DNA of 61,712 nt, counting the filler. It is 6 parts of 6 records of this genome, joined end to end, with 100 filler letters (N's around TTAATTAATTAA, not from the genome) between each part and the next. Parts side by side here need not be neighbours in the genome. Positions count along the whole stretch, not along the records: positions 10,696 to 21,264 come from SRR2962707_4439; 5 more parts are not named here. One strand, given 5' to 3'. The notes below the pieces were generated by a model. The model had not been told where the DNA came from and made no database searches. It saw nothing but the letters and a program-made list of their open reading frames with translations. The position numbers and the translations under genes are program-made. Shown in pieces: positions 1-61,712 of the stretch (positions are counted from its first letter, which is position 1; every line of letters starts with the position of its first letter).

Positions 1-6
1 AGATAT

Positions 7-28
7 TCTTATAACTCTTATATAAGAC
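7..28. promoter_or_regulatory. Palindromic operator TCTTATATAAGA (16-27) with an extra upstream TCTTATA half-site; probable autoregulatory GntR site
   Basis: Perfect 12-bp palindrome 15 nt upstream of the GntR start; resembles the operator described for SdhR-type HutC-subfamily regulators. Confidence 0.6.
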
Positions 29-42
29 TTGGGGAGCAAGGC

Positions 43-780
43 TTGAGAGACCCGTATCATCGACCCGCCAAACAGCCGCTATACCTTTCCGTCCGCGATG
101 CCGTGCTGGAACGCATCAGCTCGGGCGCCTGGGCGCCCGGTGATATGCTGCCGAGCGAATTCGCGCTGGCGGATGAATTCGATGTTAGTCAGGGCACGAT
201 CCGCAAGGCCCTGGACGATCTGGCTGCACGCAATCTTGTTGTGCGCCGTCAGGGAAAAGGCACCTTTGTCGCGGCCCACACGCCTGAACGTGCCCTGTTC
301 CACTTCTTTCATATCGTCGCCGATGACGGGGCACGCGAGCTGCCGACGAAAAGCCGTGTCCTGAGTTGCCGCCGTCGCCGTGCCGACAGGCAGGAAGCAG
401 AGAACCTGAAGCTGGATCGTCAGGACCGGATCGTAGAAATACGCCGGATCCGTGAAATGGACGGCAAGGCGGCGATTGCCGAAACGGTCTGCGTCCCGGC
501 ATCCATGTTTCCCGATCTCGACAAGCGTGCCATCGAGGAAGTGCCGAACGAGTTGTATCAGATGTATGAGGAGCGCTACGGCATCACTGTCCACAGGGCC
601 TCTGAAAAGCTCCGCGCCGTGGCAGCCGGCCATGAAGAAGCGTCTCAGCTTGGCATCAGCGAAGGCACGCCATTATTGGAAATTGCCAGGATTGCCGAGA
701 CCCTCGACGGGCGGCCCGTGGAATTACGCACCAGCCGCTGCCTGACCGACAGACGGCATTACCAGTCGATCATCGTTTAA
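43..780 (+). CDS. GntR family (HutC subfamily, UTRA domain) transcriptional regulator, SdhR-like
   Basis: N-terminal wHTH PLY..LPSE..LA..VSQGTIRKAL..L..RRQGKGTFV; C-terminal UTRA-like region; GGGGAG RBS before TTG. Confidence 0.9.
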   Translation: MRDPYHRPAKQPLYLSVRDAVLERISSGAWAPGDMLPSEFALADEFDVSQGTIRKALDDLAARNLVVRRQGKGTFVAAHTPERALFHFFHIVADDGARELPTKSRVLSCRRRRADRQEAENLKLDRQDRIVEIRRIREMDGKAAIAETVCVPASMFPDLDKRAIEEVPNELYQMYEERYGITVHRASEKLRAVAAGHEEASQLGISEGTPLLEIARIAETLDGRPVELRTSRCLTDRRHYQSIIV

Positions 781-789
781 GCAGACGCC

Positions 790-1293
790 TCAGGCAGATG
801 CCTGCTGGCCATGCCGACGCGCCCAGACGGCCTGCACACCGTCGGCCGCATTCTGGTATGCCGCCGACATCGCATTGGCGGATTTCCCCCAGCCTGCCAG
901 ATCGACCCCTTCGGCGATTTCAAAGGCATCGAAGCCGCAACGCTGCATGAAGGCGTACTGGTCACGCAGCACGTTCCCGGTGGCGCGAATTTCGCCTTTG
1001 AAGCCGTATCTCTGCCGCAACAGGCGGGCCTGAGAATAGGCACGGCCATCGGTATAGGCCGGGAATGTCAGAAATACCGCATCAATGGCTTCGAGATCAT
1101 CGACGATCTGTGCGGCCGACTGATCGTTTTTGAGCGAGACTGCAACTCGCGCATTACGCTGTTTCAGCGTGTCGGCCTGATCCAGCCAGCGCTCCAGCGA
1201 AACAACCACGGCCACTTCATCGGCAATGTCTGCATCATCATCAACACGTACCCATTCATCGGTCACGATCTGACCATCCTTAAGCAGCGGCAT
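790..1293 (-). CDS. DUF934 domain protein (sulfite reductase-associated)
   Basis: FPAYTDGRAYSQARLLR..YGFKGEIRATG.VLRDQ..FM.RCGFDAF signature; start at MPLLKDG overlaps the cysI end. Confidence 0.9.
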   Translation of the reverse strand: MPLLKDGQIVTDEWVRVDDDADIADEVAVVVSLERWLDQADTLKQRNARVAVSLKNDQSAAQIVDDLEAIDAVFLTFPAYTDGRAYSQARLLRQRYGFKGEIRATGNVLRDQYAFMQRCGFDAFEIAEGVDLAGWGKSANAMSAAYQNAADGVQAVWARRHGQQASA

Positions 1294-2950
1294 TTTGTTT
1301 CTCCCCGAACAATGCGGACTTGAAGGGCGCTTCACCCAGCCGCCGATACGTTGCAATGAAGGGCTCACCGTCGTTTCTGAGCTTTAGATACGTTTCAACC
1401 ACTGTCTCAACGGCATCGACGATGCCGGCACTGGAGAACGCCGGGCCGACGATCTTGCCGATCGACGCATTCTCATCGGCGCTGCCGCCAAGGGTAAGCT
1501 GATAGTATTCCTCTCCTTTGCGGTCGACACCGAGGATACCGATATGCCCGGCGTGATGATGACCGCAGGCATTGATGCAGCCTGATATGTTCAGTGTCAG
1601 CGCACCGATATCAAACTGGCGCTTGATGTCCGCAAAGCGGCGCTGAATACGCTGGGCCACGGGGATGGAACGCGCATTGGCGAGCCCGCAGTAATCAAGC
1701 CCAGGGCAGGCAATGATATCGCTGATCAATCCCAGGTTCGGTGTCCCCAGCTGAATTTCATCTAGCTTTTTCCAAAGCGTGTAGACATCCGATTTCCGGA
1801 CGTCGGCAAAGACCAGGTTCTGTTCGTGTGCCACCCGGATTTCACCGAATGAATACTGTTCGGCAAGATCAGCAATGGCATCCATCTGTGCTGCGGTCGC
1901 ATCCCCCGGCGCACCGCCAATCGGTTTCAGTGAAATATTGACGATCGCATACCCTGGCTTTTTGTGCGGTGCCAGGTTGGCGCGAACCCAGCGGCCGAAT
2001 GTCGGGTTTTCAAACTGCTTGACCTGAAATGCGTGGTCATGGTCCGGCAGGTCTTCGTAATCAGGATCGGTGAAATGCGAACGGACGCGCGCGAGTTCTG
2101 CGTGCGGCGGGTCGATCCCCTCCTCTTTCAGGTTTTCCCATTCGGCTTCAACCATATCGCGGAGCGTATCAATGCCGGTTTCATGCACCAGGATCTTGAT
2201 TCGCGCCTTGTACTTGTTATCGCGGCGGCCAAGCTGGTTATAGACCCGAAGAATAGCTTCCAGATAGGACAGCATGTATTCGGCCGGCAGGAATTCACGC
2301 ACGGTACGACCGATCATCGGTGTGCGGCCAAGCCCGCCACCGACCAGCACTTCGAAACCGATATCCCCGCTGTCATCACGTTTCAGGATCAAGCCGATAT
2401 CATGGAATTTCACCGCCGTCCGGTCATGGGGCGAGCCGGTGACCGCAATCTTGAATTTGCGCGGCAGGAACGAGAATTCCGGGTGCAACGAAGACCACTG
2501 ACGGATCAGTTCCGCCCAGACACGGGAATCGTCAAGCTCTTCGGGATCAACACCGGCGAACTGATCCGCGGTCGTGTTGCGAATGCAGTTCCCGGATGTC
2601 TGGATCGCATGCATCTCGACGGATGCCAGTTCCTCCAGTATGTCCGGTGTGTCTTCAAGCCGGGGCCAATTGAACTGGATGTTCTGGCGCGTTGTGAAGT
2701 GTGCATATCCCCTGTCATAGGTCCGGGCAATCTGTGCCAGCTTGCGCATTTGCAGAGAGGACAGCAGACCGTAAGGGATCGCCACGCGCAGCATATAAGC
2801 ATGAAGCTGCAGATACAGACCGTTCATCAGCCGTAACGGCCGGAATTCGTCCTCGGAAAGTTCCCCCGACAGGCGGCGGGCGACCTGCTCCCTGAACTGG
2901 GAAACACGTTCACTCACGAACGTCTGGTCAATATCGTCGTATTTATACAT
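1280..2950 (-). CDS. cysI: Sulfite/nitrite reductase hemoprotein (siroheme, 4Fe-4S)
   Basis: FRPLRLMNGLYLQ, TTRQNIQ, LPRKFKIA, ACPGLDYCGLA and ISGCINACGHH motifs; flanked by DUF2849 and DUF934. Confidence 0.9.
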   Translation of the reverse strand: MYKYDDIDQTFVSERVSQFREQVARRLSGELSEDEFRPLRLMNGLYLQLHAYMLRVAIPYGLLSSLQMRKLAQIARTYDRGYAHFTTRQNIQFNWPRLEDTPDILEELASVEMHAIQTSGNCIRNTTADQFAGVDPEELDDSRVWAELIRQWSSLHPEFSFLPRKFKIAVTGSPHDRTAVKFHDIGLILKRDDSGDIGFEVLVGGGLGRTPMIGRTVREFLPAEYMLSYLEAILRVYNQLGRRDNKYKARIKILVHETGIDTLRDMVEAEWENLKEEGIDPPHAELARVRSHFTDPDYEDLPDHDHAFQVKQFENPTFGRWVRANLAPHKKPGYAIVNISLKPIGGAPGDATAAQMDAIADLAEQYSFGEIRVAHEQNLVFADVRKSDVYTLWKKLDEIQLGTPNLGLISDIIACPGLDYCGLANARSIPVAQRIQRRFADIKRQFDIGALTLNISGCINACGHHHAGHIGILGVDRKGEEYYQLTLGGSADENASIGKIVGPAFSSAGIVDAVETVVETYLKLRNDGEPFIATYRRLGEAPFKSALFGEKQNAAA

Positions 2951-2953
2951 CGC

Positions 2954-3307
2954 TTAGATTCCGTTCATGAAAACGGCGGAAACATCGGTGCGCGGGTCGA
3001 AATGCTCCGGAACCAGTTTTTTTGCAAACGCCGGGTGTATCGATGGCCCAAAAGCTCGGATCTGCTCGCGGTACGTCTTGGGCGTCACAACCCGTGCGCT
3101 CCCCTCGGGAGCGCGGACGTCCGCTTCTATCAGATATGCGCCGACAACGGACTGTGATGCTTCCGCCTCAGCTATCAGCTCAGCAATATCATCTTCTCGC
3201 TCGGCAATACGGGCATCGTCGATATGACGGGTCCATTCGCCATCGTAACCGAGAAAAACCACGATCCCGTCGCTTAGTCTGTTTGCTGTCGCCAGTTGTA
3301 CCGACAT
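2954..3307 (-). CDS. DUF2849 domain protein
   Basis: TANRLSDG.VVFL...W, VVGAYLI, REQIRAFGPS motifs; GGAG RBS 7 nt before ATG 3307. Confidence 0.85.
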   Translation of the reverse strand: MSVQLATANRLSDGIVVFLGYDGEWTRHIDDARIAEREDDIAELIAEAEASQSVVGAYLIEADVRAPEGSARVVTPKTYREQIRAFGPSIHPAFAKKLVPEHFDPRTDVSAVFMNGI

Positions 3308-3362
3308 ATTCATTCTCCATAGGCATAAAGAGACGCCTTTATTACGCATATTAATGGGAGAA

Positions 3363-3416
3363 ATTATATATAATGTCAATTATATATGTGAAATAAAGAT
3401 ATTACACATATATAAT
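3363..3416. promoter_or_regulatory. AT-rich operator-like region: palindrome ATTATATATAAT and 12-bp inverted repeat ATTATATATGTG-N14-CACATATATAAT upstream of the cysI operon
   Basis: Palindrome at 3363-3374; inverted-repeat arms at 3379-3390 and 3405-3416. Confidence 0.5.
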
Positions 3417-3431
3417 ATGTGATATTAATTT

Positions 3432-4349
3432 TCAAATGGGTTTGCTGATGATCTTGATTCTTGAGGTACGCAACGGAATCCGGCTCCGGTCCGCCAAAAC
3501 CGTTATGTCTGGAATGATTTTATCAAGCTTATCAAGGACCTCGCAGGCGTTCGCCGGTCTATGGTCTGGCTTTCTCTCAAGACACAACTCGATCAATTTC
3601 ACCAGTTCTTCAGGGATACCGAACCGCCCCGCCCGCATTGGTGCCTTATTAGATGTTAGCCGGCCGCTCAACATCCGGTACATGACGACACCGGCAGAAT
3701 AGACATCGGACCGCGCATCCACTTCTCTGGCGCTTTGACGCTGTTCCGGGCTGATATATTCCAATGTACCGACCCAAATGCCCGATCGGGAACCCTGGGC
3801 TCCGGGAACTTTCACCATGCCGAAATCACATAGCTTCACCTTTCCCCTCTTCTTGCTGTCGAGCAGGACATTCGATGGCTTGATATCCCGGTGTACCAGC
3901 CCCGCTTTATGGAGTTCACCAAGCCCTGCCAGCATCTGGCGCCAGACTTCAACCGCGCGGCGGGGAGACACCGGCCGGGGCCGCCATTTCCGATCCAGTT
4001 TTTCGATCTCTTCCGGTGTTTCGGCATCTTCGCCGATTTCAAACAGCAAATTGGCTTCCAGAAAAGGCATCACGAAATACGGCTGGCCTTCATCGGTTTC
4101 GCCAACATCGACGACCTGAACCAGATTTGGATGATCGAAGCGCGCCATCAGGTTCGCTTCCTCTATGAAGCGGGCGCGCCAGAAGTCTTCGCCGTACTTG
4201 GCTTTTTCACCAACATTGTCCCCTTTTGGATGGAACACCTTCACGGCAAAGTAGCCATCCTTCCCGGGGGCGCGGGCTATGTAAATATCCGAAAACCCGG
4301 TATCGAGCAGCGGGGTTTCAATCTCGTATTTGCCGATCCTGTCCATCAT
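3432..4349 (-). CDS. Hanks-type serine/threonine protein kinase (stand-alone catalytic domain)
   Basis: FAVK, VHRDIKPSN, DFG, GTLEYISPE, SDVYSAG motifs; start uncertain (4346-4370). Confidence 0.9.
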   Translation of the reverse strand: MMDRIGKYEIETPLLDTGFSDIYIARAPGKDGYFAVKVFHPKGDNVGEKAKYGEDFWRARFIEEANLMARFDHPNLVQVVDVGETDEGQPYFVMPFLEANLLFEIGEDAETPEEIEKLDRKWRPRPVSPRRAVEVWRQMLAGLGELHKAGLVHRDIKPSNVLLDSKKRGKVKLCDFGMVKVPGAQGSRSGIWVGTLEYISPEQRQSAREVDARSDVYSAGVVMYRMLSGRLTSNKAPMRAGRFGIPEELVKLIELCLERKPDHRPANACEVLDKLDKIIPDITVLADRSRIPLRTSRIKIISKPI

Positions 4350-4379
4350 GTGAGAATGCCAAAGCCCCATCAGCAGCGC

Positions 4380-4409
4380 AAAAGGAAAGGGCCCGCAATC
4401 GCGAGCCCT
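4380..4409 (-). terminator. Rho-independent terminator after the adhesin gene
   Basis: Minus strand AGGGCTCGC-GATT-GCGGGCCCT followed by TTCCTTTT. Confidence 0.65.
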
Positions 4410-4432
4410 CCCCTATTAGAATTGAGCGCTGA

Positions 4433-7400
4433 TTACCACTCCAGTTTTTCGACACCTTCGAACGTCAGCTCGCTGCCGTCCGCCAGTTCGATCTTACCGG
4501 AGGATTCACTGTCGAAGACAATACCATCCTCGGTTTCAGTGTAGGTCGCGCCATCATCGAGCTGCAGTGTCCAGCCGCTATCGCCACCCGGACCGCTGTC
4601 GACGCCGTCCAGCTGGATGGTATCGGACCAGCCATTGCCGCCATCGAAGTAATCGGCACCATCGCCGGCCCCGAAGATGAACAGGTCATCACCCTGGCCA
4701 CCGTAGGCTTCGTCGTCACCGGCGCCGCCTTCCATGATGTCGTTTCCATCACCACCGACAAGCGTGTCATCACCGGCACCGCCGAAGATAACGTCATCAC
4801 CGTCTTCGCCGCTGATGTAATCATTACCATCACCGCCGTCGATCGTATCATCGCCGCCGCCGGTATAGATGTTGTCATCACCGTCGCCACCCAGAATGAC
4901 ATCTTCCGACATGCTGGAAGCATCGTTATCCCAGGTGTCGCCACCATCATCGAGTTGTTCGAACGAGGTATCACTGCTGGAATTATCAATCCCGGCGATG
5001 GTCGTCACGGTATTGGTACTGCCATCATCCTCGGTCGACGTTGCTGTCGTGGTGAAGGCAAAATCACCTGTATCAGCCGGCACGCTAATCTGAAGACCGT
5101 CCATCTGATCGCCGGTCAACGTGAACGCACCATCCGTACCCGTGATCTCATTTCCGTCGGCATCAAGCAGAACGGCGCCATCTGGCAGATCGGTAAGCGT
5201 GACCGAGAGAGTTTCGGAACCATCCGTATCCGTCAGGTTCGTCGATATGTTGACCGGGTAGGTGATGATTTCATCGCCACTACCGCCCGCGTCCATCATA
5301 TCCTCGACGCCAAGCTCATATAGATCCTGAACCTGCTCATCGGTCAGTGGAGCATCGTATATCGCGATATCATCGATGTGCCCATCAAAGAAATCGCTCA
5401 TGCTATTGGCCGTATTATCACCGCTATACGATTGCGAAGCACCGAACGTCCAAGGGTTTTCGTTGCCCTGCAAACCGCCGGTATAGCTGGGGTCGGAAGC
5501 GACGAGCTCTCCATTCTGGAAGATTTTCATGCCCCCTTCACCCCAGGACACCGTGACCTGGTTCCATTCACCCGATGACACGCTGCCGCCGGAAATGGTG
5601 TGGCTTGAATTTTCATCCTGCATACGCAGTTGAAGCTGGCCGCTGGAATTGATCGACAGATTGAAGTGGCCACCGTCGTCGTAACCGTAAGAATCTGAAG
5701 ATGCCAATGTGCCGTCGTTGCTCTCGTCAGAGTTAAACCAGAGCGTCAGAGTGCCGCTTTCCGGCTTCAGGTCCGAGCTATGCGGCACCTCGATATACTG
5801 ACCATCATCGTCCTTGAACTCGGCACCGGTATTCAGTTCTGCAGAAACACCGCTGTGCGCTCCTGATTTATGGATATTCGACGTATCGTCCATATCCAGG
5901 TCATACTTCGACCAGGCCTCACCCACCGAATGGCCGTCATGATCGCCGATCTGGTCGTTCATGGTCAGACCGCTGGTTTCATCCATGTTCCAATAAGCCA
6001 CCGGAGATGGATTGCCGCCGCTTACCGTACCTTCGCCAAGCTCGACGGAAATCGTCGGCTCGTCCGCAATACCCGTGACATCCACGCTGAGAGTCGCCGT
6101 CGATGAAGACGTATCGCCACTCGAGGTTTCCGTCGTCGTCGCCGTGATCGTCAGGTCGAAATTGTCGTTGCTGTTTTCCGGCGGCGTGATCGTCAGGCCT
6201 TCAAGCTGGTCCTGAGTAACCTCGGCAGCACCGTCGGTGATGGTGATATTGTTGCCATCCCCATCTGTCAGCACCGCACCATCCGGGATATCGGAAATCG
6301 TGATTGCCAGGGTTTCCGAACCATCCGCGTCGGTCATATCGATATCGATATTCAACTCGATGGCCGTATCTTCGAAGCCCGCGGCATCATTTTCAGTGAT
6401 CGACGCGCCTTCGGCGACATTGTCGATCTCCGGCACCGTGACCGAGAATGTGGTCGTCGTTGTTGCCGTATCGCCATCGCTTTCAGCTGACGTTGCCGTC
6501 ACGGTGACATCAAAGTCCTGGGCATCGCCCGGCAGTTTCACCGACAATCCATCGACATCGGCTGCATCCACCGTCCACGACCCGTCCTGGTTCTGCGTCC
6601 CGGCTGAAAGCACGGCGCCATCCGGCAGATCATCAATCGTCACGGAAAGGGTCTCTGACCCATCCGTATCCGTTAGCGCTGCCGACAGATCGAGTTCGAC
6701 ATTGAAGCCGAAGCCGTCGCCGGCACTGATCGTCTGGGTTTCCAGAACTCCGCCGTCACCGTCGACAACGGAAAGCGTAATGTCGTGTGGTCCGCCATCA
6801 CCTTCCGCCAATGTCACCTGGATATTGTTGACGTCATCCGCATCAACCGTCCACGTGCCGTCTTCGTTCTCAGTCCCGACGTTCAGCGTCGCACCGGCTG
6901 GCATGTCGGAAACGATGACACTGACGTCACCACCGCCGATTTCATCAGGGATCGAATAATGCCCGTCGTTTTCAAGAACCACACCTTCTGGCGGCTCGGA
7001 ATAGAGCATGTCACCGGAAATGGTCTGGCCATTCAACTCGACACTCAGAACCTGATCACCACCGTTTTCCCAATAGGTGATCTCGATCGGATAGAGGCCA
7101 CCCTCTTCGACCGTGAACGTGCCATGCGAGTCAGATGCACCCCGGTTGCCATCAAATTCCGTCACCGTTTCACCACCGACATTCAGCCGGAAACCGTCAT
7201 CCGTTCGGCCGGTGAAGGTGTGGGTACCAGGTTCCAGATAAATGTAACCCGTCATTTGCACAGCGAATGTTTCAGCGCTAGCGGATAGATCACCACTGCC
7301 ACTGGCAGCATCGTCACCCAGGAAGTCGCCAATATCGCTACCACCGGAATAATTGACGTCCGTTGCCGTAAAGCTGGCGGACGGCGAATTGCCATCAATC

Positions 7401-10400
7401 ATGCTGTCGATCTGCGACAAGTTGCTGAGGCTGCTCGACGTATTGTAAACCGCACCGCTCAACCCGGAACCGCCGGGCAGTTCATACGGCTGTGCCGCAC
7501 CATCTTCAATGGCCGAAGTGATATCCACGGATACGTCTACATCAATGGTCTGCTGCAGCGGCGTGGCGTCAACATCCGCGGCCTCAACCGTCGGTTCATC
7601 GGCAACGCCGACAACGTCGACATCAATGCTTGCCGTATTGGTCGAGGTCGCACCCGTGGACTCTTCAGTCGTTGTCGTGGTCACCGTCAGCGAGAAATCT
7701 TCATTGCTGTCGGTCGGCGGCGTGATCGTCAGCCCTTCGAGCTGATCGGCACTTACCTCGGCAGAACCTTCCGAAATCGTAATGACATTACCACCTGCAT
7801 CGTGCAGCACGGCGCCGTCTGGAATGTCCGAAATCGTGATGGTCATCGTTTCCGAACCATCGGTATCGAGCTGGGTCACATCAATATCCAGCGCGATTGC
7901 GGAATCTTCGTTCCCGGTCGCACTGGTTGTTTCGATCGTTGCACCTTCGGCTGTGTCGTCGAACACAGGCACATCCACACTGAGTGTCGTGGAGACCGTG
8001 TTGGTATCGCCGTCGTTCTCGGTCGACGTCGCGGATACAGCCAGATCGAAGTCAGCCGTTCCTTCCGGCACACGAATGGAAAGACCTTCGAGCTGACCCG
8101 AGGTCAATTCCGCTGACCCATCGGTTATGGTGATTTCATTGCCCGCACCGTCCAGCAGCACGGCACCATCGGGGAGGTCATCAATCGTGATGGACAGGCT
8201 TTCCGAACCATCCGTATCCGAAAGGCTCGATGTGATATCGAGATCGAAACTGACCATGTCGGGTTCGAGATCAACATTCACGGTTTCGGTCGCCAGCGTC
8301 GTATCCCAGTCATCGCCGGTTGCGATCTGGAAATTATCGACCGCCATGCCTTCGGTTGATGCGGTTGCATCAACATGCATCTGAACCTGAACCTGGCCAT
8401 TACCATCAAGCGTGACTTCAAAGCTGTAGCTGTTGTCGTCATCGCTGGATGAATTCAGAACCTGGGTTCCGTTCATCGAAACCTGGAAGAAGTCGGCGAA
8501 TGAACCGCCCTCGTCCCATCCACCATAATCTTGGGTATCAAACGAGATCGTGACCGTCTGACCGGCATGTTCCTCGCCGAAGTCAAAGGTTTTCGTGGCC
8601 GTGTCACCATCGCTGATGTTCATCGTACCGTTCGAACACGCGACATCATTGCCCCAGCCGGATGCACCACTGGTGAACTGTTCACTCACAAGTGTTTCAC
8701 CCGCCTCGCCTGGCCCTTCGACCGTTATGCTCAACGACACGTCGGTGGCTTCCGAACCGTCAGCCGGGGTAATCGTCAGATCTTGAAGATCTTCCGCGTC
8801 CAGTGTCCAGGAGCCGTCACCGTTATCCGTACCACCGGAAAGCACCGCCCCGGCAGGCACACCGGTCACAACCACGGTTGCCCCGGCGGTCCCGGCGGCG
8901 GTCATCGTATCATCCGACACTTCAACATCCGTCGTCCCGCCGGTCTGCTCACCTTCACCTATGCTGACACTCAGTTCAGGCGCATCGGCAACACCCGTTA
9001 CATCGACATCCAGCGTCGCAGTAGCGGTACTCGTCTCGCCCGTGGATTCCTCTGTCGTCACGGTCGTAACCGTCAGCGAGAAGTCCTCGTTGCTGTCTGT
9101 CGGCGGCGTGATCGTCAACCCTTCAAGCTGGTCCGCGCTGATCTCGGCGGAACCATCCGTGATGGTGATCACGTTGCCGCCCGCATCGTGCAGCACGGCC
9201 CCATCCGGAATGTCGGAGAGCGTGATCGTCATGGTTTCTGAACCATCGGTATCCAGCTGCGTCACATCAATATCGAGTGCAATCGCCGTATCTTCATTGC
9301 CGGCTACATTGGAGGCATCGATTGTTGCCCCCTCTGCCATCATATCCAGCTCAACGCCGGCAGCACTGATTGTCGTCGTCACTGTTGCCGTATCGCCATC
9401 GTTTTCGGTCGAAGTCGCAGTGACCGTGAAGTCGAATGCATCACCGGCATTATCGCCACTCAGCGTTACCGTCAGGCCTTCAAGATCACCTGCATCGACC
9501 GTCCACGAACCGTCTTCGTTCTGTGTCCCGGCGGACAACACCGCCCCGTCCGGCAGATCATCGATGGTAATAGACAGACTTTCCGACCCGTCCGTGTCCG
9601 TCAGGCTCGAACTGATATCCAGAGGATATTCGACGGATGTCTCACCGCCCTCAACGGTTGTAAATTCGATGGAGTGGATGAGATAGTCATCGTTCTCACC
9701 CGGTGCCGAGAATACGATCTGGTCGAACGACCCACCGTCGTCGGCGGTCAGGGTGATCGGCGCATCCACGTTATCGGTGATCCCCGTCACCTGGCCTTCA
9801 CCGACCTTCACGCCGTCACGATAGATTTCATACGTGGCATCTTCCGTGTTGCTCAACCAAGCAAAGGACACGTCCGCCGAAGAAATATCGTCATCAAACG
9901 ACACGACGATCTGCTCGGAAACACCCTCGTCGGCATCGTAACCAAGTTCCGAACCGGCAGCGTCCGGCGTATCGCCTGATACGCCAAAACCACCCGGGCT
10001 TTGATTGTAGGTCAGGTTGTCCGGTGACGCGTCGGACAGTGATCCGTCCGGATTGACGCTACGGCCAGCGACCGTGAAGCCGGAGTCGGTGCTCGTATAG
10101 TTGTCCGCGCCGATGGTAACGTCGACTTCCTCACCGCCGGTTATCGTCACAACTGGCTCACCAAGGGACGCGGACAGGGCCGGTGCATCGGCAACCCCCG
10201 TCACATCAACATCGATCGTCCCGTCCACGGTGGCCGTCTGACCGTTCTCTTCGGTTGTGACCGATATACCAAGTGTAAAGTCGGCATTAGAATCCGTCGG
10301 CGGCGTGATCGTCAGACCATCCAGTTGATCCTGCGTAACCTCGGCAGAACCGTCGGTTATGCTGATTTCATTGCCGCTCGCATCGTGCAGGACGGCACCG

Positions 10401-10595
10401 TCAGGAATATCCGTCAATGTGATCGATGAAATATCGTCCACGCTGGAGACATCGATATCCAGTGCGATGGCCGAGTCTTCATACCCGGCTGCGTCTGCAG
10501 TGGTCAGGTCGGCTTCATCCACAACGCCGTCGACGGTGATCGAGACGGTCGCCTGATCCTCACCACCCTGGCCGTCGGAGACGGTGTAGGTGAAG
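4433..10595 (-). CDS. Giant repetitive RTX/T1SS-type surface adhesin, 5' truncated (tandem Ig/cadherin-like repeats, PA14 domain, LamG domain, C-terminal RTX nonapeptides)
   Basis: ORF open to the contig edge (FTYTVSDGQGG..ATVSITV); recurring EDxAIxLDIDV..DGSE..LTITPP repeats; PA14-like MTGYIYL..TDDGFRL..YWENGG (~7000-7480); LamG-like AYWNMDE..FDGHIDDIAIYD (~5320-6005); GGxGDD repeats (~4600-4900). Confidence 0.9.
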
Positions 10596-10695
10596 NNNNN
10601 NNNNNNNNNNNNNNNNNNNNNNNNNNNNNNNNNNNNNNNTTAATTAATTAANNNNNNNNNNNNNNNNNNNNNNNNNNNNNNNNNNNNNNNNNNNN
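10596..10695. other. Artificial contig spacer
   Basis: 100 nt: N-run, TTAATTAATTAA (stops in all six frames), N-run. Confidence 0.97.
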
Positions 10696-10696
10696 C

Positions 10697-11134
10697 CCGG
10701 GCTTTGAAGCACCGGTTCTGCTGGCTTATTCTGCGCGTAACCGTTCTGCATCTTGCCGTATCCCTTACACTGCTTCGCCGAAAGGCAAGCGTGTCGAGAT
10801 CCGCTTCCCGGATGCACTGGCCAACCCGTATCTGGCATTCTCTGCCATGCTGATGGCTGGCCTTGACGGTATCGAGAACAAGATCCACCCGGGCGAAGCA
10901 ATGGACAAAAACCTCTATGACCTTCCAGCGGAAGAGCTCAAAGATGTCCCGACCGTTTGCCGCTCGCTTCATGAAGCACTCGACAGCCTCAGCGCTGACC
11001 GTGACTTCCTGAAGAAAGGTGACGTCATGACCGACGACCTGATCGACGCATATATCGACCTGAAAATGGAAGAAGTCATCCGTTTCGAACAGTCGCCACA
11101 CCCGGTCGAATTCGACATGTATTACAGCGGTTAA
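10697..11134 (+). CDS. glnA: Glutamine synthetase type I, 3' fragment
   Basis: Reads [37 protein letters not shown] from the contig edge; adenylylation motif NLYDLP; ends [11 protein letters not shown]. Confidence 0.95.
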
Positions 11135-11263
11135 CGCTAAAGCGTTGTTTCTCAATAACTAATTGAGATTGACGTTAGACTTTTAATGCCCCTTTCGCCC
11201 AAATACCGTCAAGGAAACTCAACGAGTCCCAAAACGGTGTCTAACGCGGAAGGGGTCTTTTTT

Positions 11264-11941
11264 CTATTTCCGAAAGCTACCAACTGCCGCTTTGATACCG
11301 GTCATCACCTTGTTGATGGAACCGGACACAACTTTTCCCGGGCCACCTGCCTTACCGGCTTCGCGCAAGGTCATATAGGTGATCACGATATAGGCACTGT
11401 ATTCGACGATCTGGGAATACATCTGGACATAGACACTGTTCGGATCGCCAAAGAACTTGCCAGCAACAAGATCAAACTGGACCGGCGCATCAGCATCACC
11501 AAACGCGACCCAGAAACCCGCGACCACCGTATTGATAATGGCAAGCGCGATATCGACCGCAAACACAGCCATCACTGGCCAAACCATGGCACGGGTCAAC
11601 TGGCGCACCACCCAAGGCCGGGTTGTCATCCGCATTAGCGCGACCTCTGAGGCCGCTTCTGGCGTCAAGGCACCAAGCGTTTCGGCATCGACACGGCCGC
11701 CCTGAATTTCGAGGCGGTCATTCTGTGCCTGATACATCTCGATTTCATTGGACATCCGGTCGACAAATGCCTGCTGCTGGTCGGCTGGCAACTGTTCAAC
11801 GGCAGACCGAAGGGCTACGGCTGTGTCAGGCGCGGCAGTGCCTGTCACTTCTTCGTAGACCTTCTTACCGGTATCGAACAGTTCGGCAACGCCGGTGATG
11901 GCGCTGAAAATGGCCGGGATCGCGGCGAGGAAAGCAACCAT
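11264..11941 (-). CDS. Phage holin-like membrane protein (3TM/GTA-holin-like)
   Basis: Follows the endolysin; N-terminal amphipathic segment, RMTTRPWV motif then hydrophobic segments and Y..LR..K; start MVAFLAA at 11941. Confidence 0.6.
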   Translation of the reverse strand: MVAFLAAIPAIFSAITGVAELFDTGKKVYEEVTGTAAPDTAVALRSAVEQLPADQQQAFVDRMSNEIEMYQAQNDRLEIQGGRVDAETLGALTPEAASEVALMRMTTRPWVVRQLTRAMVWPVMAVFAVDIALAIINTVVAGFWVAFGDADAPVQFDLVAGKFFGDPNSVYVQMYSQIVEYSAYIVITYMTLREAGKAGGPGKVVSGSINKVMTGIKAAVGSFRK

Positions 11942-11942
11942 A

Positions 11943-12332
11943 TCAATAGCTCCACAATGCCGGTGACGGGAAGCCGTGTTGTTCGGCCATGTCGAAATGC
12001 AGGAAACGCTTGCTGTGATCCGGGTTGTCCTGGCTAACACCGATACGGCGGATGCCGTGCTTGTATGCAATCATCATAAGGCGCAACGCATCTGCACCGC
12101 TGACCGCGATATCAACAGCACAGCCATAGGTATGCGCGCCGGGGTTGGCCTTCTTGCGTTCAGCCGAATGGGATGGGTCGCGGTAGCCAGATGACGGCAC
12201 AATCGGCTTTCCGAACTCGGTACGGATCGCCTGCAGGACATCAACGAACCGCTTCTGCATCTCGTTCTTGCCGGTTTCCTTGCAGTCAAATTCGGACTTC
12301 GAAAAGTTTGGGTAATCGTTCCAGTTAATCAT
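11943..12332 (-). CDS. Peptidase M15-family endolysin (Zn D-Ala-D-Ala carboxypeptidase-like)
   Basis: NFSKSEFDCK, SSGYRDPSH, AHTYGCAVDI and FLHFD zinc-ligand motifs. Confidence 0.85.
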   Translation of the reverse strand: MINWNDYPNFSKSEFDCKETGKNEMQKRFVDVLQAIRTEFGKPIVPSSGYRDPSHSAERKKANPGAHTYGCAVDIAVSGADALRLMMIAYKHGIRRIGVSQDNPDHSKRFLHFDMAEQHGFPSPALWSY

Positions 12333-12336
12333 GGCT

Positions 12337-12765
12337 CTAATCCACTTTCATGACGGTTTCGATGTTCGCGATGCGGACCTCGTGGTTAACCTGCTGCTCT
12401 GAAATGGAGACGATCTTGTCCAACCGGTCGAACAGACGGTCGAATCTGCTATCGAACTTTCGTTCCATTTCTTGGAGGTCTGATTTGTGAACAGCGGTGT
12501 CTCTGATGCTTTCAAGGCGGGTCCAGATTTTCTCCCACTCAATCCGGCTTTCGGACTTCCGGGAATCCATTATCTTGATGAGCATTTCCATGCCCTTCGC
12601 GACTTCCTCGGATTGATCATGTTTATGCTTTTCCAACGCGGCCTTGGCCTCGGATTTGACATTCTCAACGATCCGCCAAACCCATATTGCGGCCCCACCG
12701 ACAGCGATGGCCGTCACCGAAACCACCCCGTAGAACTCGCTGGGGCTAAGTTGAATGTTTTCCAA
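12337..12765 (-). CDS. Phage membrane protein with one N-terminal TM helix and coiled coil (lysis-cassette, holin/antiholin-like)
   Basis: TTG start with GGGAG RBS; TM segment GVVSVTAIAVGGAAIWVW; lies just upstream of the endolysin. Confidence 0.5.
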   Translation of the reverse strand: MENIQLSPSEFYGVVSVTAIAVGGAAIWVWRIVENVKSEAKAALEKHKHDQSEEVAKGMEMLIKIMDSRKSESRIEWEKIWTRLESIRDTAVHKSDLQEMERKFDSRFDRLFDRLDKIVSISEQQVNHEVRIANIETVMKVD

Positions 12766-12789
12766 GGCCTGCTCCCTGCCATCGCGCAT

Positions 12790-12816
12790 AAAAAAGACCG
12801 CTTTAAGCGGCCGGTC
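12790..12816 (-). terminator. Terminator-like hairpin between structural and lysis genes
   Basis: Minus strand GCCGC-TTAAA-GCGGT then CTTTTTT; overlaps the stop codon of the 100-aa gene. Confidence 0.5.
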
Positions 12817-13105
12817 CTTTAAGTTTTTGTTCGAGTTCTTGCCAGCTTTCACCGGATGCCACCAAACACGATGGCCCGCTGGGATAGGTGAACAGGATTG
12901 TCCATGTTTCACCGTCCGGTGCTTTAAGAACCTCGATCACGCCACCATTTGAGGTGACACCAATCGCAACAGGTTCCTCGCTGTACTTGGCTTGCAGGCT
13001 GGAGATCACCTTCTGGCGGTCGCCGCAGACCGGACTTGCGGAGATAGGGAACGACGGCAATAAAAAAAGGACCGCTGCATAAGCGATCCCGATAAAGCGT
13101 TTCAT
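12803..13105 (-). CDS. Small secreted phage protein, unknown function
   Basis: Signal peptide, two Cys (VCGDR..SCLVASGE), GAAGGA RBS. Confidence 0.7.
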   Translation of the reverse strand: MKRFIGIAYAAVLFLLPSFPISASPVCGDRQKVISSLQAKYSEEPVAIGVTSNGGVIEVLKAPDGETWTILFTYPSGPSCLVASGESWQELEQKLKGPAA

Positions 13106-13136
13106 GGGTTTGGTCCTTCTATTTGCTGGAATGCGT

Positions 13137-15587
13137 TCACTGCACGTTTCGTGCCCGCATTTTGGCGCGAATTGCCCGCTGGGGCTCTGGCTCTTCCCGG
13201 CGCGGGGATATCATTCCAGAAAGAGTTTCTGCGGGCTGCTCGATCATGGTTCCGTCACTAAGTGCGATCTTCACCCAGACCTGACCATTTTCTTCGGCCG
13301 CATCAACGATGACACCTGATGCAACTGACCCATTGGCGCGATATACATCGACAGCGGTGTTCGTTTTGGGCATCTGAACGCTTGAAAGCAGAGCGTTCGA
13401 TTTTTTACCTGCCATAGCATCAGAGATAAACCTCTTACCTGATGCAATATCGCCTGTTTCAATGGGGCTTGATACATCGGTTTCGCTTATTGGAATCGGC
13501 TGGGACCCCGCTCTTTCGCGTTCGCCAGACGGGGCATTGAATGGCATCGACACTGTTGCCGTCCGATCTGGTGACATCCAACCGACCTGCTGCCCGTCGC
13601 CTGCGAAAATGGGCTGGTACCCATTCGGCGCGACAGATGTCTCTTGAGCGGCCACCATGCCCTGAGCAACACCTTTGCCATTCCCTGCGGCACCAGATTG
13701 ATCAGCTACTGCCTGCCGCAATCGCTGGACGGATCCACTATTTTGCGCCGTGTTCTGACTGAAAAGCATGTCGCCGATCTCGTCGCGCACCTTCTCTTGC
13801 GGCATCGAGACAAAATCGCCCACAGCTCTGGCGCCACGGCCAAGCAACCCAATTTTGTTTCCCGTCAGAAGGTCTGAAGCAACACCTGCTCCACCCTCTA
13901 GATCAAGCCCCTCTTCAAGTCTTGGTTGAGTTTGAGAACCGGACAGGATTTCGTTTCGGGTGCGCGACATCTTCATTTCGGCAAGCATACGCTTTTCAAA
14001 CTCTTGATAGGCTTTCCGGTTGGGGAAAACTGCGGCGAGTTTGTTGCGCTTGAGTTTTGTACCGAAAAGACGCTTCGCGATATCTGAATTATCAGGTGCC
14101 TTGCGGATTTCCTCAACCAGTTGTCGAGCCACACCGTTGCGGAAAAATGCTTTGTCGTTCTCACTGAGGCGCGATAACTGCGATTTAGTGACCTCGACAT
14201 CACCACGCAGAAAAGCCCGTCCTTTTTGCAAAGCATCCAGCGATTGCGAAGGGCCGGCCCATGCTTCTCGTGCTGCCTTGTAATCAGGGTTCGCCTCATC
14301 CAGAAGGGAAAGAAATCTATTCTTGGTATTGTTGATTGCCCGACCGGATTCGTCCAGCACTAGCCTTCCCGTCGTTTTGTCCCTGAATGTCTCAAGAACA
14401 TCATCGATACCACGCTTAACGTAATCAAGGGTTTGCATCGAAGGTGTCTTCGTGAAAACAACATCACCAGCATCATTTAGATCAAACCCAAGACTGGCCG
14501 GATCTCGACCCTCTTCCGTTGCGATACGTCCCGCCCTGTTCACCGCCTGCTTCATGGACGGGCGGTCCATCAGAGCAGAAATCTTGTCATTCCAGACATC
14601 GGTTTTTTCATAGGCTTTTTTATAAAGTGGTGCGGCACGGTCTGCCCTCAGCGCCATCAAGTTATCGGCATTCTCGTAGAAGCTGTCTCCGCTCTCGGTT
14701 AAGCCCTCTTCTGCGGCGCCCTCTATACGCCGATACTGAGTTGCGTTGCGGCGATCAAGGACACGTTCAGCCGTGTTTTTTGCGCGACCTGGTTTACTTG
14801 AAGCGGCACGGCCAAGGCCCCGGAGGTTCTTGCCACCAGCATCTGCGATGGTTGCTTCCGGGCCAAGCATCTCAAGGCGGCGTGCGATTCGATCCGGGCT
14901 GCTGTCGTCCTTGGCGATAGCATCAATGATCTTTCGATCCGCCGCTGTAGCTGGTCCATTTTTGCGGATCCTGTCAAGCACAGCATCAAATGCCTTTGAT
15001 GTAGCTTTTGCCAAAGGGTATGCTGCGGCCCCTATTCCAGCACCGACTAGCGCACTTTTACCGGCATTATCTATGCGGTTCTCGATTCCGTCTTCCCCAG
15101 CGCCAAACCCGGAAAGAGCGCCACCTGTCGCGCCTGTTGCCACGGCTCCTTTGAATCCGTTCAGCATCTTTGCCCCAGACGCGACTTTTCCCGGCCCTGC
15201 AATTGCTCCGGCAATTTCGGCACTGGTTGAAATAATGGGGTGTTCTTGTGCGAATGTTGCGTTTTGAAGTCTCTCTGCTTCAAGAGCTTGATCGTAACGC
15301 TCCCCCATTGGATTGCTGTAATTGAACCAGTCCCCGTCCGGGGTGCGCCCAAGTAACGCGGCTTCTGCCGCTGTCATCTCGTCTCCGAAATTAAATGTTG
15401 CGCCAGCGGTAAAGCTATCAACAATGCTTTCAGCCATCCCTTGGTCTTTTGGTTGGCGACCAAGAATGTTAATCAACTCTTCGTCTGACAGGGCGCTGAC
15501 AGGGCGGGCAACAGGCGTGTCAGTTACCCCGGCACTGCCAAGCATCTGCTTGATATCATCATCGCTGATTTTCGAAAGGTCTGCCAT
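13137..15587 (-). CDS. Large putative DNA ejection (internal virion) protein
   Basis: 816 aa; GATFNFGDE motif, Gly/Ala-rich hydrophobic segments, helical body (LDYVKRGIDD, NPDYKAAR); last of the structural block. Confidence 0.7.
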   Translation of the reverse strand: MADLSKISDDDIKQMLGSAGVTDTPVARPVSALSDEELINILGRQPKDQGMAESIVDSFTAGATFNFGDEMTAAEAALLGRTPDGDWFNYSNPMGERYDQALEAERLQNATFAQEHPIISTSAEIAGAIAGPGKVASGAKMLNGFKGAVATGATGGALSGFGAGEDGIENRIDNAGKSALVGAGIGAAAYPLAKATSKAFDAVLDRIRKNGPATAADRKIIDAIAKDDSSPDRIARRLEMLGPEATIADAGGKNLRGLGRAASSKPGRAKNTAERVLDRRNATQYRRIEGAAEEGLTESGDSFYENADNLMALRADRAAPLYKKAYEKTDVWNDKISALMDRPSMKQAVNRAGRIATEEGRDPASLGFDLNDAGDVVFTKTPSMQTLDYVKRGIDDVLETFRDKTTGRLVLDESGRAINNTKNRFLSLLDEANPDYKAAREAWAGPSQSLDALQKGRAFLRGDVEVTKSQLSRLSENDKAFFRNGVARQLVEEIRKAPDNSDIAKRLFGTKLKRNKLAAVFPNRKAYQEFEKRMLAEMKMSRTRNEILSGSQTQPRLEEGLDLEGGAGVASDLLTGNKIGLLGRGARAVGDFVSMPQEKVRDEIGDMLFSQNTAQNSGSVQRLRQAVADQSGAAGNGKGVAQGMVAAQETSVAPNGYQPIFAGDGQQVGWMSPDRTATVSMPFNAPSGERERAGSQPIPISETDVSSPIETGDIASGKRFISDAMAGKKSNALLSSVQMPKTNTAVDVYRANGSVASGVIVDAAEENGQVWVKIALSDGTMIEQPAETLSGMISPRREEPEPQRAIRAKMRARNVQ

Positions 15588-15669
15588 GTTTCACCTTTTG
15601 GAATGGTCAGATGCGTTAAAATGCGTCATTCTTTCATCTGTTCCCTGATGTCCCCACCAAGGAAAGCAA

Positions 15670-16089
15670 ATGAAATTCCTGATCGCTGTAATGATTGGAT
15701 TGTCGGTCACGGTAGCGGCTCATGCCGAAACAAAGGTACCGACAGCCGATGCCGTTTACCGGTTCTGCATAAATGAAGAGCCGGGCGATCTAAAGGCCTG
15801 TCACGGATATTTGCGTGGCATGGTCGAATATCACCAGTATCTCGAAAGCACGGAACGCAAGTGGTGTCTTCCAGACAAATGGGATACCGCTGTTATCCTG
15901 AAAGCAATTCTGCCCCGCCTTGAACAGGCTCACATGAGGCCAGAATGGGGCCAGATGTCCGCCTACGGTTTTGTTGCTGTTGCGATAGCCGAGGCCTTCC
16001 CTTGCGATAATGGCCTCTCTCATCTCAGCGACGAGGAACTGCTTGATCTTCTCGACAAACTTAGACGCAAGGGCGAGAGATCATCTTAA
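15670..16089 (+). CDS. Secreted Rap1a/Tai-like immunity-fold protein (antisense prophage moron) with a C-terminal LSDEEL extension
   Basis: Signal peptide (..VAAHA-E); Cys pattern C..C-HGYLRG..WCLP..AEAFPC typical of Rap1a; AAGGA RBS; shares TTAA stop overlap with the convergent gene. Confidence 0.7.
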   Translation: MKFLIAVMIGLSVTVAAHAETKVPTADAVYRFCINEEPGDLKACHGYLRGMVEYHQYLESTERKWCLPDKWDTAVILKAILPRLEQAHMRPEWGQMSAYGFVAVAIAEAFPCDNGLSHLSDEELLDLLDKLRRKGERSS

Positions 16090-17468
16090 TTGATGATTCC
16101 CCGCTTTCTGGCTTCCTCGATAATTTCAGACAGATCGCGTTCCTCGCCATCCGGGCCAACGATCCGCTGATTGGTTGACAATCTGTCGTTTCCGGAACGA
16201 CTGCGACCATTCCCGCTGGACTGATCGCCATCGGTCAATGGATCACCGTTTCCCGCGCCGCCATATTCATTCCGGAACGCCTTGATACGATCTGCGCGAA
16301 CCGAGTTCAGGTTGTTTCTAATGCGTAAAAGGTTGGCACGTAGCTCGTCGACGCTTTGACCCTGCTCTATGCTGTTATTGACAGACTGCAGCAACGCCAG
16401 CTCTCGTTCAGTCACCTGACCAAGCGCCCCACCTGTTGGCGAGTTATCACGCATTTCCTGCAAACGGTCGAAGCCGATGTTTGCCTTGATCGTATCCAGT
16501 CGCTTGGAAATATCATATGCCGATGTCCCAGGAACGTTGGACATCATCGACCCGGGTGCCCCAGCCGTCCATCCGTCAAGGTCCTCCAAAACACGATCAA
16601 TTGTTGTAACAACGGTTTCCGTGGTTCGATCCAGACTTGACATACTGCTGCGGGCTTTACGTTCACGCATCGGCGCCTCAACGTCATCCTTGGCCTGTTC
16701 CTTGGCTCTGGCGACATCATATTGAATACCGGCGTCTGCAGATGGAGACATCAAGGGCTTTGCTCCGGGTCCCTCATTTTGAGAAAGTGCATCGGGATTG
16801 TCTTCAGCCAACGATGAGGGGTCGATATCTTGCGGAACATTAGTCGGGGATCCGTCGCTATCGACAGTCGGATAGAACGGTTGACCAATGCGGGTCGGGC
16901 TTCCTTTTTCGTCAACACCCAGCATAATCGCCATTCCACTGATCTTGTCGACCATCATCTGCCCACCCGCAGTCGGGACGACATAATATCGACTTTTGCC
17001 GTCGCCGCTCTTTTCTGGCGCGCGCTGACCAATAGCATCTGCGGGATCAGCATAAACGCGATTCCCGTTTTGATCTATCACCTCAACAGGCTTCCGGTTC
17101 TTATCGTTCTGCCCCGCCGTGAAATCACGGTTTGCAGTGTTTTCATTGCTCTGATGCGAACGGTTGGCATTATTCTCGCCAGATGTGAACTCTTGCCCGC
17201 CGATCCGCTCCGACCGGGTGAAGTCACGGTTGAGATCGTTCTGACCTGCGGCGAAGTCCTGACCTGCGGCACGTTCACCGCTCTGGAAGGATTGCGTGTC
17301 TTCGCGATCAGCAACAGCATTGGCGCGGTCTTCAACACGATGCCTGTCCTGACGGGCTGCAACCACTTCCCGGATGCGATCTTCGCGATCCTGTCTGCCC
17401 TTCTCGACCATACCCATGCCTACGCCTGTTGCCAGACCGCCTGTAAATGCAAGAAGACCGTTCGCCAT
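16086..17468 (-). CDS. Putative DNA ejection protein with 11-residue repeats
   Basis: Gly-rich N-terminus, hendecad repeats, C-terminal IKANIGFDRLQEMRDNSPTGGALGQVTERELALL motif of the kind seen in podovirus DNA-transfer proteins. Confidence 0.7.
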   Translation of the reverse strand: MANGLLAFTGGLATGVGMGMVEKGRQDREDRIREVVAARQDRHRVEDRANAVADREDTQSFQSGERAAGQDFAAGQNDLNRDFTRSERIGGQEFTSGENNANRSHQSNENTANRDFTAGQNDKNRKPVEVIDQNGNRVYADPADAIGQRAPEKSGDGKSRYYVVPTAGGQMMVDKISGMAIMLGVDEKGSPTRIGQPFYPTVDSDGSPTNVPQDIDPSSLAEDNPDALSQNEGPGAKPLMSPSADAGIQYDVARAKEQAKDDVEAPMRERKARSSMSSLDRTTETVVTTIDRVLEDLDGWTAGAPGSMMSNVPGTSAYDISKRLDTIKANIGFDRLQEMRDNSPTGGALGQVTERELALLQSVNNSIEQGQSVDELRANLLRIRNNLNSVRADRIKAFRNEYGGAGNGDPLTDGDQSSGNGRSRSGNDRLSTNQRIVGPDGEERDLSEIIEEARKRGIIN

Positions 17469-17469
17469 A

Positions 17470-18060
17470 TCACATCCCTCCCTTACGTTGCTTGGCTTCC
17501 ATGGCGCGGCGTTGCTGACGGTTCATCGGGGCAGGCTCCTGTATCGCGCCTGCTCCACCTGCTTCTGACTGGGCCATGATCTGCTGAAGCTGCTGATTTG
17601 CTTGCGCACCATCAAGCATGCCTTTTTCCTCAAGGATGCGGCCATAGCTGGCAACGGCCTCAAGGAAGGCATTGGTTGCCTCGTCTTCGCTGATGTCGGT
17701 CCCACTGATCTTTTCAATGGTATCGACCGCCTCATCTGTGGTTTCGGCAATGGCATTCACCATCATGTCAGACGTAACCGGCACGTTGGCCTGTTTCGCG
17801 CTGATGAATGCCGCTGCTGCTGCATTGGCGACGATTTCAACGATGCCGATAACGGGGGTTGGTGCGGCTTCGACTGCCTGCATCACCCCTTGAAAACCGG
17901 CTTTGTCATAGATCAGAACCCGGATGTTATCTACGACCTTCTGATAGACCTTCATTTCTTCCGGGGTTGGTTCTTCCATCGGAAGTCCGGGCGCGGCTTC
18001 TGTCTGCGTCGGAGTTTGCGCCTGCTGCGGATCTGTCGGGCCGCTCATCAATCCTGCCAT
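17470..18060 (-). CDS. Phage hypothetical protein within the ejection module
   Basis: 196 aa, acidic and helical, tightly packed with neighbours, AGGA RBS. Confidence 0.65.
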   Translation of the reverse strand: MAGLMSGPTDPQQAQTPTQTEAAPGLPMEEPTPEEMKVYQKVVDNIRVLIYDKAGFQGVMQAVEAAPTPVIGIVEIVANAAAAAFISAKQANVPVTSDMMVNAIAETTDEAVDTIEKISGTDISEDEATNAFLEAVASYGRILEEKGMLDGAQANQQLQQIMAQSEAGGAGAIQEPAPMNRQQRRAMEAKQRKGGM

Positions 18061-18077
18061 TGTCCTGATCCTTGTGA

Positions 18078-18968
18078 TTATGCTGTTGCTGCGTTCGGAA
18101 CGAAAACGGCACGGCCCGTTGCCCGGTCAAAGACATAGCGACCGCCATAAGTTGACGGATCAAACCGCTGTTCCGGGCTTGGCGCACCTTCGCCAACAGG
18201 TGCCGCCAACATGCCGGGATTGATTTCGCCAGTACCGTAATTACCCGCGATGTATTCCTGCTGCTGGCGCTGGCGATCCATTGCGGATTCTGCATTGGCG
18301 CGGGCTGCATCTTCATCGGCACCGGATGCGGCATATCCGCTCACACCTTGACCAACACCCTGAATTGCCATCCCTGCAACAGTCGGATTTTGGTTAAGAA
18401 AACTCAGAAGGCCATTGCCCTGCGACCCGGAACCGGAAAACCCGGATGCCGATGCCGAATTGACAACATCAGATCCGGCACCACCTGCGATCTGCGGTGC
18501 CTTGCTTGCCGATGCCAGCATGTCTTCACCGGAACCGCCAGCAATATTGCCTGTGCCAGAACCGCCAGAGATATCGCCGGTATTGTTTCCAAGCAGATCA
18601 GCTTCGCTCTGCCCCTGTGGCAGACCCGCCATATTAAGACCACCCAGAAGACCGCCTGCGGCACCACCGGCAAGCGCACCTTTGGTCAAGCCATCCGTGA
18701 TCGACTTGCCGCGCACCGCATTAACAGCACCCCCGACAAGTGATCCATACCCGGCATATTTGACGGCCCCGCCGACGACATTGGAAAGGGCAGTTCCCTG
18801 CCCGAACATATCGCCGATGCTGCGCGAAACACCGGACCAACCCTGCGAGAAGAAATTACTTCCCCCGCCTGATGCCCCGGAAAGCGCAGAACCCGCTGTA
18901 AAAGCAACGGCCGCTGCACCAACTGCAACGGCCGCGATCTTGCCAAACTTTTTAAAGAAGCCTTTCAT
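18078..18968 (-). CDS. Gly/Ala-rich putative ejection (pilot) protein
   Basis: N-terminal KGFFKKFGKIAAVAVGAAAVAFTAG hydrophobic hairpin, glycine-zipper-like segments, GAGG RBS. Confidence 0.65.
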   Translation of the reverse strand: MKGFFKKFGKIAAVAVGAAAVAFTAGSALSGASGGGSNFFSQGWSGVSRSIGDMFGQGTALSNVVGGAVKYAGYGSLVGGAVNAVRGKSITDGLTKGALAGGAAGGLLGGLNMAGLPQGQSEADLLGNNTGDISGGSGTGNIAGGSGEDMLASASKAPQIAGGAGSDVVNSASASGFSGSGSQGNGLLSFLNQNPTVAGMAIQGVGQGVSGYAASGADEDAARANAESAMDRQRQQQEYIAGNYGTGEINPGMLAAPVGEGAPSPEQRFDPSTYGGRYVFDRATGRAVFVPNAATA

Positions 18969-18980
18969 GTCCTCATTCCC

Positions 18981-19484
18981 TTACGCCGGGGTTTCCCAAG
19001 TCAACTGTGTGCCATAGACCTGCGACACCACGTTGTTACCGCTGTCACGCATCTGCTGGATCATGGTCAGGTAGCGATCCCGCACATCAGCCGGAAGATT
19101 GGCGTTCGACGCGATGGCGGCAAAACTCTGCGCATAGTTCTGATCAGCTGCGGCTACACCGGCCTGCATGTATTGGCGATCATGGGCAGCAACATTCATC
19201 GCCGCGATGTCTTCTTGTGATTTAAGACCCATGCGTTGGGTATTCTTGTTGGCGATCTGACTGGCTTCCTGTGACGCAATCGGGATCGCCGCGTTATAGG
19301 CCTCACGCTGGCTTTCACCAACGGCCATCGAACTGTTAAGCAGACCGCGACGGTTGGCACTTTGCATGCCCGCCGTTTTGGCCTGCTGCATCAACGGGCT
19401 GTTCTGTGAGGTCAGTTTATTGACCTGCTTGGAAACGGAATCATCTTCGTAATCCCACTTACCGGTACTTGAATTGAAAGCCAT
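18981..19484 (-). CDS. Small putative internal virion/ejection protein
   Basis: SPLMQQA..G..SANRRGLLNSSMAVG motif; lies between the tail fibre and ejection genes. Confidence 0.6.
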   Translation of the reverse strand: MAFNSSTGKWDYEDDSVSKQVNKLTSQNSPLMQQAKTAGMQSANRRGLLNSSMAVGESQREAYNAAIPIASQEASQIANKNTQRMGLKSQEDIAAMNVAAHDRQYMQAGVAAADQNYAQSFAAIASNANLPADVRDRYLTMIQQMRDSGNNVVSQVYGTQLTWETPA

Positions 19485-19508
19485 AACGTTAATCCATCTG
19501 TTGTTTGA

Positions 19509-20813
19509 TCAAACGCCAGTGCATACACACCAGAGAACCGGCGCGTTACGTGGGCGGGTTTCGGTGCCGCCTGTCGAACTGGTTTCACTAGGCGATCCAA
19601 CACCAGCAGTGGCCGAACCTCCAGCGGTGACAGCAAATCCCTGCCCGTAATCCGCATTGTGGGTGTGTGCCTTGATTTCATCTTCCTGCATCGTCGCCCA
19701 TTTACGAGCAGAACCTGCATTCCATCCGCGCGTGAACACACCTTCCGCGCCATCACTGCCGTTCAGGTCAGGCAGTTTGATATAATCGCCGGTCGTGCTG
19801 CGGGTATTGTCCGGGTCGGCATTGTCTGTGCAGCGATAGAAGAAATCGGCAGTCGCGTTATCGGTATCCCCGACATAGACCGCATCGACAAAGTCTGAAT
19901 AGGTCGCCACAAGAAGGCATTGACCACTGCAGGCAGCCCAGCCGCTAGGTGCTGTCTTAATCCCAAGCGGTTGATACGCCCCAATAGGCATGATCCGTTT
20001 ACTGACTTCAGCCGACAGTAAGGCCAGCGTGACACTGTCCTGAGACGCCAAAATCCCGAGTTCATCAATGGTCAGAGTTGTTGTAACCCATTCCGCAGCA
20101 CCAACTGATGCGACAATGCATGCAAACGCTTCTTTCGAAACGATGTTCAACCACCGTGAACCGGATGAGTACCCAGCACTGCTGTCATCCGTTGGAGATG
20201 GGTCGACTATTGCATCAAATTTATTCGCAGGAAGTTGCGCCGCAGATGCCGCCGCCTCCCCTGCTTTGGTTGTAGCAATCCCCGCCTGTGTCGTCGCAAT
20301 GCCTGCCTGAGTTGTCGCAGTTGAAGCGCCTGTCGTTGCCGTTACGGCGGATGCAGCAGCAGCAGTCGCAAAACCTTCAGCGTTACCGACATATCCACGA
20401 TGCGGCGTTGCCATGCGAAAGACATTGGTGTCTTCGTTGTACTTGAAAACCACGATGTCACCAGCAGTCAGATCGGCTGCTTCCGGGTCGACACCAAACG
20501 CTGTTTTGATCGAAACCGCACCTTGTGTATCGACATTAAGCGTGCTGGCCCCGGTATTGGTGGCCGGGATTTTTACCGTGACTTCCATCCCATCGACATA
20601 GCCGCCTGTTAATGCGGTTGGCATCGCTGCGGCATAAGCATTTGCGGCACCTGTTCCGACGCAATAGGTTGTTCTCCCCAGATTAAGAAGGGACAACCCC
20701 GGAATGAGATCAAAACCGACAGCAATGGATTGGAAGAACCCGTTAAGCGTACTGTTTCTTGCCAACGTATTTCGGGCAAGCGGGTTTGTGAAATTAAAGA
20801 ATTCATTACTCAT
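19509..20813 (-). CDS. Phage tail fibre protein with C-terminal collar-type domain
   Basis: NTGASTLNV segment, ATTQAGI heptad repeats, MPIG..APSGW..CSG, LPDL..FTRG..QEDEIKAHTH..ETRPRN motifs. Confidence 0.85.
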   Translation of the reverse strand: MSNEFFNFTNPLARNTLARNSTLNGFFQSIAVGFDLIPGLSLLNLGRTTYCVGTGAANAYAAAMPTALTGGYVDGMEVTVKIPATNTGASTLNVDTQGAVSIKTAFGVDPEAADLTAGDIVVFKYNEDTNVFRMATPHRGYVGNAEGFATAAAASAVTATTGASTATTQAGIATTQAGIATTKAGEAAASAAQLPANKFDAIVDPSPTDDSSAGYSSGSRWLNIVSKEAFACIVASVGAAEWVTTTLTIDELGILASQDSVTLALLSAEVSKRIMPIGAYQPLGIKTAPSGWAACSGQCLLVATYSDFVDAVYVGDTDNATADFFYRCTDNADPDNTRSTTGDYIKLPDLNGSDGAEGVFTRGWNAGSARKWATMQEDEIKAHTHNADYGQGFAVTAGGSATAGVGSPSETSSTGGTETRPRNAPVLWCVCTGV

Positions 20814-21262
20814 CTGATCGCTCTCCGATTGGAGTAAAACAGTGTCATCCCGGTCACGGTGTAAGGCGCTTCGTAAATCGCATTGGATGAAAGCACGACG
20901 CTTATGTTCGGTCCCATACCGTCGATATCCGCCCTTGCGATACCCGCTGATGGTTGCGACCAGTAAAATTCATTCCAGTAGCCTTCGCCCCAGAAGCTGC
21001 CGCCACCTCTGATCTCGAACAATTCCTCGACAACATCGGGGCGGTCAGGGTCGGAATAGCCAAAATCGGCAAGGATCCCGATGCTGTTCAATGGTGATGC
21101 ATCAAGCTCCAAGGCAACGGCATGGAACCGCTTTTCCTGATACGGCGACCCAAGATTGTTATGGGCAAGACGAAGGAAGGCTTCTACGACTTCACCATCG
21201 AAACTGGTTCCGGCATCGATCTGATAGACAAAGCCGTTATCGGAACCGAAGAATGCGATCTC
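20810..21262 (-). CDS. Podovirus tail/stabilisation protein, C-terminal fragment
   Basis: Frame open to the contig edge: EIAFFGSDNGFVYQIDAGTSFDG..WGEGYWNEFYW; ATGA overlap with the tail fibre gene. Confidence 0.65.
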   Translation of the reverse strand, partial: EIAFFGSDNGFVYQIDAGTSFDGEVVEAFLRLAHNNLGSPYQEKRFHAVALELDASPLNSIGILADFGYSDPDRPDVVEELFEIRGGGSFWGEGYWNEFYWSQPSAGIARADIDGMGPNISVVLSSNAIYEAPYTVTGMTLFYSNRRAIR

Positions 21263-21264
21263 GT

Positions 21265-21364
21265 NNNNNNNNNNNNNNNNNNNNNNNNNNNNNNNNNNNN
21301 NNNNNNNNTTAATTAATTAANNNNNNNNNNNNNNNNNNNNNNNNNNNNNNNNNNNNNNNNNNNN
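21265..21364. other. Artificial contig spacer
   Basis: N-run, TTAATTAATTAA, N-run. Confidence 0.97.
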
Positions 21365-21386
21365 TTTATACGGCCGCGGCTGGCAA

Positions 21387-22049
21387 ATGCTTGAAGGGGG
21401 ATTTGTCACGATTCAGCTTTGCCTGTCTGTGTTGCCTTTTATGATCATTATCGGGTTGCTGGGGGCATCGGCGAAATTGTCGTCGTTCCGCCTGCTGCGT
21501 ATTATCGGTGAAAGTTACACTGTCATTATTCGTGGAATTCCCGAACTTCTTGTTATTTTGTTGATTTATTTCGGTGGTACCATTGCCATTCAGAACCTTG
21601 CTGAGTGGCTGTCGGGCGAAGAAACCCGCGTTGATATTCCAGCATTCTGGTCAGGGGTCGCGGCCTTGGCATTGGTTCAGGGCGCGTTTGCGTCTGAAGT
21701 CTTCCGCGCAGCCATGCAATCCATCCCGGTCGGTCAGATTGAAGCAGCAACCGCATGTGGCATGACACCCCGTCAAATATTCCTGCGCATCAAGCTTCCG
21801 CAATTATGGCGGTTTGCCCTGCCCGGTTTGAATAATCTGTTTCAGGTTTTGATCAAGGATACGGCCCTTATTTCTGTGGTCGGTGTCGAGGAAATCATGC
21901 GCAAGGCCGCCATCGGGGCCGGAACGGAAAAAGCCCCCTTTACCTTCTATCTTGTTGCGATGTTGATGTTCCTGGCCTTTACGACGATTTCTCTTTTCGT
22001 TTTCAACCGACTTGAAAAGCGGGCTGCCCGCGGGATCGCGAGGGCCTGA
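21387..22049 (+). CDS. Polar amino-acid ABC transporter permease (HisQ/OccQ-like), probably 5' truncated
   Basis: IRGIPELL, SEVFRAA..GQIEAA..GM EAA loop, KDTALISVVG. Confidence 0.9.
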   Translation: MLEGGFVTIQLCLSVLPFMIIIGLLGASAKLSSFRLLRIIGESYTVIIRGIPELLVILLIYFGGTIAIQNLAEWLSGEETRVDIPAFWSGVAALALVQGAFASEVFRAAMQSIPVGQIEAATACGMTPRQIFLRIKLPQLWRFALPGLNNLFQVLIKDTALISVVGVEEIMRKAAIGAGTEKAPFTFYLVAMLMFLAFTTISLFVFNRLEKRAARGIARA

Positions 22050-22052
22050 TAG

Positions 22053-22796
22053 ATGTTTGAAGACTTTATCTACGTTCTGACAAAATATGATGTCTGGCTG
22101 TGGCGGGGTTTCTTGCTGACAGCGCAACTTCTGGTGATTTCAGTTGCCTTTGGCACAGTTCTGGCCATTCCGCTTGCGGTGGCCCGTGTGTCCAAGAAAG
22201 TCTGGATACAGGCCGTTCCCTTTGCTTTCATCTATATGTTCCGCGGCACCCCCCTGATTGGGCAGTTGTTCATGATGTATTACGGGGTCGGTCAGCTGGT
22301 TGCCAACATTGATGGCATTCAGGACCATTGGACGTGGACATATCTGCGCGATCCATACTGGTACTGTCTTCTGACATTTGTTCTCAATACCGCGGCCTAC
22401 GTCGCCGAAATCATGCGCGGTGGCATTCAAAACGTTCCGAGCGGTGAAATCGAAGCAGCACACGCATGCGGGATGACTCCGTTTACCACCTACCGCCGCA
22501 TTATTTTCCCGCGTATGTGGCAGATGATCTGGCCTGCCTATACCAATGACGTCATTTTTACCCTTAAAGCCACATCGCTGGCATCGACGGTGACCTTGAT
22601 TGAATTAACAGGAGCCGCCCGCAAGATTGTCGCCCGCACCGCCCTGCCCTATGAGGCGTTTATTTCGGCAGGTTTGATTTATCTGATCATTGTGTATGTC
22701 CTGACACTTGGCTTTAAGATGATCGAGCGGTATTTGCGGCGAAGCGAAAAACGTAAGGATAAACTGCCAGGTAAAATCAAACCCATGGGGGTCTGA
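22053..22796 (+). CDS. Polar amino-acid ABC transporter permease (HisM/OccM-like)
   Basis: FRGTPL, AYVAEIMRGG..GEIEAA, KATSLAS motifs. Confidence 0.9.
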   Translation: MFEDFIYVLTKYDVWLWRGFLLTAQLLVISVAFGTVLAIPLAVARVSKKVWIQAVPFAFIYMFRGTPLIGQLFMMYYGVGQLVANIDGIQDHWTWTYLRDPYWYCLLTFVLNTAAYVAEIMRGGIQNVPSGEIEAAHACGMTPFTTYRRIIFPRMWQMIWPAYTNDVIFTLKATSLASTVTLIELTGAARKIVARTALPYEAFISAGLIYLIIVYVLTLGFKMIERYLRRSEKRKDKLPGKIKPMGV

Positions 22797-22899
22797 CTTG
22801 AATGTTTTTGGTCAGTATGTGTTGTCGTCAACGCAGTATTGATATCAAAAAGTTATACCGTTTCATCACGTCATATCGTTGCCAACGCAGGACCAGAAA

Positions 22900-24039
22900 A
22901 TGCAAGAAGACCGCATTAACCTTGTGCGTCCGCAAATGGGGACATCCAGAGCACTGACCGTGCGCCGCTATGGAAAAGTTGGCCGCGGGCCGAAGGCCTA
23001 TTTTCAGGCTGCCTTGCATGCCGATGAACTTCCCGGTGTCATTACCCTTCATCACCTTGAAGCGTTGCTTAAAGAAGCCGACGCCAAAGATGAAATCACC
23101 GGCGAAATCGTTATTGTTCCGTTCGCCAACCCAATCGGCTTTACCCAGTATGTCGATATGAAACCACTTGGCCGGTTTGAAATGCGCAGTGGTCAAAACT
23201 TTAACCGGCATTATCCGGATTTAAGCCCGGCCCTGATTGAGGCGGTAGCATCCAAGCTGACGCAGAATGCCGATCAGAATGTTGCAATCATTCGAGCTGA
23301 ATTACGACGCCTGATTGCCAAGAGCCGCAAAGACAGTGCACCGCTAACCGATCTTGTTGACTTGCGCCTGACGCTTGCGGAACTGGCGATTGATGCGGAC
23401 TATGTGATGGATCTGCATTGCGACTGGGAAGCACCAATGCATCTTTATATCAGCGATCACAACTGGCCAGATGCGGCTGACCTCTCAGCCCAGATCGGCT
23501 CGGAATGCAGTCTGATTGCAGAGATCAGCGGTGACAACCCGTTTGACGAAACATTCAGCCGTCCCTGGGTCGAGTTGCGCCGGGTCTATCGCGATAGATT
23601 CCCCATTCCAATGGCGACCCTTGCCACAACGATTGAGTTTCGCGGCGACCGCGATGTGTATGATGACTATGCAATCAAGGATGCGGACAATCTGTTTAAA
23701 TTCCTGCAGCGTCGCGGCCTGATCAAAGGTGATCCGGGGCCCCTTCCCGATGCCAAATGTGATGCCACCCCGCTTTCAGGTGTTGACCGGGTAATGGCGC
23801 CGCATGGCGGTATGGTGGTGTTTCATATTGAAGCCGGAGCGAAAGTCAAAGCAGGTCAGGAACTTGGATATGTTCTTGACTGTGAAACCGGGCAGAAAAC
23901 CACGTTTTCAAGCCGGACCAACGGCGTTCTTTATTCGCGCATTGGCATTCGCCTGATCGTTCCGGGTGGGTATTTGTGTTCTGTCGCTGGCGCAGAACCA
24001 TTACCGGGCCGCGAAGGGCAACTTTTACTGTCAAAATAA
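22900..24039 (+). CDS. Succinylglutamate desuccinylase/aspartoacylase (M14) family protein
   Basis: LHADE, ANPIG, NFNR, DLHCD, TIEFRG motifs. Confidence 0.88.
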   Translation: MQEDRINLVRPQMGTSRALTVRRYGKVGRGPKAYFQAALHADELPGVITLHHLEALLKEADAKDEITGEIVIVPFANPIGFTQYVDMKPLGRFEMRSGQNFNRHYPDLSPALIEAVASKLTQNADQNVAIIRAELRRLIAKSRKDSAPLTDLVDLRLTLAELAIDADYVMDLHCDWEAPMHLYISDHNWPDAADLSAQIGSECSLIAEISGDNPFDETFSRPWVELRRVYRDRFPIPMATLATTIEFRGDRDVYDDYAIKDADNLFKFLQRRGLIKGDPGPLPDAKCDATPLSGVDRVMAPHGGMVVFHIEAGAKVKAGQELGYVLDCETGQKTTFSSRTNGVLYSRIGIRLIVPGGYLCSVAGAEPLPGREGQLLLSK

Positions 24040-24240
24040 ACCATCAGATCTGGCTTTAGCCTGTTCTGATTGAAACTGTGTTTTGGGACGGATTGATTGA
24101 TTGCTTGGCCAAGGTTGGATACCTTTGTCGCCGGTATTCGGTCTCGATCAGACCGTGATTGAAACCGTCTTTCGTCATCATCGTTAAATGGTGATGCACA
24201 CCAGAATAATTTGCGTTCTACGCGTTGCAAGGATGACCTG

Positions 24241-25074
24241 ATGTTCGACCCGAAAACCGTTCCCGACGTTATTAAAATGGCTGCGAAAAAGGCCATTTCT
24301 GACGCCGAAACCGCGCGTCGCGCCATTTCCGTTCTGGATTTGACCAGCTTGAATGATGACGATACGCCCGAGGTAATCGAGGCCCTGTGCAAACGCGCGC
24401 AAACGCCTGCGGGCAATACAGCTGCGGTTTGTGTGTTCGCACCGTTCGTTGAAACGTCATGGCGGGCTCTGGGCCAAAGCGGGGTTAAAACCGCGACAGT
24501 GGTTAACTTCCCCGAAGGCGGCACCAATGCCCAGCGCGTTGGCGATGAAACAGCCGACTACGTTGCCAAGGGTGCCGATGAAGTTGATCTGGTTCTTCCC
24601 TATAAGGCGTTTCTGTCGGGTGACTTGGCAAGTGTGGTTGATGTTCTTGACGCAACACGCACGGCCTGCGGCCCCATGACCACCATGAAAGTCATCCTTG
24701 AAACCGGTGAATTTGATGGCCTGTCAAAGATTTATGACGCCGCCCGCCTTGCGATCAAACACGGTGCGAATTTTGTCAAAACCTCAACCGGGAAAGTTCC
24801 GGTTGGTGCCACACCGGAATCGGCCGTTGCCATGCTGACGGCCATTCGTGATGCGCGTGATGAAGATGGCGCTGTTGCGGGTTTCAAGGCATCTGGCGGG
24901 GTAAAAACCACAGCTGACGCCGCTCTTTATCTCGCGATTGCCGACGAGATCATGGGCGACGGCTGGGCAACACCGCAAACCTTCCGGTTTGGGGCAAGTG
25001 GCGTTTTGACCGCCCTGCTGGAAACCTGCGGCATTGATCAGAACAATGCACCTGCGGCGACTGGCAACTACTAG
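24241..25074 (+). CDS. deoC: Deoxyribose-phosphate aldolase
   Basis: DLTSL, TVVNFP, GADEVD, KVILETGE, FVKTSTGK, GFKASGG, RFGASG. Confidence 0.95.
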   Translation: MFDPKTVPDVIKMAAKKAISDAETARRAISVLDLTSLNDDDTPEVIEALCKRAQTPAGNTAAVCVFAPFVETSWRALGQSGVKTATVVNFPEGGTNAQRVGDETADYVAKGADEVDLVLPYKAFLSGDLASVVDVLDATRTACGPMTTMKVILETGEFDGLSKIYDAARLAIKHGANFVKTSTGKVPVGATPESAVAMLTAIRDARDEDGAVAGFKASGGVKTTADAALYLAIADEIMGDGWATPQTFRFGASGVLTALLETCGIDQNNAPAATGNY

Positions 25075-25134
25075 AAAAAATTACTATCTGCCAGACAGAA
25101 TAAGACGGCAGAACATGGTTGAAGGAAGACATTA

Positions 25135-26358
25135 ATGGCACGTGCCATCATCATCGTGGCAGACAGCTTTGGCATTGGCAGCGCACCGGATGCGGCCAAA
25201 TTCGGTGATCAGGGTTCTGATACTCTTGGTCATATTGCCGAACATTGTGCACAGGGCCTTGCTGATAACGATCAACGCAGCGGGCCATTGCATATTCCAA
25301 ACATGGTCGCACTTGGTCTGGGCGAAGCCGCAAAAGACGCCACTGGTCGCGTTCCACCGGGATTGGATCATGGCGGTGCGATCCTTGGGGCCTTTGGCCA
25401 TGCCAAAGAACTGTCACGCGGCAAAGACACCCCAAGTGGTCATTGGGAAATTGCCGGTGTGCCCGTCGATTTCGATTGGGGATATTTCCCGCAAACGGTT
25501 CCGACGTTTCCAGCGGAATTGACCGATGCCTTTATCAAACAGGCAAAGCTGCCCGGGATTCTTGGTAATTGCCATGCATCTGGCACAAATATCATTGCCG
25601 ATCTTGGTCAGGAACATATCAAAACCGGCATGCCGATTTGCTATACATCGGCCGACAGCGTGTTCCAAATTGCCGCACACGAAGAACATTTCGGTCTTGA
25701 TCGGCTTTATGATATCTGCGAAATCGCATTCAAACTGGTCGAACCGTATAATATTGGCCGCGTGATTGCCCGCCCGTTCGTCGGCGAAAGCCCCGCGGAT
25801 TTCAAACGTACTGCAAACCGTCGTGATTTGGCCATCCCGCCGCACAAATCCACTTTGCTTGATCTGTTCAGCAATGCGGGCGGCAAGGTCATTTCGGTTG
25901 GCAAGATCGCCGATATCTATGCCCACCGTGGGATTGCGAAAAAGGTCAAGGCATCGGGCAATATGGCCCTGTTTGACGCTATGATGACAGAAATCGCCGA
26001 AGCGCCTGATAACAGCATTGTGTTTACCAACCTTGTCGACTTTGACATGGAATTCGGCCATCGTCGCGATGTTCCGGGCTATGCCAATGCACTTGAAGAG
26101 TTCGATGTCCGTATTCCGGAATTGCGTAACGCCCTGAAACCGGGTGACCTGGTGATTGTAACCGCCGACCATGGCTGTGACCCGACTTGGCGTGGGAATG
26201 ATCACACGCGTGAGTTTGTGCCGGTACTGGCCTTTGGTCCTGCGATTGCGCCCGGCCCGTTTGGAATGCGCGAAACCTTTGCCGATATCGGGCAAACGGT
26301 CGCCGATCATTTAGGCATTGCGCCGCTTGCAACAGGCACGTCTTTTTTAAACGGATAA
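25135..26358 (+). CDS. deoB: Phosphopentomutase
   Basis: [48 protein letters not shown]. Confidence 0.96.
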
Positions 26359-26362
26359 CGCA

Positions 26363-27052
26363 ATGAATTGGCATGCTGGACAAAACGAAACATCATTGAT
26401 GCCGATCCGTATTGAGGCAATCGTCGATACGATTTGTCCATGGTGCTACATTGGCAAAAAGCGCCTTGAAAAGGCATTGTCGCGCGAACAGCTTGATAAC
26501 CTGATTATCAACTGGCGGCCCTTCCTGCTTAATCCTGATATGCCAAATGGTGGTATTGACCGGAAACTTTATCTGTCGGCCAAGTTTGGCGGGACTGAAA
26601 GTGCCACACGCGTTTACAAGGCTATCGAAACGGCCGGGGCGGCTGTTGGTATTGATTTTAAGTTCGACGACATCAAAATCACACCAGATTCAACAGACTC
26701 ACATCGCCTGATTTTCAAGGTGTGCTCAGAACGCCCTGCCGTTGGCAATGCCTTGGTCGAGGACCTGTTTGTGGCCTATTTCCTTGAAGGTCAAAACATT
26801 GGCGACCTTGATATTCTGGCGGAAATTGCCGTAACACACGGCGAAGACCGAAATGAAATCCTGGATTACCTTGCCGGCGATATGGACCGTGATTTCGTTG
26901 GACAGGAAAACCGGGTTGCACATCAGATGGGTGTGACCGGTGTTCCGTGCTTTGTCTTTAACGGTCGTCATGCACTGTCGGGCGCACAGGAACCTGAAAT
27001 TCTTCAGCGCATGGTACGGCTTGCCCGACAAGAAGAAACACCCGCATCATAA
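26363..27052 (+). CDS. DsbA/FrnE family oxidoreductase
   Basis: DTICPWCYIGK, GVTGVP, SGAQ motifs; start could be 26399. Confidence 0.9.
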   Translation: MNWHAGQNETSLMPIRIEAIVDTICPWCYIGKKRLEKALSREQLDNLIINWRPFLLNPDMPNGGIDRKLYLSAKFGGTESATRVYKAIETAGAAVGIDFKFDDIKITPDSTDSHRLIFKVCSERPAVGNALVEDLFVAYFLEGQNIGDLDILAEIAVTHGEDRNEILDYLAGDMDRDFVGQENRVAHQMGVTGVPCFVFNGRHALSGAQEPEILQRMVRLARQEETPAS

Positions 27053-27068
27053 AGGTGGATCAATGAAG

Positions 27069-27101
27069 AAAAAAAAGGCGGGATAACAATTTGTTACCCG
27101 C
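27069..27101. terminator. Probable terminator hairpin, truncated at the contig end
   Basis: A-run then GCGGGATAACAA-T-TTGTTACCCGC. Confidence 0.55.
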
Positions 27102-27201
27102 NNNNNNNNNNNNNNNNNNNNNNNNNNNNNNNNNNNNNNNNNNNNTTAATTAATTAANNNNNNNNNNNNNNNNNNNNNNNNNNNNNNNNNNNNNNNNNNN
27201 N
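27102..27201. other. Artificial contig spacer
   Basis: N-run, TTAATTAATTAA, N-run. Confidence 0.97.
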
Positions 27202-27220
27202 CCAACTGAGCTAAACCCCT
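27202..27220 (-). tRNA. 5' fragment of a tRNA (acceptor strand and D arm), possibly tRNA-Trp
   Basis: Minus strand AGGGGTTTAGCTCAGTTGG runs into the contig edge; the anticodon is not visible, so identity is inferred from the AGGGG start. Confidence 0.6.
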
Positions 27221-27276
27221 TCAGGCGAGGCTGTGTCTAATGGCAAAGCGGTGACTTCGCAAGACCCTTCCGTGCC

Positions 27277-27669
27277 TTACATCCAGATATGGGGCAAAAC
27301 TGGCAGGGCCATCATCACCGTGCCGACCAGCGCCAGTGTAAAGCACACCGAGCGCCACGGGGATAAGCCGGCCATATAGCTCATCACATGGCCCACCCGG
27401 CCGAGCAGATAGACGCTCGCGCCGGTCAGAGCCAGCCAGCCCTGTTCGCCCAGAACAATGCACAGCACCGCCAGAACCAGGAAAATCGGCAGTGTTTCCT
27501 GCAGGTTGGACAGCGCTCGCCGCGACCGCGCCAGCGGCTGGGTCGGCTCGGGCAACGCGTCGCGCGTCCCCATCTGCTTTTCGGGGCCCACCTGCCGGGT
27601 AAGGTAATAGGCGGGCATAAGCGCCTGCACGAGCAGCAGAAGCAGAACGAGAAGGATGATGCCGAGCAT
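27277..27669 (-). CDS. MAPEG family membrane protein
   Basis: RD..RSRRALSNLQETLPIF, RVGH motifs with four hydrophobic helices. Confidence 0.85.
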   Translation of the reverse strand: MLGIILLVLLLLLVQALMPAYYLTRQVGPEKQMGTRDALPEPTQPLARSRRALSNLQETLPIFLVLAVLCIVLGEQGWLALTGASVYLLGRVGHVMSYMAGLSPWRSVCFTLALVGTVMMALPVLPHIWM

Positions 27670-27868
27670 ACGAAAAGCCTTGGTAGGTTGCCTGAACGGG
27701 CTAGCAGACTGCTAACGTTGAGTACAACCGATCAGTTCACCGCCAATCGCACCAGACCGGCATTTACAAATCCCGCCAGCCAGCCAATAAAGATCAGGCG
27801 AGTTTTGGGAATCCGCGGCGGCTGCCGACATGTTCACTCAGGGACCAACCGGTCCCGGAAGGAAACCG

Positions 27869-28456
27869 ATGCGCCTTCTGCTCGCTCTGATCTTGCTGGT
27901 CACCTCCCCCACCCTCGCTTTCGCTCATACCGGTCATGGCACCACAATGACCCTGCTGGCTGGCCTTAGCCATCCGCTGGCCGGCCTAGACCATGTGCTG
28001 GCCATGCTGGTCGTGGGCATTTTTGCGGCGGTGCTAGGCGGTCGCGCACTGTTTCTGGTGCCGTTGAGCTTTCTGGCGATGATGATTGCCGGCTTTGCCC
28101 TGGGTGTGGCGCAGATCGGCCTGCCTTATGTGGAACTGGCCATTGCGCTCTCCAGCGTGGTGATCGGTCTGGCTGCGGCCCTCAAGCGCCCCCTGCCCCT
28201 GGCTGGTGCCATGGCGTTGGTCGGCAGCTTCGCGCTGTTCCACGGCCATGCCCATGGCGCTGAAATGCCCGCGGGTGGCGACGCACTGAATTATGCACTG
28301 GGCTTTACTGCGGCCACGGCCATGATCTGCACCACCGGCGTTGCGGCAACGCGGACCCTGCGCCGCCTGACAGGCCGTCACGGCGCCAATCTGGTGCGCG
28401 CCGCAGCCGCAACTGGTGCGCTGATGGGCGCCGGCGTGCTGGCCGGCTGGATCTGA
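27869..28456 (+). CDS. HupE/UreJ family Ni/Co transporter
   Basis: AFAH, HPLAGLDHVLAM, FHGHAHGAE motifs; AAGGA RBS. Confidence 0.92.
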   Translation: MRLLLALILLVTSPTLAFAHTGHGTTMTLLAGLSHPLAGLDHVLAMLVVGIFAAVLGGRALFLVPLSFLAMMIAGFALGVAQIGLPYVELAIALSSVVIGLAAALKRPLPLAGAMALVGSFALFHGHAHGAEMPAGGDALNYALGFTAATAMICTTGVAATRTLRRLTGRHGANLVRAAAATGALMGAGVLAGWI

Positions 28457-28528
28457 CGACCGAACAGGCAAACGGCGCTGGCCACGATCCCGTGGAGCCA
28501 GCGCCGCAAACCGGACAAACCTGTGCGC

Positions 28529-29662
28529 TTAGCGCTCGTCGCCGAAATAGGCGTTTTCCAGCGTATCGAGGAAGCCGTCTTCCTTGAGGCCGAGTAGATT
28601 GACGGTCACGGGAATGATCAGCGAATTGTCGGCATAGGGCAGCGAGAAGCCGTATTTGTCGGGCTGGAAAATTCGTCCCACCACATCCAGGCTCAGATCA
28701 GGGTGCTGCAGCTTGTAGTATTCCAGCACGGGCGCATCGTGCACCACCGCATCTACCCGATTGTCACGCAGCGCCTGCACAGCCGCTTCAATCCCCTCAA
28801 ACCGGCGAATATCGACATAGTCCGCCAGCATGGCGCGCTCGCCCACACTGCCCTCCAGCACGCCAATGGTATGCCCCTCAAGATCATCGGGGCCGTTAAT
28901 GGTCCCTTCGATGGCCAGGCTGGTCATCACGCTGGTCACCGATGAGGTGACATAGGCAAAGGCGGCGATGCCGATGATCAGCCAGAGGGCTGAGAAGATG
29001 CGCCCCAACCAGCCAAACAGGCGGGTGCGGCCGGGCAAGGTCCCCTTGGTCACCAACAGCATGATGGCATAAAAACTCTCGGCCACGCCCTCGCGCCAGC
29101 GCTTGGGAAAATCCTTGTCAAAGCGCCGGTCGAACAGGGTCAGCCCCAGCGTGGCCGCAACGATGAGCAGGACAATCCAGCCATAGGCCTTGAGGTAACC
29201 AGCATTGCTCAGCCCGCTCCAGATATCGCCCGCCGTAGTGGTGCCGCTCTCGTCGATCATCACCCGCAGCCCACCGTCAAACCAGGGCTGGGTAAAATCG
29301 ACCACGGCGGCACGATCCTCGGTGATCGAGATATTGCTGGTGGCAATGTCGATTTCGCCCGCCTCGGTCGCCGCCAACAAGGCGCCAATGGTGGGGTATT
29401 CGACGTAGTCGGAGCTGTAGCCGAGCCCCCGGGCGATCTCCTCCCAAAGCTCGATAGCCATTCCGCCCACCGCCCCATCGCCGTCGCGCATCACAAAGGG
29501 CGGACTGACGTGATACCCAACGGTTACCGGTTGCGCTGCGCTCGGTGTCGGGGGCGTCGCGCTCTGGGCCGTCGCCGTCCCGGCCAGAACCAGATTACAG
29601 ATAACCCCAAGCAGCAGGGCTATCGCGCGCCTGTCCGGTAGCGACTCGGTTACCAATTGCAT
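28529..29662 (-). CDS. Periplasmic-binding-domain/ion-channel fusion (prokaryotic iGluR/GluR0-like architecture)
   Basis: SBP family-3 S1 (PPFVM, ISITEDR..VDFTQPW), M1-pore-M2 (GRIFSALWL, VTSSVTS), S2 (INGPDDL, VVHDAPVLEY, YGF); start uncertain. Confidence 0.8.
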   Translation of the reverse strand: MQLVTESLPDRRAIALLLGVICNLVLAGTATAQSATPPTPSAAQPVTVGYHVSPPFVMRDGDGAVGGMAIELWEEIARGLGYSSDYVEYPTIGALLAATEAGEIDIATSNISITEDRAAVVDFTQPWFDGGLRVMIDESGTTTAGDIWSGLSNAGYLKAYGWIVLLIVAATLGLTLFDRRFDKDFPKRWREGVAESFYAIMLLVTKGTLPGRTRLFGWLGRIFSALWLIIGIAAFAYVTSSVTSVMTSLAIEGTINGPDDLEGHTIGVLEGSVGERAMLADYVDIRRFEGIEAAVQALRDNRVDAVVHDAPVLEYYKLQHPDLSLDVVGRIFQPDKYGFSLPYADNSLIIPVTVNLLGLKEDGFLDTLENAYFGDER

Positions 29663-29838
29663 AGCCCGATGAGCGGAGAGGACGGAACGGAGCTTGTCGA
29701 TCAATTCAGGCACTTTCGCTGGGCGCCCCGGCCATGGCTCGGCCATGCGTGCCTGGGCGCTGTGTCTAAGGCGGGTTGTGGCGCATTGGACAACAGTTTG
29801 GTTGCGCAAAACTAACCAGAATCCAAAAACCTCCGGGC

Positions 29839-30978
29839 TCAGCCCTCAAACAGCAGGATCAGGAAGGCCCCGAACAGCAGCAGGTGCACCGCACCCTGCA
29901 GCAGATTGGTGCGCCCACTGGAAAACGTGATCACGCTGACCGCCAGCATCAGCATCAGCAGCACCAGATTGCTCGACTGCAGGCCCAGGATCAGGTCGAG
30001 CCCCAGCATGTGGGCCAGCACCAGCATAATCGGCACCGTCAGCCCGATCGTGGCCAACACACCACCCAGGAACACATTGACCGACGTTTGCAATTCGTTG
30101 CGCAGGGCGGCCTTGATGCCACCTATCCCTTCGGGCGTAGCCACCAGTATGGCCACCATCACACCACCCACCATATGTGGCGCCCCCAGCGTCTCGATGA
30201 CGTAGTCGATCGGGCGGGCCAGTTGTTCCACCAGCAGCACGACCGGTACGATATAAGCCAGCAGGAGTCCGAAATGCAGCGGGAGCGCGCCAGAGGCCTG
30301 TTCCTCGGCCCTTTCGACAGCATCGGGCTGGGTGAAATAGCTGCGATGACGCCCGGTCTGGATCAACAGGAAGGTGAAATAGAGCCCACCCGCTATCGTG
30401 CCCAGCATGATCTGTTGCACCAAAGAAAGGGTCGGACCGTCCGTCGTGCTGGTAAAGTCGGGCAGCACCATGCTCAGCACCGCCAGTGGCACGATCACGC
30501 CGAGATAGGCATTGGCACCCTGCAGATTAATCGATTGCTCGCGATGGCGCAGCGCCCCCAGCAGCAGCGATAGCCCGATCGTGCCGCCCATCAGGATCAT
30601 CACCACGGAAAACATCGTGTCGCGCAACAGCGTCGGATTGTTCTCGCCATGCAGCATCACCGCGGTAATGCTCATCACCTCAATGGCGGTAATCGACAGG
30701 GTCAGCACCAGCGTGCCATAGGGCTCGCCCAGACGCCGCGAAATGGCTTCGGCGTGGCGCACAACGCCCAGGGCTGAGCCGATCACCACGGCAAACAACC
30801 AGACGAACACCAGTCCCAGTGTCAGGTAATTGCCCAGGCTTGCAAAAATTACGTCGCCAAACAGTACAAAGATGGCGCAGGTCAGCACCGCAATGGCGAG
30901 AAACCACTCCCGCTTGATGCGCCGCCACGGCCCGCTTGGTCCCGGTACTGCTATCGTCGCGCTATCGCTCGCATCCAT
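29839..30978 (-). CDS. chaA: Ca2+/H+ antiporter (ChaA/CaCA family)
   Basis: VRHAE..LGEPYGTLVLTLS..IEV, PEG, LG..LATIGLTVP, GRTNLLQGAVHL; start uncertain. Confidence 0.88.
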   Translation of the reverse strand: MDASDSATIAVPGPSGPWRRIKREWFLAIAVLTCAIFVLFGDVIFASLGNYLTLGLVFVWLFAVVIGSALGVVRHAEAISRRLGEPYGTLVLTLSITAIEVMSITAVMLHGENNPTLLRDTMFSVVMILMGGTIGLSLLLGALRHREQSINLQGANAYLGVIVPLAVLSMVLPDFTSTTDGPTLSLVQQIMLGTIAGGLYFTFLLIQTGRHRSYFTQPDAVERAEEQASGALPLHFGLLLAYIVPVVLLVEQLARPIDYVIETLGAPHMVGGVMVAILVATPEGIGGIKAALRNELQTSVNVFLGGVLATIGLTVPIMLVLAHMLGLDLILGLQSSNLVLLMLMLAVSVITFSSGRTNLLQGAVHLLLFGAFLILLFEG

Positions 30979-31117
30979 GGCTCTGCCCCCGGCCTTCATC
31001 TCAAATATCGCGATCAAGTCACTGCTGTCGCTTGCCCAGCGTCCACTGGCTTGATCCTGATCAAGACAGTCTGGCGCAAAGGGACCACTATTGGGTTACC
31101 AAGAGGGAGATCGTTCC

Positions 31118-31273
31118 ATGAACCGCATCCATATCACCCAGCACAGCTCGCTCGGCGCCTTCTGGTTCGCCGGCTGGCTCTTCACTATCGGCTTTCTCAA
31201 GCTTGGCTTCTGGCAGGGCGTGCTCGGCCTGATCCTCTGGCCCTATTTTATCGGCGGCTTTTTCGCGGGGTGA
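31118..31273 (+). CDS. Small (51 aa) membrane protein
   Basis: GAGGGAG RBS; hydrophobic G..WFAGWLFTIGFL.L.FWQGVL.LILWPY. Confidence 0.7.
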   Translation: MNRIHITQHSSLGAFWFAGWLFTIGFLKLGFWQGVLGLILWPYFIGGFFAG

Positions 31274-31296
31274 GTAGCCCCCCTAACGGGCCAAGC

Positions 31297-32472
31297 CTAG
31301 CTCGCGAGGCTGGCGGCGGCCCTCGCCGCGCTGTTCTTGCGCGCTGATCCGGGGCCGGACGGTGGAGCGTTATGGGGACGAAAACCGCCGCCATTTCTCT
31401 TGACCTTGTAGCTTGCCGCGTCGGCCTCGTGCAGCAGCGCGTCCAGTGACGCTGTGCGAACGGGGGCAATGCTGTAGCCAAGGCTGAGCCCCACGCTGAT
31501 TGGCTGGTCGGTGCCCAGTTCATAGGGCTCGGTCAGGTCACGATGGATACGCTGTGCCAAGCGTTCCGGGTCGGACTGCCCTTCCAGATCTGGCTGCAAG
31601 ACCACGAACTCATCGCCGCCGACGCGGGCGACGATATCGTTCTCACCCACAAGCCGGCGGAGCCGTTGGGAGAGGGCCTGCAGCAGCCGGTCCCCGGTGG
31701 CATGGCCAAACTGATCATTGACCGCCTTGAAGCCATCCAGGTCGAAAGTGTGCACCGCAATCGAGCCAGACGCGTCACGCGGCAACTCTTCGACGGCCTC
31801 CTGCAAGCCCAGACGGTTGGACAGCGATGTCAATGGATCAAGCCGTGCCAGTTGCGCCATCTGCAGGCGCATGGTGATCAGGCCGCAGGCATTTCGATGC
31901 AGATAGGCAATGGTCTCCACGGCGCTGACGAGAAACAGCACGAATACGGCGCCGATCAGGAACCGGGCATCCTGGGTGAAGACCATCGCTGCGACAATTG
32001 CCACGCCTGCGGCGAGGATGACCGCGCCCATTGCGATCTTTGGGCGGACTGAAATGCGGGTCGCCAGGCCCGCGCAATACCCAAACAGTAAGGCGGTTGC
32101 CACCAGATGCAGGGACAGCGTGGGCAACGAAAACAAGAACGCGCACAGGGCACCGATAAGCCCCGCCATGCACCATGTCGTAACCGCGTGCGCGGCCTCG
32201 AACCGTTTGATGACCGCGAGCGTCGGCGCCCCCTGGGCAAGGGCGCGACGATGAAACAGGATCAAAACAGCCTTGAGAACTGACGCCACGACTCCAAGGA
32301 TCGTGATACCCAGTGCCGCAACCGCGCCAGTCTCGCTAAATGCGTAAGGTCCAACGCCAAGAAAGGCCGCCCCAATTGCCACCGTTGGCAGCAGGTTATC
32401 AGCAAGCGCTGATACCAGGGCCTTGTAGACATCGATCTGTTCGGTTTGACGCAGCATTGGTCGCACGATCAT
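31297..32472 (-). CDS. Membrane-bound diguanylate cyclase
   Basis: Multiple TM helices, DPLTSLSNR, DLDGFKAVND.FGH..GD, intact RVGGDEF. Confidence 0.93.
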   Translation of the reverse strand: MIVRPMLRQTEQIDVYKALVSALADNLLPTVAIGAAFLGVGPYAFSETGAVAALGITILGVVASVLKAVLILFHRRALAQGAPTLAVIKRFEAAHAVTTWCMAGLIGALCAFLFSLPTLSLHLVATALLFGYCAGLATRISVRPKIAMGAVILAAGVAIVAAMVFTQDARFLIGAVFVLFLVSAVETIAYLHRNACGLITMRLQMAQLARLDPLTSLSNRLGLQEAVEELPRDASGSIAVHTFDLDGFKAVNDQFGHATGDRLLQALSQRLRRLVGENDIVARVGGDEFVVLQPDLEGQSDPERLAQRIHRDLTEPYELGTDQPISVGLSLGYSIAPVRTASLDALLHEADAASYKVKRNGGGFRPHNAPPSGPGSARKNSAARAAASLAS

Positions 32473-32623
32473 TATTGCACTGATCGGCTCGATATCACGA
32501 CAGTTGTTTACGGCGGCTTTAGTCGCGACTGCAAATCATCGACGGTTGGTGTCGTTGCATTAACGTAGCGGCGTGCACGACCACTCTAATCCATTGAACA
32601 CTAGCTGCTTGTCCCTCCAGCCG

Positions 32624-32752
32624 CTAGAGCGGCCAGAAGAACAGGATCGAGGGCACGGCGACCACGATGATCAGGATTTCCAGCGGCAGACCCATGCGCC
32701 AGTAATCGCCAAAGCGGTAGCCGCCGGGGCCCATGATGATGGTGTTGTTCTT
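32624..32752 (-). CDS. SLC13 family permease, C-terminal fragment
   Basis: Translates KNNTIIMGPGGYRFGDYWRMGLPL..FFWPL*. Confidence 0.8.
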   Translation of the reverse strand, partial: KNNTIIMGPGGYRFGDYWRMGLPLEILIIVVAVPSILFFWPL

Positions 32753-32852
32753 NNNNNNNNNNNNNNNNNNNNNNNNNNNNNNNNNNNNNNNNNNNNTTAA
32801 TTAATTAANNNNNNNNNNNNNNNNNNNNNNNNNNNNNNNNNNNNNNNNNNNN
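32753..32852. other. Artificial contig spacer
   Basis: N-run, TTAATTAATTAA, N-run. Confidence 0.97.
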
Positions 32853-32873
32853 GGTTAGGTTAGTTAGAGTATT

Positions 32874-32903
32874 AAAAAAGGGTCCCGAATTTTTGGGACC
32901 CTT
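32874..32903 (-). terminator. Rho-independent terminator after the NUMOD4 gene
   Basis: AAGGGTCCC/GGGACCCTT stem with a T-run on the minus strand. Confidence 0.7.
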
Positions 32904-32910
32904 ACTCTTT

Positions 32911-33402
32911 TCAGGCATTTTCCTTGTTCTTCTTTGGTCTGCCTGGAAGTACAGTCTCTGGCTTAAATCCATTCTTGTATCTTTTCTTCCGGGTTTTCCA
33001 AACTTTGAAGTTGTTCTTATTACCAACTTCAAATTGCCATTTCATATGCTCGGATGGTGTCATCCAAGTCAAATTTTCGAAATAGTTATTTCTTGGATTG
33101 TTATCCTTATGGATGATCATGGTTTTTTCAGAATCCTTGTTTTTCACAAAAACCTTAGCGGTTTCTTTGTGAGGGTAAACAGTTCTTCTTTTTCCATTAT
33201 CATCAATCAGGTCAAGGAAATAACATTTGCAGATTTTATTCCAGCGCTGACGCATAAGTTTTCCTCTTAGCTTCATATGGGTTTTACTACCCTTGTGCCA
33301 GACTTTTCTGCTTTTACTTCGAATTTTACCTCTGTTGGATATTTCGTAATTCGAAAATCCATCTATCGGCCCCCAGGCCTCTTCCTTTTTTTGATCTGCC
33401 AT
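32911..33402 (-). CDS. NUMOD4 plus degenerate HNH domain protein
   Basis: W.PI.GF..YEISNRG.IRS (NUMOD4); HKDNNPRNN...NLTW (HNH-like). Confidence 0.8.
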   Translation of the reverse strand: MADQKKEEAWGPIDGFSNYEISNRGKIRSKSRKVWHKGSKTHMKLRGKLMRQRWNKICKCYFLDLIDDNGKRRTVYPHKETAKVFVKNKDSEKTMIIHKDNNPRNNYFENLTWMTPSEHMKWQFEVGNKNNFKVWKTRKKRYKNGFKPETVLPGRPKKNKENA

Positions 33403-33513
33403 TTTTTTAGCTCGCTTTTTTGGTTTGCATAAACAAGCTAGTTCTTAATGAATACCAAAAATAACCATTTTTATCAATTTATCAATTGATAATGTCGTTA
33501 TTTGGGAGATATA

Positions 33514-33963
33514 TTATTTGGATTCGTACTTCTTAGGTGCGTAAAGAAATCCAAATGCTTCACCGTCTTCTTTGGTGTGCTTTTCATGATGTACATAATG
33601 CGCCTTCATGATCCGCTTCATGTACTTGCTTTTAGCCTTGAAAGGAATTTTGATTCTTCGATGCACGATTACATCGTGAAATACAAAATAAAATATTCCA
33701 TAACCTAGGATGCCAATCCCTACATACATTAACCATCTAAGATCAGGATTATTGTATCCAAAGTAAATGGTCAGTATGGACGGTATACTGAATACCACAG
33801 CAAACAGGTCGTTCATTTCAAATGCATGATGATGAACTTTGTGATGCGATCTGTGCCACCACCACATGAAACCATGCATGATGTATTTGTGGGTAAACCA
33901 AGCCACACCTTCCATAAAAAAGAAAGTTCCGACTACAAGTAAGATATTGATTACTGTTGGCAT
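33514..33963 (-). CDS. crtZ: Beta-carotene hydroxylase
   Basis: HKYIMHG, WHRSHH, FEMNDLF, HDVIVHRR, AHYVHH His boxes. Confidence 0.93.
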   Translation of the reverse strand: MPTVINILLVVGTFFFMEGVAWFTHKYIMHGFMWWWHRSHHKVHHHAFEMNDLFAVVFSIPSILTIYFGYNNPDLRWLMYVGIGILGYGIFYFVFHDVIVHRRIKIPFKAKSKYMKRIMKAHYVHHEKHTKEDGEAFGFLYAPKKYESK

Positions 33964-33978
33964 TGTAGGTACTGGTTA

Positions 33979-34821
33979 TTATTCGACAATGTAGTTAGCC
34001 TTATGAAATAGGTAACACTTAATTAGCAATAAAAATTTCCTAAAGTTAGGCACTCTGATTCGTTCTGTTTTTATCCTTTCCGGAGATAAGCGGGTAATTT
34101 TTTTGAACAATACAGAGTAATAAATATAGGCCAAATACACCCCGGCTCTTACGCCTTTTGGCAGCCTCTTTATCCCATCCAATGACGACTTGAACTCCTG
34201 GGCAATATCCTCTTCGATTTGCTTCTTCTCGACCTCAGTAAATTCCTTGAAATCAACTCCCGGAAAATAAACTCTTCCTCTCTCGTCGTAATCACTTTTA
34301 ATGTCTCTAAGGAAATTTACCTTTTGGAAAGCCGAACCAAGGTGTCTTGCGGGCTTAAGTAATGACTGATAATGTTCTTCATTTCCATCACAGAATACTT
34401 TCAAGCACATCAGGCCGACTACCTCCGCACTTCCGTAAATGTATTTATCGTACTCGGGATCCGAATAGTCTTTTTTAGAGAGATCCATTTCCATGCTTAC
34501 CAGAAACGCTTCGATTAAATCGTGATCAATTTGGAATTCATTCACAACATCCTGAAATGAATGCAAAACAGGATTGAGGCTAATTCCTTCCTCAATTGAT
34601 CGATAGGTATCGTCCTTGAATCGCTGCAACAAATCAGCTTTATCATGATCATGAAAGGTATCAACAATTTCATCTGCATACCTTACGAATCCATAAATAG
34701 CATAGATGGATTTGTGGTACCTTTTATTTAGCGTTCTGATTCCTAATGAGAAGGATGTGCTATACGTTTTGGTGATTAGCTCACTACAGTCAAAAGCTGT
34801 CTCGGTATATAGATCTTTCAT
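33979..34821 (-). CDS. crtB: Phytoene synthase
   Basis: YSTSF, RYADEIVD, YGSAEVVGLM, FQKVNFLRD..D..RGRVYFP. Confidence 0.95.
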   Translation of the reverse strand: MKDLYTETAFDCSELITKTYSTSFSLGIRTLNKRYHKSIYAIYGFVRYADEIVDTFHDHDKADLLQRFKDDTYRSIEEGISLNPVLHSFQDVVNEFQIDHDLIEAFLVSMEMDLSKKDYSDPEYDKYIYGSAEVVGLMCLKVFCDGNEEHYQSLLKPARHLGSAFQKVNFLRDIKSDYDERGRVYFPGVDFKEFTEVEKKQIEEDIAQEFKSSLDGIKRLPKGVRAGVYLAYIYYSVLFKKITRLSPERIKTERIRVPNFRKFLLLIKCYLFHKANYIVE

Positions 34822-36320
34822 TGGCCGGTAAATGTAGGAAAATCCTTCGCTATTTCATTGGCCACTACTTCACCTGATATCAAGGAAGGCGGCACACCAG
34901 GACCCGGTACTGTTAACTGTCCTGTATAGTAGAGATTTTTTAGATGCTTATTCTTTAAAGATGGTTTCAGGATGGCTGTTTGTTTGAGCGTGTTGGCCAA
35001 TCCATAGGCATTACCCTTAAAGGAATGATAGTCATCAATGAAGTCCTTATGAGCATAGCTTTTTTTGCTTAGAATGCTATCACGGATATTTTCACCGGTA
35101 AATGCCTCCAACTTATCCATGATTAGATTGAAGTATTGCTCCCTGATCTCATCCGTGTCTTTAATTCCTGGTGCAACAGGTATTAGTACAACCAGGTTTT
35201 CTTTCCCTGTAGGAGCTACAGACTTATCTGTTTTGGAAGTAGCCGAGACATATAGCAAGGGCTTGGTTGGCCATTTGGGATCTTCATAAATTTCATGTGC
35301 ATGTAATTTGAAGTCCTCATCAAAAAACAAGGTGTGATGCTCAAGATTGGGTAATTCTTTATCTACTCCTATATAGAAAAGGAGTGAAGAAGGAGCCAAC
35401 GTACGCGATTCCCAATATTTTTTGGAATAATTCTGGAATGATTCCGGAAGTAGCTGCTGGTCAACGTGATGATAATCTGCACCTGCAATCAGAATGTCAC
35501 AATCGTAAGAGTCACTCGTAGTATGTGCGGCAGTTATTTTATTACCTGAAAAGGATAATGAAGTAACTTCCTCACTTAACTTGATTTCAACATTATGCTC
35601 CTCGGCCAATTTTACCATTCCCTGAACAACTGCATGCATACCGCCTCTTGGATACCAGGTTCCTAATGATAGATCAGCATAGTTCATCAGACTATATAGG
35701 GCCGGTGTATTCTCAGCAGTGGCTCCAAGGAAAAGTATTGGGAATTCCATCAACTGGATCAAACGTTCGTCCTTGAAGTGTTTTCGTACATGTTTGGCAA
35801 TGGAGGTAAACACATCCATTTTGAACAGCCCAAGCAGCAGTTTTAAGTCTATGAATTCCGTTAATGATCTGCTCGGTTTATAAACTAGCTTTTTGACTCC
35901 AACATCATATTTAAACTTGGCCTGCTTTAAGAATGATTGGAGCTTCTTACTGCTTCCGGGTTCTATGGATTCAAACAATTCCTCCAATTCACCCATGCTT
36001 GCCGGGATATCGATAACATCGTCTTTGAACTTAATTCGATAGGATGGATCCAACCTGTCAAGTTCATAATAGTCTTTCACCTCCTTGCCGAAGGAATTAA
36101 AAAATTTCTCAAATACATCTGGCATCCAGTACCATGAAGGCCCCATGTCCCAGGTGAAACCTTTGTCTTGATACAATCTGGCTCGTCCACCGGGTTGATC
36201 GTTTTTCTCGAGAATGGTAACGTTGTAGCCAAGTCGTGCTAAGTGACACGCACAAGAAAGGCCGGAAAATCCGGCCCCAATCACTACAACTCTACTATGG
36301 AAATTTTTGTCAGTTGGCAT
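34818..36320 (-). CDS. crtI: Phytoene desaturase
   Basis: IGAGFSGL FAD motif, GGRA, DMGPSWYWMP, GQLTVPGPGVP. Confidence 0.95.
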   Translation of the reverse strand: MPTDKNFHSRVVVIGAGFSGLSCACHLARLGYNVTILEKNDQPGGRARLYQDKGFTWDMGPSWYWMPDVFEKFFNSFGKEVKDYYELDRLDPSYRIKFKDDVIDIPASMGELEELFESIEPGSSKKLQSFLKQAKFKYDVGVKKLVYKPSRSLTEFIDLKLLLGLFKMDVFTSIAKHVRKHFKDERLIQLMEFPILFLGATAENTPALYSLMNYADLSLGTWYPRGGMHAVVQGMVKLAEEHNVEIKLSEEVTSLSFSGNKITAAHTTSDSYDCDILIAGADYHHVDQQLLPESFQNYSKKYWESRTLAPSSLLFYIGVDKELPNLEHHTLFFDEDFKLHAHEIYEDPKWPTKPLLYVSATSKTDKSVAPTGKENLVVLIPVAPGIKDTDEIREQYFNLIMDKLEAFTGENIRDSILSKKSYAHKDFIDDYHSFKGNAYGLANTLKQTAILKPSLKNKHLKNLYYTGQLTVPGPGVPPSLISGEVVANEIAKDFPTFTGQ

Positions 36321-36816
36321 AAACCTTTAATACTTCTTTTAATTCCTTGCGAGCTATATGAATCCGATTCTTAACAGTACCAATCGGAATATTGAGCTTA
36401 TCCGCAATTTCGTGATATTTAAATCCTTTGAAGTATAAGGTGAAAGGAATTTTATACATCTCCTTCAAATTATTGATGGCAGTTTTCATATCGCGCATCA
36501 TAAAGTTGCCTGTGGCATTGTTTTCAAGCTGGCTGCCACTTGAATTAATGAAGTGGTTATTCTCAGTGGTATCTATGAAAGTATTTCTTCTTACCATTCG
36601 TTGGTAATTGGTAATGAATGTATTTCTCATGATGGTATACATCCAAGCTTTCAGGTTAGTGCCGTCCTGAAATTTATCCCGATTGGAGAATGCCTTAAAC
36701 ACAGTTTCTTGCAAAAGATCGTCCGCCTCGTCCCTGTCTTTTGTAAGCTTCAGAGCATATGGCTTTAAGGTTCCGGTTAAATTTTCGATTCTATAGCCAA
36801 ATTCTAAAGCAGTCAT
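36310..36816 (-). CDS. ECF-type RNA polymerase sigma factor
   Basis: ADDLLQET..KA, LKAWMYTIMRN, GFKYHEIA..LNIPIGTVKNRIH. Confidence 0.92.
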   Translation of the reverse strand: MTALEFGYRIENLTGTLKPYALKLTKDRDEADDLLQETVFKAFSNRDKFQDGTNLKAWMYTIMRNTFITNYQRMVRRNTFIDTTENNHFINSSGSQLENNATGNFMMRDMKTAINNLKEMYKIPFTLYFKGFKYHEIADKLNIPIGTVKNRIHIARKELKEVLKVYAN

Positions 36817-36846
36817 TTTGTTTAATTTTTAGTTTGAAATATTAAA

Positions 36847-36854
36847 CGAAAGTA
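36847..36854 (-). promoter_or_regulatory. Candidate Bacteroidota -7 promoter element TACTTTCG upstream of the sigma-crt operon
   Basis: One mismatch to TAnnTTTG, about 30 nt upstream of the start codon. Confidence 0.35.
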
Positions 36855-36946
36855 CTGAATTATTTGTTGAATAAAAAATCGAAATAGTTAAACATAATAA
36901 CTTATATTAATAGTTATATCAGATGTAATAAGATTTGGCTATAGTA

Positions 36947-37834
36947 TTATACTTGTGTGCTCGCCTTTTCAATAGCCATATGCAGATCCTCGAAATGGTT
37001 GATAACTTCGAGGTTATTGGCAAGATTTAAATCCTGGGCAATGATTCTGGAGCCTGTAATGAAAATGGTTGTGTCTTTGAATTTTCTGGCAAGGGTATCC
37101 AAATAGTTTTGTACCTCAGATTTGTCTGGAGAGGTAGTCATTGCGGTAAGTAAACAATCAGGGTTGAGTTTGTGATATACTTCTTCCAGTGCGTTTAGGG
37201 GTACGGATTGACCAAAGAAGATGGTTTTGCATCCTTGATTTCTTAAAATATAATTAGCGAATAGTATTCCCAACTCATGTAATTCACCTTCCGGGAGGAA
37301 TAATAAAAAAAGTGGACCATTTTCATTCAGAGAAATTGATTCGGTGGCAACAATCAGTTTCTGTCTGACCAAATGAGATATGAAATGCTCCTGTGCCGGA
37401 TTAATTGAATTTGTCAACCACAGAACGCCAATCTTTCTCATAAAAGGATAGATGATGCTCATCATGGTTTTTTCAAACCCATATTGATCAATATTGTATT
37501 CTAATACATCTGAAAATCTTGCTTCATTCAAATCAATCATTGAAACAGTAAGGGCATTGACTTGATCTTCAAAAAACCTGGAGCTGGAATTGATTTTTCT
37601 TATTTCTTCAAAAATCAGATCCGTTGGCATTCCTACGATTTTCGAGATTTTAAAGCCATGATTTTTTAAGGTCGCGATGTTGAGAATGAGTTTCAGGTCA
37701 TCATCATTATAAAACCGAATGTTTGTAGCGGTTCTCTGAGGGGAGAATAAATGATATCGCTGTTCCCAAATACGAATCGTATGGGCTTTAATTCCGGATA
37801 GATGTTCCAGGTCTTTTATGGAGTAAACACTCAT
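36947..37834 (-). CDS. MerR-family regulator with cobalamin-binding domain (CarH/LitR-like photoreceptor)
   Basis: YSIKDLEHLSGIKAHTIRIWEQRY HTH; W..PAQEH motif; ELHELG (ExH) B12 motif; adjacent to crt genes. Confidence 0.9.
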   Translation of the reverse strand: MSVYSIKDLEHLSGIKAHTIRIWEQRYHLFSPQRTATNIRFYNDDDLKLILNIATLKNHGFKISKIVGMPTDLIFEEIRKINSSSRFFEDQVNALTVSMIDLNEARFSDVLEYNIDQYGFEKTMMSIIYPFMRKIGVLWLTNSINPAQEHFISHLVRQKLIVATESISLNENGPLFLLFLPEGELHELGILFANYILRNQGCKTIFFGQSVPLNALEEVYHKLNPDCLLTAMTTSPDKSEVQNYLDTLARKFKDTTIFITGSRIIAQDLNLANNLEVINHFEDLHMAIEKASTQV

Positions 37835-37929
37835 TTCTTCAGAAATTCTTCAAAAAGCTAAAACTTAGCAGCGTTATCATTTGTTTTGAAAAATTCAAAA
37901 ATATTTCTTTGGTGCTTAAATCGAAAAGA

Positions 37930-38235
37930 ATGGTTCTCTATAATGTTACCGTCAATATTGATGAAGATGTCGAACAGGACTGGATTGAGTGGATGAAGGA
38001 AAGCCATATTCCGGAGGTCATGGAAACTGGATATTTTGTTGAGTATCGCATGATGAAAATGCTTTCTGAAGCGCCTGATGAAACCGGCAGGACCTATGCC
38101 ATTCAGTACCTTGCTGAATCTTTGACTCACGTGGAGACCTACTTGGAAAAGGCGGCACCCAAACTCCAGAAGCAATCTATCATTAGATATGGAACGAAAA
38201 TGGCCGCTTTTAGAACGGTGCTAGAGGAGGTCTAA
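37930..38235 (+). CDS. DUF4286 family protein
   Basis: LYNVT..W..WMK..HIP, TYAIQY, AFRTVLE. Confidence 0.85.
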   Translation: MVLYNVTVNIDEDVEQDWIEWMKESHIPEVMETGYFVEYRMMKMLSEAPDETGRTYAIQYLAESLTHVETYLEKAAPKLQKQSIIRYGTKMAAFRTVLEEV

Positions 38236-38678
38236 TAATCAATATTACAGTTGATCCATTCTCCATCCAGGTTGGCACCATATTTTTTGTAAAATTTTAT
38301 AGCAGGTTCGTTCCAATCCAATACCTGCCACATCATGCCGGTACAATTGGTTTCTTTCCCTATTTCGTACGTAGCATCCAAAAGTAATTTGCCTACTCCA
38401 TTACCTCTTTGTGATTCGGTGACAATCAAATCTTCCAAGTACAATCTTTTGCCCTTCCAGGTAGAGTACCTGTAATAGTAGATAGAGCTACCCACTATCA
38501 TTCCACCCACTTCAGCAACTAAAAGCCCGAAAATAGGATTTTCACCAAATCCATCTTTTTGCATTTGCTCGATCGTGTTGCTCACTTGATCAGTTCCATT
38601 TTCGAATTCTGCAAGCTCCATCATGAGTTCGAAGACCCTTGGAGTATCGTCAATTGTACCTTTTCTGATTTTGATCAT
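38232..38678 (-). CDS. GNAT family N-acetyltransferase (diamine acetyltransferase-like)
   Basis: ELAEFE, YSTWKG..LYLEDL, RGNGVG, VLDWNEPAI.FY. Confidence 0.9.
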   Translation of the reverse strand: MIKIRKGTIDDTPRVFELMMELAEFENGTDQVSNTIEQMQKDGFGENPIFGLLVAEVGGMIVGSSIYYYRYSTWKGKRLYLEDLIVTESQRGNGVGKLLLDATYEIGKETNCTGMMWQVLDWNEPAIKFYKKYGANLDGEWINCNIDY

Positions 38679-38689
38679 GGTCTAAAAAT

Positions 38690-38721
38690 AAAAAACCCTG
38701 CCCGATGACACAGGCAGGGTT
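38690..38721 (-). terminator. Rho-independent terminator after the prolyl oligopeptidase gene
   Basis: AACCCTGCC/GGCAGGGTT stem with a T-run on the minus strand. Confidence 0.65.
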
Positions 38722-38740
38722 GGTTCATATGTTACTTATC

Positions 38741-40882
38741 TTACATTTTTTTCTTCGCCACGTCTGGGATAATGCCCATGTTGTACCACGCAAATGAATA
38801 CATGTCTGCGTTTAGCTCAATTCGTTTTTCAGTGGACATTCCAGCTCCATGTCCAGCTTTTGTCTCAATCCTGATAAGCAGAGGATTAGAATTATTTGGA
38901 TTCTTCTCCTGTAATGTGGCGGCATACTTAAAGGAGTGTGCAGGAACCACCCGATCATCGTGATCTGCAGTGGTGACCATCACCGCCGGATAATCCACAT
39001 CAGGCTGAATGTTATGGATAGGAGAGTAAGAGTACAGGTACTCAAACATTTCCTGACTGTCTTCGGAGGTGCCATAGTCTGCAGACCATGCCCTACCAAT
39101 GGTAAAATATTGATATCTGAGCATATCCATTACGCCAACCATAGGGAAAGCTACTTTAGCCAAGTCTGGTCTCATGTTAATAGTTGCGCCAATCAAAAGA
39201 CCTCCGTTTGAGCCACCTTGTAGAGCCAGGTAGTCCGATGAGGTGTAACCTTCATTGATCAAGTATTCTCCGGCGGCAATAAAATCATTAAATACATTGA
39301 CTTTCTGAAGCTTTGTGCCTGCCTTGTGCCATTCTTCGCCATATTCACCTCCGCCTCTGATATTAGGCATGGCAAATACACCACCATTTTCCAGCCATAC
39401 CAGTCTTGCGGTACTGAAAGAAGGTCTTAAGCTAATGTTGAAACCACCATAGGAATAAAGCCAGGTTGGATTCTTTCCATCCATTTTTAGTCCCTTCTTA
39501 TGAACTATGAACATGGGAACTTCTGTACCGTCTTTGCTTGTGTAGAAAATTTGTTTGGTCTCGTAATCATCCGGATTGAAATCAATTTCAGGTCTTCTAT
39601 GTAAAGTAGATTCTCCTGATTCAATGTTGTAGATGTAGACTGATGAAGGGGTAGTGAATGATGTGAAGTTGTAAAATAGCTCAGTGTCATCACGATCGCC
39701 GCCAAACCCACCAGCTGTACCTATGCCAGGCAACTCTACATCTCTGACCAGATTACCATCATAATCGTATTGTTTGATGGCTGTTTTAGCATCTATCAAA
39801 TAAGATGTGAAAATGTACCCTCCAGCGGTATTGGCATTCATTACATTCTCAGTTTCTGGCAGGAATTCCTTCCAATTATCTGAAGATGGATTGGCTGCAT
39901 TCACTTTTACCAGCTTATTATTTGGTGCATCAAGATTGGTATGAATGATTAGTTCATCACCAACATTATCAACCACATAATGATCATTTTCAAATCCTGT
40001 TATGATTGGGATGAATTTGGAATTGGCTTTTGAAAGATCTGTTACATAAAGCTCATTGCCGCTGGTTCCGGTATAGGAATAGATGAAAAGGAATCTTTCA
40101 TCCTCACTAACACCGGCACCAAATCGATTCTCAGGATTCTTAGGATTGGAATAAATCAACTTGTCAGCGCTCTGAGATGTTCCTATTTTGTGGTAATAGA
40201 CTTTTCCATATTGATTTGCGGCCGATAGTTCTGCTCCTTCTTTTGGTTCGTCAAACCGTTGGTAATAGAAGCCATCCTTGTACCAACTCATGCCTGAAAA
40301 TTTGATCCATTTGATTTCGTCTTCAAGCAGCTCTTTAGATGATACATCCATCACATAGGCTGTTCTCCAGTCTGAACCTCCTTCGGAAATGGAGTAAGAA
40401 ACATATTTCTTGTCGTTCGAAAAGCTCAGGCCTCCCAAAGCGGTAGTACCGTCATCGGAGAAGGTATTTGGATCAAGAAATACCTCCGGCTCATCATCAA
40501 AACTCTTGTATCTGAAAAGGACAGACTGGTTTTGTAGTCCATCATTTTTATAGAAATAATAGTAGTCACCTTGTTTAAATGGCGCACTTATTTTTTCATA
40601 GTCTTCCAATTCTGTTAACCTGGTCTTAACTACGTCTCTAAAATCAATATTGTCAAGGTAGGCATTGGTTACATCATTTTCTGATTTCACCCATTCAGCA
40701 GTTTGCTCCGAGTTGTCGTCTTCGAGCCAGCGATACGGGTCACTTACTTCTGTTCCGAAGTAATTTTCGACCGTATCGATTTTTGCGGTTTGAGGATAAT
40801 TGAGATTTGCTTCTGCAGGTTTTTCAGTCGTTTGACATGCCCAGAGAAGACTAATTGTCAATAAATAAGTTAATTTCTTCAT
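38741..40882 (-). CDS. Prolyl oligopeptidase (S9A), lipoprotein
   Basis: Lipobox LWAC, DPYRWLE, GGSNGG, DHDDRV, AGHGAG. Confidence 0.95.
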   Translation of the reverse strand: MKKLTYLLTISLLWACQTTEKPAEANLNYPQTAKIDTVENYFGTEVSDPYRWLEDDNSEQTAEWVKSENDVTNAYLDNIDFRDVVKTRLTELEDYEKISAPFKQGDYYYFYKNDGLQNQSVLFRYKSFDDEPEVFLDPNTFSDDGTTALGGLSFSNDKKYVSYSISEGGSDWRTAYVMDVSSKELLEDEIKWIKFSGMSWYKDGFYYQRFDEPKEGAELSAANQYGKVYYHKIGTSQSADKLIYSNPKNPENRFGAGVSEDERFLFIYSYTGTSGNELYVTDLSKANSKFIPIITGFENDHYVVDNVGDELIIHTNLDAPNNKLVKVNAANPSSDNWKEFLPETENVMNANTAGGYIFTSYLIDAKTAIKQYDYDGNLVRDVELPGIGTAGGFGGDRDDTELFYNFTSFTTPSSVYIYNIESGESTLHRRPEIDFNPDDYETKQIFYTSKDGTEVPMFIVHKKGLKMDGKNPTWLYSYGGFNISLRPSFSTARLVWLENGGVFAMPNIRGGGEYGEEWHKAGTKLQKVNVFNDFIAAGEYLINEGYTSSDYLALQGGSNGGLLIGATINMRPDLAKVAFPMVGVMDMLRYQYFTIGRAWSADYGTSEDSQEMFEYLYSYSPIHNIQPDVDYPAVMVTTADHDDRVVPAHSFKYAATLQEKNPNNSNPLLIRIETKAGHGAGMSTEKRIELNADMYSFAWYNMGIIPDVAKKKM

Positions 40883-40970
40883 GATTTAAATGGTTTAAGT
40901 AGTCCATGCTGATACCATGAAGATAAATAAGCTTTTTCGAAGCTCACAATCGCTTTACATAAGAGGTAAC

Positions 40971-42251
40971 TTATTTCCTTATCTCAGAAAATCCAAGGTA
41001 CGAATGAAGCACTTCCGGCATTTTAATGTGATCAGCTTCCTGGTAATTTTCCAGGATGGCTGCCATGATTCGTGGAAGAGCAAGCGCACTTCCATTTAGT
41101 GTGTGCGCCAGTGCTTTTTTTCCATCTGAATTCTTAATTCTGAGCTTAAGCCTATTGGCCTGGAAGGTTTCAAAGTTGGAAACGGAACTTACCTCCAGCC
41201 ATTTTTCCTGAGCGGCAGAATACACCTCAAAATCATAAGTAAGAGCCGAGGTAAACCCTAGATCTCCAGCGCAGAGTCTTAATATCCTGTACGGAAGTCC
41301 CAGAGACTTAATCAATTGCTCTACGTGGGCGACCATCTCATCCAACACATGGTATGAATGCTCAGGTTTCACCACTTGTACCACCTCCACTTTATCAAAT
41401 TGATGTAGTCTGTTCAGTCCTCTGACATGCGCCCCCCAAGAACCAGCTTCACGGCGGAAGCACGGTGTGTGTCCTGCATTTTTAATCGGTAATTGATCTT
41501 CCGTTAGGATGGTATCACGATAAATATTTGTGATTGGCACCTCGGCAGTTGGGATCATGTATAGGTTGTCAGCTGTCATATGATACATCTGACCTTCCTT
41601 GTCAGGGAGTTGGCCAGTGCCTATTCCTGAAGCTTCGTTTATCACAATTGGGGGTTGAATTTCGTAATACCCTGCTTCTACGGCTTGATTGAGAAAGTAA
41701 TTGATTAAACCTCTTACTAGCCTGGCGCCTTGTCCTTTGTAAAAAGGAAAACCTGCTCCGGTCACTTTATTACCTAGTTCGAAATCAATAATGTCATACT
41801 CTTCAATCAACTCCCAGTGTGGTTTTTTGCTATTCTTAAGTTCCGGGATTGCCCCATCTTCAAGCTTAACAACCTCATTGTCCTCTTCTGATTTACCTGC
41901 AGGAACACTTTCATGAGGGATATTTGGAAGATTATAGAGCTTTTGAATGAGGAGCTCTTCCTTCTGATTTAAGGTCTCATTGAGTTTTTTGCTATCCTCT
42001 TTTAAGCTTGCCGTTTTCATTTTGGCTGTCTCAGCTTCCTCCTTCTTTCCTTGCTGGAATAATTGGCCTATTTCTTTTGATAACTTGTTGGATTCATGCA
42101 GGATGGCATCTAATTCTCCCTGAATTTTTTTTCGGTCGGCATCTATTTCAACAACTTCTTTTAAAAGCACTTCGGCATCCTTGATTCCTCTTTTAAGGAG
42201 ACCAGCCACACATTTATCAAAGTCATTTTCAATCGTAGAAATAAGCAACAT
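40971..42251 (-). CDS. serS: Serine--tRNA ligase
   Basis: GTGQLP, IPTAEVP, CFRREAGS, RLHQFDKVE, EVSSVSN, HTLNGSALA. Confidence 0.97.
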   Translation of the reverse strand: MLLISTIENDFDKCVAGLLKRGIKDAEVLLKEVVEIDADRKKIQGELDAILHESNKLSKEIGQLFQQGKKEEAETAKMKTASLKEDSKKLNETLNQKEELLIQKLYNLPNIPHESVPAGKSEEDNEVVKLEDGAIPELKNSKKPHWELIEEYDIIDFELGNKVTGAGFPFYKGQGARLVRGLINYFLNQAVEAGYYEIQPPIVINEASGIGTGQLPDKEGQMYHMTADNLYMIPTAEVPITNIYRDTILTEDQLPIKNAGHTPCFRREAGSWGAHVRGLNRLHQFDKVEVVQVVKPEHSYHVLDEMVAHVEQLIKSLGLPYRILRLCAGDLGFTSALTYDFEVYSAAQEKWLEVSSVSNFETFQANRLKLRIKNSDGKKALAHTLNGSALALPRIMAAILENYQEADHIKMPEVLHSYLGFSEIRK

Positions 42252-42390
42252 CAGTTCATCAATTTTTGAGTTGGCAAAGAAAAATGATTTCTACTCAAAA
42301 AGTGTCCTAATGAATGATTTAGTAATTTTTTTAGTTGTGTTTGTGAAATATGAGCCAATAGTCTATTATTGCGAAGCAATCCACGAAAAA

Positions 42391-42490
42391 NNNNNNNNNN
42401 NNNNNNNNNNNNNNNNNNNNNNNNNNNNNNNNNNTTAATTAATTAANNNNNNNNNNNNNNNNNNNNNNNNNNNNNNNNNNNNNNNNNNNN
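42391..42490. other. Artificial contig spacer
   Basis: N-run, TTAATTAATTAA, N-run. Confidence 0.97.
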
Positions 42491-42533
42491 CTGTCTGCCC
42501 CCAAACCCCCGAGGATATTTTACGCCAAAAGAT
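42491..42533 (-). repeat. Partial copy of a G/C-run palindromic intergenic repeat
   Basis: Reverse complement ATCTTTTGGCGTAAAATATCCTCGGGGGTTTGGGGGCAGACAG parallels the element at 46045-46093; the contig breaks here. Confidence 0.55.
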
Positions 42534-42584
42534 ATTGGCGGTTAAGCGGGCGTGGCTAGTCCGTTTGTTTAGGTGTGGCGCGGT

Positions 42585-43886
42585 TTACCTTTCAGGCAGC
42601 AAGCCGCGCGGACTGAACCGCAGAACCACCAAAAGGATGACCCCCATGCTCAGGAGACGCATATGTTGCACACTGTCCAGAAGATGTGTTTTCAGTGCAG
42701 ATCCATCGGTCATTCCGGATGTGATCACTGACATAGCAAATTGTCCGATGGGTTCGACCTGCACCCAAAGGAACCAGATGACAAAGCCTCCGAGCACAGC
42801 GCCGAGATTGTTTCCCGAGCCGCCAACAATCACCATGACCCAGATTAGAAAAGTATAGCGCAGCGGTTGATATGTCCCCGGGGTAAGCTGCCCGTCGAGG
42901 GTTGTCATCATGGCGCCTGCGATGCCACAAATCGCGGAGCCAAGAACAAAGATCTGCAAGTGACGTTTGGTGACGTCCTTACCCATCGCTTTGGCGGCCA
43001 CTTCATTGTCGCGTATGGCCCGCATCATACGTCCCCAGGGGGATTTCAGCGCAAATTGAGCAAGTACCAGCAGGATAACCAATACGATGGCGAACATAAC
43101 ACCATAGCCCAGTTTGACATATAACGTCGATGCCATGGTTGGATCTAACCCTAACCCTGTGGCCTTTTCCACAAAATCAGCGTCGCCTTGCAGATCAACT
43201 TCGTATGGCATGGGACGGGGAAGGCCAATGACGTTCTTGACGCCTCGCGCCAGCCAATCTTCGTTCTTCAACACGGCAATAATGATTTCGGCAATGCCAA
43301 GCGTGGCAATCGCCAAATAATCAGAGCGCAGGCCCAGCGCCGTTTTGCCAATCAGCCAAGCGGCGCCAGCGGCCAAAACCCCACCAACAGGCCAGGCGAA
43401 AAGAACCGGCAAACCCAAGCCGCCCAAATAGCCTGTCGCGGCGGGATTGACCGCCTCCACCTGAGACACGCCCGGATCAAAAACCGCCCTGAACAGGAAA
43501 AATCCAGCAATCAAGACAGCTGCTGTAACCCAGCCCCGCCAGCGTTTAGGCGCGCGGGCATAGATCAAGATCGCCGCCGCGATCGTTGCTGCGCCAAAGA
43601 CCAAGCCTGTCACAACCCTTAGCCCGCCCGCGGACCAGGCCTCTGTCACTGGGGGTTGCGAGACGAGGACAACTGCCAGGCCGCCCAAAGCAACAAAGCC
43701 CATTACGCCGACGTTAAACAAGCCTGCAAAGCCCCATTGAAGATTGACACCCAGCGCCATGACCGCGCTGACAAGCCCCATGTTCAGGATGAGTAGGGCA
43801 AGGTTCCAGCCCTGGAGAAACCCTGTTCCCAGGATCAGGAGAGCAACAACCACAAAGGAAAGTGATGTTTTGAGGTTCTCACTCAT
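42585..43886 (-). CDS. Branched-chain amino-acid ABC permease (LivM-like)
   Basis: GVNLQWGFAGLFN, LRSDYLAIATL, SPWGR..RAIRDNE, VGGSGN. Confidence 0.92.
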   Translation of the reverse strand: MSENLKTSLSFVVVALLILGTGFLQGWNLALLILNMGLVSAVMALGVNLQWGFAGLFNVGVMGFVALGGLAVVLVSQPPVTEAWSAGGLRVVTGLVFGAATIAAAILIYARAPKRWRGWVTAAVLIAGFFLFRAVFDPGVSQVEAVNPAATGYLGGLGLPVLFAWPVGGVLAAGAAWLIGKTALGLRSDYLAIATLGIAEIIIAVLKNEDWLARGVKNVIGLPRPMPYEVDLQGDADFVEKATGLGLDPTMASTLYVKLGYGVMFAIVLVILLVLAQFALKSPWGRMMRAIRDNEVAAKAMGKDVTKRHLQIFVLGSAICGIAGAMMTTLDGQLTPGTYQPLRYTFLIWVMVIVGGSGNNLGAVLGGFVIWFLWVQVEPIGQFAMSVITSGMTDGSALKTHLLDSVQHMRLLSMGVILLVVLRFSPRGLLPER

Positions 43887-44893
43887 ACCGATTTCCCCCG
43901 GAAAAGCCCTGTTGGCCGAAACAGCAATACGATGATCAAAATGACAAAACTGACGGCAAATTTGTAATCCGTGCTCAACAGCTGAACGAGACTTGAGGGT
44001 TCCAGACTATCAGGCAGCGCATAGACCAGCACTTTCTTCCAGGCATAGGTGATCCCAACCTCGGAAAAGGCAATGACAAACCCCCCGGCAATCGCGCCCA
44101 AGGGACTGCCAAGCCCGCCCACAATCGCCGCTGCAAAGATCGGCAACAGCAATTGAAAGAAGGTGAAGGGTTTAAAGCTTTTGTCCAAGCCGTATAACGT
44201 GCCCGCAATGGTCGCGAGCGCGGCCACTATCAGCCAGGTCACCAGCACAACACGTTCCGGATTAATTCCGGACAGCAGCGCCAGATCTTCGTTATCAGAA
44301 TATGCCCGCATCGATTTGCCCGTGCGTGTGCGGTTCAGAAACCAAAACAACAGAGCAACCACGACAACTGCCGTCACAACGGTTAACGCTTGCGTGGTAC
44401 GGATCGACAAGCCTTCGCTGAGGCCTGTCATAGATTTGAAGTCTCGTGCCGACATGAGAAACCGCGTCCCATCGGCAAAACGCTGATCACCGGGCCCAAT
44501 GACAAATCGGGTTAGGCCGTTGTAAACAAACATGACGCCCATAGAGACAATCACAAGGATCACCGGTTTTGCCTTTTGGGCTCGATAAAACCGATACACC
44601 ACCCTGTCTGTCGCCAAAACCAATGCCGCCGCAAATGCAATTCCAAACGGGATCGCCAATAGCGCTGTCGGCAAGGGACCCAAACTGATCCCCCATGATT
44701 GAAAAAGCCAGGTACACAGGACAACACCCATCGTGCCCCAAGCCATCGTGTCACCATGGGCAAAATTGGAAAACCGAAGGATGCCGTAAATTAGCGTCAC
44801 GCCCAGCGCGCCAAGCGCCAGCTGACTGCCATAGGTGATTGCGGGTATCAGCACATAGTTTGACAGAGCCACTATTGCGTTCAAAAGATCCAT
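43883..44893 (-). CDS. Branched-chain amino-acid ABC permease (LivH-like)
   Basis: GVTLIYGILRFSNFAHGD, TRTGKSMRA, GGLGSP, RPTGLF. Confidence 0.92.
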   Translation of the reverse strand: MDLLNAIVALSNYVLIPAITYGSQLALGALGVTLIYGILRFSNFAHGDTMAWGTMGVVLCTWLFQSWGISLGPLPTALLAIPFGIAFAAALVLATDRVVYRFYRAQKAKPVILVIVSMGVMFVYNGLTRFVIGPGDQRFADGTRFLMSARDFKSMTGLSEGLSIRTTQALTVVTAVVVVALLFWFLNRTRTGKSMRAYSDNEDLALLSGINPERVVLVTWLIVAALATIAGTLYGLDKSFKPFTFFQLLLPIFAAAIVGGLGSPLGAIAGGFVIAFSEVGITYAWKKVLVYALPDSLEPSSLVQLLSTDYKFAVSFVILIIVLLFRPTGLFRGKSV

Positions 44894-45321
44894 CAGCTGC
44901 ACATCCCGCTATAGCTTACCATCATGGGGCCGTCGACATAATGCACGCTGTAGCGCGCCTGGCCATTCTTTGCGATCGTCAGTAAGTGCCGGGCGGAGAA
45001 TTCTCCGCCGGACAGCGACGTGGCCCCGGCCTGCGTCACCCCCAAAAGTTCGATATCACCGGACTCGCTGCTCAATGTCGCCCCGACCACCATCATCTCT
45101 GTATCCAGACCACCAGAGCGTCCGGTAAGATCAAACGCAAACGCGGTCTCTGCGCACAGTTCTGTGTCAAAACACTCCGTCTGAAATTGACAGCTCAAAG
45201 CGACATCTGATTTTACAGGGGCTGTCTCAATTGTGAACCCGCCCTCATTCTGGGCGAAGCCCGGACTGGCACCAAATGATATCAGCATTGCAATCCCTAT
45301 CGTAAAAGACCGCATGCTCAT
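44893..45321 (-). CDS. Secreted hypothetical protein embedded in the ABC operon
   Basis: Signal peptide, Cys pattern C....EC.....C..C; start and stop overlap both neighbours. Confidence 0.7.
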   Translation of the reverse strand: MSMRSFTIGIAMLISFGASPGFAQNEGGFTIETAPVKSDVALSCQFQTECFDTELCAETAFAFDLTGRSGGLDTEMMVVGATLSSESGDIELLGVTQAGATSLSGGEFSARHLLTIAKNGQARYSVHYVDGPMMVSYSGMCS

Positions 45322-46031
45322 CCCCCCAAAAAGCTCTTGCGAACGTCAGGGTCCGCCAAAAGCTCTTGGCCCGTGCCAGTAAACGCGTTGCTGCCTTGCA
45401 CAAGAACATAGCCCTTATGGGCAATTTCCAGCGCTTGCCGTGCGTTTTGCTCGACCATTAAAATTGAAATGCCAGCCCGCGCGACTTCAATAATCCGGTC
45501 AAACAGCTCATCCATAACGATCGGCGACACACCCGCAGTGGGTTCATCAAGCATCAGGACCTTAGGCTGGGTCATTAAAGCCCGTCCAACAGCCACTTGC
45601 TGACGCTGACCGCCCGACAATTCGCCAGCTGCTTGCAGGCGTTTCTCTTTCAGGATTGGAAACAAATCATAGACCTGTGCCATTGTATCGGAAAAATCGT
45701 CCAGCCGTGTATAGGCGCCCATCTCAAGATTTTCTTCCACCGTCATCGACGTGAAAATATTGTGGGTCTGCGGGACAAAGCCCATTCCCTTGCCAACCCG
45801 ATCCTGTGGCGTCAGCGCTGTAATGTCTTCTCCATCCAGACGCACCGCACCTTGACGTACATCCAACATACCAAAGACAGCTTTCATCGCCGTAGATTTC
45901 CCAGCCCCGTTTGGCCCGACAATCACGGCAATTTCACCCCGTTCAACAGCCAACGTGCAGCCATGCAGAATATCCGCACCGCGCCCATAACCGCCGGTCA
46001 TATTCTCTCCAATCAGAAAAGGCTCACCCAT
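45318..46031 (-). CDS. ABC transporter ATP-binding protein (LivF-like)
   Basis: GPNGAGKST, LSGGQRQ, LDEP, VEQN; start MGEPF at 46031. Confidence 0.93.
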   Translation of the reverse strand: MGEPFLIGENMTGGYGRGADILHGCTLAVERGEIAVIVGPNGAGKSTAMKAVFGMLDVRQGAVRLDGEDITALTPQDRVGKGMGFVPQTHNIFTSMTVEENLEMGAYTRLDDFSDTMAQVYDLFPILKEKRLQAAGELSGGQRQQVAVGRALMTQPKVLMLDEPTAGVSPIVMDELFDRIIEVARAGISILMVEQNARQALEIAHKGYVLVQGSNAFTGTGQELLADPDVRKSFLGG

Positions 46032-46044
46032 AGATCGGCGCCCC

Positions 46045-46093
46045 TTCATCTTTCCGGACAATACTCCGGGGGGTGCGGGGGGCTGGCCCCCCG
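46045..46093 (+). repeat. G/C-run palindromic intergenic repeat (REP/RPE-like) between the two ATPase genes
   Basis: TTCATCTTTCCGGACAATACTCCGGGGGGTGCGGGGGGCTGGCCCCCCG with hairpin CGGGGGGC-TG-GCCCCCCG. Confidence 0.6.
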
Positions 46094-46109
46094 TGGCAGT
46101 TCAAAACCA

Positions 46110-46886
46110 TCACGCCGGCTCCTTATTCTTTAAACCGGTGCCGAGATAGGCTTCGATCACTTGCTCATTGGATTTGATTTGCTCAATTGTACCTTCGGCG
46201 AGAACTTTACCTTCTGCCATGACGATCACGGGGTCACACAACCGACCGATAAACTCCATGTCATGCTCAATCATACAAAACGTATAGCCGCGCTCTTGGT
46301 TCAGCCGCAGAATCGCATCCCCAATGGTGTTGAGCAATGTTCGGTTTACGCCAGCGCCAACCTCATCCAGAAACACGATCTTGGCGTCCACCATCATGGT
46401 GCGCCCCAGTTCCAAAAGCTTTTTTTGCCCACCAGACAGGTTCCCGGCTTTCTCGTCTTTCAGATGCGATATTGTTAAAAAGTCCAAGACCTCATCGGCC
46501 TTTTTCAACAAAGCCGCTTCTTCTTCAGCGATCCGGCCCCGGGCGAACCAGGCATTCCACAGGGTTTCCCCGGATTGCGCGCCGGGTACCATCATGAGGT
46601 TTTCACGGCAGGACATAGAGCCAAATTCATGGGCAATTTGAAACGTCCGCAACAAGCCTTTGTGAAACAGCTCGTGGGGTGCCAACCCGGTGATATCTTC
46701 GCCATCCATATAGACCTGACCCGAGGTCGGCGGCAGCGCGCCGGCAATCACATTAAACAGCGTGGTTTTGCCCGCGCCATTTGGCCCAACAAGGCCCGTG
46801 ATCGAGCCGGTGGCAATTTCGAGGCTTGCGCCGTCCACAGCCCGAAATCCGCCGAAGTGGCGGTGAAGGTTTTCTACCCGGATCAC
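46110..46886 (-). CDS. ABC transporter ATP-binding protein (LivG-like)
   Basis: FGGF.AVD, GPNGAGKTT, RTFQ, LSGGQ, IEHDM, VIEAYLG. Confidence 0.93.
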   Translation of the reverse strand: MIRVENLHRHFGGFRAVDGASLEIATGSITGLVGPNGAGKTTLFNVIAGALPPTSGQVYMDGEDITGLAPHELFHKGLLRTFQIAHEFGSMSCRENLMMVPGAQSGETLWNAWFARGRIAEEEAALLKKADEVLDFLTISHLKDEKAGNLSGGQKKLLELGRTMMVDAKIVFLDEVGAGVNRTLLNTIGDAILRLNQERGYTFCMIEHDMEFIGRLCDPVIVMAEGKVLAEGTIEQIKSNEQVIEAYLGTGLKNKEPA

Positions 46887-46932
46887 AGCAATATCCCAAA
46901 AATCAGCGTTTTTTGCGCTTGTTATCTTGTTG

Positions 46933-46958
46933 AAACAGCCCGGTGACCCGGGCTGTTT
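46933..46958. terminator. Stem-loop after the substrate-binding gene (terminator or mRNA stabiliser)
   Basis: AAACAGCCCGG-TGAC-CCGGGCTGTTT. Confidence 0.6.
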
Positions 46959-46977
46959 ACGACTTTAGGCTTATATT

Positions 46978-48174
46978 CTAGCGGAAGTCGATGGTTTCCA
47001 CTGCGGTGCCCGAGAACTTATAGTTCCGGTAGGTTCCCGCAGCTTCACCTGGTCCAATCAGCTCTACGTTGGTGGCCCCAACATAATCGATTTCGCCACC
47101 GGCGGCCAAAATCTCAAACGCCTTTCCCAATTCACCGGGAAGGATTTTCTCTCCGGGGGCATTGGCAACGTTCAACACGTTATTGGTGACGGCGTCAGAA
47201 GTGGCTGCACCGCCCGCCATCATTGCAAGGGTGATCAGCGCCGCTGCGTCATAGCTTTCACGGGTATAAACACTGGCACCGTCAACGCCGGCCGCTGTCG
47301 CCAGCTCACCGAACAGATCAGCACCTTCGCCCTGCGACCATGGAACCACGCCCAAAGTGCCCTCAAGATCAGCGCCCATTTCTTCAAAGATCAGATCGCC
47401 ATACATGCCGTCACCGAACAAGAAGGTGTCAAACGCACCTGTGTCCAAAGATGCTTGGATGATGCCTTTACCGCCTTGATCCGTATAGCCTAGAACAACC
47501 AGCAATTCGCCGCCAGCGGAGGCGAGCGCTCCGATCTCGGCGGAATAATCTGCCTTGCCATCTTCATGGGGCGCGTTCAGCGTGACTGTGCCGCCATTTG
47601 CGGTGAACGCCGAAATGAAGCTGTCCGACAATCCCTTACCGTAGTCATTGTTGGTGTAGGTCACAGCAACTTCTGTGATCCCTTCGTCCGCCATTACACT
47701 GGCCAGAACCTCGCCCTGACGCGCATCGGATGGCGATGTACGGAAGAACAGGCCGTTGTCTTCTGCTGTCGATAGCGCTGGCGATGTCGCCGAAGGAGAG
47801 ATCATAGGAATGCCGTTGGGAACCGCGACATTCGACAAGATCGCGCCTGTGACGCCAGAACAATCTGACCCCATAATTGCGACGATACCATCTGAGTTGA
47901 TCAAGCGTTCTGCGCCAGCCGTCGCCGCAGCGGAATCGATACAGGTCGAATCTGCACGCACAGGAACAATTGTAACACCATCAAGGAATTTACCTGAAGC
48001 ATTGGCCTCCGCAAAAGCCATCTCAGCGCTTGCCCCCATGGCGGGTGTTAACGATTCAATTGGCCCCGTATAACCAAGGATCACACCGATTTTCACTTCG
48101 CTTGCATGGCTACCTGCAAAAGCCGTTCCAGCCATAAGCGCACTTGCCGCTGTCATCATTACAAATTTGTTCAT
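46978..48174 (-). CDS. Liv-type ABC transporter substrate-binding protein
   Basis: Signal peptide, GYTGP, ISPSATSP, FFRTSPSD, NNDYG; GGGAGAG RBS. Confidence 0.92.
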   Translation of the reverse strand: MNKFVMMTAASALMAGTAFAGSHASEVKIGVILGYTGPIESLTPAMGASAEMAFAEANASGKFLDGVTIVPVRADSTCIDSAAATAGAERLINSDGIVAIMGSDCSGVTGAILSNVAVPNGIPMISPSATSPALSTAEDNGLFFRTSPSDARQGEVLASVMADEGITEVAVTYTNNDYGKGLSDSFISAFTANGGTVTLNAPHEDGKADYSAEIGALASAGGELLVVLGYTDQGGKGIIQASLDTGAFDTFLFGDGMYGDLIFEEMGADLEGTLGVVPWSQGEGADLFGELATAAGVDGASVYTRESYDAAALITLAMMAGGAATSDAVTNNVLNVANAPGEKILPGELGKAFEILAAGGEIDYVGATNVELIGPGEAAGTYRNYKFSGTAVETIDFR

Positions 48175-48319
48175 ATTTATTCTCTCCCGGTTGGCGAATT
48201 GTTCGCTCTGATGAAATCCTAAGCAGGGTTTGATCAAAAGGAAACCCTGCTCAAAAGGCTAGGACCGGGATATTGAGATGACCCTGCGTCGTCCTATATT
48301 GTTCTCCAGGAGGCCCTAA

Positions 48320-49423
48320 ATGTACAAATTTCTGTCATCTTTTTTGTTTGTGACCTTGTCGCTTTCTTCCGCAACAGCCGGCGTTTTGAAAACGTCCGCC
48401 GGCGACGTGAAAATAGAAGTCATGGCGGAGGGCTTGGACGAACCGTGGTCATTTGGGTTTTTACCCGAAGGCGGCGTGTTGATTACCGAACGGGATGGCA
48501 ATCTGATTCACCTCTCGGAACAGGGGAAACGTTCAAAGATCGGCGGGTTGCCCAAAATTTCGGCCGACGGGCAGGGTGGTTTGCTTGACCTTCTAATCCC
48601 TTCGGATTTCGCCAATACACGCACGTTGTATTTCACCTATGCCAAGCCGCAAATGTGGAAATCCGGAACAGCGGTCGCGCGGGCCAGATTCCAGGCCGGC
48701 GCCCCAAGGCTGACCAAAGTTGAGACAATTTTCGAAATGACTCGGGGTTCCGGGGGCGGTGTACACTTTGGGTCGCGACTGGTGGAAAGCCCCGATGGCA
48801 CATTGTTCATCACCGTTGGAGACCGCGGCGAAGATTCCTCGGCTCAGGACTTGTCGCGCCATAACGGCTCTGTCCTACGGATTAACCGAGACGGTTCAGT
48901 TCCTGCGGACAACCCATTTGTCGGTCAAAAATCCGTTGAGCCGGAGATTTGGTCCTATGGGCATCGCAACCCTCAGGGCGCCGCGCTCGACTTGAAGGGC
49001 GCGCTATGGGTCAATGAACACGGGGCCAAGGGTGGCGACGAAGTGAATAAAATTACCAAGGGCCGTAACTATGGCTGGCCGGTGATTTCTTATGGTGTGC
49101 ATTATTCCGGGGCAAAGATCGGCGAGGGTGTCCAGAAAGAAGGAATGGAACAACCGCAACACTACTGGGACCCGTCAATCGCCCCTTCTGGGATGATGTT
49201 CTATTCCGGTCGACTGTGGCCAGAATGGCGAGGCGATATCTTTGTCGGATCTCTAAAATTCAGTTACATTGCCCGCCTTGATGGCACGCCGCTGATTGAG
49301 GCAGAGCAGATCAAAGGTCCCGAAACAGGTCGGGTCCGTGATATCAGAGAAGCCCCAGACGGGTCGATCTGGTTTCTTAGCGTGATCGATGGGAGCCTTG
49401 TACGGCTAAGCCCGAATACGTGA
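48320..49423 (+). CDS. PQQ-dependent sugar dehydrogenase (YliI/sGDH family)
   Basis: GQGGLLD, HFGSRL, YGHRNPQG, EHG..GGDEVN, NYGWP, SIAPSG. Confidence 0.92.
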   Translation: MYKFLSSFLFVTLSLSSATAGVLKTSAGDVKIEVMAEGLDEPWSFGFLPEGGVLITERDGNLIHLSEQGKRSKIGGLPKISADGQGGLLDLLIPSDFANTRTLYFTYAKPQMWKSGTAVARARFQAGAPRLTKVETIFEMTRGSGGGVHFGSRLVESPDGTLFITVGDRGEDSSAQDLSRHNGSVLRINRDGSVPADNPFVGQKSVEPEIWSYGHRNPQGAALDLKGALWVNEHGAKGGDEVNKITKGRNYGWPVISYGVHYSGAKIGEGVQKEGMEQPQHYWDPSIAPSGMMFYSGRLWPEWRGDIFVGSLKFSYIARLDGTPLIEAEQIKGPETGRVRDIREAPDGSIWFLSVIDGSLVRLSPNT

Positions 49424-49526
49424 TGTGAAGTAAAGCACCTTAAGGCGCTGCTAAAACTGGAAACGGGACGCCACCTTGATAGGAGCTATGGCATCTTAAG
49501 GAGCGTGTCCTGTTCCGTTACCTAAC

Positions 49527-50534
49527 CTAAGTCTGCACTGGGGAAGAGGCGTGACTACCACGTTCTCGATAGGGTGTGGTGTCATACTGCGCTCGATAAC
49601 ATTTCGAAAAATGGGACGGCGAGGCAAACCCACAGGCCAAGCCAACATTGATCACGCTCATATCTGTCTGCATCAGCAAGTTACGCGCTTTCTGCAACCG
49701 CAACTCCATATAGTACCGCTTTGGGGAACGATCCAAATAGCGACGGAACAGCCTTTCCAACTGACGCGTCGACATCCCCACATGTTCGGCCAGTAACGCC
49801 GGGCTGATCGGTTCTTCGATATTGGCCTCCATTGTTTGGATGACCTTGCTCAGTTTGGGGTGGCGCACACCAATACGGGTCGGCACAGACAAACGTTGAG
49901 TGTCCTGATCCGTGCGGATCGAATTGTAAATCAGTTGGTCCGCAACCGCATTGGCAAGATCTCCGCCATAGTCACGGGCAATCAGCGTTAACATCAGATC
50001 AATCGAGGACGTCCCGCCGGCCGTTGTCATCCGGTTTCCGTCAATTGTGAAAACCGACTTCGTTAAAAGAACGTCTTCAAATTCTTCTGCAAAGCTATCG
50101 TGATTCTCCCAATGAATGGTTGCCCGTTTGCCAGACATCAACCCGGCCGCAGCCAAAGTATATCCTGCTGTGCACAACCCGGCGATTGGAATGCCCCGTC
50201 GCGCCTCACGTCTCAGCCAATTCATTAACTTTTTTGTGGACCCATGCTGAACATCGATTCCGCCACACAACATGATCGTATCGTCGCGGGTTAATTCCGG
50301 CAGATCACAGTTTAGCTTGAACTCTGTTCCGGCAGAGCATTCAACAGTATCGCCACCTTCACCGGTCAAGAGCCATGAATATAAAGGCTTACCCGCCATT
50401 CTGTTTGCAATACGCAGGCTTTCCAATGCCGCGGAAAAGCTCAGCAAGGTAAAGCTTGGCATTAAGACAAAGACAAAACGTCGGTGCGTCTCGTCGGACG
50501 CTGTTGTTGGCACGATATCTCGTTGAAGATCCAT
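49527..50534 (-). CDS. GlxA family (DJ-1/AraC) transcriptional regulator
   Basis: LRIANR, LCTAG, ATIHWE, AraC HTH STRQLERLF, CGF.S.SHF. Confidence 0.92.
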   Translation of the reverse strand: MDLQRDIVPTTASDETHRRFVFVLMPSFTLLSFSAALESLRIANRMAGKPLYSWLLTGEGGDTVECSAGTEFKLNCDLPELTRDDTIMLCGGIDVQHGSTKKLMNWLRREARRGIPIAGLCTAGYTLAAAGLMSGKRATIHWENHDSFAEEFEDVLLTKSVFTIDGNRMTTAGGTSSIDLMLTLIARDYGGDLANAVADQLIYNSIRTDQDTQRLSVPTRIGVRHPKLSKVIQTMEANIEEPISPALLAEHVGMSTRQLERLFRRYLDRSPKRYYMELRLQKARNLLMQTDMSVINVGLACGFASPSHFSKCYRAQYDTTPYRERGSHASSPVQT

Positions 50535-50709
50535 TAATGGCGATTCCGTCTGTAGGAGTCAGTGTCCTATCTTAGGACTATGTCACTTGTTCAGAACCCA
50601 GACTAGGCGTCAAGAGATGATGCAAAAGTAATATGGTCACTGCCGAATAGCTTCTATATAGAACACATGTTATCGCAAACCGCCCAACCAAATGACCGGA
50701 GACATAGGC

Positions 50710-52080
50710 ATGACTGAGTGGCAAAAATCGAACTGGCGCAACAAACCGCGGGTTCAAATGCCGGACTACATCGATCAGGACGCACTGAACGCTGTAGAGG
50801 CTCAGCTGGCCAAATATCCACCGTTGGTATTTGCAGGCGAAGCCCGTCGTTTGAAAGAAAAGCTGGCAAAAGCGTCTCGTGGTGAGGCCTTTTTGCTTCA
50901 AGGCGGCGACTGCGCCGAGAGCTTTGATCAGTTCAGTGCCGACGGGATCCGGGACACTTTCAAAGTGATGCTGCAGATGGCTATGGTGCTGACGTACGGC
51001 GCCAAAGTTCCTGTTATCAAGGTCGGCCGTATGGCGGGTCAATTCGCGAAACCGCGTTCGGCGCCGACCGAAGTGGTCAACGGCGTTGAATTGCCAAGCT
51101 ACCGTGGCGACATCATCAATGATCTGGACTTCACTTCAGAAGCCCGGATTCCTGATCCTCGCAAGATGCTGCAAGCCTATACGCAATCCGCCGCGACGTT
51201 GAACCTGTTACGCGCCTTTTCAACCGGTGGCTATGCGGATGTACATGAAGTGCATTCGTGGACCCTTGGTTTTACCAAAGGCGAAAAGGCCGAGCGTTAC
51301 CGCGAAATGGCGGGACGTATCAGCGATACGCTGGACTTTATGACCGCTGCCGGAATCGATAGCGACAATACACATGCGCTTAAGGTCGTGGATTTCTACA
51401 CGAGCCACGAGTCTTTGCTTCTGGAATATGAAGAAGCGCTGACACGTTTGGATTCGACCTCGGATAAATGGTTGGCCGGCTCGGGTCATATGATCTGGAT
51501 TGGCGACCGCACACGTCAGCCAGACGGTGCCCATGTGGAATTTGCCAGCGGCGTCCTTAACCCGATCGGACTGAAATGTGGTCCGACAACAACAGCAGAA
51601 GATCTGAAAGTTCTGATCCAAAAGCTGAACCCGGAAAATGAAGCCGGTAAACTGACGCTGATTGCGCGTTTTGGTGCAGGTAAAGTTGCAGAACATCTGC
51701 CGCGCCTGATCAAAGCTGTGCAAGAAGTCGACGCCAATGTGGTTTGGGTTTGTGATGCCATGCATGGCAACACGATCAAATCCAGCACAGGGTACAAAAC
51801 CCGGCCCTTCGATGCTGTTCTTCAAGAAGTGCGTGAGTTCTTTGCAATTCACCGCGCCGAAGGCACGATCCCTGGTGGTGTCCATTTCGAGATGACCGGA
51901 CAGGACGTCACAGAATGCACAGGCGGAGTTCGCGCTGTGAGCGACGAAGATCTGAGCAGCCGCTATCACACGGCTTGTGACCCACGCCTCAACGCATCTC
52001 AGTCTCTTGAACTCGCGTTCTTGGTGGCGGAAGAGCTGACAAACATGCGCCGCGATGAAAAGATGGCGGTTTCGTCTTAA
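50710..52080 (+). CDS. Class II DAHP synthase
   Basis: [40 protein letters not shown]. Confidence 0.96.
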
Positions 52081-52101
52081 TAATTTCGCCGTTTACGTGT
52101 T

Positions 52102-52131
52102 AAAAAGGGCAGAGTTTTCTCTGCCCTTTTT
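52102..52131. terminator. Bidirectional Rho-independent terminator
   Basis: AAAAAGGGCAGAG-TTTT-CTCTGCCCTTTTT between convergent genes. Confidence 0.8.
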
Positions 52132-52216
52132 GTATTGCGCCCTTGCTTCAGAGTGACCAAACGGCATTGATCTTACCTTATGCGCCGACCTTGGACTCTA
52201 CCGGACACCAACGGAT

Positions 52217-52879
52217 CTAATCGTTTGAGATCACCAATTTCAGCGCGGGTGCCGGCATGGCCTTTCCTTCAAACGACACAGAGTTTTCTGCCGCAATTGA
52301 CCGACGGGACACCCGAGGCATGGCAAACATTCGCGAGGGCTTGAACGGTCTGAAACCAATTTTGCGGATTGCAAGTCGATGCGGCGGTTGGCCGATCTGG
52401 CCGCGTGTTACAAGGCATCCCAGCATTTTGTTTACAGTTCCCGCCTCAGATCGAAGAGGCAAGACAATTAGCGAGGCTTCAAAAGGGGACCCGCCTGTTG
52501 CCCCGTGGTGACCACAGGTAATGTCCAAAACGGAAGACGTTTCAAACATCTGTTGTGTTGCGACCTCCAGTTTTGATCTGCACTCACTTGAAAACAAAGC
52601 GCTAAACGGCATTCCGGCAACGGACATTCCCATAAGATCATTTAGGTGCATTCCGCTGACGCGAAGTCGCACAACGCCTGGATGCACGGCTTCACCAACA
52701 AACGTGTACGGTAGCGCAGCTGTAATTTCCTTCGGTTTGATGGATGAACGCAAAGGGACCAAACCGTTTTTTGACAAGGAACGCCAATACGCCTCGACGC
52801 TACGAAGATGTCGGTTTCGCGAATTTGCCTTGTGTTCGTGCATCGAAATTACATTTTCCATCATACCGCTTATCTCCAA
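52217..52879 (-). CDS. PAS domain protein (PAS_5/DUF1457-like)
   Basis: AYW..L....P.RS.I.P, RLRVSG.HL..LMG, LPL motifs; C-terminal LKLV. Confidence 0.75.
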   Translation of the reverse strand: MEISGMMENVISMHEHKANSRNRHLRSVEAYWRSLSKNGLVPLRSSIKPKEITAALPYTFVGEAVHPGVVRLRVSGMHLNDLMGMSVAGMPFSALFSSECRSKLEVATQQMFETSSVLDITCGHHGATGGSPFEASLIVLPLRSEAGTVNKMLGCLVTRGQIGQPPHRLAIRKIGFRPFKPSRMFAMPRVSRRSIAAENSVSFEGKAMPAPALKLVISND

Positions 52880-53085
52880 AACCAGATCGGAGCTTCAGCA
52901 TCGTTAATTTGCCTTCACCGATCTTTCCAAAACGTTAACGCGTAAAAGACAATTAGCCCGAAATGATCTTCAATTCGTCTGATTTTGACTCAGATGGTTA
53001 ATCAAACTCGGGTGACTGCGCCCTTGATTTGGTCCCCTCCAACGCGTACCCCATGTTAACTTTGACGAAATATGAGGAGAGCAGA

Positions 53086-53976
53086 GTGCACGTCTCAATG
53101 ACCGGATTTTCCAGTGGGCAAGGTGAGGCTGAAGGCCTTCGTTGGAGTTGGGATCTGCGCAGTGTGAATAACAAAGGTCTGGACATTCGCGCGCGCGTTC
53201 CCGATTGGGTCGATGGCCTTGAGCAGGCATTAAAAACTGCTATTTCTCAGAAGGTTAAACGCGGATCTGTTACTGTCTCGCTCCGTCTGCAATCCGCCGG
53301 TTCTCAAGATTCTGTTGCTCTCAACTCGGCTCAGATGACAGCCGTCTTGGACGCCATGACACAGATCGAAGAAGAGGCCATGTCGCGTGGCCTGTCGTTG
53401 GCACCGTCAACCGCGTCTGACATCGTAGCGATCCGGGGTATCTTGGACAGTCAAAGCGTCGAAAGTGATCCTGCGGAAATCAAGAAAATATTATTAAAAG
53501 ACTTCGAAACTCTTCTTGGCGACTTTATCGACATGCGTCAGGCAGAAGGTGCAATCGTTGGGGCGGTCTTGATTGATCAATTGGACCAGATTGATGCTTT
53601 GATAAAGGCGGCGATTGTCCAGGTTGCGGACCGCAAGGATGAGCAATCTGAAAAGATGCGGGCCGCCATTCTGCGGGTTGTCGAAAATACGGACGTGGTT
53701 GATGAAAGCCGTCTTGCCCAGGAATTGGCGTTGATCGCGGTTAAGTCCGATGTAACGGAAGAGCTCGATCGGCTTCAGGCCCATGTGGTTGCCGCCCGCG
53801 AGCTGTTGGCAAAAGACGTACCCATCGGTCGCAAGCTTGATTTTCTGATGCAGGAATTCAATCGTGAAGCGAATACCCTCTGCGCAAAATCACAATCTGC
53901 GCCACTGACCCGTATTGGCCTTGACCTTAAATCGGTGATCGACCAACTGCGCGAGCAAGTTCAGAACTTGGAGTAA
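53086..53976 (+). CDS. yicC: YicC/YloC family endoribonuclease
   Basis: SMTGF, RSVN.KGLD, EELDRL, GRKLDFLMQEFNREANT, REQVQNLE; GAGGAG RBS before GTG. Confidence 0.93.
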   Translation: MHVSMTGFSSGQGEAEGLRWSWDLRSVNNKGLDIRARVPDWVDGLEQALKTAISQKVKRGSVTVSLRLQSAGSQDSVALNSAQMTAVLDAMTQIEEEAMSRGLSLAPSTASDIVAIRGILDSQSVESDPAEIKKILLKDFETLLGDFIDMRQAEGAIVGAVLIDQLDQIDALIKAAIVQVADRKDEQSEKMRAAILRVVENTDVVDESRLAQELALIAVKSDVTEELDRLQAHVVAARELLAKDVPIGRKLDFLMQEFNREANTLCAKSQSAPLTRIGLDLKSVIDQLREQVQNLE

Positions 53977-53979
53977 CCC

Positions 53980-54624
53980 ATGCCCACCAGACGCGGCCTT
54001 TTGATTATTTTGTCTTCACCTTCAGGTGCCGGCAAGTCCACGTTGACCAAGCGCTTGCGCCAATGGGATCCGTCGATCCAGTTCTCTGTCTCGGCCACAA
54101 CGCGTGCGCCGCGCGACGGAGAAGTAGACGGGCAGGACTATCATTTCATGAGCGTGGACGCGTTCAAACGTTCCGTTTCCGAAGAAGGCATGCTTGAACA
54201 CGCCCACGTGTTCGGAAATTTCTATGGTTCTCCACGGGCCCCGGTTCAGGCGGCGATTGATGACGGCACGGACGTTTTGTTCGATATTGACTGGCAAGGT
54301 GCGCAGCAAATCCGAAACTCGATTTTGGCACCACATACCTTGTCGATCTTCATCCTGCCGCCCTCCATCAAAGAACTGCACCGCCGTTTGATCTCTCGGG
54401 GCCAGGATGACATGGACGTGATCGACAAGCGTATGCACAAAAGCTGGGACGAAATAAGCCATTGGGGCAGCTATGATTATGTGTTGATCAATGATGATCT
54501 GGACAAGACGAACGAAGACTTGAAAGGCATTATTTCTGCAACCAGATTGCGGCGCATTCAGCAACCAGCCTTGACCGAACATGTCAGAAAACTTCAGACT
54601 GAATTTGAGGAGACGCAAATATGA
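53980..54624 (+). CDS. gmk: Guanylate kinase
   Basis: [33 protein letters not shown]. Confidence 0.96.
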
Positions 54625-55142
54625 CGCTGTATTCATTGGGAAAAATGTCGCCGACGATCGATGAGGATACCTGGGTGGCCCCCGATGCAAATGTCATTGG
54701 AAATGTTGAGCTAGAGGCCGGCGCCTCGGTTTGGTTTGGCTGTACCTTGCGCGGCGACAATGAAAAAATTCTAATTGGAGCCGGGTCAAACGTGCAGGAA
54801 AACTCAGTCTTTCACACGGACCCGGGCTGCCCCTTGATCGTCGGAAATGGTTGCACCATCGGTCATAAAGTGATGCTGCATGGCTGTATCATCGGAGACA
54901 ACTCCTTGATTGGCATGGGGGCGACCGTGCTAAATGGCGCCAAGATCGGCAAAAACTGTCTGATTGGGGCCGGTGCCTTGATCACGGAAAACAAAGTGAT
55001 TCCAGACGGTTCTTTGGTTATGGGAGCGCCTGGAAAGGTCGTTCGCCAATTGGATGACGCCGCGATTGAAGGCCTACGTAAAAGCGCCAAACATTACCAA
55101 GACAATATGCGCCGCTTTCGCTCTGATCTGAAGGCGCTGTAA
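54621..55142 (+). CDS. Gamma carbonic anhydrase family protein
   Basis: LRGD, SNVQE, TIGH.VMLHGC, hexapeptide repeats. Confidence 0.93.
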
Positions 55143-55275
55143 ACGCTCAACTTCAATCACTTACGCTGCCAATTACATCCTGAACGCCAAGAGACGCCGC
55201 GTTTGGCTGTCTACCTCTTGTCGCGACGCCTGTGCTGTGCGAAGCCATGATCAAAAGCTATCAGGAGACCTTGGT

Positions 55276-56451
55276 ATGAAGTCTACCCTTATCCGCCCCT
55301 CGGGTTTTCCGGCCAGTGTATCGACCGCGGTCGTAACTCCACTGATGCCGTCGGTTGTCTATGCCAGCACGTCTCCGGACGAGTTGGACGCGCAATATGA
55401 TGGCGACCTGAATGGGTATACCTATGCCCGTGAAGGCCACCCAAACGCGGATATTGTCGCTCGACGCATCGATGCGATGGAGGGCGTCGAAGGTGGCGTT
55501 CTGGTGGGGTCTGGTATGGCGGCCGTTTCGGCTGTCTTGCTTGGCTTAACCAAAGCGGGCGACCACGTTGTTGGCGGCGACCAGCTTTATGGCCGATCTC
55601 TTCGCATGATGCACGAGGATCTGCCGCGCTTGGGGATCGAGACCAGTTTGGCAGACCCGTGTGATGCCGCCGCGATCAAGGCCGCGCTGCGCCCAAACAC
55701 AAAACTCGTGTTGATCGAAATTGTCTCGAACCCGACGTTGCGCATTGCCGACCTGGACGGCATTGCAGAAGTTTGCCGGGACGCCGGCGTTCTATTGGTG
55801 GTGGACAACACATTTACCACGCCCAAAGGCGTCCTTCCTTTTGAGCATGATGCGGATATTGTCTTGCATTCCGTGACAAAGCTTTTGGCCGGGCATTCCG
55901 ATGTCACCTTGGGTTGGGTCGCGGCAAAAGACCCCGAATTGACCAACAAAATGAAGGTTTTTGCAACAACGTTGGGCCTTACCCCAAGCCCGTTTGATTG
56001 CTGGCTCGCCGAGCGCGGTATGATGACTTTTGATCTTCGCTTTAAACAAGCCCAAGAAACGGCCCGAACACTGGCTGACCATTTGGCGACTGCTGCCGGC
56101 GTGAAACGAGTGTTATATCCAACGCGGTCGGATCACCCGGATCATGGGCGAGCACAATCAATCTTGCAGGGGCAGGGCGGCAACATGCTGAGCTTCGAAT
56201 TAGACGGGGGGCGCGCTCAGGCAAATGCTTTTGCAGAGGCCGCAAAGGGCATCGCCTTTGCCCCGACTCTAGGGGATGTGGGGACCACGCTTTCACACCC
56301 GGCCAGCTCGTCTCACCGCGCGCTGACACCAGAACAACGCGCGGCAATCGGTATTACCGAAGGGTTCTTCCGGGTTTCTGTTGGGCTTGAAGACCCCACG
56401 GCCCTGATGGCCTGTTTTGAGGACGGGTTGGCCGCATCACAGGCCGTCTGA
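55276..56451 (+). CDS. Trans-sulfuration (Cys/Met metabolism) PLP enzyme
   Basis: YAREGHPN, SGMAA, VDNTF, HSVTKLLAGHSD, RVSVGLE. Confidence 0.9.
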   Translation: MKSTLIRPSGFPASVSTAVVTPLMPSVVYASTSPDELDAQYDGDLNGYTYAREGHPNADIVARRIDAMEGVEGGVLVGSGMAAVSAVLLGLTKAGDHVVGGDQLYGRSLRMMHEDLPRLGIETSLADPCDAAAIKAALRPNTKLVLIEIVSNPTLRIADLDGIAEVCRDAGVLLVVDNTFTTPKGVLPFEHDADIVLHSVTKLLAGHSDVTLGWVAAKDPELTNKMKVFATTLGLTPSPFDCWLAERGMMTFDLRFKQAQETARTLADHLATAAGVKRVLYPTRSDHPDHGRAQSILQGQGGNMLSFELDGGRAQANAFAEAAKGIAFAPTLGDVGTTLSHPASSSHRALTPEQRAAIGITEGFFRVSVGLEDPTALMACFEDGLAASQAV

Positions 56452-56455
56452 GATT

Positions 56456-57496
56456 ATGAACGAACAAATGCTTCAGGAAATGGTCGAGGCAGTGCCTTTG
56501 CCGACATTGTTGATCCGCAAGAACGAGCGCATTGAGGCGGCAAATTCGGCCGCGCAATCGCTCTTGGGAGATGCGATTGTCAAACGCCACTTTATTACGG
56601 CCCTTCGCCAGCCCAACCTGTTGGACTCGATTGAAGGAACGCTGCGCGACGGAAAACCACGCGATGCAGAGTTTCTGACAAATGACGGCCGTCAGGACAC
56701 GACTTTTCGCGTCACAGTGCGACCTGTGTCACTCCCTTCCGGGACTGGAACATTGGTCTGTTTCGAAGACATCACCCATGTTGAACAAGTCGGTCTGATG
56801 CGCCGGGACTTTGTTGCCAACGTGAGCCATGAATTACGGACGCCCTTGACCGCTCTCATTGGGTTTATCGAAACCCTGCAAGGCCCCGCAAACGGTGATC
56901 AAAATGCTTTGGAGCGGTTTTTAAAGATCATGTCGGACGAGGCCGGCCGTATGAATCGGCTGGTGGGCGATCTTTTGTCCCTGAGCCGAGTTGAAGCTGA
57001 CGAACGTGTCCGCCCACAGGACACGGTAGATCCCGTTGCTTTAGCGCAGACCACAATCAGTGGATTGTTACCGCAAGCCAAAGAAGTTGGTGCAACGATA
57101 TCTCTCAGCGCACCAGATGACCCTGTGCACATCCTTGGCGACGCAGATCAATTGCAGCAGGTTTTCACCAACCTGATCGAAAATGCTCTGAAATACGGTG
57201 GTCCAACCGTAAAAGTTGCGGTCAAGATATGTGCGCCAGAATACGAGCCGCGCCTTCGTGGGCATGCCATTCGCCTCATAATTCGAGACAATGGTCCCGG
57301 CATTGATCCACTGCACTTACCGCGATTGACCGAAAGGTTCTATCGAGTCGATGATCACCGCTCCCGTGAAATGGGCGGCACCGGGCTTGGGCTGGCCATT
57401 GTGAAACATATTATTAACCGGCACCGCGGTCGCATGCGTATCGAGAGCGCGCTCGGCAAAGGCACGACATTTACGTTATTGCTGCTGGTCGATTAA
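56456..57496 (+). CDS. phoR: Phosphate regulon sensor histidine kinase
   Basis: RRDFVANVSHELRTPLT, NLIENALKY, RLTERFYRVD..RSR..GGTGLGL; near pstS. Confidence 0.9.
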   Translation: MNEQMLQEMVEAVPLPTLLIRKNERIEAANSAAQSLLGDAIVKRHFITALRQPNLLDSIEGTLRDGKPRDAEFLTNDGRQDTTFRVTVRPVSLPSGTGTLVCFEDITHVEQVGLMRRDFVANVSHELRTPLTALIGFIETLQGPANGDQNALERFLKIMSDEAGRMNRLVGDLLSLSRVEADERVRPQDTVDPVALAQTTISGLLPQAKEVGATISLSAPDDPVHILGDADQLQQVFTNLIENALKYGGPTVKVAVKICAPEYEPRLRGHAIRLIIRDNGPGIDPLHLPRLTERFYRVDDHRSREMGGTGLGLAIVKHIINRHRGRMRIESALGKGTTFTLLLLVD

Positions 57497-58677
57497 GGAT
57501 CCACAGGCAACGGTTGGTAATTCATGACGCGGCGAAATCTCTGCGACATGATTTCATTTTCCGCGCGTTTTTCGTCTATGCGCGACCAGCTTTCTGCTGG
57601 CGATATAAATCCGGACCTCGTCAGACGCTTCTGCAACTGCGGGAAATCCAATTCTGCCACAGACATGTGTTTTCGGATGCCATCTTTTGGCATCCAATGC
57701 CGATGAATGGCTTCGATCAATAGCGGTCGAGTGCCTGAGAATGCTTTGATGTGTCGCACAATAGAACGGGTGGCCCCGGATTGGCGTCGCACAACGATAC
57801 CGACCTTTTGATCCGCACGCGCCACCATCGCAAATAGATGCAAAGCAGAGCCTTCGGCTGCTAACACATGTGTCGCCGCCTTATACCGGGCAATCTGTTC
57901 AGCCAGACTATGCTTTTGCGGATGAAAGATGTCATAGCCTTGAGCCACCAGCAAAGTCTCCAGATGCTTTTCGAACAGCAAACCGCCCTTGCGCGGGCTC
58001 ATTTCGGATCGGGAAATATAGAGCTTTTGTCTGCCCGCCGCAGGTACACTGAAGCCAAAGTGCGTTTTAATGGCTTGGCGGAATATATCCGTACCAGACG
58101 CCATATCGCCAAGGCCAAAACCTTGCCCCGGGACCAGCAACTGCTCGACCGTTGAAGGGGACCGCACGACCCTGATTGGGCAATCCGCGCCCATTAGTTG
58201 GACAAATCCGCTGTGGTACGACGCGGGCGCGACGTCTCTGTCTTCCCACTTCGCAAAGAACAGAATGCCGTCAATGTCTTTGCTGAAATAATCGAGCGCC
58301 CAAAGGCGTGATGTGCTTTCGCAGAGAAAATGTCCAAAGTGATTGTAGAGAAGCCCGCCCCACATCCATGTACCAGAGTAATGTTCTGTCATTTGTGAAG
58401 GGGGCTCGGCTTCAAGGGTAATTCGGCGGTTCCCGCGCCAGACCGCCGCTTCGTGCAGCATCTTCTGATCGGCCGAAAAGACAGACGCCGGAAATGTCAG
58501 AGCGCGCTTTCCTTGCGGAGGCTGGAGGATCGCATTGTAAAGGCGGGTGACCGACGTGGACCATCCGCCGTCAGGCGATGGTTTTTCTGTGGCATAATTC
58601 GCGGGAACAGCGGCCAAAGGGGCGGTCGTCGCCATGACACCATTTTCTAATAGCCGTTCCGAATCGAGCTGCTTCAT
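57493..58677 (-). CDS. Glycosyltransferase family 61 (DUF563-like) protein
   Basis: HFGHFL.ES..RLW, KLYISR, P...SL.EQI..Y, EGSALH motifs. Confidence 0.75.
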   Translation of the reverse strand: MKQLDSERLLENGVMATTAPLAAVPANYATEKPSPDGGWSTSVTRLYNAILQPPQGKRALTFPASVFSADQKMLHEAAVWRGNRRITLEAEPPSQMTEHYSGTWMWGGLLYNHFGHFLCESTSRLWALDYFSKDIDGILFFAKWEDRDVAPASYHSGFVQLMGADCPIRVVRSPSTVEQLLVPGQGFGLGDMASGTDIFRQAIKTHFGFSVPAAGRQKLYISRSEMSPRKGGLLFEKHLETLLVAQGYDIFHPQKHSLAEQIARYKAATHVLAAEGSALHLFAMVARADQKVGIVVRRQSGATRSIVRHIKAFSGTRPLLIEAIHRHWMPKDGIRKHMSVAELDFPQLQKRLTRSGFISPAESWSRIDEKRAENEIMSQRFRRVMNYQPLPVDP

Positions 58678-58981
58678 CCGCCCAAAGTCCGATTTGTCAC
58701 AATGCTACCCTCATGGCTGAACGCTCAGAAGCGCCACAGATCTAAGGTGGAGTGACGTGCTGTGAATCATCTGGGCTTCGACCTGATTTGCTATTCATTT
58801 TCTACAAAGTTTATACAACTTCATGACAAGTCCATTTTTTGGAGTTTTTCACGGCGATACCAAGACATCGGTAAAGCTGCCCAATTTCTCAAACAAGCCT
58901 CTGATAAAAAACAATAAAGAAAAAGAAGCGTGCTGATCTTGGAGCGTCAGACATTTCGACAATTTTACGCAACCATGCGTT

Positions 58982-59014
58982 TTGTCATAAAACAGTTACA
59001 TGAGTGTCACAAAA
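58982..59014 (+). promoter_or_regulatory. Pho box (three 11-bp units) upstream of pstS
   Basis: TTGTCATAAAA-CAGTTACATGA-GTGTCACAAAA matches the CTGTCAT repeat consensus. Confidence 0.8.
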
Positions 59015-59090
59015 GCTCAGCACGTTGACCCTAGTTATCGCGGCAAGATCATCGTGGGGATGATCGAGCACTCAATCAGGAGCTACCCCA

Positions 59091-60134
59091 ATGACATCCG
59101 TCAAACTGACCGCCTCTGTTCTGGCGATCGCTGCCGTTTCGGCAACCGCAGCTGCCGCACGTGACAACGTGCAGGTCGCCGGTTCGTCAACCGTTCTGCC
59201 ATATGCATCGATCGTTGCAGAAGCATTCGGTGAAAACTTTGACTTCCCAACACCCGTGGTTGAATCCGGTGGTTCGTCCGCGGGCCTCAAGCGCTTCTGC
59301 GAAGGTGTCGGCGAAAACACGATTGACGTTGCCAACGCATCGCGCAAAATCAAAGACAAAGAAATCAAAGCCTGTGCCGAAGCTGGTGTTACAGACATCA
59401 TCGAAGTACGTATCGGCTATGATGGCATCGTGTTCGCAAGCCAGATCAACGGCCCAGCGTTCAACGCATTCGAACCCATCGACCTGTTCAACGCTTTGGG
59501 TGCCAAAGTTGTTGTAGACGGCGCATTGGTCGAAAACCCCAACAAAATGTGGTCGGACCTCAACGCTGATTTGCCAGCGGTAGAAATCTCTGCATTCATT
59601 CCGGGCACAAAGCACGGCACACGCGAAGTTTTCGAAACAAAAGTTTTGGAAGCTGGTTGTAAAGCCGCCGGCGCTTACGACATCTACTTCGCTGAAAATG
59701 GTGGCGACAAGAAAGCTGCAGCTGCGGCCTGTTTCGAAGTCCGCACAGACGGCGTTTCGGTTGATATCGACGGTGACTACACAGAAACACTGGCGCGTAT
59801 CGACAGCAACACCAACGGTATCGGTGTCTTCGGTCTGGCTTTCTACGAAAACAACACAGACAAGCTGAAAGTTGCAACAATGGGTGGCGTTGCGCCTTCC
59901 ACTGAAAGCATCGCAACAGGCGAATACCCTGTGTCGCGCCCATTGTTCTTCTACGTCAAGAAAGCGCATATCGGCGTTATCCCTGGCCTGAAAGAATATG
60001 CAGAGTTCTTCGTTGCAGATGAGATCGCTGGCTCGGATGGTCCTTTGTCTGAGTACGGTCTGGTTGCAGATCCAGAACTGGCAAAAACTCAAGAGCTGGT
60101 CGCTGACGAGCACGTAATGGGTTCAAACATGTAA
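59091..60134 (+). CDS. pstS: Phosphate ABC transporter substrate-binding protein
   Basis: AGSSTVLP, ESGGSSAG, ANASR, HGTRE, YPVSRPLFFY; Pho box upstream. Confidence 0.95.
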   Translation: MTSVKLTASVLAIAAVSATAAAARDNVQVAGSSTVLPYASIVAEAFGENFDFPTPVVESGGSSAGLKRFCEGVGENTIDVANASRKIKDKEIKACAEAGVTDIIEVRIGYDGIVFASQINGPAFNAFEPIDLFNALGAKVVVDGALVENPNKMWSDLNADLPAVEISAFIPGTKHGTREVFETKVLEAGCKAAGAYDIYFAENGGDKKAAAAACFEVRTDGVSVDIDGDYTETLARIDSNTNGIGVFGLAFYENNTDKLKVATMGGVAPSTESIATGEYPVSRPLFFYVKKAHIGVIPGLKEYAEFFVADEIAGSDGPLSEYGLVADPELAKTQELVADEHVMGSNM

Positions 60135-60150
60135 GCCATTGGCTTATGCG

Positions 60151-60181
60151 AAGGGGCGGCGTTTTTAGCCGCCCCGTTTTT
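60151..60181 (+). terminator. Stem-loop between pstS and pstC
   Basis: GGGGCGGC-GTTTTTA-GCCGCCCC followed by GTTTTT. Confidence 0.6.
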
Positions 60182-60221
60182 GTTTTCTACGTTTCACTTC
60201 AACCTCACAATCGGAGCCTTC

Positions 60222-61709
60222 ATGCCTGTACTTTGGCTGATCCTATTGGTGCTCGCGATTGCGGCACTGGGATATGTTCTCGGCCGCATGCGCGCCCTGC
60301 GTTCTGCCGGCGGCGACGCCAGGAACCTGCACTCCTTGTCGTCCTATTATGGGACAAACGTTGCACTATCTTCGCTGGTTCCGGCATTTGGAGTGTTGTT
60401 GATTTGGTTGCTCGCGCAACCTTTTCTTATTGATAGCGCAATACGGGCCCAGCTGCCCGAAAAGGCGGTGTCAGAAGGTTCGACAATTGGCCTTGTCATG
60501 TCGGACGTCCGTCGTATCGCTGACGGGCTGAATTTTGCGGTTTCGCAAGGGACAATGACCAAAGAGCAAGCCGGTTCCTTGCGCACAGAGTTGACAGACG
60601 TTCGTCAACGCCTGGGCGACGTCGGTGTTGCCCTGGGATCCGATGTGACAAGCCCAGTGCTGGAAGCGGCGCAAAAGCTGCGGACGCTGCATGCGCGGGG
60701 CAACCTGCTGATGACCGTCGCAGTTCTGGCCCTCGCAATTGCCGGGTTCTCTTGGTCTTATCTGAGAACAGACAAGGATTTTCGCGCTAGAAACGTCGTA
60801 GAAACCGGCATCAAAATGCTTTTGATCGGCGCATCCCTGATCGCGGTCCTCACCACTGTTGGAATCATTCTTTCGCTGATTTTCAACACGATCGAATTCT
60901 TCAAGCTGTATCCAGCATCACAGTTCTTCTTCTCGACGACTTGGCTGCCGTCCTTTGGTGGCGGTCTTGACCACGATGGTAATCCCTTGTCGAAGCTTGG
61001 TATTCTGCCGCTTCTTTGGGGAACGCTTTATGTCTCGCTGATTGCGCTTGCGGTGGCGGTTCCGATCGGGCTGTTTGCTGCTGTCTATCTGTCGGAATAT
61101 GCGGGCCCAAAAGTTCGGTCCTTCGCAAAACCGCTGTTGGAAGTTTTGGCTGGCATCCCGACGATCGTGTACGGCTTGTTTGCCCTTGTGACCGTCGGCC
61201 CAATTTTGGTGAACATGTTCGGTTCCGGTTCCGTCGGCTGGATGCAATCCGGCACGGCGGTTATGACGGCCGGTCTTGTTATGGGTATCATGTTGATCCC
61301 CTTTGTCAGCTCTTTGTCGGATGACATCATCAACTCGGTACCACAGTCGCTGCGTGACGGATCCTACGGTTTGGGTGCAACAAAGTCTGAGACCATCAAA
61401 CAGGTGATCTTGCCAGCCGCCCTACCAGGGATTGTCGGAGCCATCCTGTTGGCTGCCAGTCGCGCCATTGGTGAAACCATGATCGTTGTTCTTGGGGCAG
61501 GGGCCGCCGCACGCCTCAGCATGAACCCTTTCGAAGCCATGACCACCGTAACCGCCAAAATCGTCAGCCAACTTACCGGGGATGCTGATTTCGCCAGCCC
61601 CGAAGCCTTGGTCGCTTTTGCCCTTGGCATGACCCTCTTCGTTTTGACGTTGGGCCTTAACGTCCTGGCGCTTTACATCGTTCGCAAATACCGGGAGCAG
61701 TACGAATGA
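60222..61709 (+). CDS. pstC: Phosphate ABC transporter permease
   Basis: LHSL N-terminal extension, YLSEYA, LAGIPTIVYG, SRAIGETMIV. Confidence 0.95.
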   Translation: MPVLWLILLVLAIAALGYVLGRMRALRSAGGDARNLHSLSSYYGTNVALSSLVPAFGVLLIWLLAQPFLIDSAIRAQLPEKAVSEGSTIGLVMSDVRRIADGLNFAVSQGTMTKEQAGSLRTELTDVRQRLGDVGVALGSDVTSPVLEAAQKLRTLHARGNLLMTVAVLALAIAGFSWSYLRTDKDFRARNVVETGIKMLLIGASLIAVLTTVGIILSLIFNTIEFFKLYPASQFFFSTTWLPSFGGGLDHDGNPLSKLGILPLLWGTLYVSLIALAVAVPIGLFAAVYLSEYAGPKVRSFAKPLLEVLAGIPTIVYGLFALVTVGPILVNMFGSGSVGWMQSGTAVMTAGLVMGIMLIPFVSSLSDDIINSVPQSLRDGSYGLGATKSETIKQVILPAALPGIVGAILLAASRAIGETMIVVLGAGAAARLSMNPFEAMTTVTAKIVSQLTGDADFASPEALVAFALGMTLFVLTLGLNVLALYIVRKYREQYE

Positions 61710-61712
61710 CCG

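What the first reader, a model, noticed from the sequence alone, without database searches (positions are those of the whole stretch)
15462..16089. Antisense prophage moron: a secreted Rap1a-like protein whose tail repeats the 'LSDEEL' motif of the adjacent ejection protein (candidate decoy superinfection-exclusion system)
Seen: the only plus-strand gene in the phage late block sits exactly between two ejection-like genes and shares a TTAA stop overlap at 16086-16089. It has a signal peptide and a Rap1a-type Cys pattern ending AFPC, then an extra tail GLSHLSDEELLDLLDK (~16012-16059). The divergent 816-aa protein begins with two copies of the same helix motif: DLSKISDDDIKQML (~15540-15581) and VSALSDEELINIL (~15462-15500). 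The codons differ, so the match is at protein level and is not a recent DNA duplication. Established: Rap1a proteins are periplasmic inhibitors of T6SS peptidoglycan amidases, and P22 sieA, which lies next to the ejection genes, blocks DNA entry. Inference: the lysogen exports a periplasmic scaffold presenting a mimic of the ejection protein's assembly motif, jamming channel assembly by related phages.
Basis: partly seen in the sequence, partly recalled or inferred. Interest (0 to 1): 0.78.

Follow-up and report, generated by a model that had tools for sequence, protein, structure and literature searches.

The report
Secreted prophage protein mimicking ejection-protein motif
A prophage carries, backwards between two of its DNA-injection genes, a small exported protein of a bacterial "immunity" fold whose added tail copies the signature start of the neighbouring injection protein, which suggests, without proving, a decoy that keeps related phages out.

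Summary
ORF 15670-16089 (+) encodes a 139-aa protein. It has a Sec-type signal peptide, a Rap1a/Tai4 domain (Pfam 38.4 bits against a cut-off of 27.7; Foldseek best hits Rap1a and Tai4) and an extra C-terminal helix.

It lies antisense between a 460-aa and an 816-aa virion gene and shares a 4-nt stop overlap with the former.

The tail core LSHLSDEEL is 9/9 identical between two alleles whose bodies are 31% identical and whose distal tails are 9% identical. Six of the nine codons differ between them.

The tail is absent from the other 52 Rap1a-like proteins retrieved and from Rap1a-like genes of five cultured phages. Both alleles sit at the same site beside 816-family genes that start with the same motif.

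That motif recurs at the N-termini of the 816 family: 16 of 81 loci, against 4 of 626 other long ORFs.

Function could not be tested. My best reading, at about 0.4, is a periplasmic superinfection-exclusion factor that uses peptide mimicry against assembly of the DNA-delivery conduit. Rivals are an orphan T6SS-immunity moron, a Spackle-like hydrolase inhibitor, and an inert tail.

I saw no residue-level covariation between tail and partner motif. That the neighbours are ejection proteins is itself an inference.

The parts
15670..16089 (+). Rap1a/Tai4-like moron gene, 139 aa, stop included
   Evidence: ORF. Pfam PF18602 38.4 bits against cut-off 27.7. phrog_3870 at E 1.2e-4. AF2 model with mean pLDDT 86.3. 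Foldseek best hits are Rap1a 4bi8_A/3zfi_A (TM 0.79 on target, prob 1.00) and Tai4 6ije/6ijf.
15670..15726 (+). Signal peptide, residues 1-19, with predicted cleavage after AHA
   Evidence: Read from the sequence. All four allele types have an equivalent n-h-c segment ending in a small-x-small site. No signal-peptide predictor was run.
15745..16005 (+). Rap1a domain, residues 26-112, with four conserved Cys (C33, C44, C66, C112) and ending in FPC
   Evidence: C44, C66 and C112 are invariant and C33 is at least 90% conserved across 22 sequences. C66 and C112 align with the two Cys of Serratia Rap1a.
16012..16086 (+). C-terminal tail, residues 115-139. The core LSHLSDEEL is nt 16015-16041. A helix is predicted from residue 121.
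   Evidence: The core is 9/9 identical to the P0013-type allele, while the body is 26/83 and the distal tail 1/11.
16086..16089 (.). TTAA: overlapping stop codons of the convergent Rap1a-like and 460-aa genes
   Evidence: The second allele has the same 4-nt arrangement as CTAG at L082:757-760.
15588..15669 (.). 82-bp divergent intergenic region holding an inverted repeat (15610-15627). A promoter or operator is presumed here but was not found.
   Evidence: no sigma-70-type site was found (0, against 0.9 expected). One stem-loop was flagged as terminator-like.
13137..15587 (-). 816-aa virion protein (phrog_5880), a candidate gp16-like ejection protein with glycine-rich hydrophobic segments
   Evidence: phrog_5880 at E 3.3e-81. 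There are 129 relatives in IMG/VR. An ESM Atlas lead points to Phage_P22_gp16 (0.93, 158 shared features). hhalign against P22 gp16 was negative.
15540..15581 (-). N-terminal motif copy 1, DLSKISDDDIKQML (residues 3-16)
15462..15500 (-). N-terminal motif copy 2, VSALSDEELINIL (residues 30-42), the best match to the tail
   Evidence: score 40; 0 of 5000 shuffles reach it.
16086..17468 (-). 460-aa virion protein, a candidate ejection protein
   Evidence: phrog_24864 at E 9e-27 and phrog_2534 ('released from the phage upon host infection') at E 2.5e-9. Its conserved domain (residues 275-390) is fused to the 816-like core in L077, L079 and L081.
19509..20813 (-). Tail fibre gene (context: upstream end of the virion block)
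   Evidence: PHROG tail and tail-fibre families, and a sub-threshold Pfam Collar hit.
11943..12332 (-). Endolysin, Peptidase_M15_3 (context: the lysis end of the prophage, next to the glnA 3' end at 10696-11134)

Best explanation
The gene is a prophage moron. It encodes a Sec-exported, disulfide-bonded, soluble periplasmic protein of the Rap1a/Tai4 fold, onto which a short amphipathic helix has been grafted. That helix copies the N-terminal signature motif of the phage's own gp16-like ejection protein.

Proposed mechanism, all of it inferred. In a lysogen the protein waits in the periplasm. When a related phage ejects its internal proteins, the 816-type protein must use its flexible N-terminal motif to dock onto a partner. 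That partner is most likely the C-terminal end of the 460-type periplasmic conduit protein, by analogy with P22 gp16 and gp20. The tail competes for that docking site, or co-assembles as a dead-end subunit, so the conduit is not completed and DNA does not enter. This would be superinfection exclusion by peptide mimicry. The Rap1a body would serve as a stable, probably dimeric carrier, and may also inhibit a cell-wall hydrolase.

Shown here: the gene, its fold, the secretion signal, the insertion site, conservation of the tail, and the restriction of the tail to this genomic context.

Inferred: periplasmic location, expression in the lysogen, the ejection role of the neighbours, the partner, and exclusion itself.
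For: 1. The protein has the Rap1a/Tai4 fold with a signal peptide and four conserved Cys, so it should act outside the cytoplasm. There it can meet ejection proteins only during infection, not during assembly.

2. The tail is an add-on. Of 58 other Rap1a-like proteins retrieved, only six carry it: P0001, P0002/P0048 and P0013/P0046/P0047. The other 52 lack the motif. Those whose C-terminus is intact end 0-13 residues after FPC, apart from two with unrelated tails (P0017, P0080) and four truncated fragments.

3. The peptide is under selection. Between the window-type and P0013-type alleles the body is 26/83 identical, the core LSHLSDEEL 9/9, and the distal tail 1/11. Six of the nine core codons differ, including AGC against TCT for Ser. 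A conserved island between two divergent flanks argues against a shared recombination flank.

4. Both alleles occupy the same site with the same 4-nt stop overlap, between a 460/480-aa gene and an 816/630-aa gene that starts MADLSKLSDDE. P0013 and P0051 lie two locus tags apart on a 743-kb contig.

5. The motif is a signature of the 816 family. The loose motif occurs in the first 120 residues in 16 of 81 loci, against 4 of 626 other ORFs of at least 300 aa. The tail's best matches across 1.5 million residues are these N-termini.

6. Tail-less Rap1a-like genes sit elsewhere. Four metagenome loci place them beside an aminotransferase and an amidase. Among phages, one sits next to an HTH regulator, two are among early genes, and one is antisense between structural genes. 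None of the 81 816-family loci outside the close clade has a Rap1a-like ORF.

7. Precedents exist. P22 sieA lies antisense right after ejection gene 16. SieA escape mutations map to gp16 and gp20 (PMC10883804, abstract and section 16 read). A 2026 preprint reports AlphaFold3 models joining the gp20 C-terminal plinth to gp16 residues 1-205, and says gp16 probably diffuses in the periplasm before docking (10.64898/2026.09.03.749273, passages read). T4 Spackle is a periplasmic exclusion protein (PMC7677548, abstract seen in the listing).

8. The N-terminal 45 residues of the partner are a swappable module. P0026 and P0049 are 544/555 identical in the core but 21/42 at the N-terminus. That pattern would fit an arms race.
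Against: - Nothing was measured: no expression, localisation, binding or exclusion.
- No promoter-like site was found upstream. The scan covers only sigma-70 consensus sites, however.
- No residue-level covariation is seen. The same partner type (P0027/P0051) pairs with tails that differ after the core, and the core is invariant while partner motifs vary.
- All tail-bearing examples come from one phage clade, with two alleles and about four lineages, so co-occurrence is not phylogenetically independent.
- Pairing of P0001 with P0025 and of P0002 with P0027 is inferred only from equal contig length and source.
- The neighbours' ejection role is inferred. hhalign of the 816 family against P22 gp16 gave probability 0.5%, and BLASTP of the 460-aa protein against gp20 gave nothing.
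- The only direct similarity to gp16 is a 24-residue N-terminal segment in a distant family member (E 0.010 for a single pair).
- Both alleles retain a Rap1a fold, which suggests the body does more than carry a peptide. The pure decoy idea does not explain that.
- Phages whose 816-type protein has the motif but that have no Rap1a-like gene show the motif has its own unknown function.
Confidence: 0.4

Rival explanations
1. Orphan T6SS-immunity moron. The prophage gives its host a periplasmic inhibitor of Tae4/Ssp1-type peptidoglycan amidases delivered by competitors. The tail is an accessory element, for stability or oligomerisation, that has nothing to do with phage entry.
For: The protein belongs to Rap1a/Tai4 by Pfam, PDB profile search and fold. 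The characterised family members are T6SS immunity proteins (PMC3852654 and PMC3533786, seen in a listing). Both alleles keep the fold. Mobile elements, prophages included, carry T6SS toxin and immunity clusters in Ralstonia (PMC11481896, passages read).
Against: It does not explain why the tail exists only in the alleles inserted between the two virion genes. It does not explain why the tail core is 9/9 conserved while the body is 31% identical, or why it copies the neighbour's N-terminal signature. No effector or T6SS gene is on the contig, and no host genome is held. Rap1a-like genes also occur in lytic phages (Schitoviridae Moonfish gp50, DSL-LC04), where lasting protection of the host is less obvious.
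Confidence: 0.2
2. Spackle-like exclusion. The Rap1a body inhibits a peptidoglycan hydrolase carried by the infecting virion. The tail only tethers the inhibitor to the ejected protein complex.
For: The fold is that of a peptidoglycan-amidase inhibitor. T4 Spackle is a periplasmic inhibitor of the gp5 lysozyme domain (PMC7677548, abstract in the listing). This reading explains why both alleles keep fold and tail together. A relative, Rhizobium phage RHph_I1_23, has a 'putative cell wall hydrolase' directly after its 816-family gene.
Against: No hydrolase domain other than the M15 endolysin was found in the phage proteins of the window contig or of L082. The contig is partial, so this is a weak negative. 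The M15 fold is unrelated to the papain-like Tae4 enzymes that Rap1a is known to inhibit; that point is recalled, not tested here.
Confidence: 0.15
3. The body is the receptor and the tail a pseudo-ligand. The Rap1a body binds LSDEEL-type helices. Its own tail occupies the groove until an incoming ejection-protein N-terminus displaces it, so the protein captures the 816-type protein directly.
For: The tail is joined by a lower-confidence linker (pLDDT about 72) to a confident helix (82-87). That layout is compatible with a tethered intramolecular ligand. The tail and partner motifs are alike.
Against: There is no direct evidence. I could not inspect contacts in the model. The two bodies are only 31% identical while the tail is constant.
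Confidence: 0.08
4. The tail has no function of its own. It is a remnant of an inverted partial duplication or a recombination joint created when the moron was inserted, and it has been kept by linkage.
For: The tail abuts the conserved junction with the 460-aa gene. The 4-nt stop overlap is conserved in both alleles. All examples come from one phage clade.
Against: The conserved nine residues lie between two divergent flanks, and the residues nearest the junction are the least conserved (1/11). Synonymous sites in the core have diverged at 6 of 9 codons. The tail is modelled as a confident helix.
Confidence: 0.1

Closest known systems
Rap1a (Serratia marcescens) and Tai4 (Agrobacterium, Salmonella): T6SS immunity proteins, Pfam PF18602
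   Same: The domain is matched above Pfam's threshold and has the same all-helical fold (TM 0.79 and 0.72 on the target). The C-terminal FPC and its partner Cys are conserved. Export signal is present.
   Different: There is no cognate effector or T6SS neighbour, and the gene lies in a prophage virion block. It has an extra Cys pair (C33, C44). It has a 25-residue C-terminal helix found in none of the other 52 family members retrieved.
phrog_3870: uncharacterised phage proteins of the same fold (for example Shigella phage Moonfish gp50 'Rap1a', phage DSL-LC04 'Tai4', Microcystis phages Mwe-JY07 and Mwe-JY25, and an unannotated ORF in Cronobacter phage ENT47670)
   Same: These are phage-borne Rap1a-like proteins. 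The P0013 allele matches the PHROG at E 2.5e-17 and the window protein at E 1.2e-4.
   Different: The PHROG profile is 115 positions long and ends at FPC. All phage matches stop at residues 105-107 of the queries P0013 and P0020, so they have no tail. Most of these genes are at other genome positions, such as the immunity region or among early genes.
P22 SieA
   Same: It is a prophage gene placed antisense directly beside the ejection-protein genes. It blocks DNA entry of related phages, and escape mutations lie in gp16 and gp20 (PMC10883804, abstract and section 16).
   Different: SieA is a multi-pass inner-membrane protein (and the abstract). It is not a soluble secreted protein, has no Rap1a fold, and no motif mimicry is known for it.
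T4 Spackle (Sp)
   Same: It is a small periplasmic phage protein that excludes superinfecting phages by binding a virion component (PMC7677548, abstract in the listing).
   Different: Spackle targets the gp5 lysozyme domain and is an early gene of a lytic phage. It has a different fold. No lysozyme-type target has been identified here.
P22 gp16 and gp20 ejection proteins (as analogues of the 816-aa and 460-aa neighbours)
   Same: Sizes and order are similar (471 aa then 609 aa in P22; 460 aa then 816 or 630 aa here). Both have glycine-rich hydrophobic segments. The ESM Atlas gives a lead to Phage_P22_gp16. P22 gp16 starts with a related N-terminal motif followed by a Q/P/E-rich linker.
   Different: No significant sequence or profile similarity was found. 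The Pfam model PF26808 was not in the local library.

Membership tests
Rap1a/Tai4 immunity proteins (PF18602) | Sequence match to the family model above the curated threshold | tested here: met
   38.4 bits against a cut-off of 27.7, residues 26-112 on profile positions 2-90 of 90. The L082 allele scores 70.8 bits. A profile of A2 hits PDB Rap1a 3zfi/4bi8 at E 2.1e-5 and Tai4 at E 1.7e-4.
Rap1a/Tai4 immunity proteins (PF18602) | Fold like the solved Rap1a and Tai4 structures | tested here: met
   The AF2 model has mean pLDDT 86.3. The top seven Foldseek rows are Rap1a and Tai4 chains, with probability 1.00, TM 0.70-0.79 normalised on the target, and E 1.7e-3 to 2.6e-2. No row reached E <= 0.001.
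Rap1a/Tai4 immunity proteins (PF18602) | Export to the periplasm (signal peptide) and a conserved disulfide pair ending in FPC | tested here: met
   An n-h-c segment with a small-x-small site is present in all four allele types. C66 and C112 are invariant and align with the Cys residues of Rap1a. I read the signal peptide by eye; no predictor was run.
Rap1a/Tai4 immunity proteins (PF18602) | Encoded beside a cognate Tae4/Ssp1-type effector or within a T6SS locus | tested here: not met
   The neighbours are phage virion and lysis genes. No effector or T6SS family was found in 10 proteins of the contig or in 6 proteins of L082.
Rap1a/Tai4 immunity proteins (PF18602) | Neutralises a Tae4-family peptidoglycan amidase | not testable with these tools
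   This needs an enzyme assay or a competition assay.
P22 SieA-type superinfection exclusion | Prophage gene antisense next to the ejection-protein genes | tested here: met
   P22 sieA (13336-13830, minus) follows gene 16 (11484-13313, plus). The window gene lies between the 460-aa and 816-aa genes on the opposite strand.
P22 SieA-type superinfection exclusion | Integral inner-membrane protein | tested here: not met
   The only hydrophobic stretch is the N-terminal signal peptide. The rest is modelled as a soluble helical domain. SieA itself is multi-pass (abstract of PMC10883804).
P22 SieA-type superinfection exclusion | Blocks DNA injection by related phages | not testable with these tools
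   This needs plating, adsorption and DNA-entry assays.
T4 Spackle-type periplasmic exclusion | Binds and inhibits a virion-borne cell-wall hydrolase | tested here: inconclusive
   No virion hydrolase was found in the 10.57-kb contig or in L082, but both are partial genomes.
P22 gp16-like ejection protein (for the 816-aa neighbour) | Match to Pfam PF26808 Phage_P22_gp16, or profile similarity to gp16 | tested here: inconclusive
   The local Pfam copy lacks the model: P22 gp16 itself, run as a control, got no such hit. hhalign of A3 against gp16 gave probability 0.5%. There is an ESM Atlas lead at 0.93 with 158 shared features. The N-terminal motif of a distant member aligns to gp16 residues 10-33 at E 0.010.
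Known anti-phage defence systems (PADLOC-DB 2.0) | Match to any model | tested here: not met
   0 families for the window protein, both L082 morons and two neighbours.

The most novel reading that the evidence does not exclude
Phages have turned a T6SS-immunity fold into a periplasmic display platform for a copy of their own ejection protein's docking helix. That would be exclusion by molecular mimicry of a short linear motif. If true, the conserved '(D)LSxLSD(E/D)(E/D)L..LL' N-terminus of gp16-like proteins would be the element that joins the inner-membrane ejection protein to the periplasmic conduit. The swapped N-terminal modules seen between otherwise 98%-identical ejection proteins would then be the escape side of an arms race.
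Probability: 0.3. Interest if true: 0.8.

Novelty: new variant of a known kind. Interest (0 to 1): 0.6.

Why it matters
How short-tailed phages build their trans-envelope DNA conduit, and how prophages block it, is known in molecular detail for very few systems. A soluble periplasmic protein that carries a copy of an ejection protein's terminal motif would have three uses.

- It would be a simple, transplantable tool for identifying that motif's partner.
- It would add peptide mimicry to the known ways of superinfection exclusion.
- It would give a first testable function to a whole uncharacterised phage family (phrog_3870, Rap1a-like) that occurs in both temperate and lytic phages.

If the protein instead proves to be a T6SS immunity protein, it would be a clean case of a prophage arming its host against bacterial competitors.

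Tried and rejected
- **Complex prediction.** I submitted two copies of the Rap1a-like protein (residues 20-139) with the 816-aa N-terminus (residues 1-55). The result was no verdict: score 0.00, and my alignments were not used. This is not evidence either way.
- **Sequencing runs.** None was listed and no RNA holder was listed for window:13137-17468.
- **Whole genome of the window.** Not held, so no search for T6SS or Tae4 genes in the host was possible.
- **Further loci for the Rap1a-like protein.** tblastn of the window protein against cultured phages found none. Scans of IMG/VR and of genome contigs found none. The metagenome scan gave one tail-bearing locus (L082) and six tail-less ones.
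- **A single-sequence scan of IMG/VR with the 816-aa protein** found nothing. The alignment-based scan worked.
- **Homology of the neighbours to solved structures.** None is meaningful. The A3 profile's best hit is a 53-residue match to AmrZ at E 5.8e-4, which I judge spurious. The 460-aa protein had no hit.
- **Homology to P22 gp16 and gp20.** Not detected.
- **PADLOC.** No hit.
- **tRNA or att site at the prophage end.** No tRNA on the contig.
- **Promoter scan.** No sigma-70-type site upstream. The host's promoter type is unknown.
- **Second motif profile.** A second, larger profile of the motif could not be built. The counts in the report use simple patterns instead. The N-terminus definition was faulty, so I replaced it with the one.
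- **A shared motif in the 460-aa C-terminus.** I considered whether (R)DLSEIIEEARKRGIIN is a further copy of the motif and rejected it. The register does not fit, and only the basic end resembles the window-type distal tail, which the P0013 allele lacks.
- **Literature.** 'Rap1a' with 'prophage' returned 3 unrelated papers. Of 2,561 papers holding at least two of 'Rap1a', 'Tai4', 'bacteriophage' and 'superinfection', I saw the 15 top-ranked, and none of those links the family to phage exclusion. Supplements were not consulted.

Full report
**What the window is.** The 61.7-kb window is not one stretch of genome. Five N44-TTAATTAATTAA-N44 linkers split it into six contigs. Their G+C ranges from about 38% to 62% and their gene content is unrelated.

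The finding lies on a 10.57-kb contig (10696-21264). This contig starts with the 3' end of glnA (stop at 11134). It then carries, all on the minus strand:
- a lysis region, with a Peptidase_M15_3 endolysin at 11943-12332;
- a secreted 100-aa protein;
- the 816-aa protein;
- the 460-aa protein;
- three proteins without family matches (196, 296 and 167 aa; the 296-aa one is glycine-rich);
- a tail fibre (19509-20813).

The contig ends soon after. No whole genome is held for the window.

**The observation.** The 139-aa ORF at 15670-16089 is the only plus-strand ORF on this contig with a family match. It has a good ribosome-binding site. Its stop overlaps the stop of the convergent 460-aa gene in the tetranucleotide TTAA. 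It is separated by 82 bp from the divergently transcribed 816-aa gene.

**What the protein is.**
- Residues 26-112 match Pfam Rap1a (PF18602) above the curated threshold (38.4 against 27.7 bits).
- A profile of 22 relatives hits the crystal-structure sequences of Serratia Rap1a (E 2.1e-5) and of Tai4 (E 1.7e-4).
- An AlphaFold2 model (mean pLDDT 86.3) has as its seven best Foldseek matches only Rap1a and Tai4 chains. These have probability 1.00 and TM 0.70-0.79 on the target, but E-values of 1.7e-3 and weaker.
- Four Cys are conserved. The last pair corresponds to the Rap1a Cys residues.
- All allele types begin with a typical Sec signal peptide. I read this by eye.
- After the family's usual end (FPC), the model shows a lower-confidence linker and then a confident helix at residues 121-138.

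**The tail is a specific, conserved add-on.** The protein is rare. Two searches of very large protein sets gave one full-length close relative (P0001, 71%) and one N-terminally truncated relative (P0002, with P0048 as its longer form). Everything else is at most 38% identical.

Among 58 other Rap1a-like proteins, only P0001, P0002/P0048 and P0013/P0046/P0047 have the tail. The other 52 lack the motif. Those whose C-terminus is intact end 0-13 residues after FPC, apart from two with unrelated tails (P0017, P0080) and four truncated fragments. I left two long multi-domain hits (P0003, P0006) out of the alignment.

P0013 is the key case. Its body is 26/83 identical to the window protein, yet the core LSHLSDEEL is 9/9 identical, and the residues after the tail's next hydrophobic turn are 1/11 identical. 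Between the window and L082 (a P0013-type locus), six of the nine core codons differ, including AGC against TCT for Ser. A conserved island between two diverged flanks, with diverged synonymous sites, points to selection on the peptide. It is hard to explain as a shared recombination flank.

**Same site, two alleles.** In L082 the order is as follows:
1. the start of a 630-aa 816-family gene (MADLSKLSDDE..., minus strand, cut by the contig end);
2. a 95-aa lipoprotein-like gene (plus);
3. the 131-aa Rap1a-like gene with tail (plus; Pfam 70.8 bits);
4. a convergent 480-aa homologue of the 460-aa gene, with a 4-nt stop overlap (CTAG).

P0013 and P0051 are two locus tags apart on a 743-kb contig. 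P0051 is a 632-aa 816-family protein in the same 90% cluster as P0027. So this phage is integrated in a bacterial chromosome.

P0002 and P0027 share a source and a contig length of 21,815 bp. P0001 and P0025 share 42,691 bp. I infer that each pair is linked, but I did not see the contigs.

Nearly identical ejection-type proteins (P0027 and P0051, 92% in the core) therefore pair with two Rap1a bodies that are about 30% identical, and both bodies carry the tail.

**The motif belongs to the 816 family.** The close relatives P0025, P0026, P0027 and P0051 all start with two motif copies.

An alignment-based scan of IMG/VR gave 129 relatives, of which 80 loci were kept. With the Rhizobium phage locus L001 that makes 81 loci. 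In 16 of these 81, the homologue's first 120 residues contain [ST][DN].[DE][LI]...[LIMA]. The same is true of only 4 of 626 other ORFs of at least 300 aa.

Examples are MTDLSKLSDQELMALL (L065), DLSTLSDEDLRAIAAG (L039, L040, L046, L050) and two copies in L058. The stricter nine-residue pattern occurs seven times in 1.5 million residues. All seven are the window tail, the two window N-terminal copies, or these N-termini. The tail core's best-scoring matches are the same sites.

In L011 and L027 a similar motif ends the protein encoded just upstream. In L077, L079 and L081 the conserved domain of the 460-aa protein is fused to the 816-like core in a single ORF. The motif therefore sits at the boundary between two modules that work together.

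The N-terminal 45 residues behave as a swappable module. P0026 and P0049 are 544/555 identical in the core but 21/42 there.

**Where tail-less relatives are.**
- None of the 81 816-family loci has a Rap1a-like ORF within the fetched flanks.
- Six tail-less metagenome loci were found. In the four I examined (L083, L084, L087, L088), the neighbours are an aminotransferase and an amidase-signature enzyme, not phage or T6SS genes. I did not examine L085 and L086.
- The family equals phrog_3870, whose profile ends at FPC.
- tblastn found it in five cultured phages, and every match ended at FPC: next to an HTH regulator in Microcystis phage Mwe-JY07; among early genes of the N4-like Shigella phage Moonfish (annotated Rap1a) and of phage DSL-LC04 (annotated Tai4); and as an unannotated antisense ORF between structural genes of Cronobacter phage ENT47670. 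Microcystis phage Mwe-JY25 was also hit, but I did not inspect its context.

Phage-borne Rap1a-like proteins are therefore not new as sequences. The tail, and its link to the ejection-gene site, are.

**Are the neighbours ejection proteins?** Evidence for:
- The 460-aa and 480-aa proteins match phrog_2534, labelled 'released from the phage upon host infection' (E 2.5e-9 and 2.1e-12).
- Their place in the gene order, between tail fibre and lysis genes, fits.
- The 816-aa protein has glycine-rich hydrophobic segments.
- The ESM Atlas places the 816-aa protein nearest, among named clusters, to Phage_P22_gp16. At 0.93 with 158 shared features this is a lead only.
- P22 gp16 begins with a related motif followed by a Q/P/E-rich linker. 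This is the best local alignment between gp16 and the L022 homologue (E 0.010 for that one comparison).

Evidence against:
- hhalign against gp16 gave probability 0.5%, and BLASTP of the 460-aa protein against gp20 gave nothing.
- The Pfam gp16 model is absent from the local library.

I treat 'gp20-like and gp16-like ejection proteins' as a reasonable inference, not a result.

**Mechanism.** An exported protein can meet virion internal proteins only when a phage ejects them into the periplasm. In P22, sieA lies antisense directly after gene 16. SieA blocks DNA entry, and escape mutations lie in gp16 and gp20 (PMC10883804, abstract and section 16). A 2026 preprint describes AlphaFold3 models joining the C-terminal plinth of gp20 to gp16 residues 1-205. 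It argues that gp16 probably diffuses in the periplasm and is slow to join the gp20 channel (10.64898/2026.09.03.749273, passages read). A freely diffusing docking step is exactly what a soluble competitor could block.

I therefore favour, at about 0.4, exclusion by a periplasmic mimic of the docking motif.

The weak points are these:
- There are no functional data at all.
- There is no fine covariation.
- All cases come from one clade.
- Both alleles keep the Rap1a fold, which the pure decoy reading does not explain.

The last point keeps the alternatives open: T6SS immunity (0.2), a Spackle-like inhibitor with a targeting tail (0.15), a body that binds the motif (0.08), and an inert tail (0.1).

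**Novelty.** Two searches of the paper library found nothing that links Rap1a or Tai4 to phage exclusion or prophage morons. PADLOC has no model for the protein. I rate it a new variant of a known kind: a prophage exclusion or conversion gene beside the ejection genes, built on a known immunity fold. Interest is 0.6. The mimicry is solid and easy to test. The mechanism is unproven.

Noticed in passing
window 10596-10695, 21265-21364, 27102-27201, 32753-32852, 42391-42490: The window is six contigs joined by N44-TTAATTAATTAA-N44 linkers. G+C differs strongly between them, from about 38% at 32853-42390 to about 62% at 27202-32752. Gene content is unrelated too, so adjacency across the linkers means nothing and the bin may be mixed.
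   Followed up: partly
L082:96-383 (+): In the second allele's locus, a 95-aa lipoprotein-like gene precedes the Rap1a-like gene and overlaps its start, forming a two-gene antisense moron operon. It has a signal peptide ending in a lipobox-type Cys. It has no Pfam, PHROG or PADLOC match.
   Followed up: partly
proteins P0026 and P0049 (816-family, same 90% cluster): The core is 544/555 identical but the N-terminal 45 residues are only 21/42 identical. The motif-bearing N-terminus is exchanged or evolves much faster than the rest of the protein.
   Followed up: partly
L077, L079, L081: 6747-9593 (+): In these IMG/VR phages the conserved domain of the 460-aa protein (residues 275-390) is fused N-terminally to the 816-like core in a single 949-codon ORF. 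The two window genes therefore correspond to a split form of one protein.
   Followed up: partly
L011:5881-7863 (+) and L027:6232-7389 (+): Proteins encoded just upstream of the 816-family gene end in a similar motif (KLSDDDILKSLGLK and TSDDELKKLLGL). The motif can therefore sit on either side of the gene boundary.
   Followed up: no
L089 (phage P22) 11484-13313, and L022:7788-9806: P22 gp16 starts with [20 protein letters not shown] followed by a Q/P/E-rich linker. Some 816-family members start with VEFPDGMSDADITAAIEKSM. This short shared N-terminal signature of gp16-like proteins appears not to have been described in the passages I read.
   Followed up: partly
L091 (Cronobacter phage ENT47670) 4001-4183 (+): An unannotated Rap1a-like ORF lies antisense between two structural genes, one of them annotated 'phage head morphogenesis'. 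This is a second case of an antisense Rap1a-like moron in a virion block, here without the tail.
   Followed up: no
L092 (Shigella phage Moonfish gp50) and L093 (phage DSL-LC04): Rap1a/Tai4-like genes sit among early genes of phages that appear lytic, one of them N4-like. A T6SS-immunity role is not obvious there, whereas early exclusion in the manner of T4 Spackle would fit.
   Followed up: no
window 12803-13105 (-): A 100-aa protein with a signal peptide (phrog_25396, E 1.6e-20) lies directly downstream of the 816-aa gene on the late strand. It is a second exported small protein in the block, of unknown role.
   Followed up: no
window 4433-10522 (-): A 2029-aa ORF has PA14, LamG/Laminin_G_3 and RTX calcium-binding repeats. 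It looks like a giant secreted adhesin-like protein that runs to the contig end.
   Followed up: no
window 33979-37834 (-): The low-G+C contig carries phytoene synthase, a phytoene-desaturase-type oxidase, an ECF sigma factor and a MerR/B12-binding (CarH-like) regulator. This looks like a light-regulated carotenoid cluster.
   Followed up: no
window 15610-15627: A perfect 7-bp inverted repeat (GATGCGT-TAAA-ATGCGTC) lies in the 82-bp divergent region between the 816-aa and Rap1a-like genes. It is a possible operator or a terminator for read-through.
   Followed up: no
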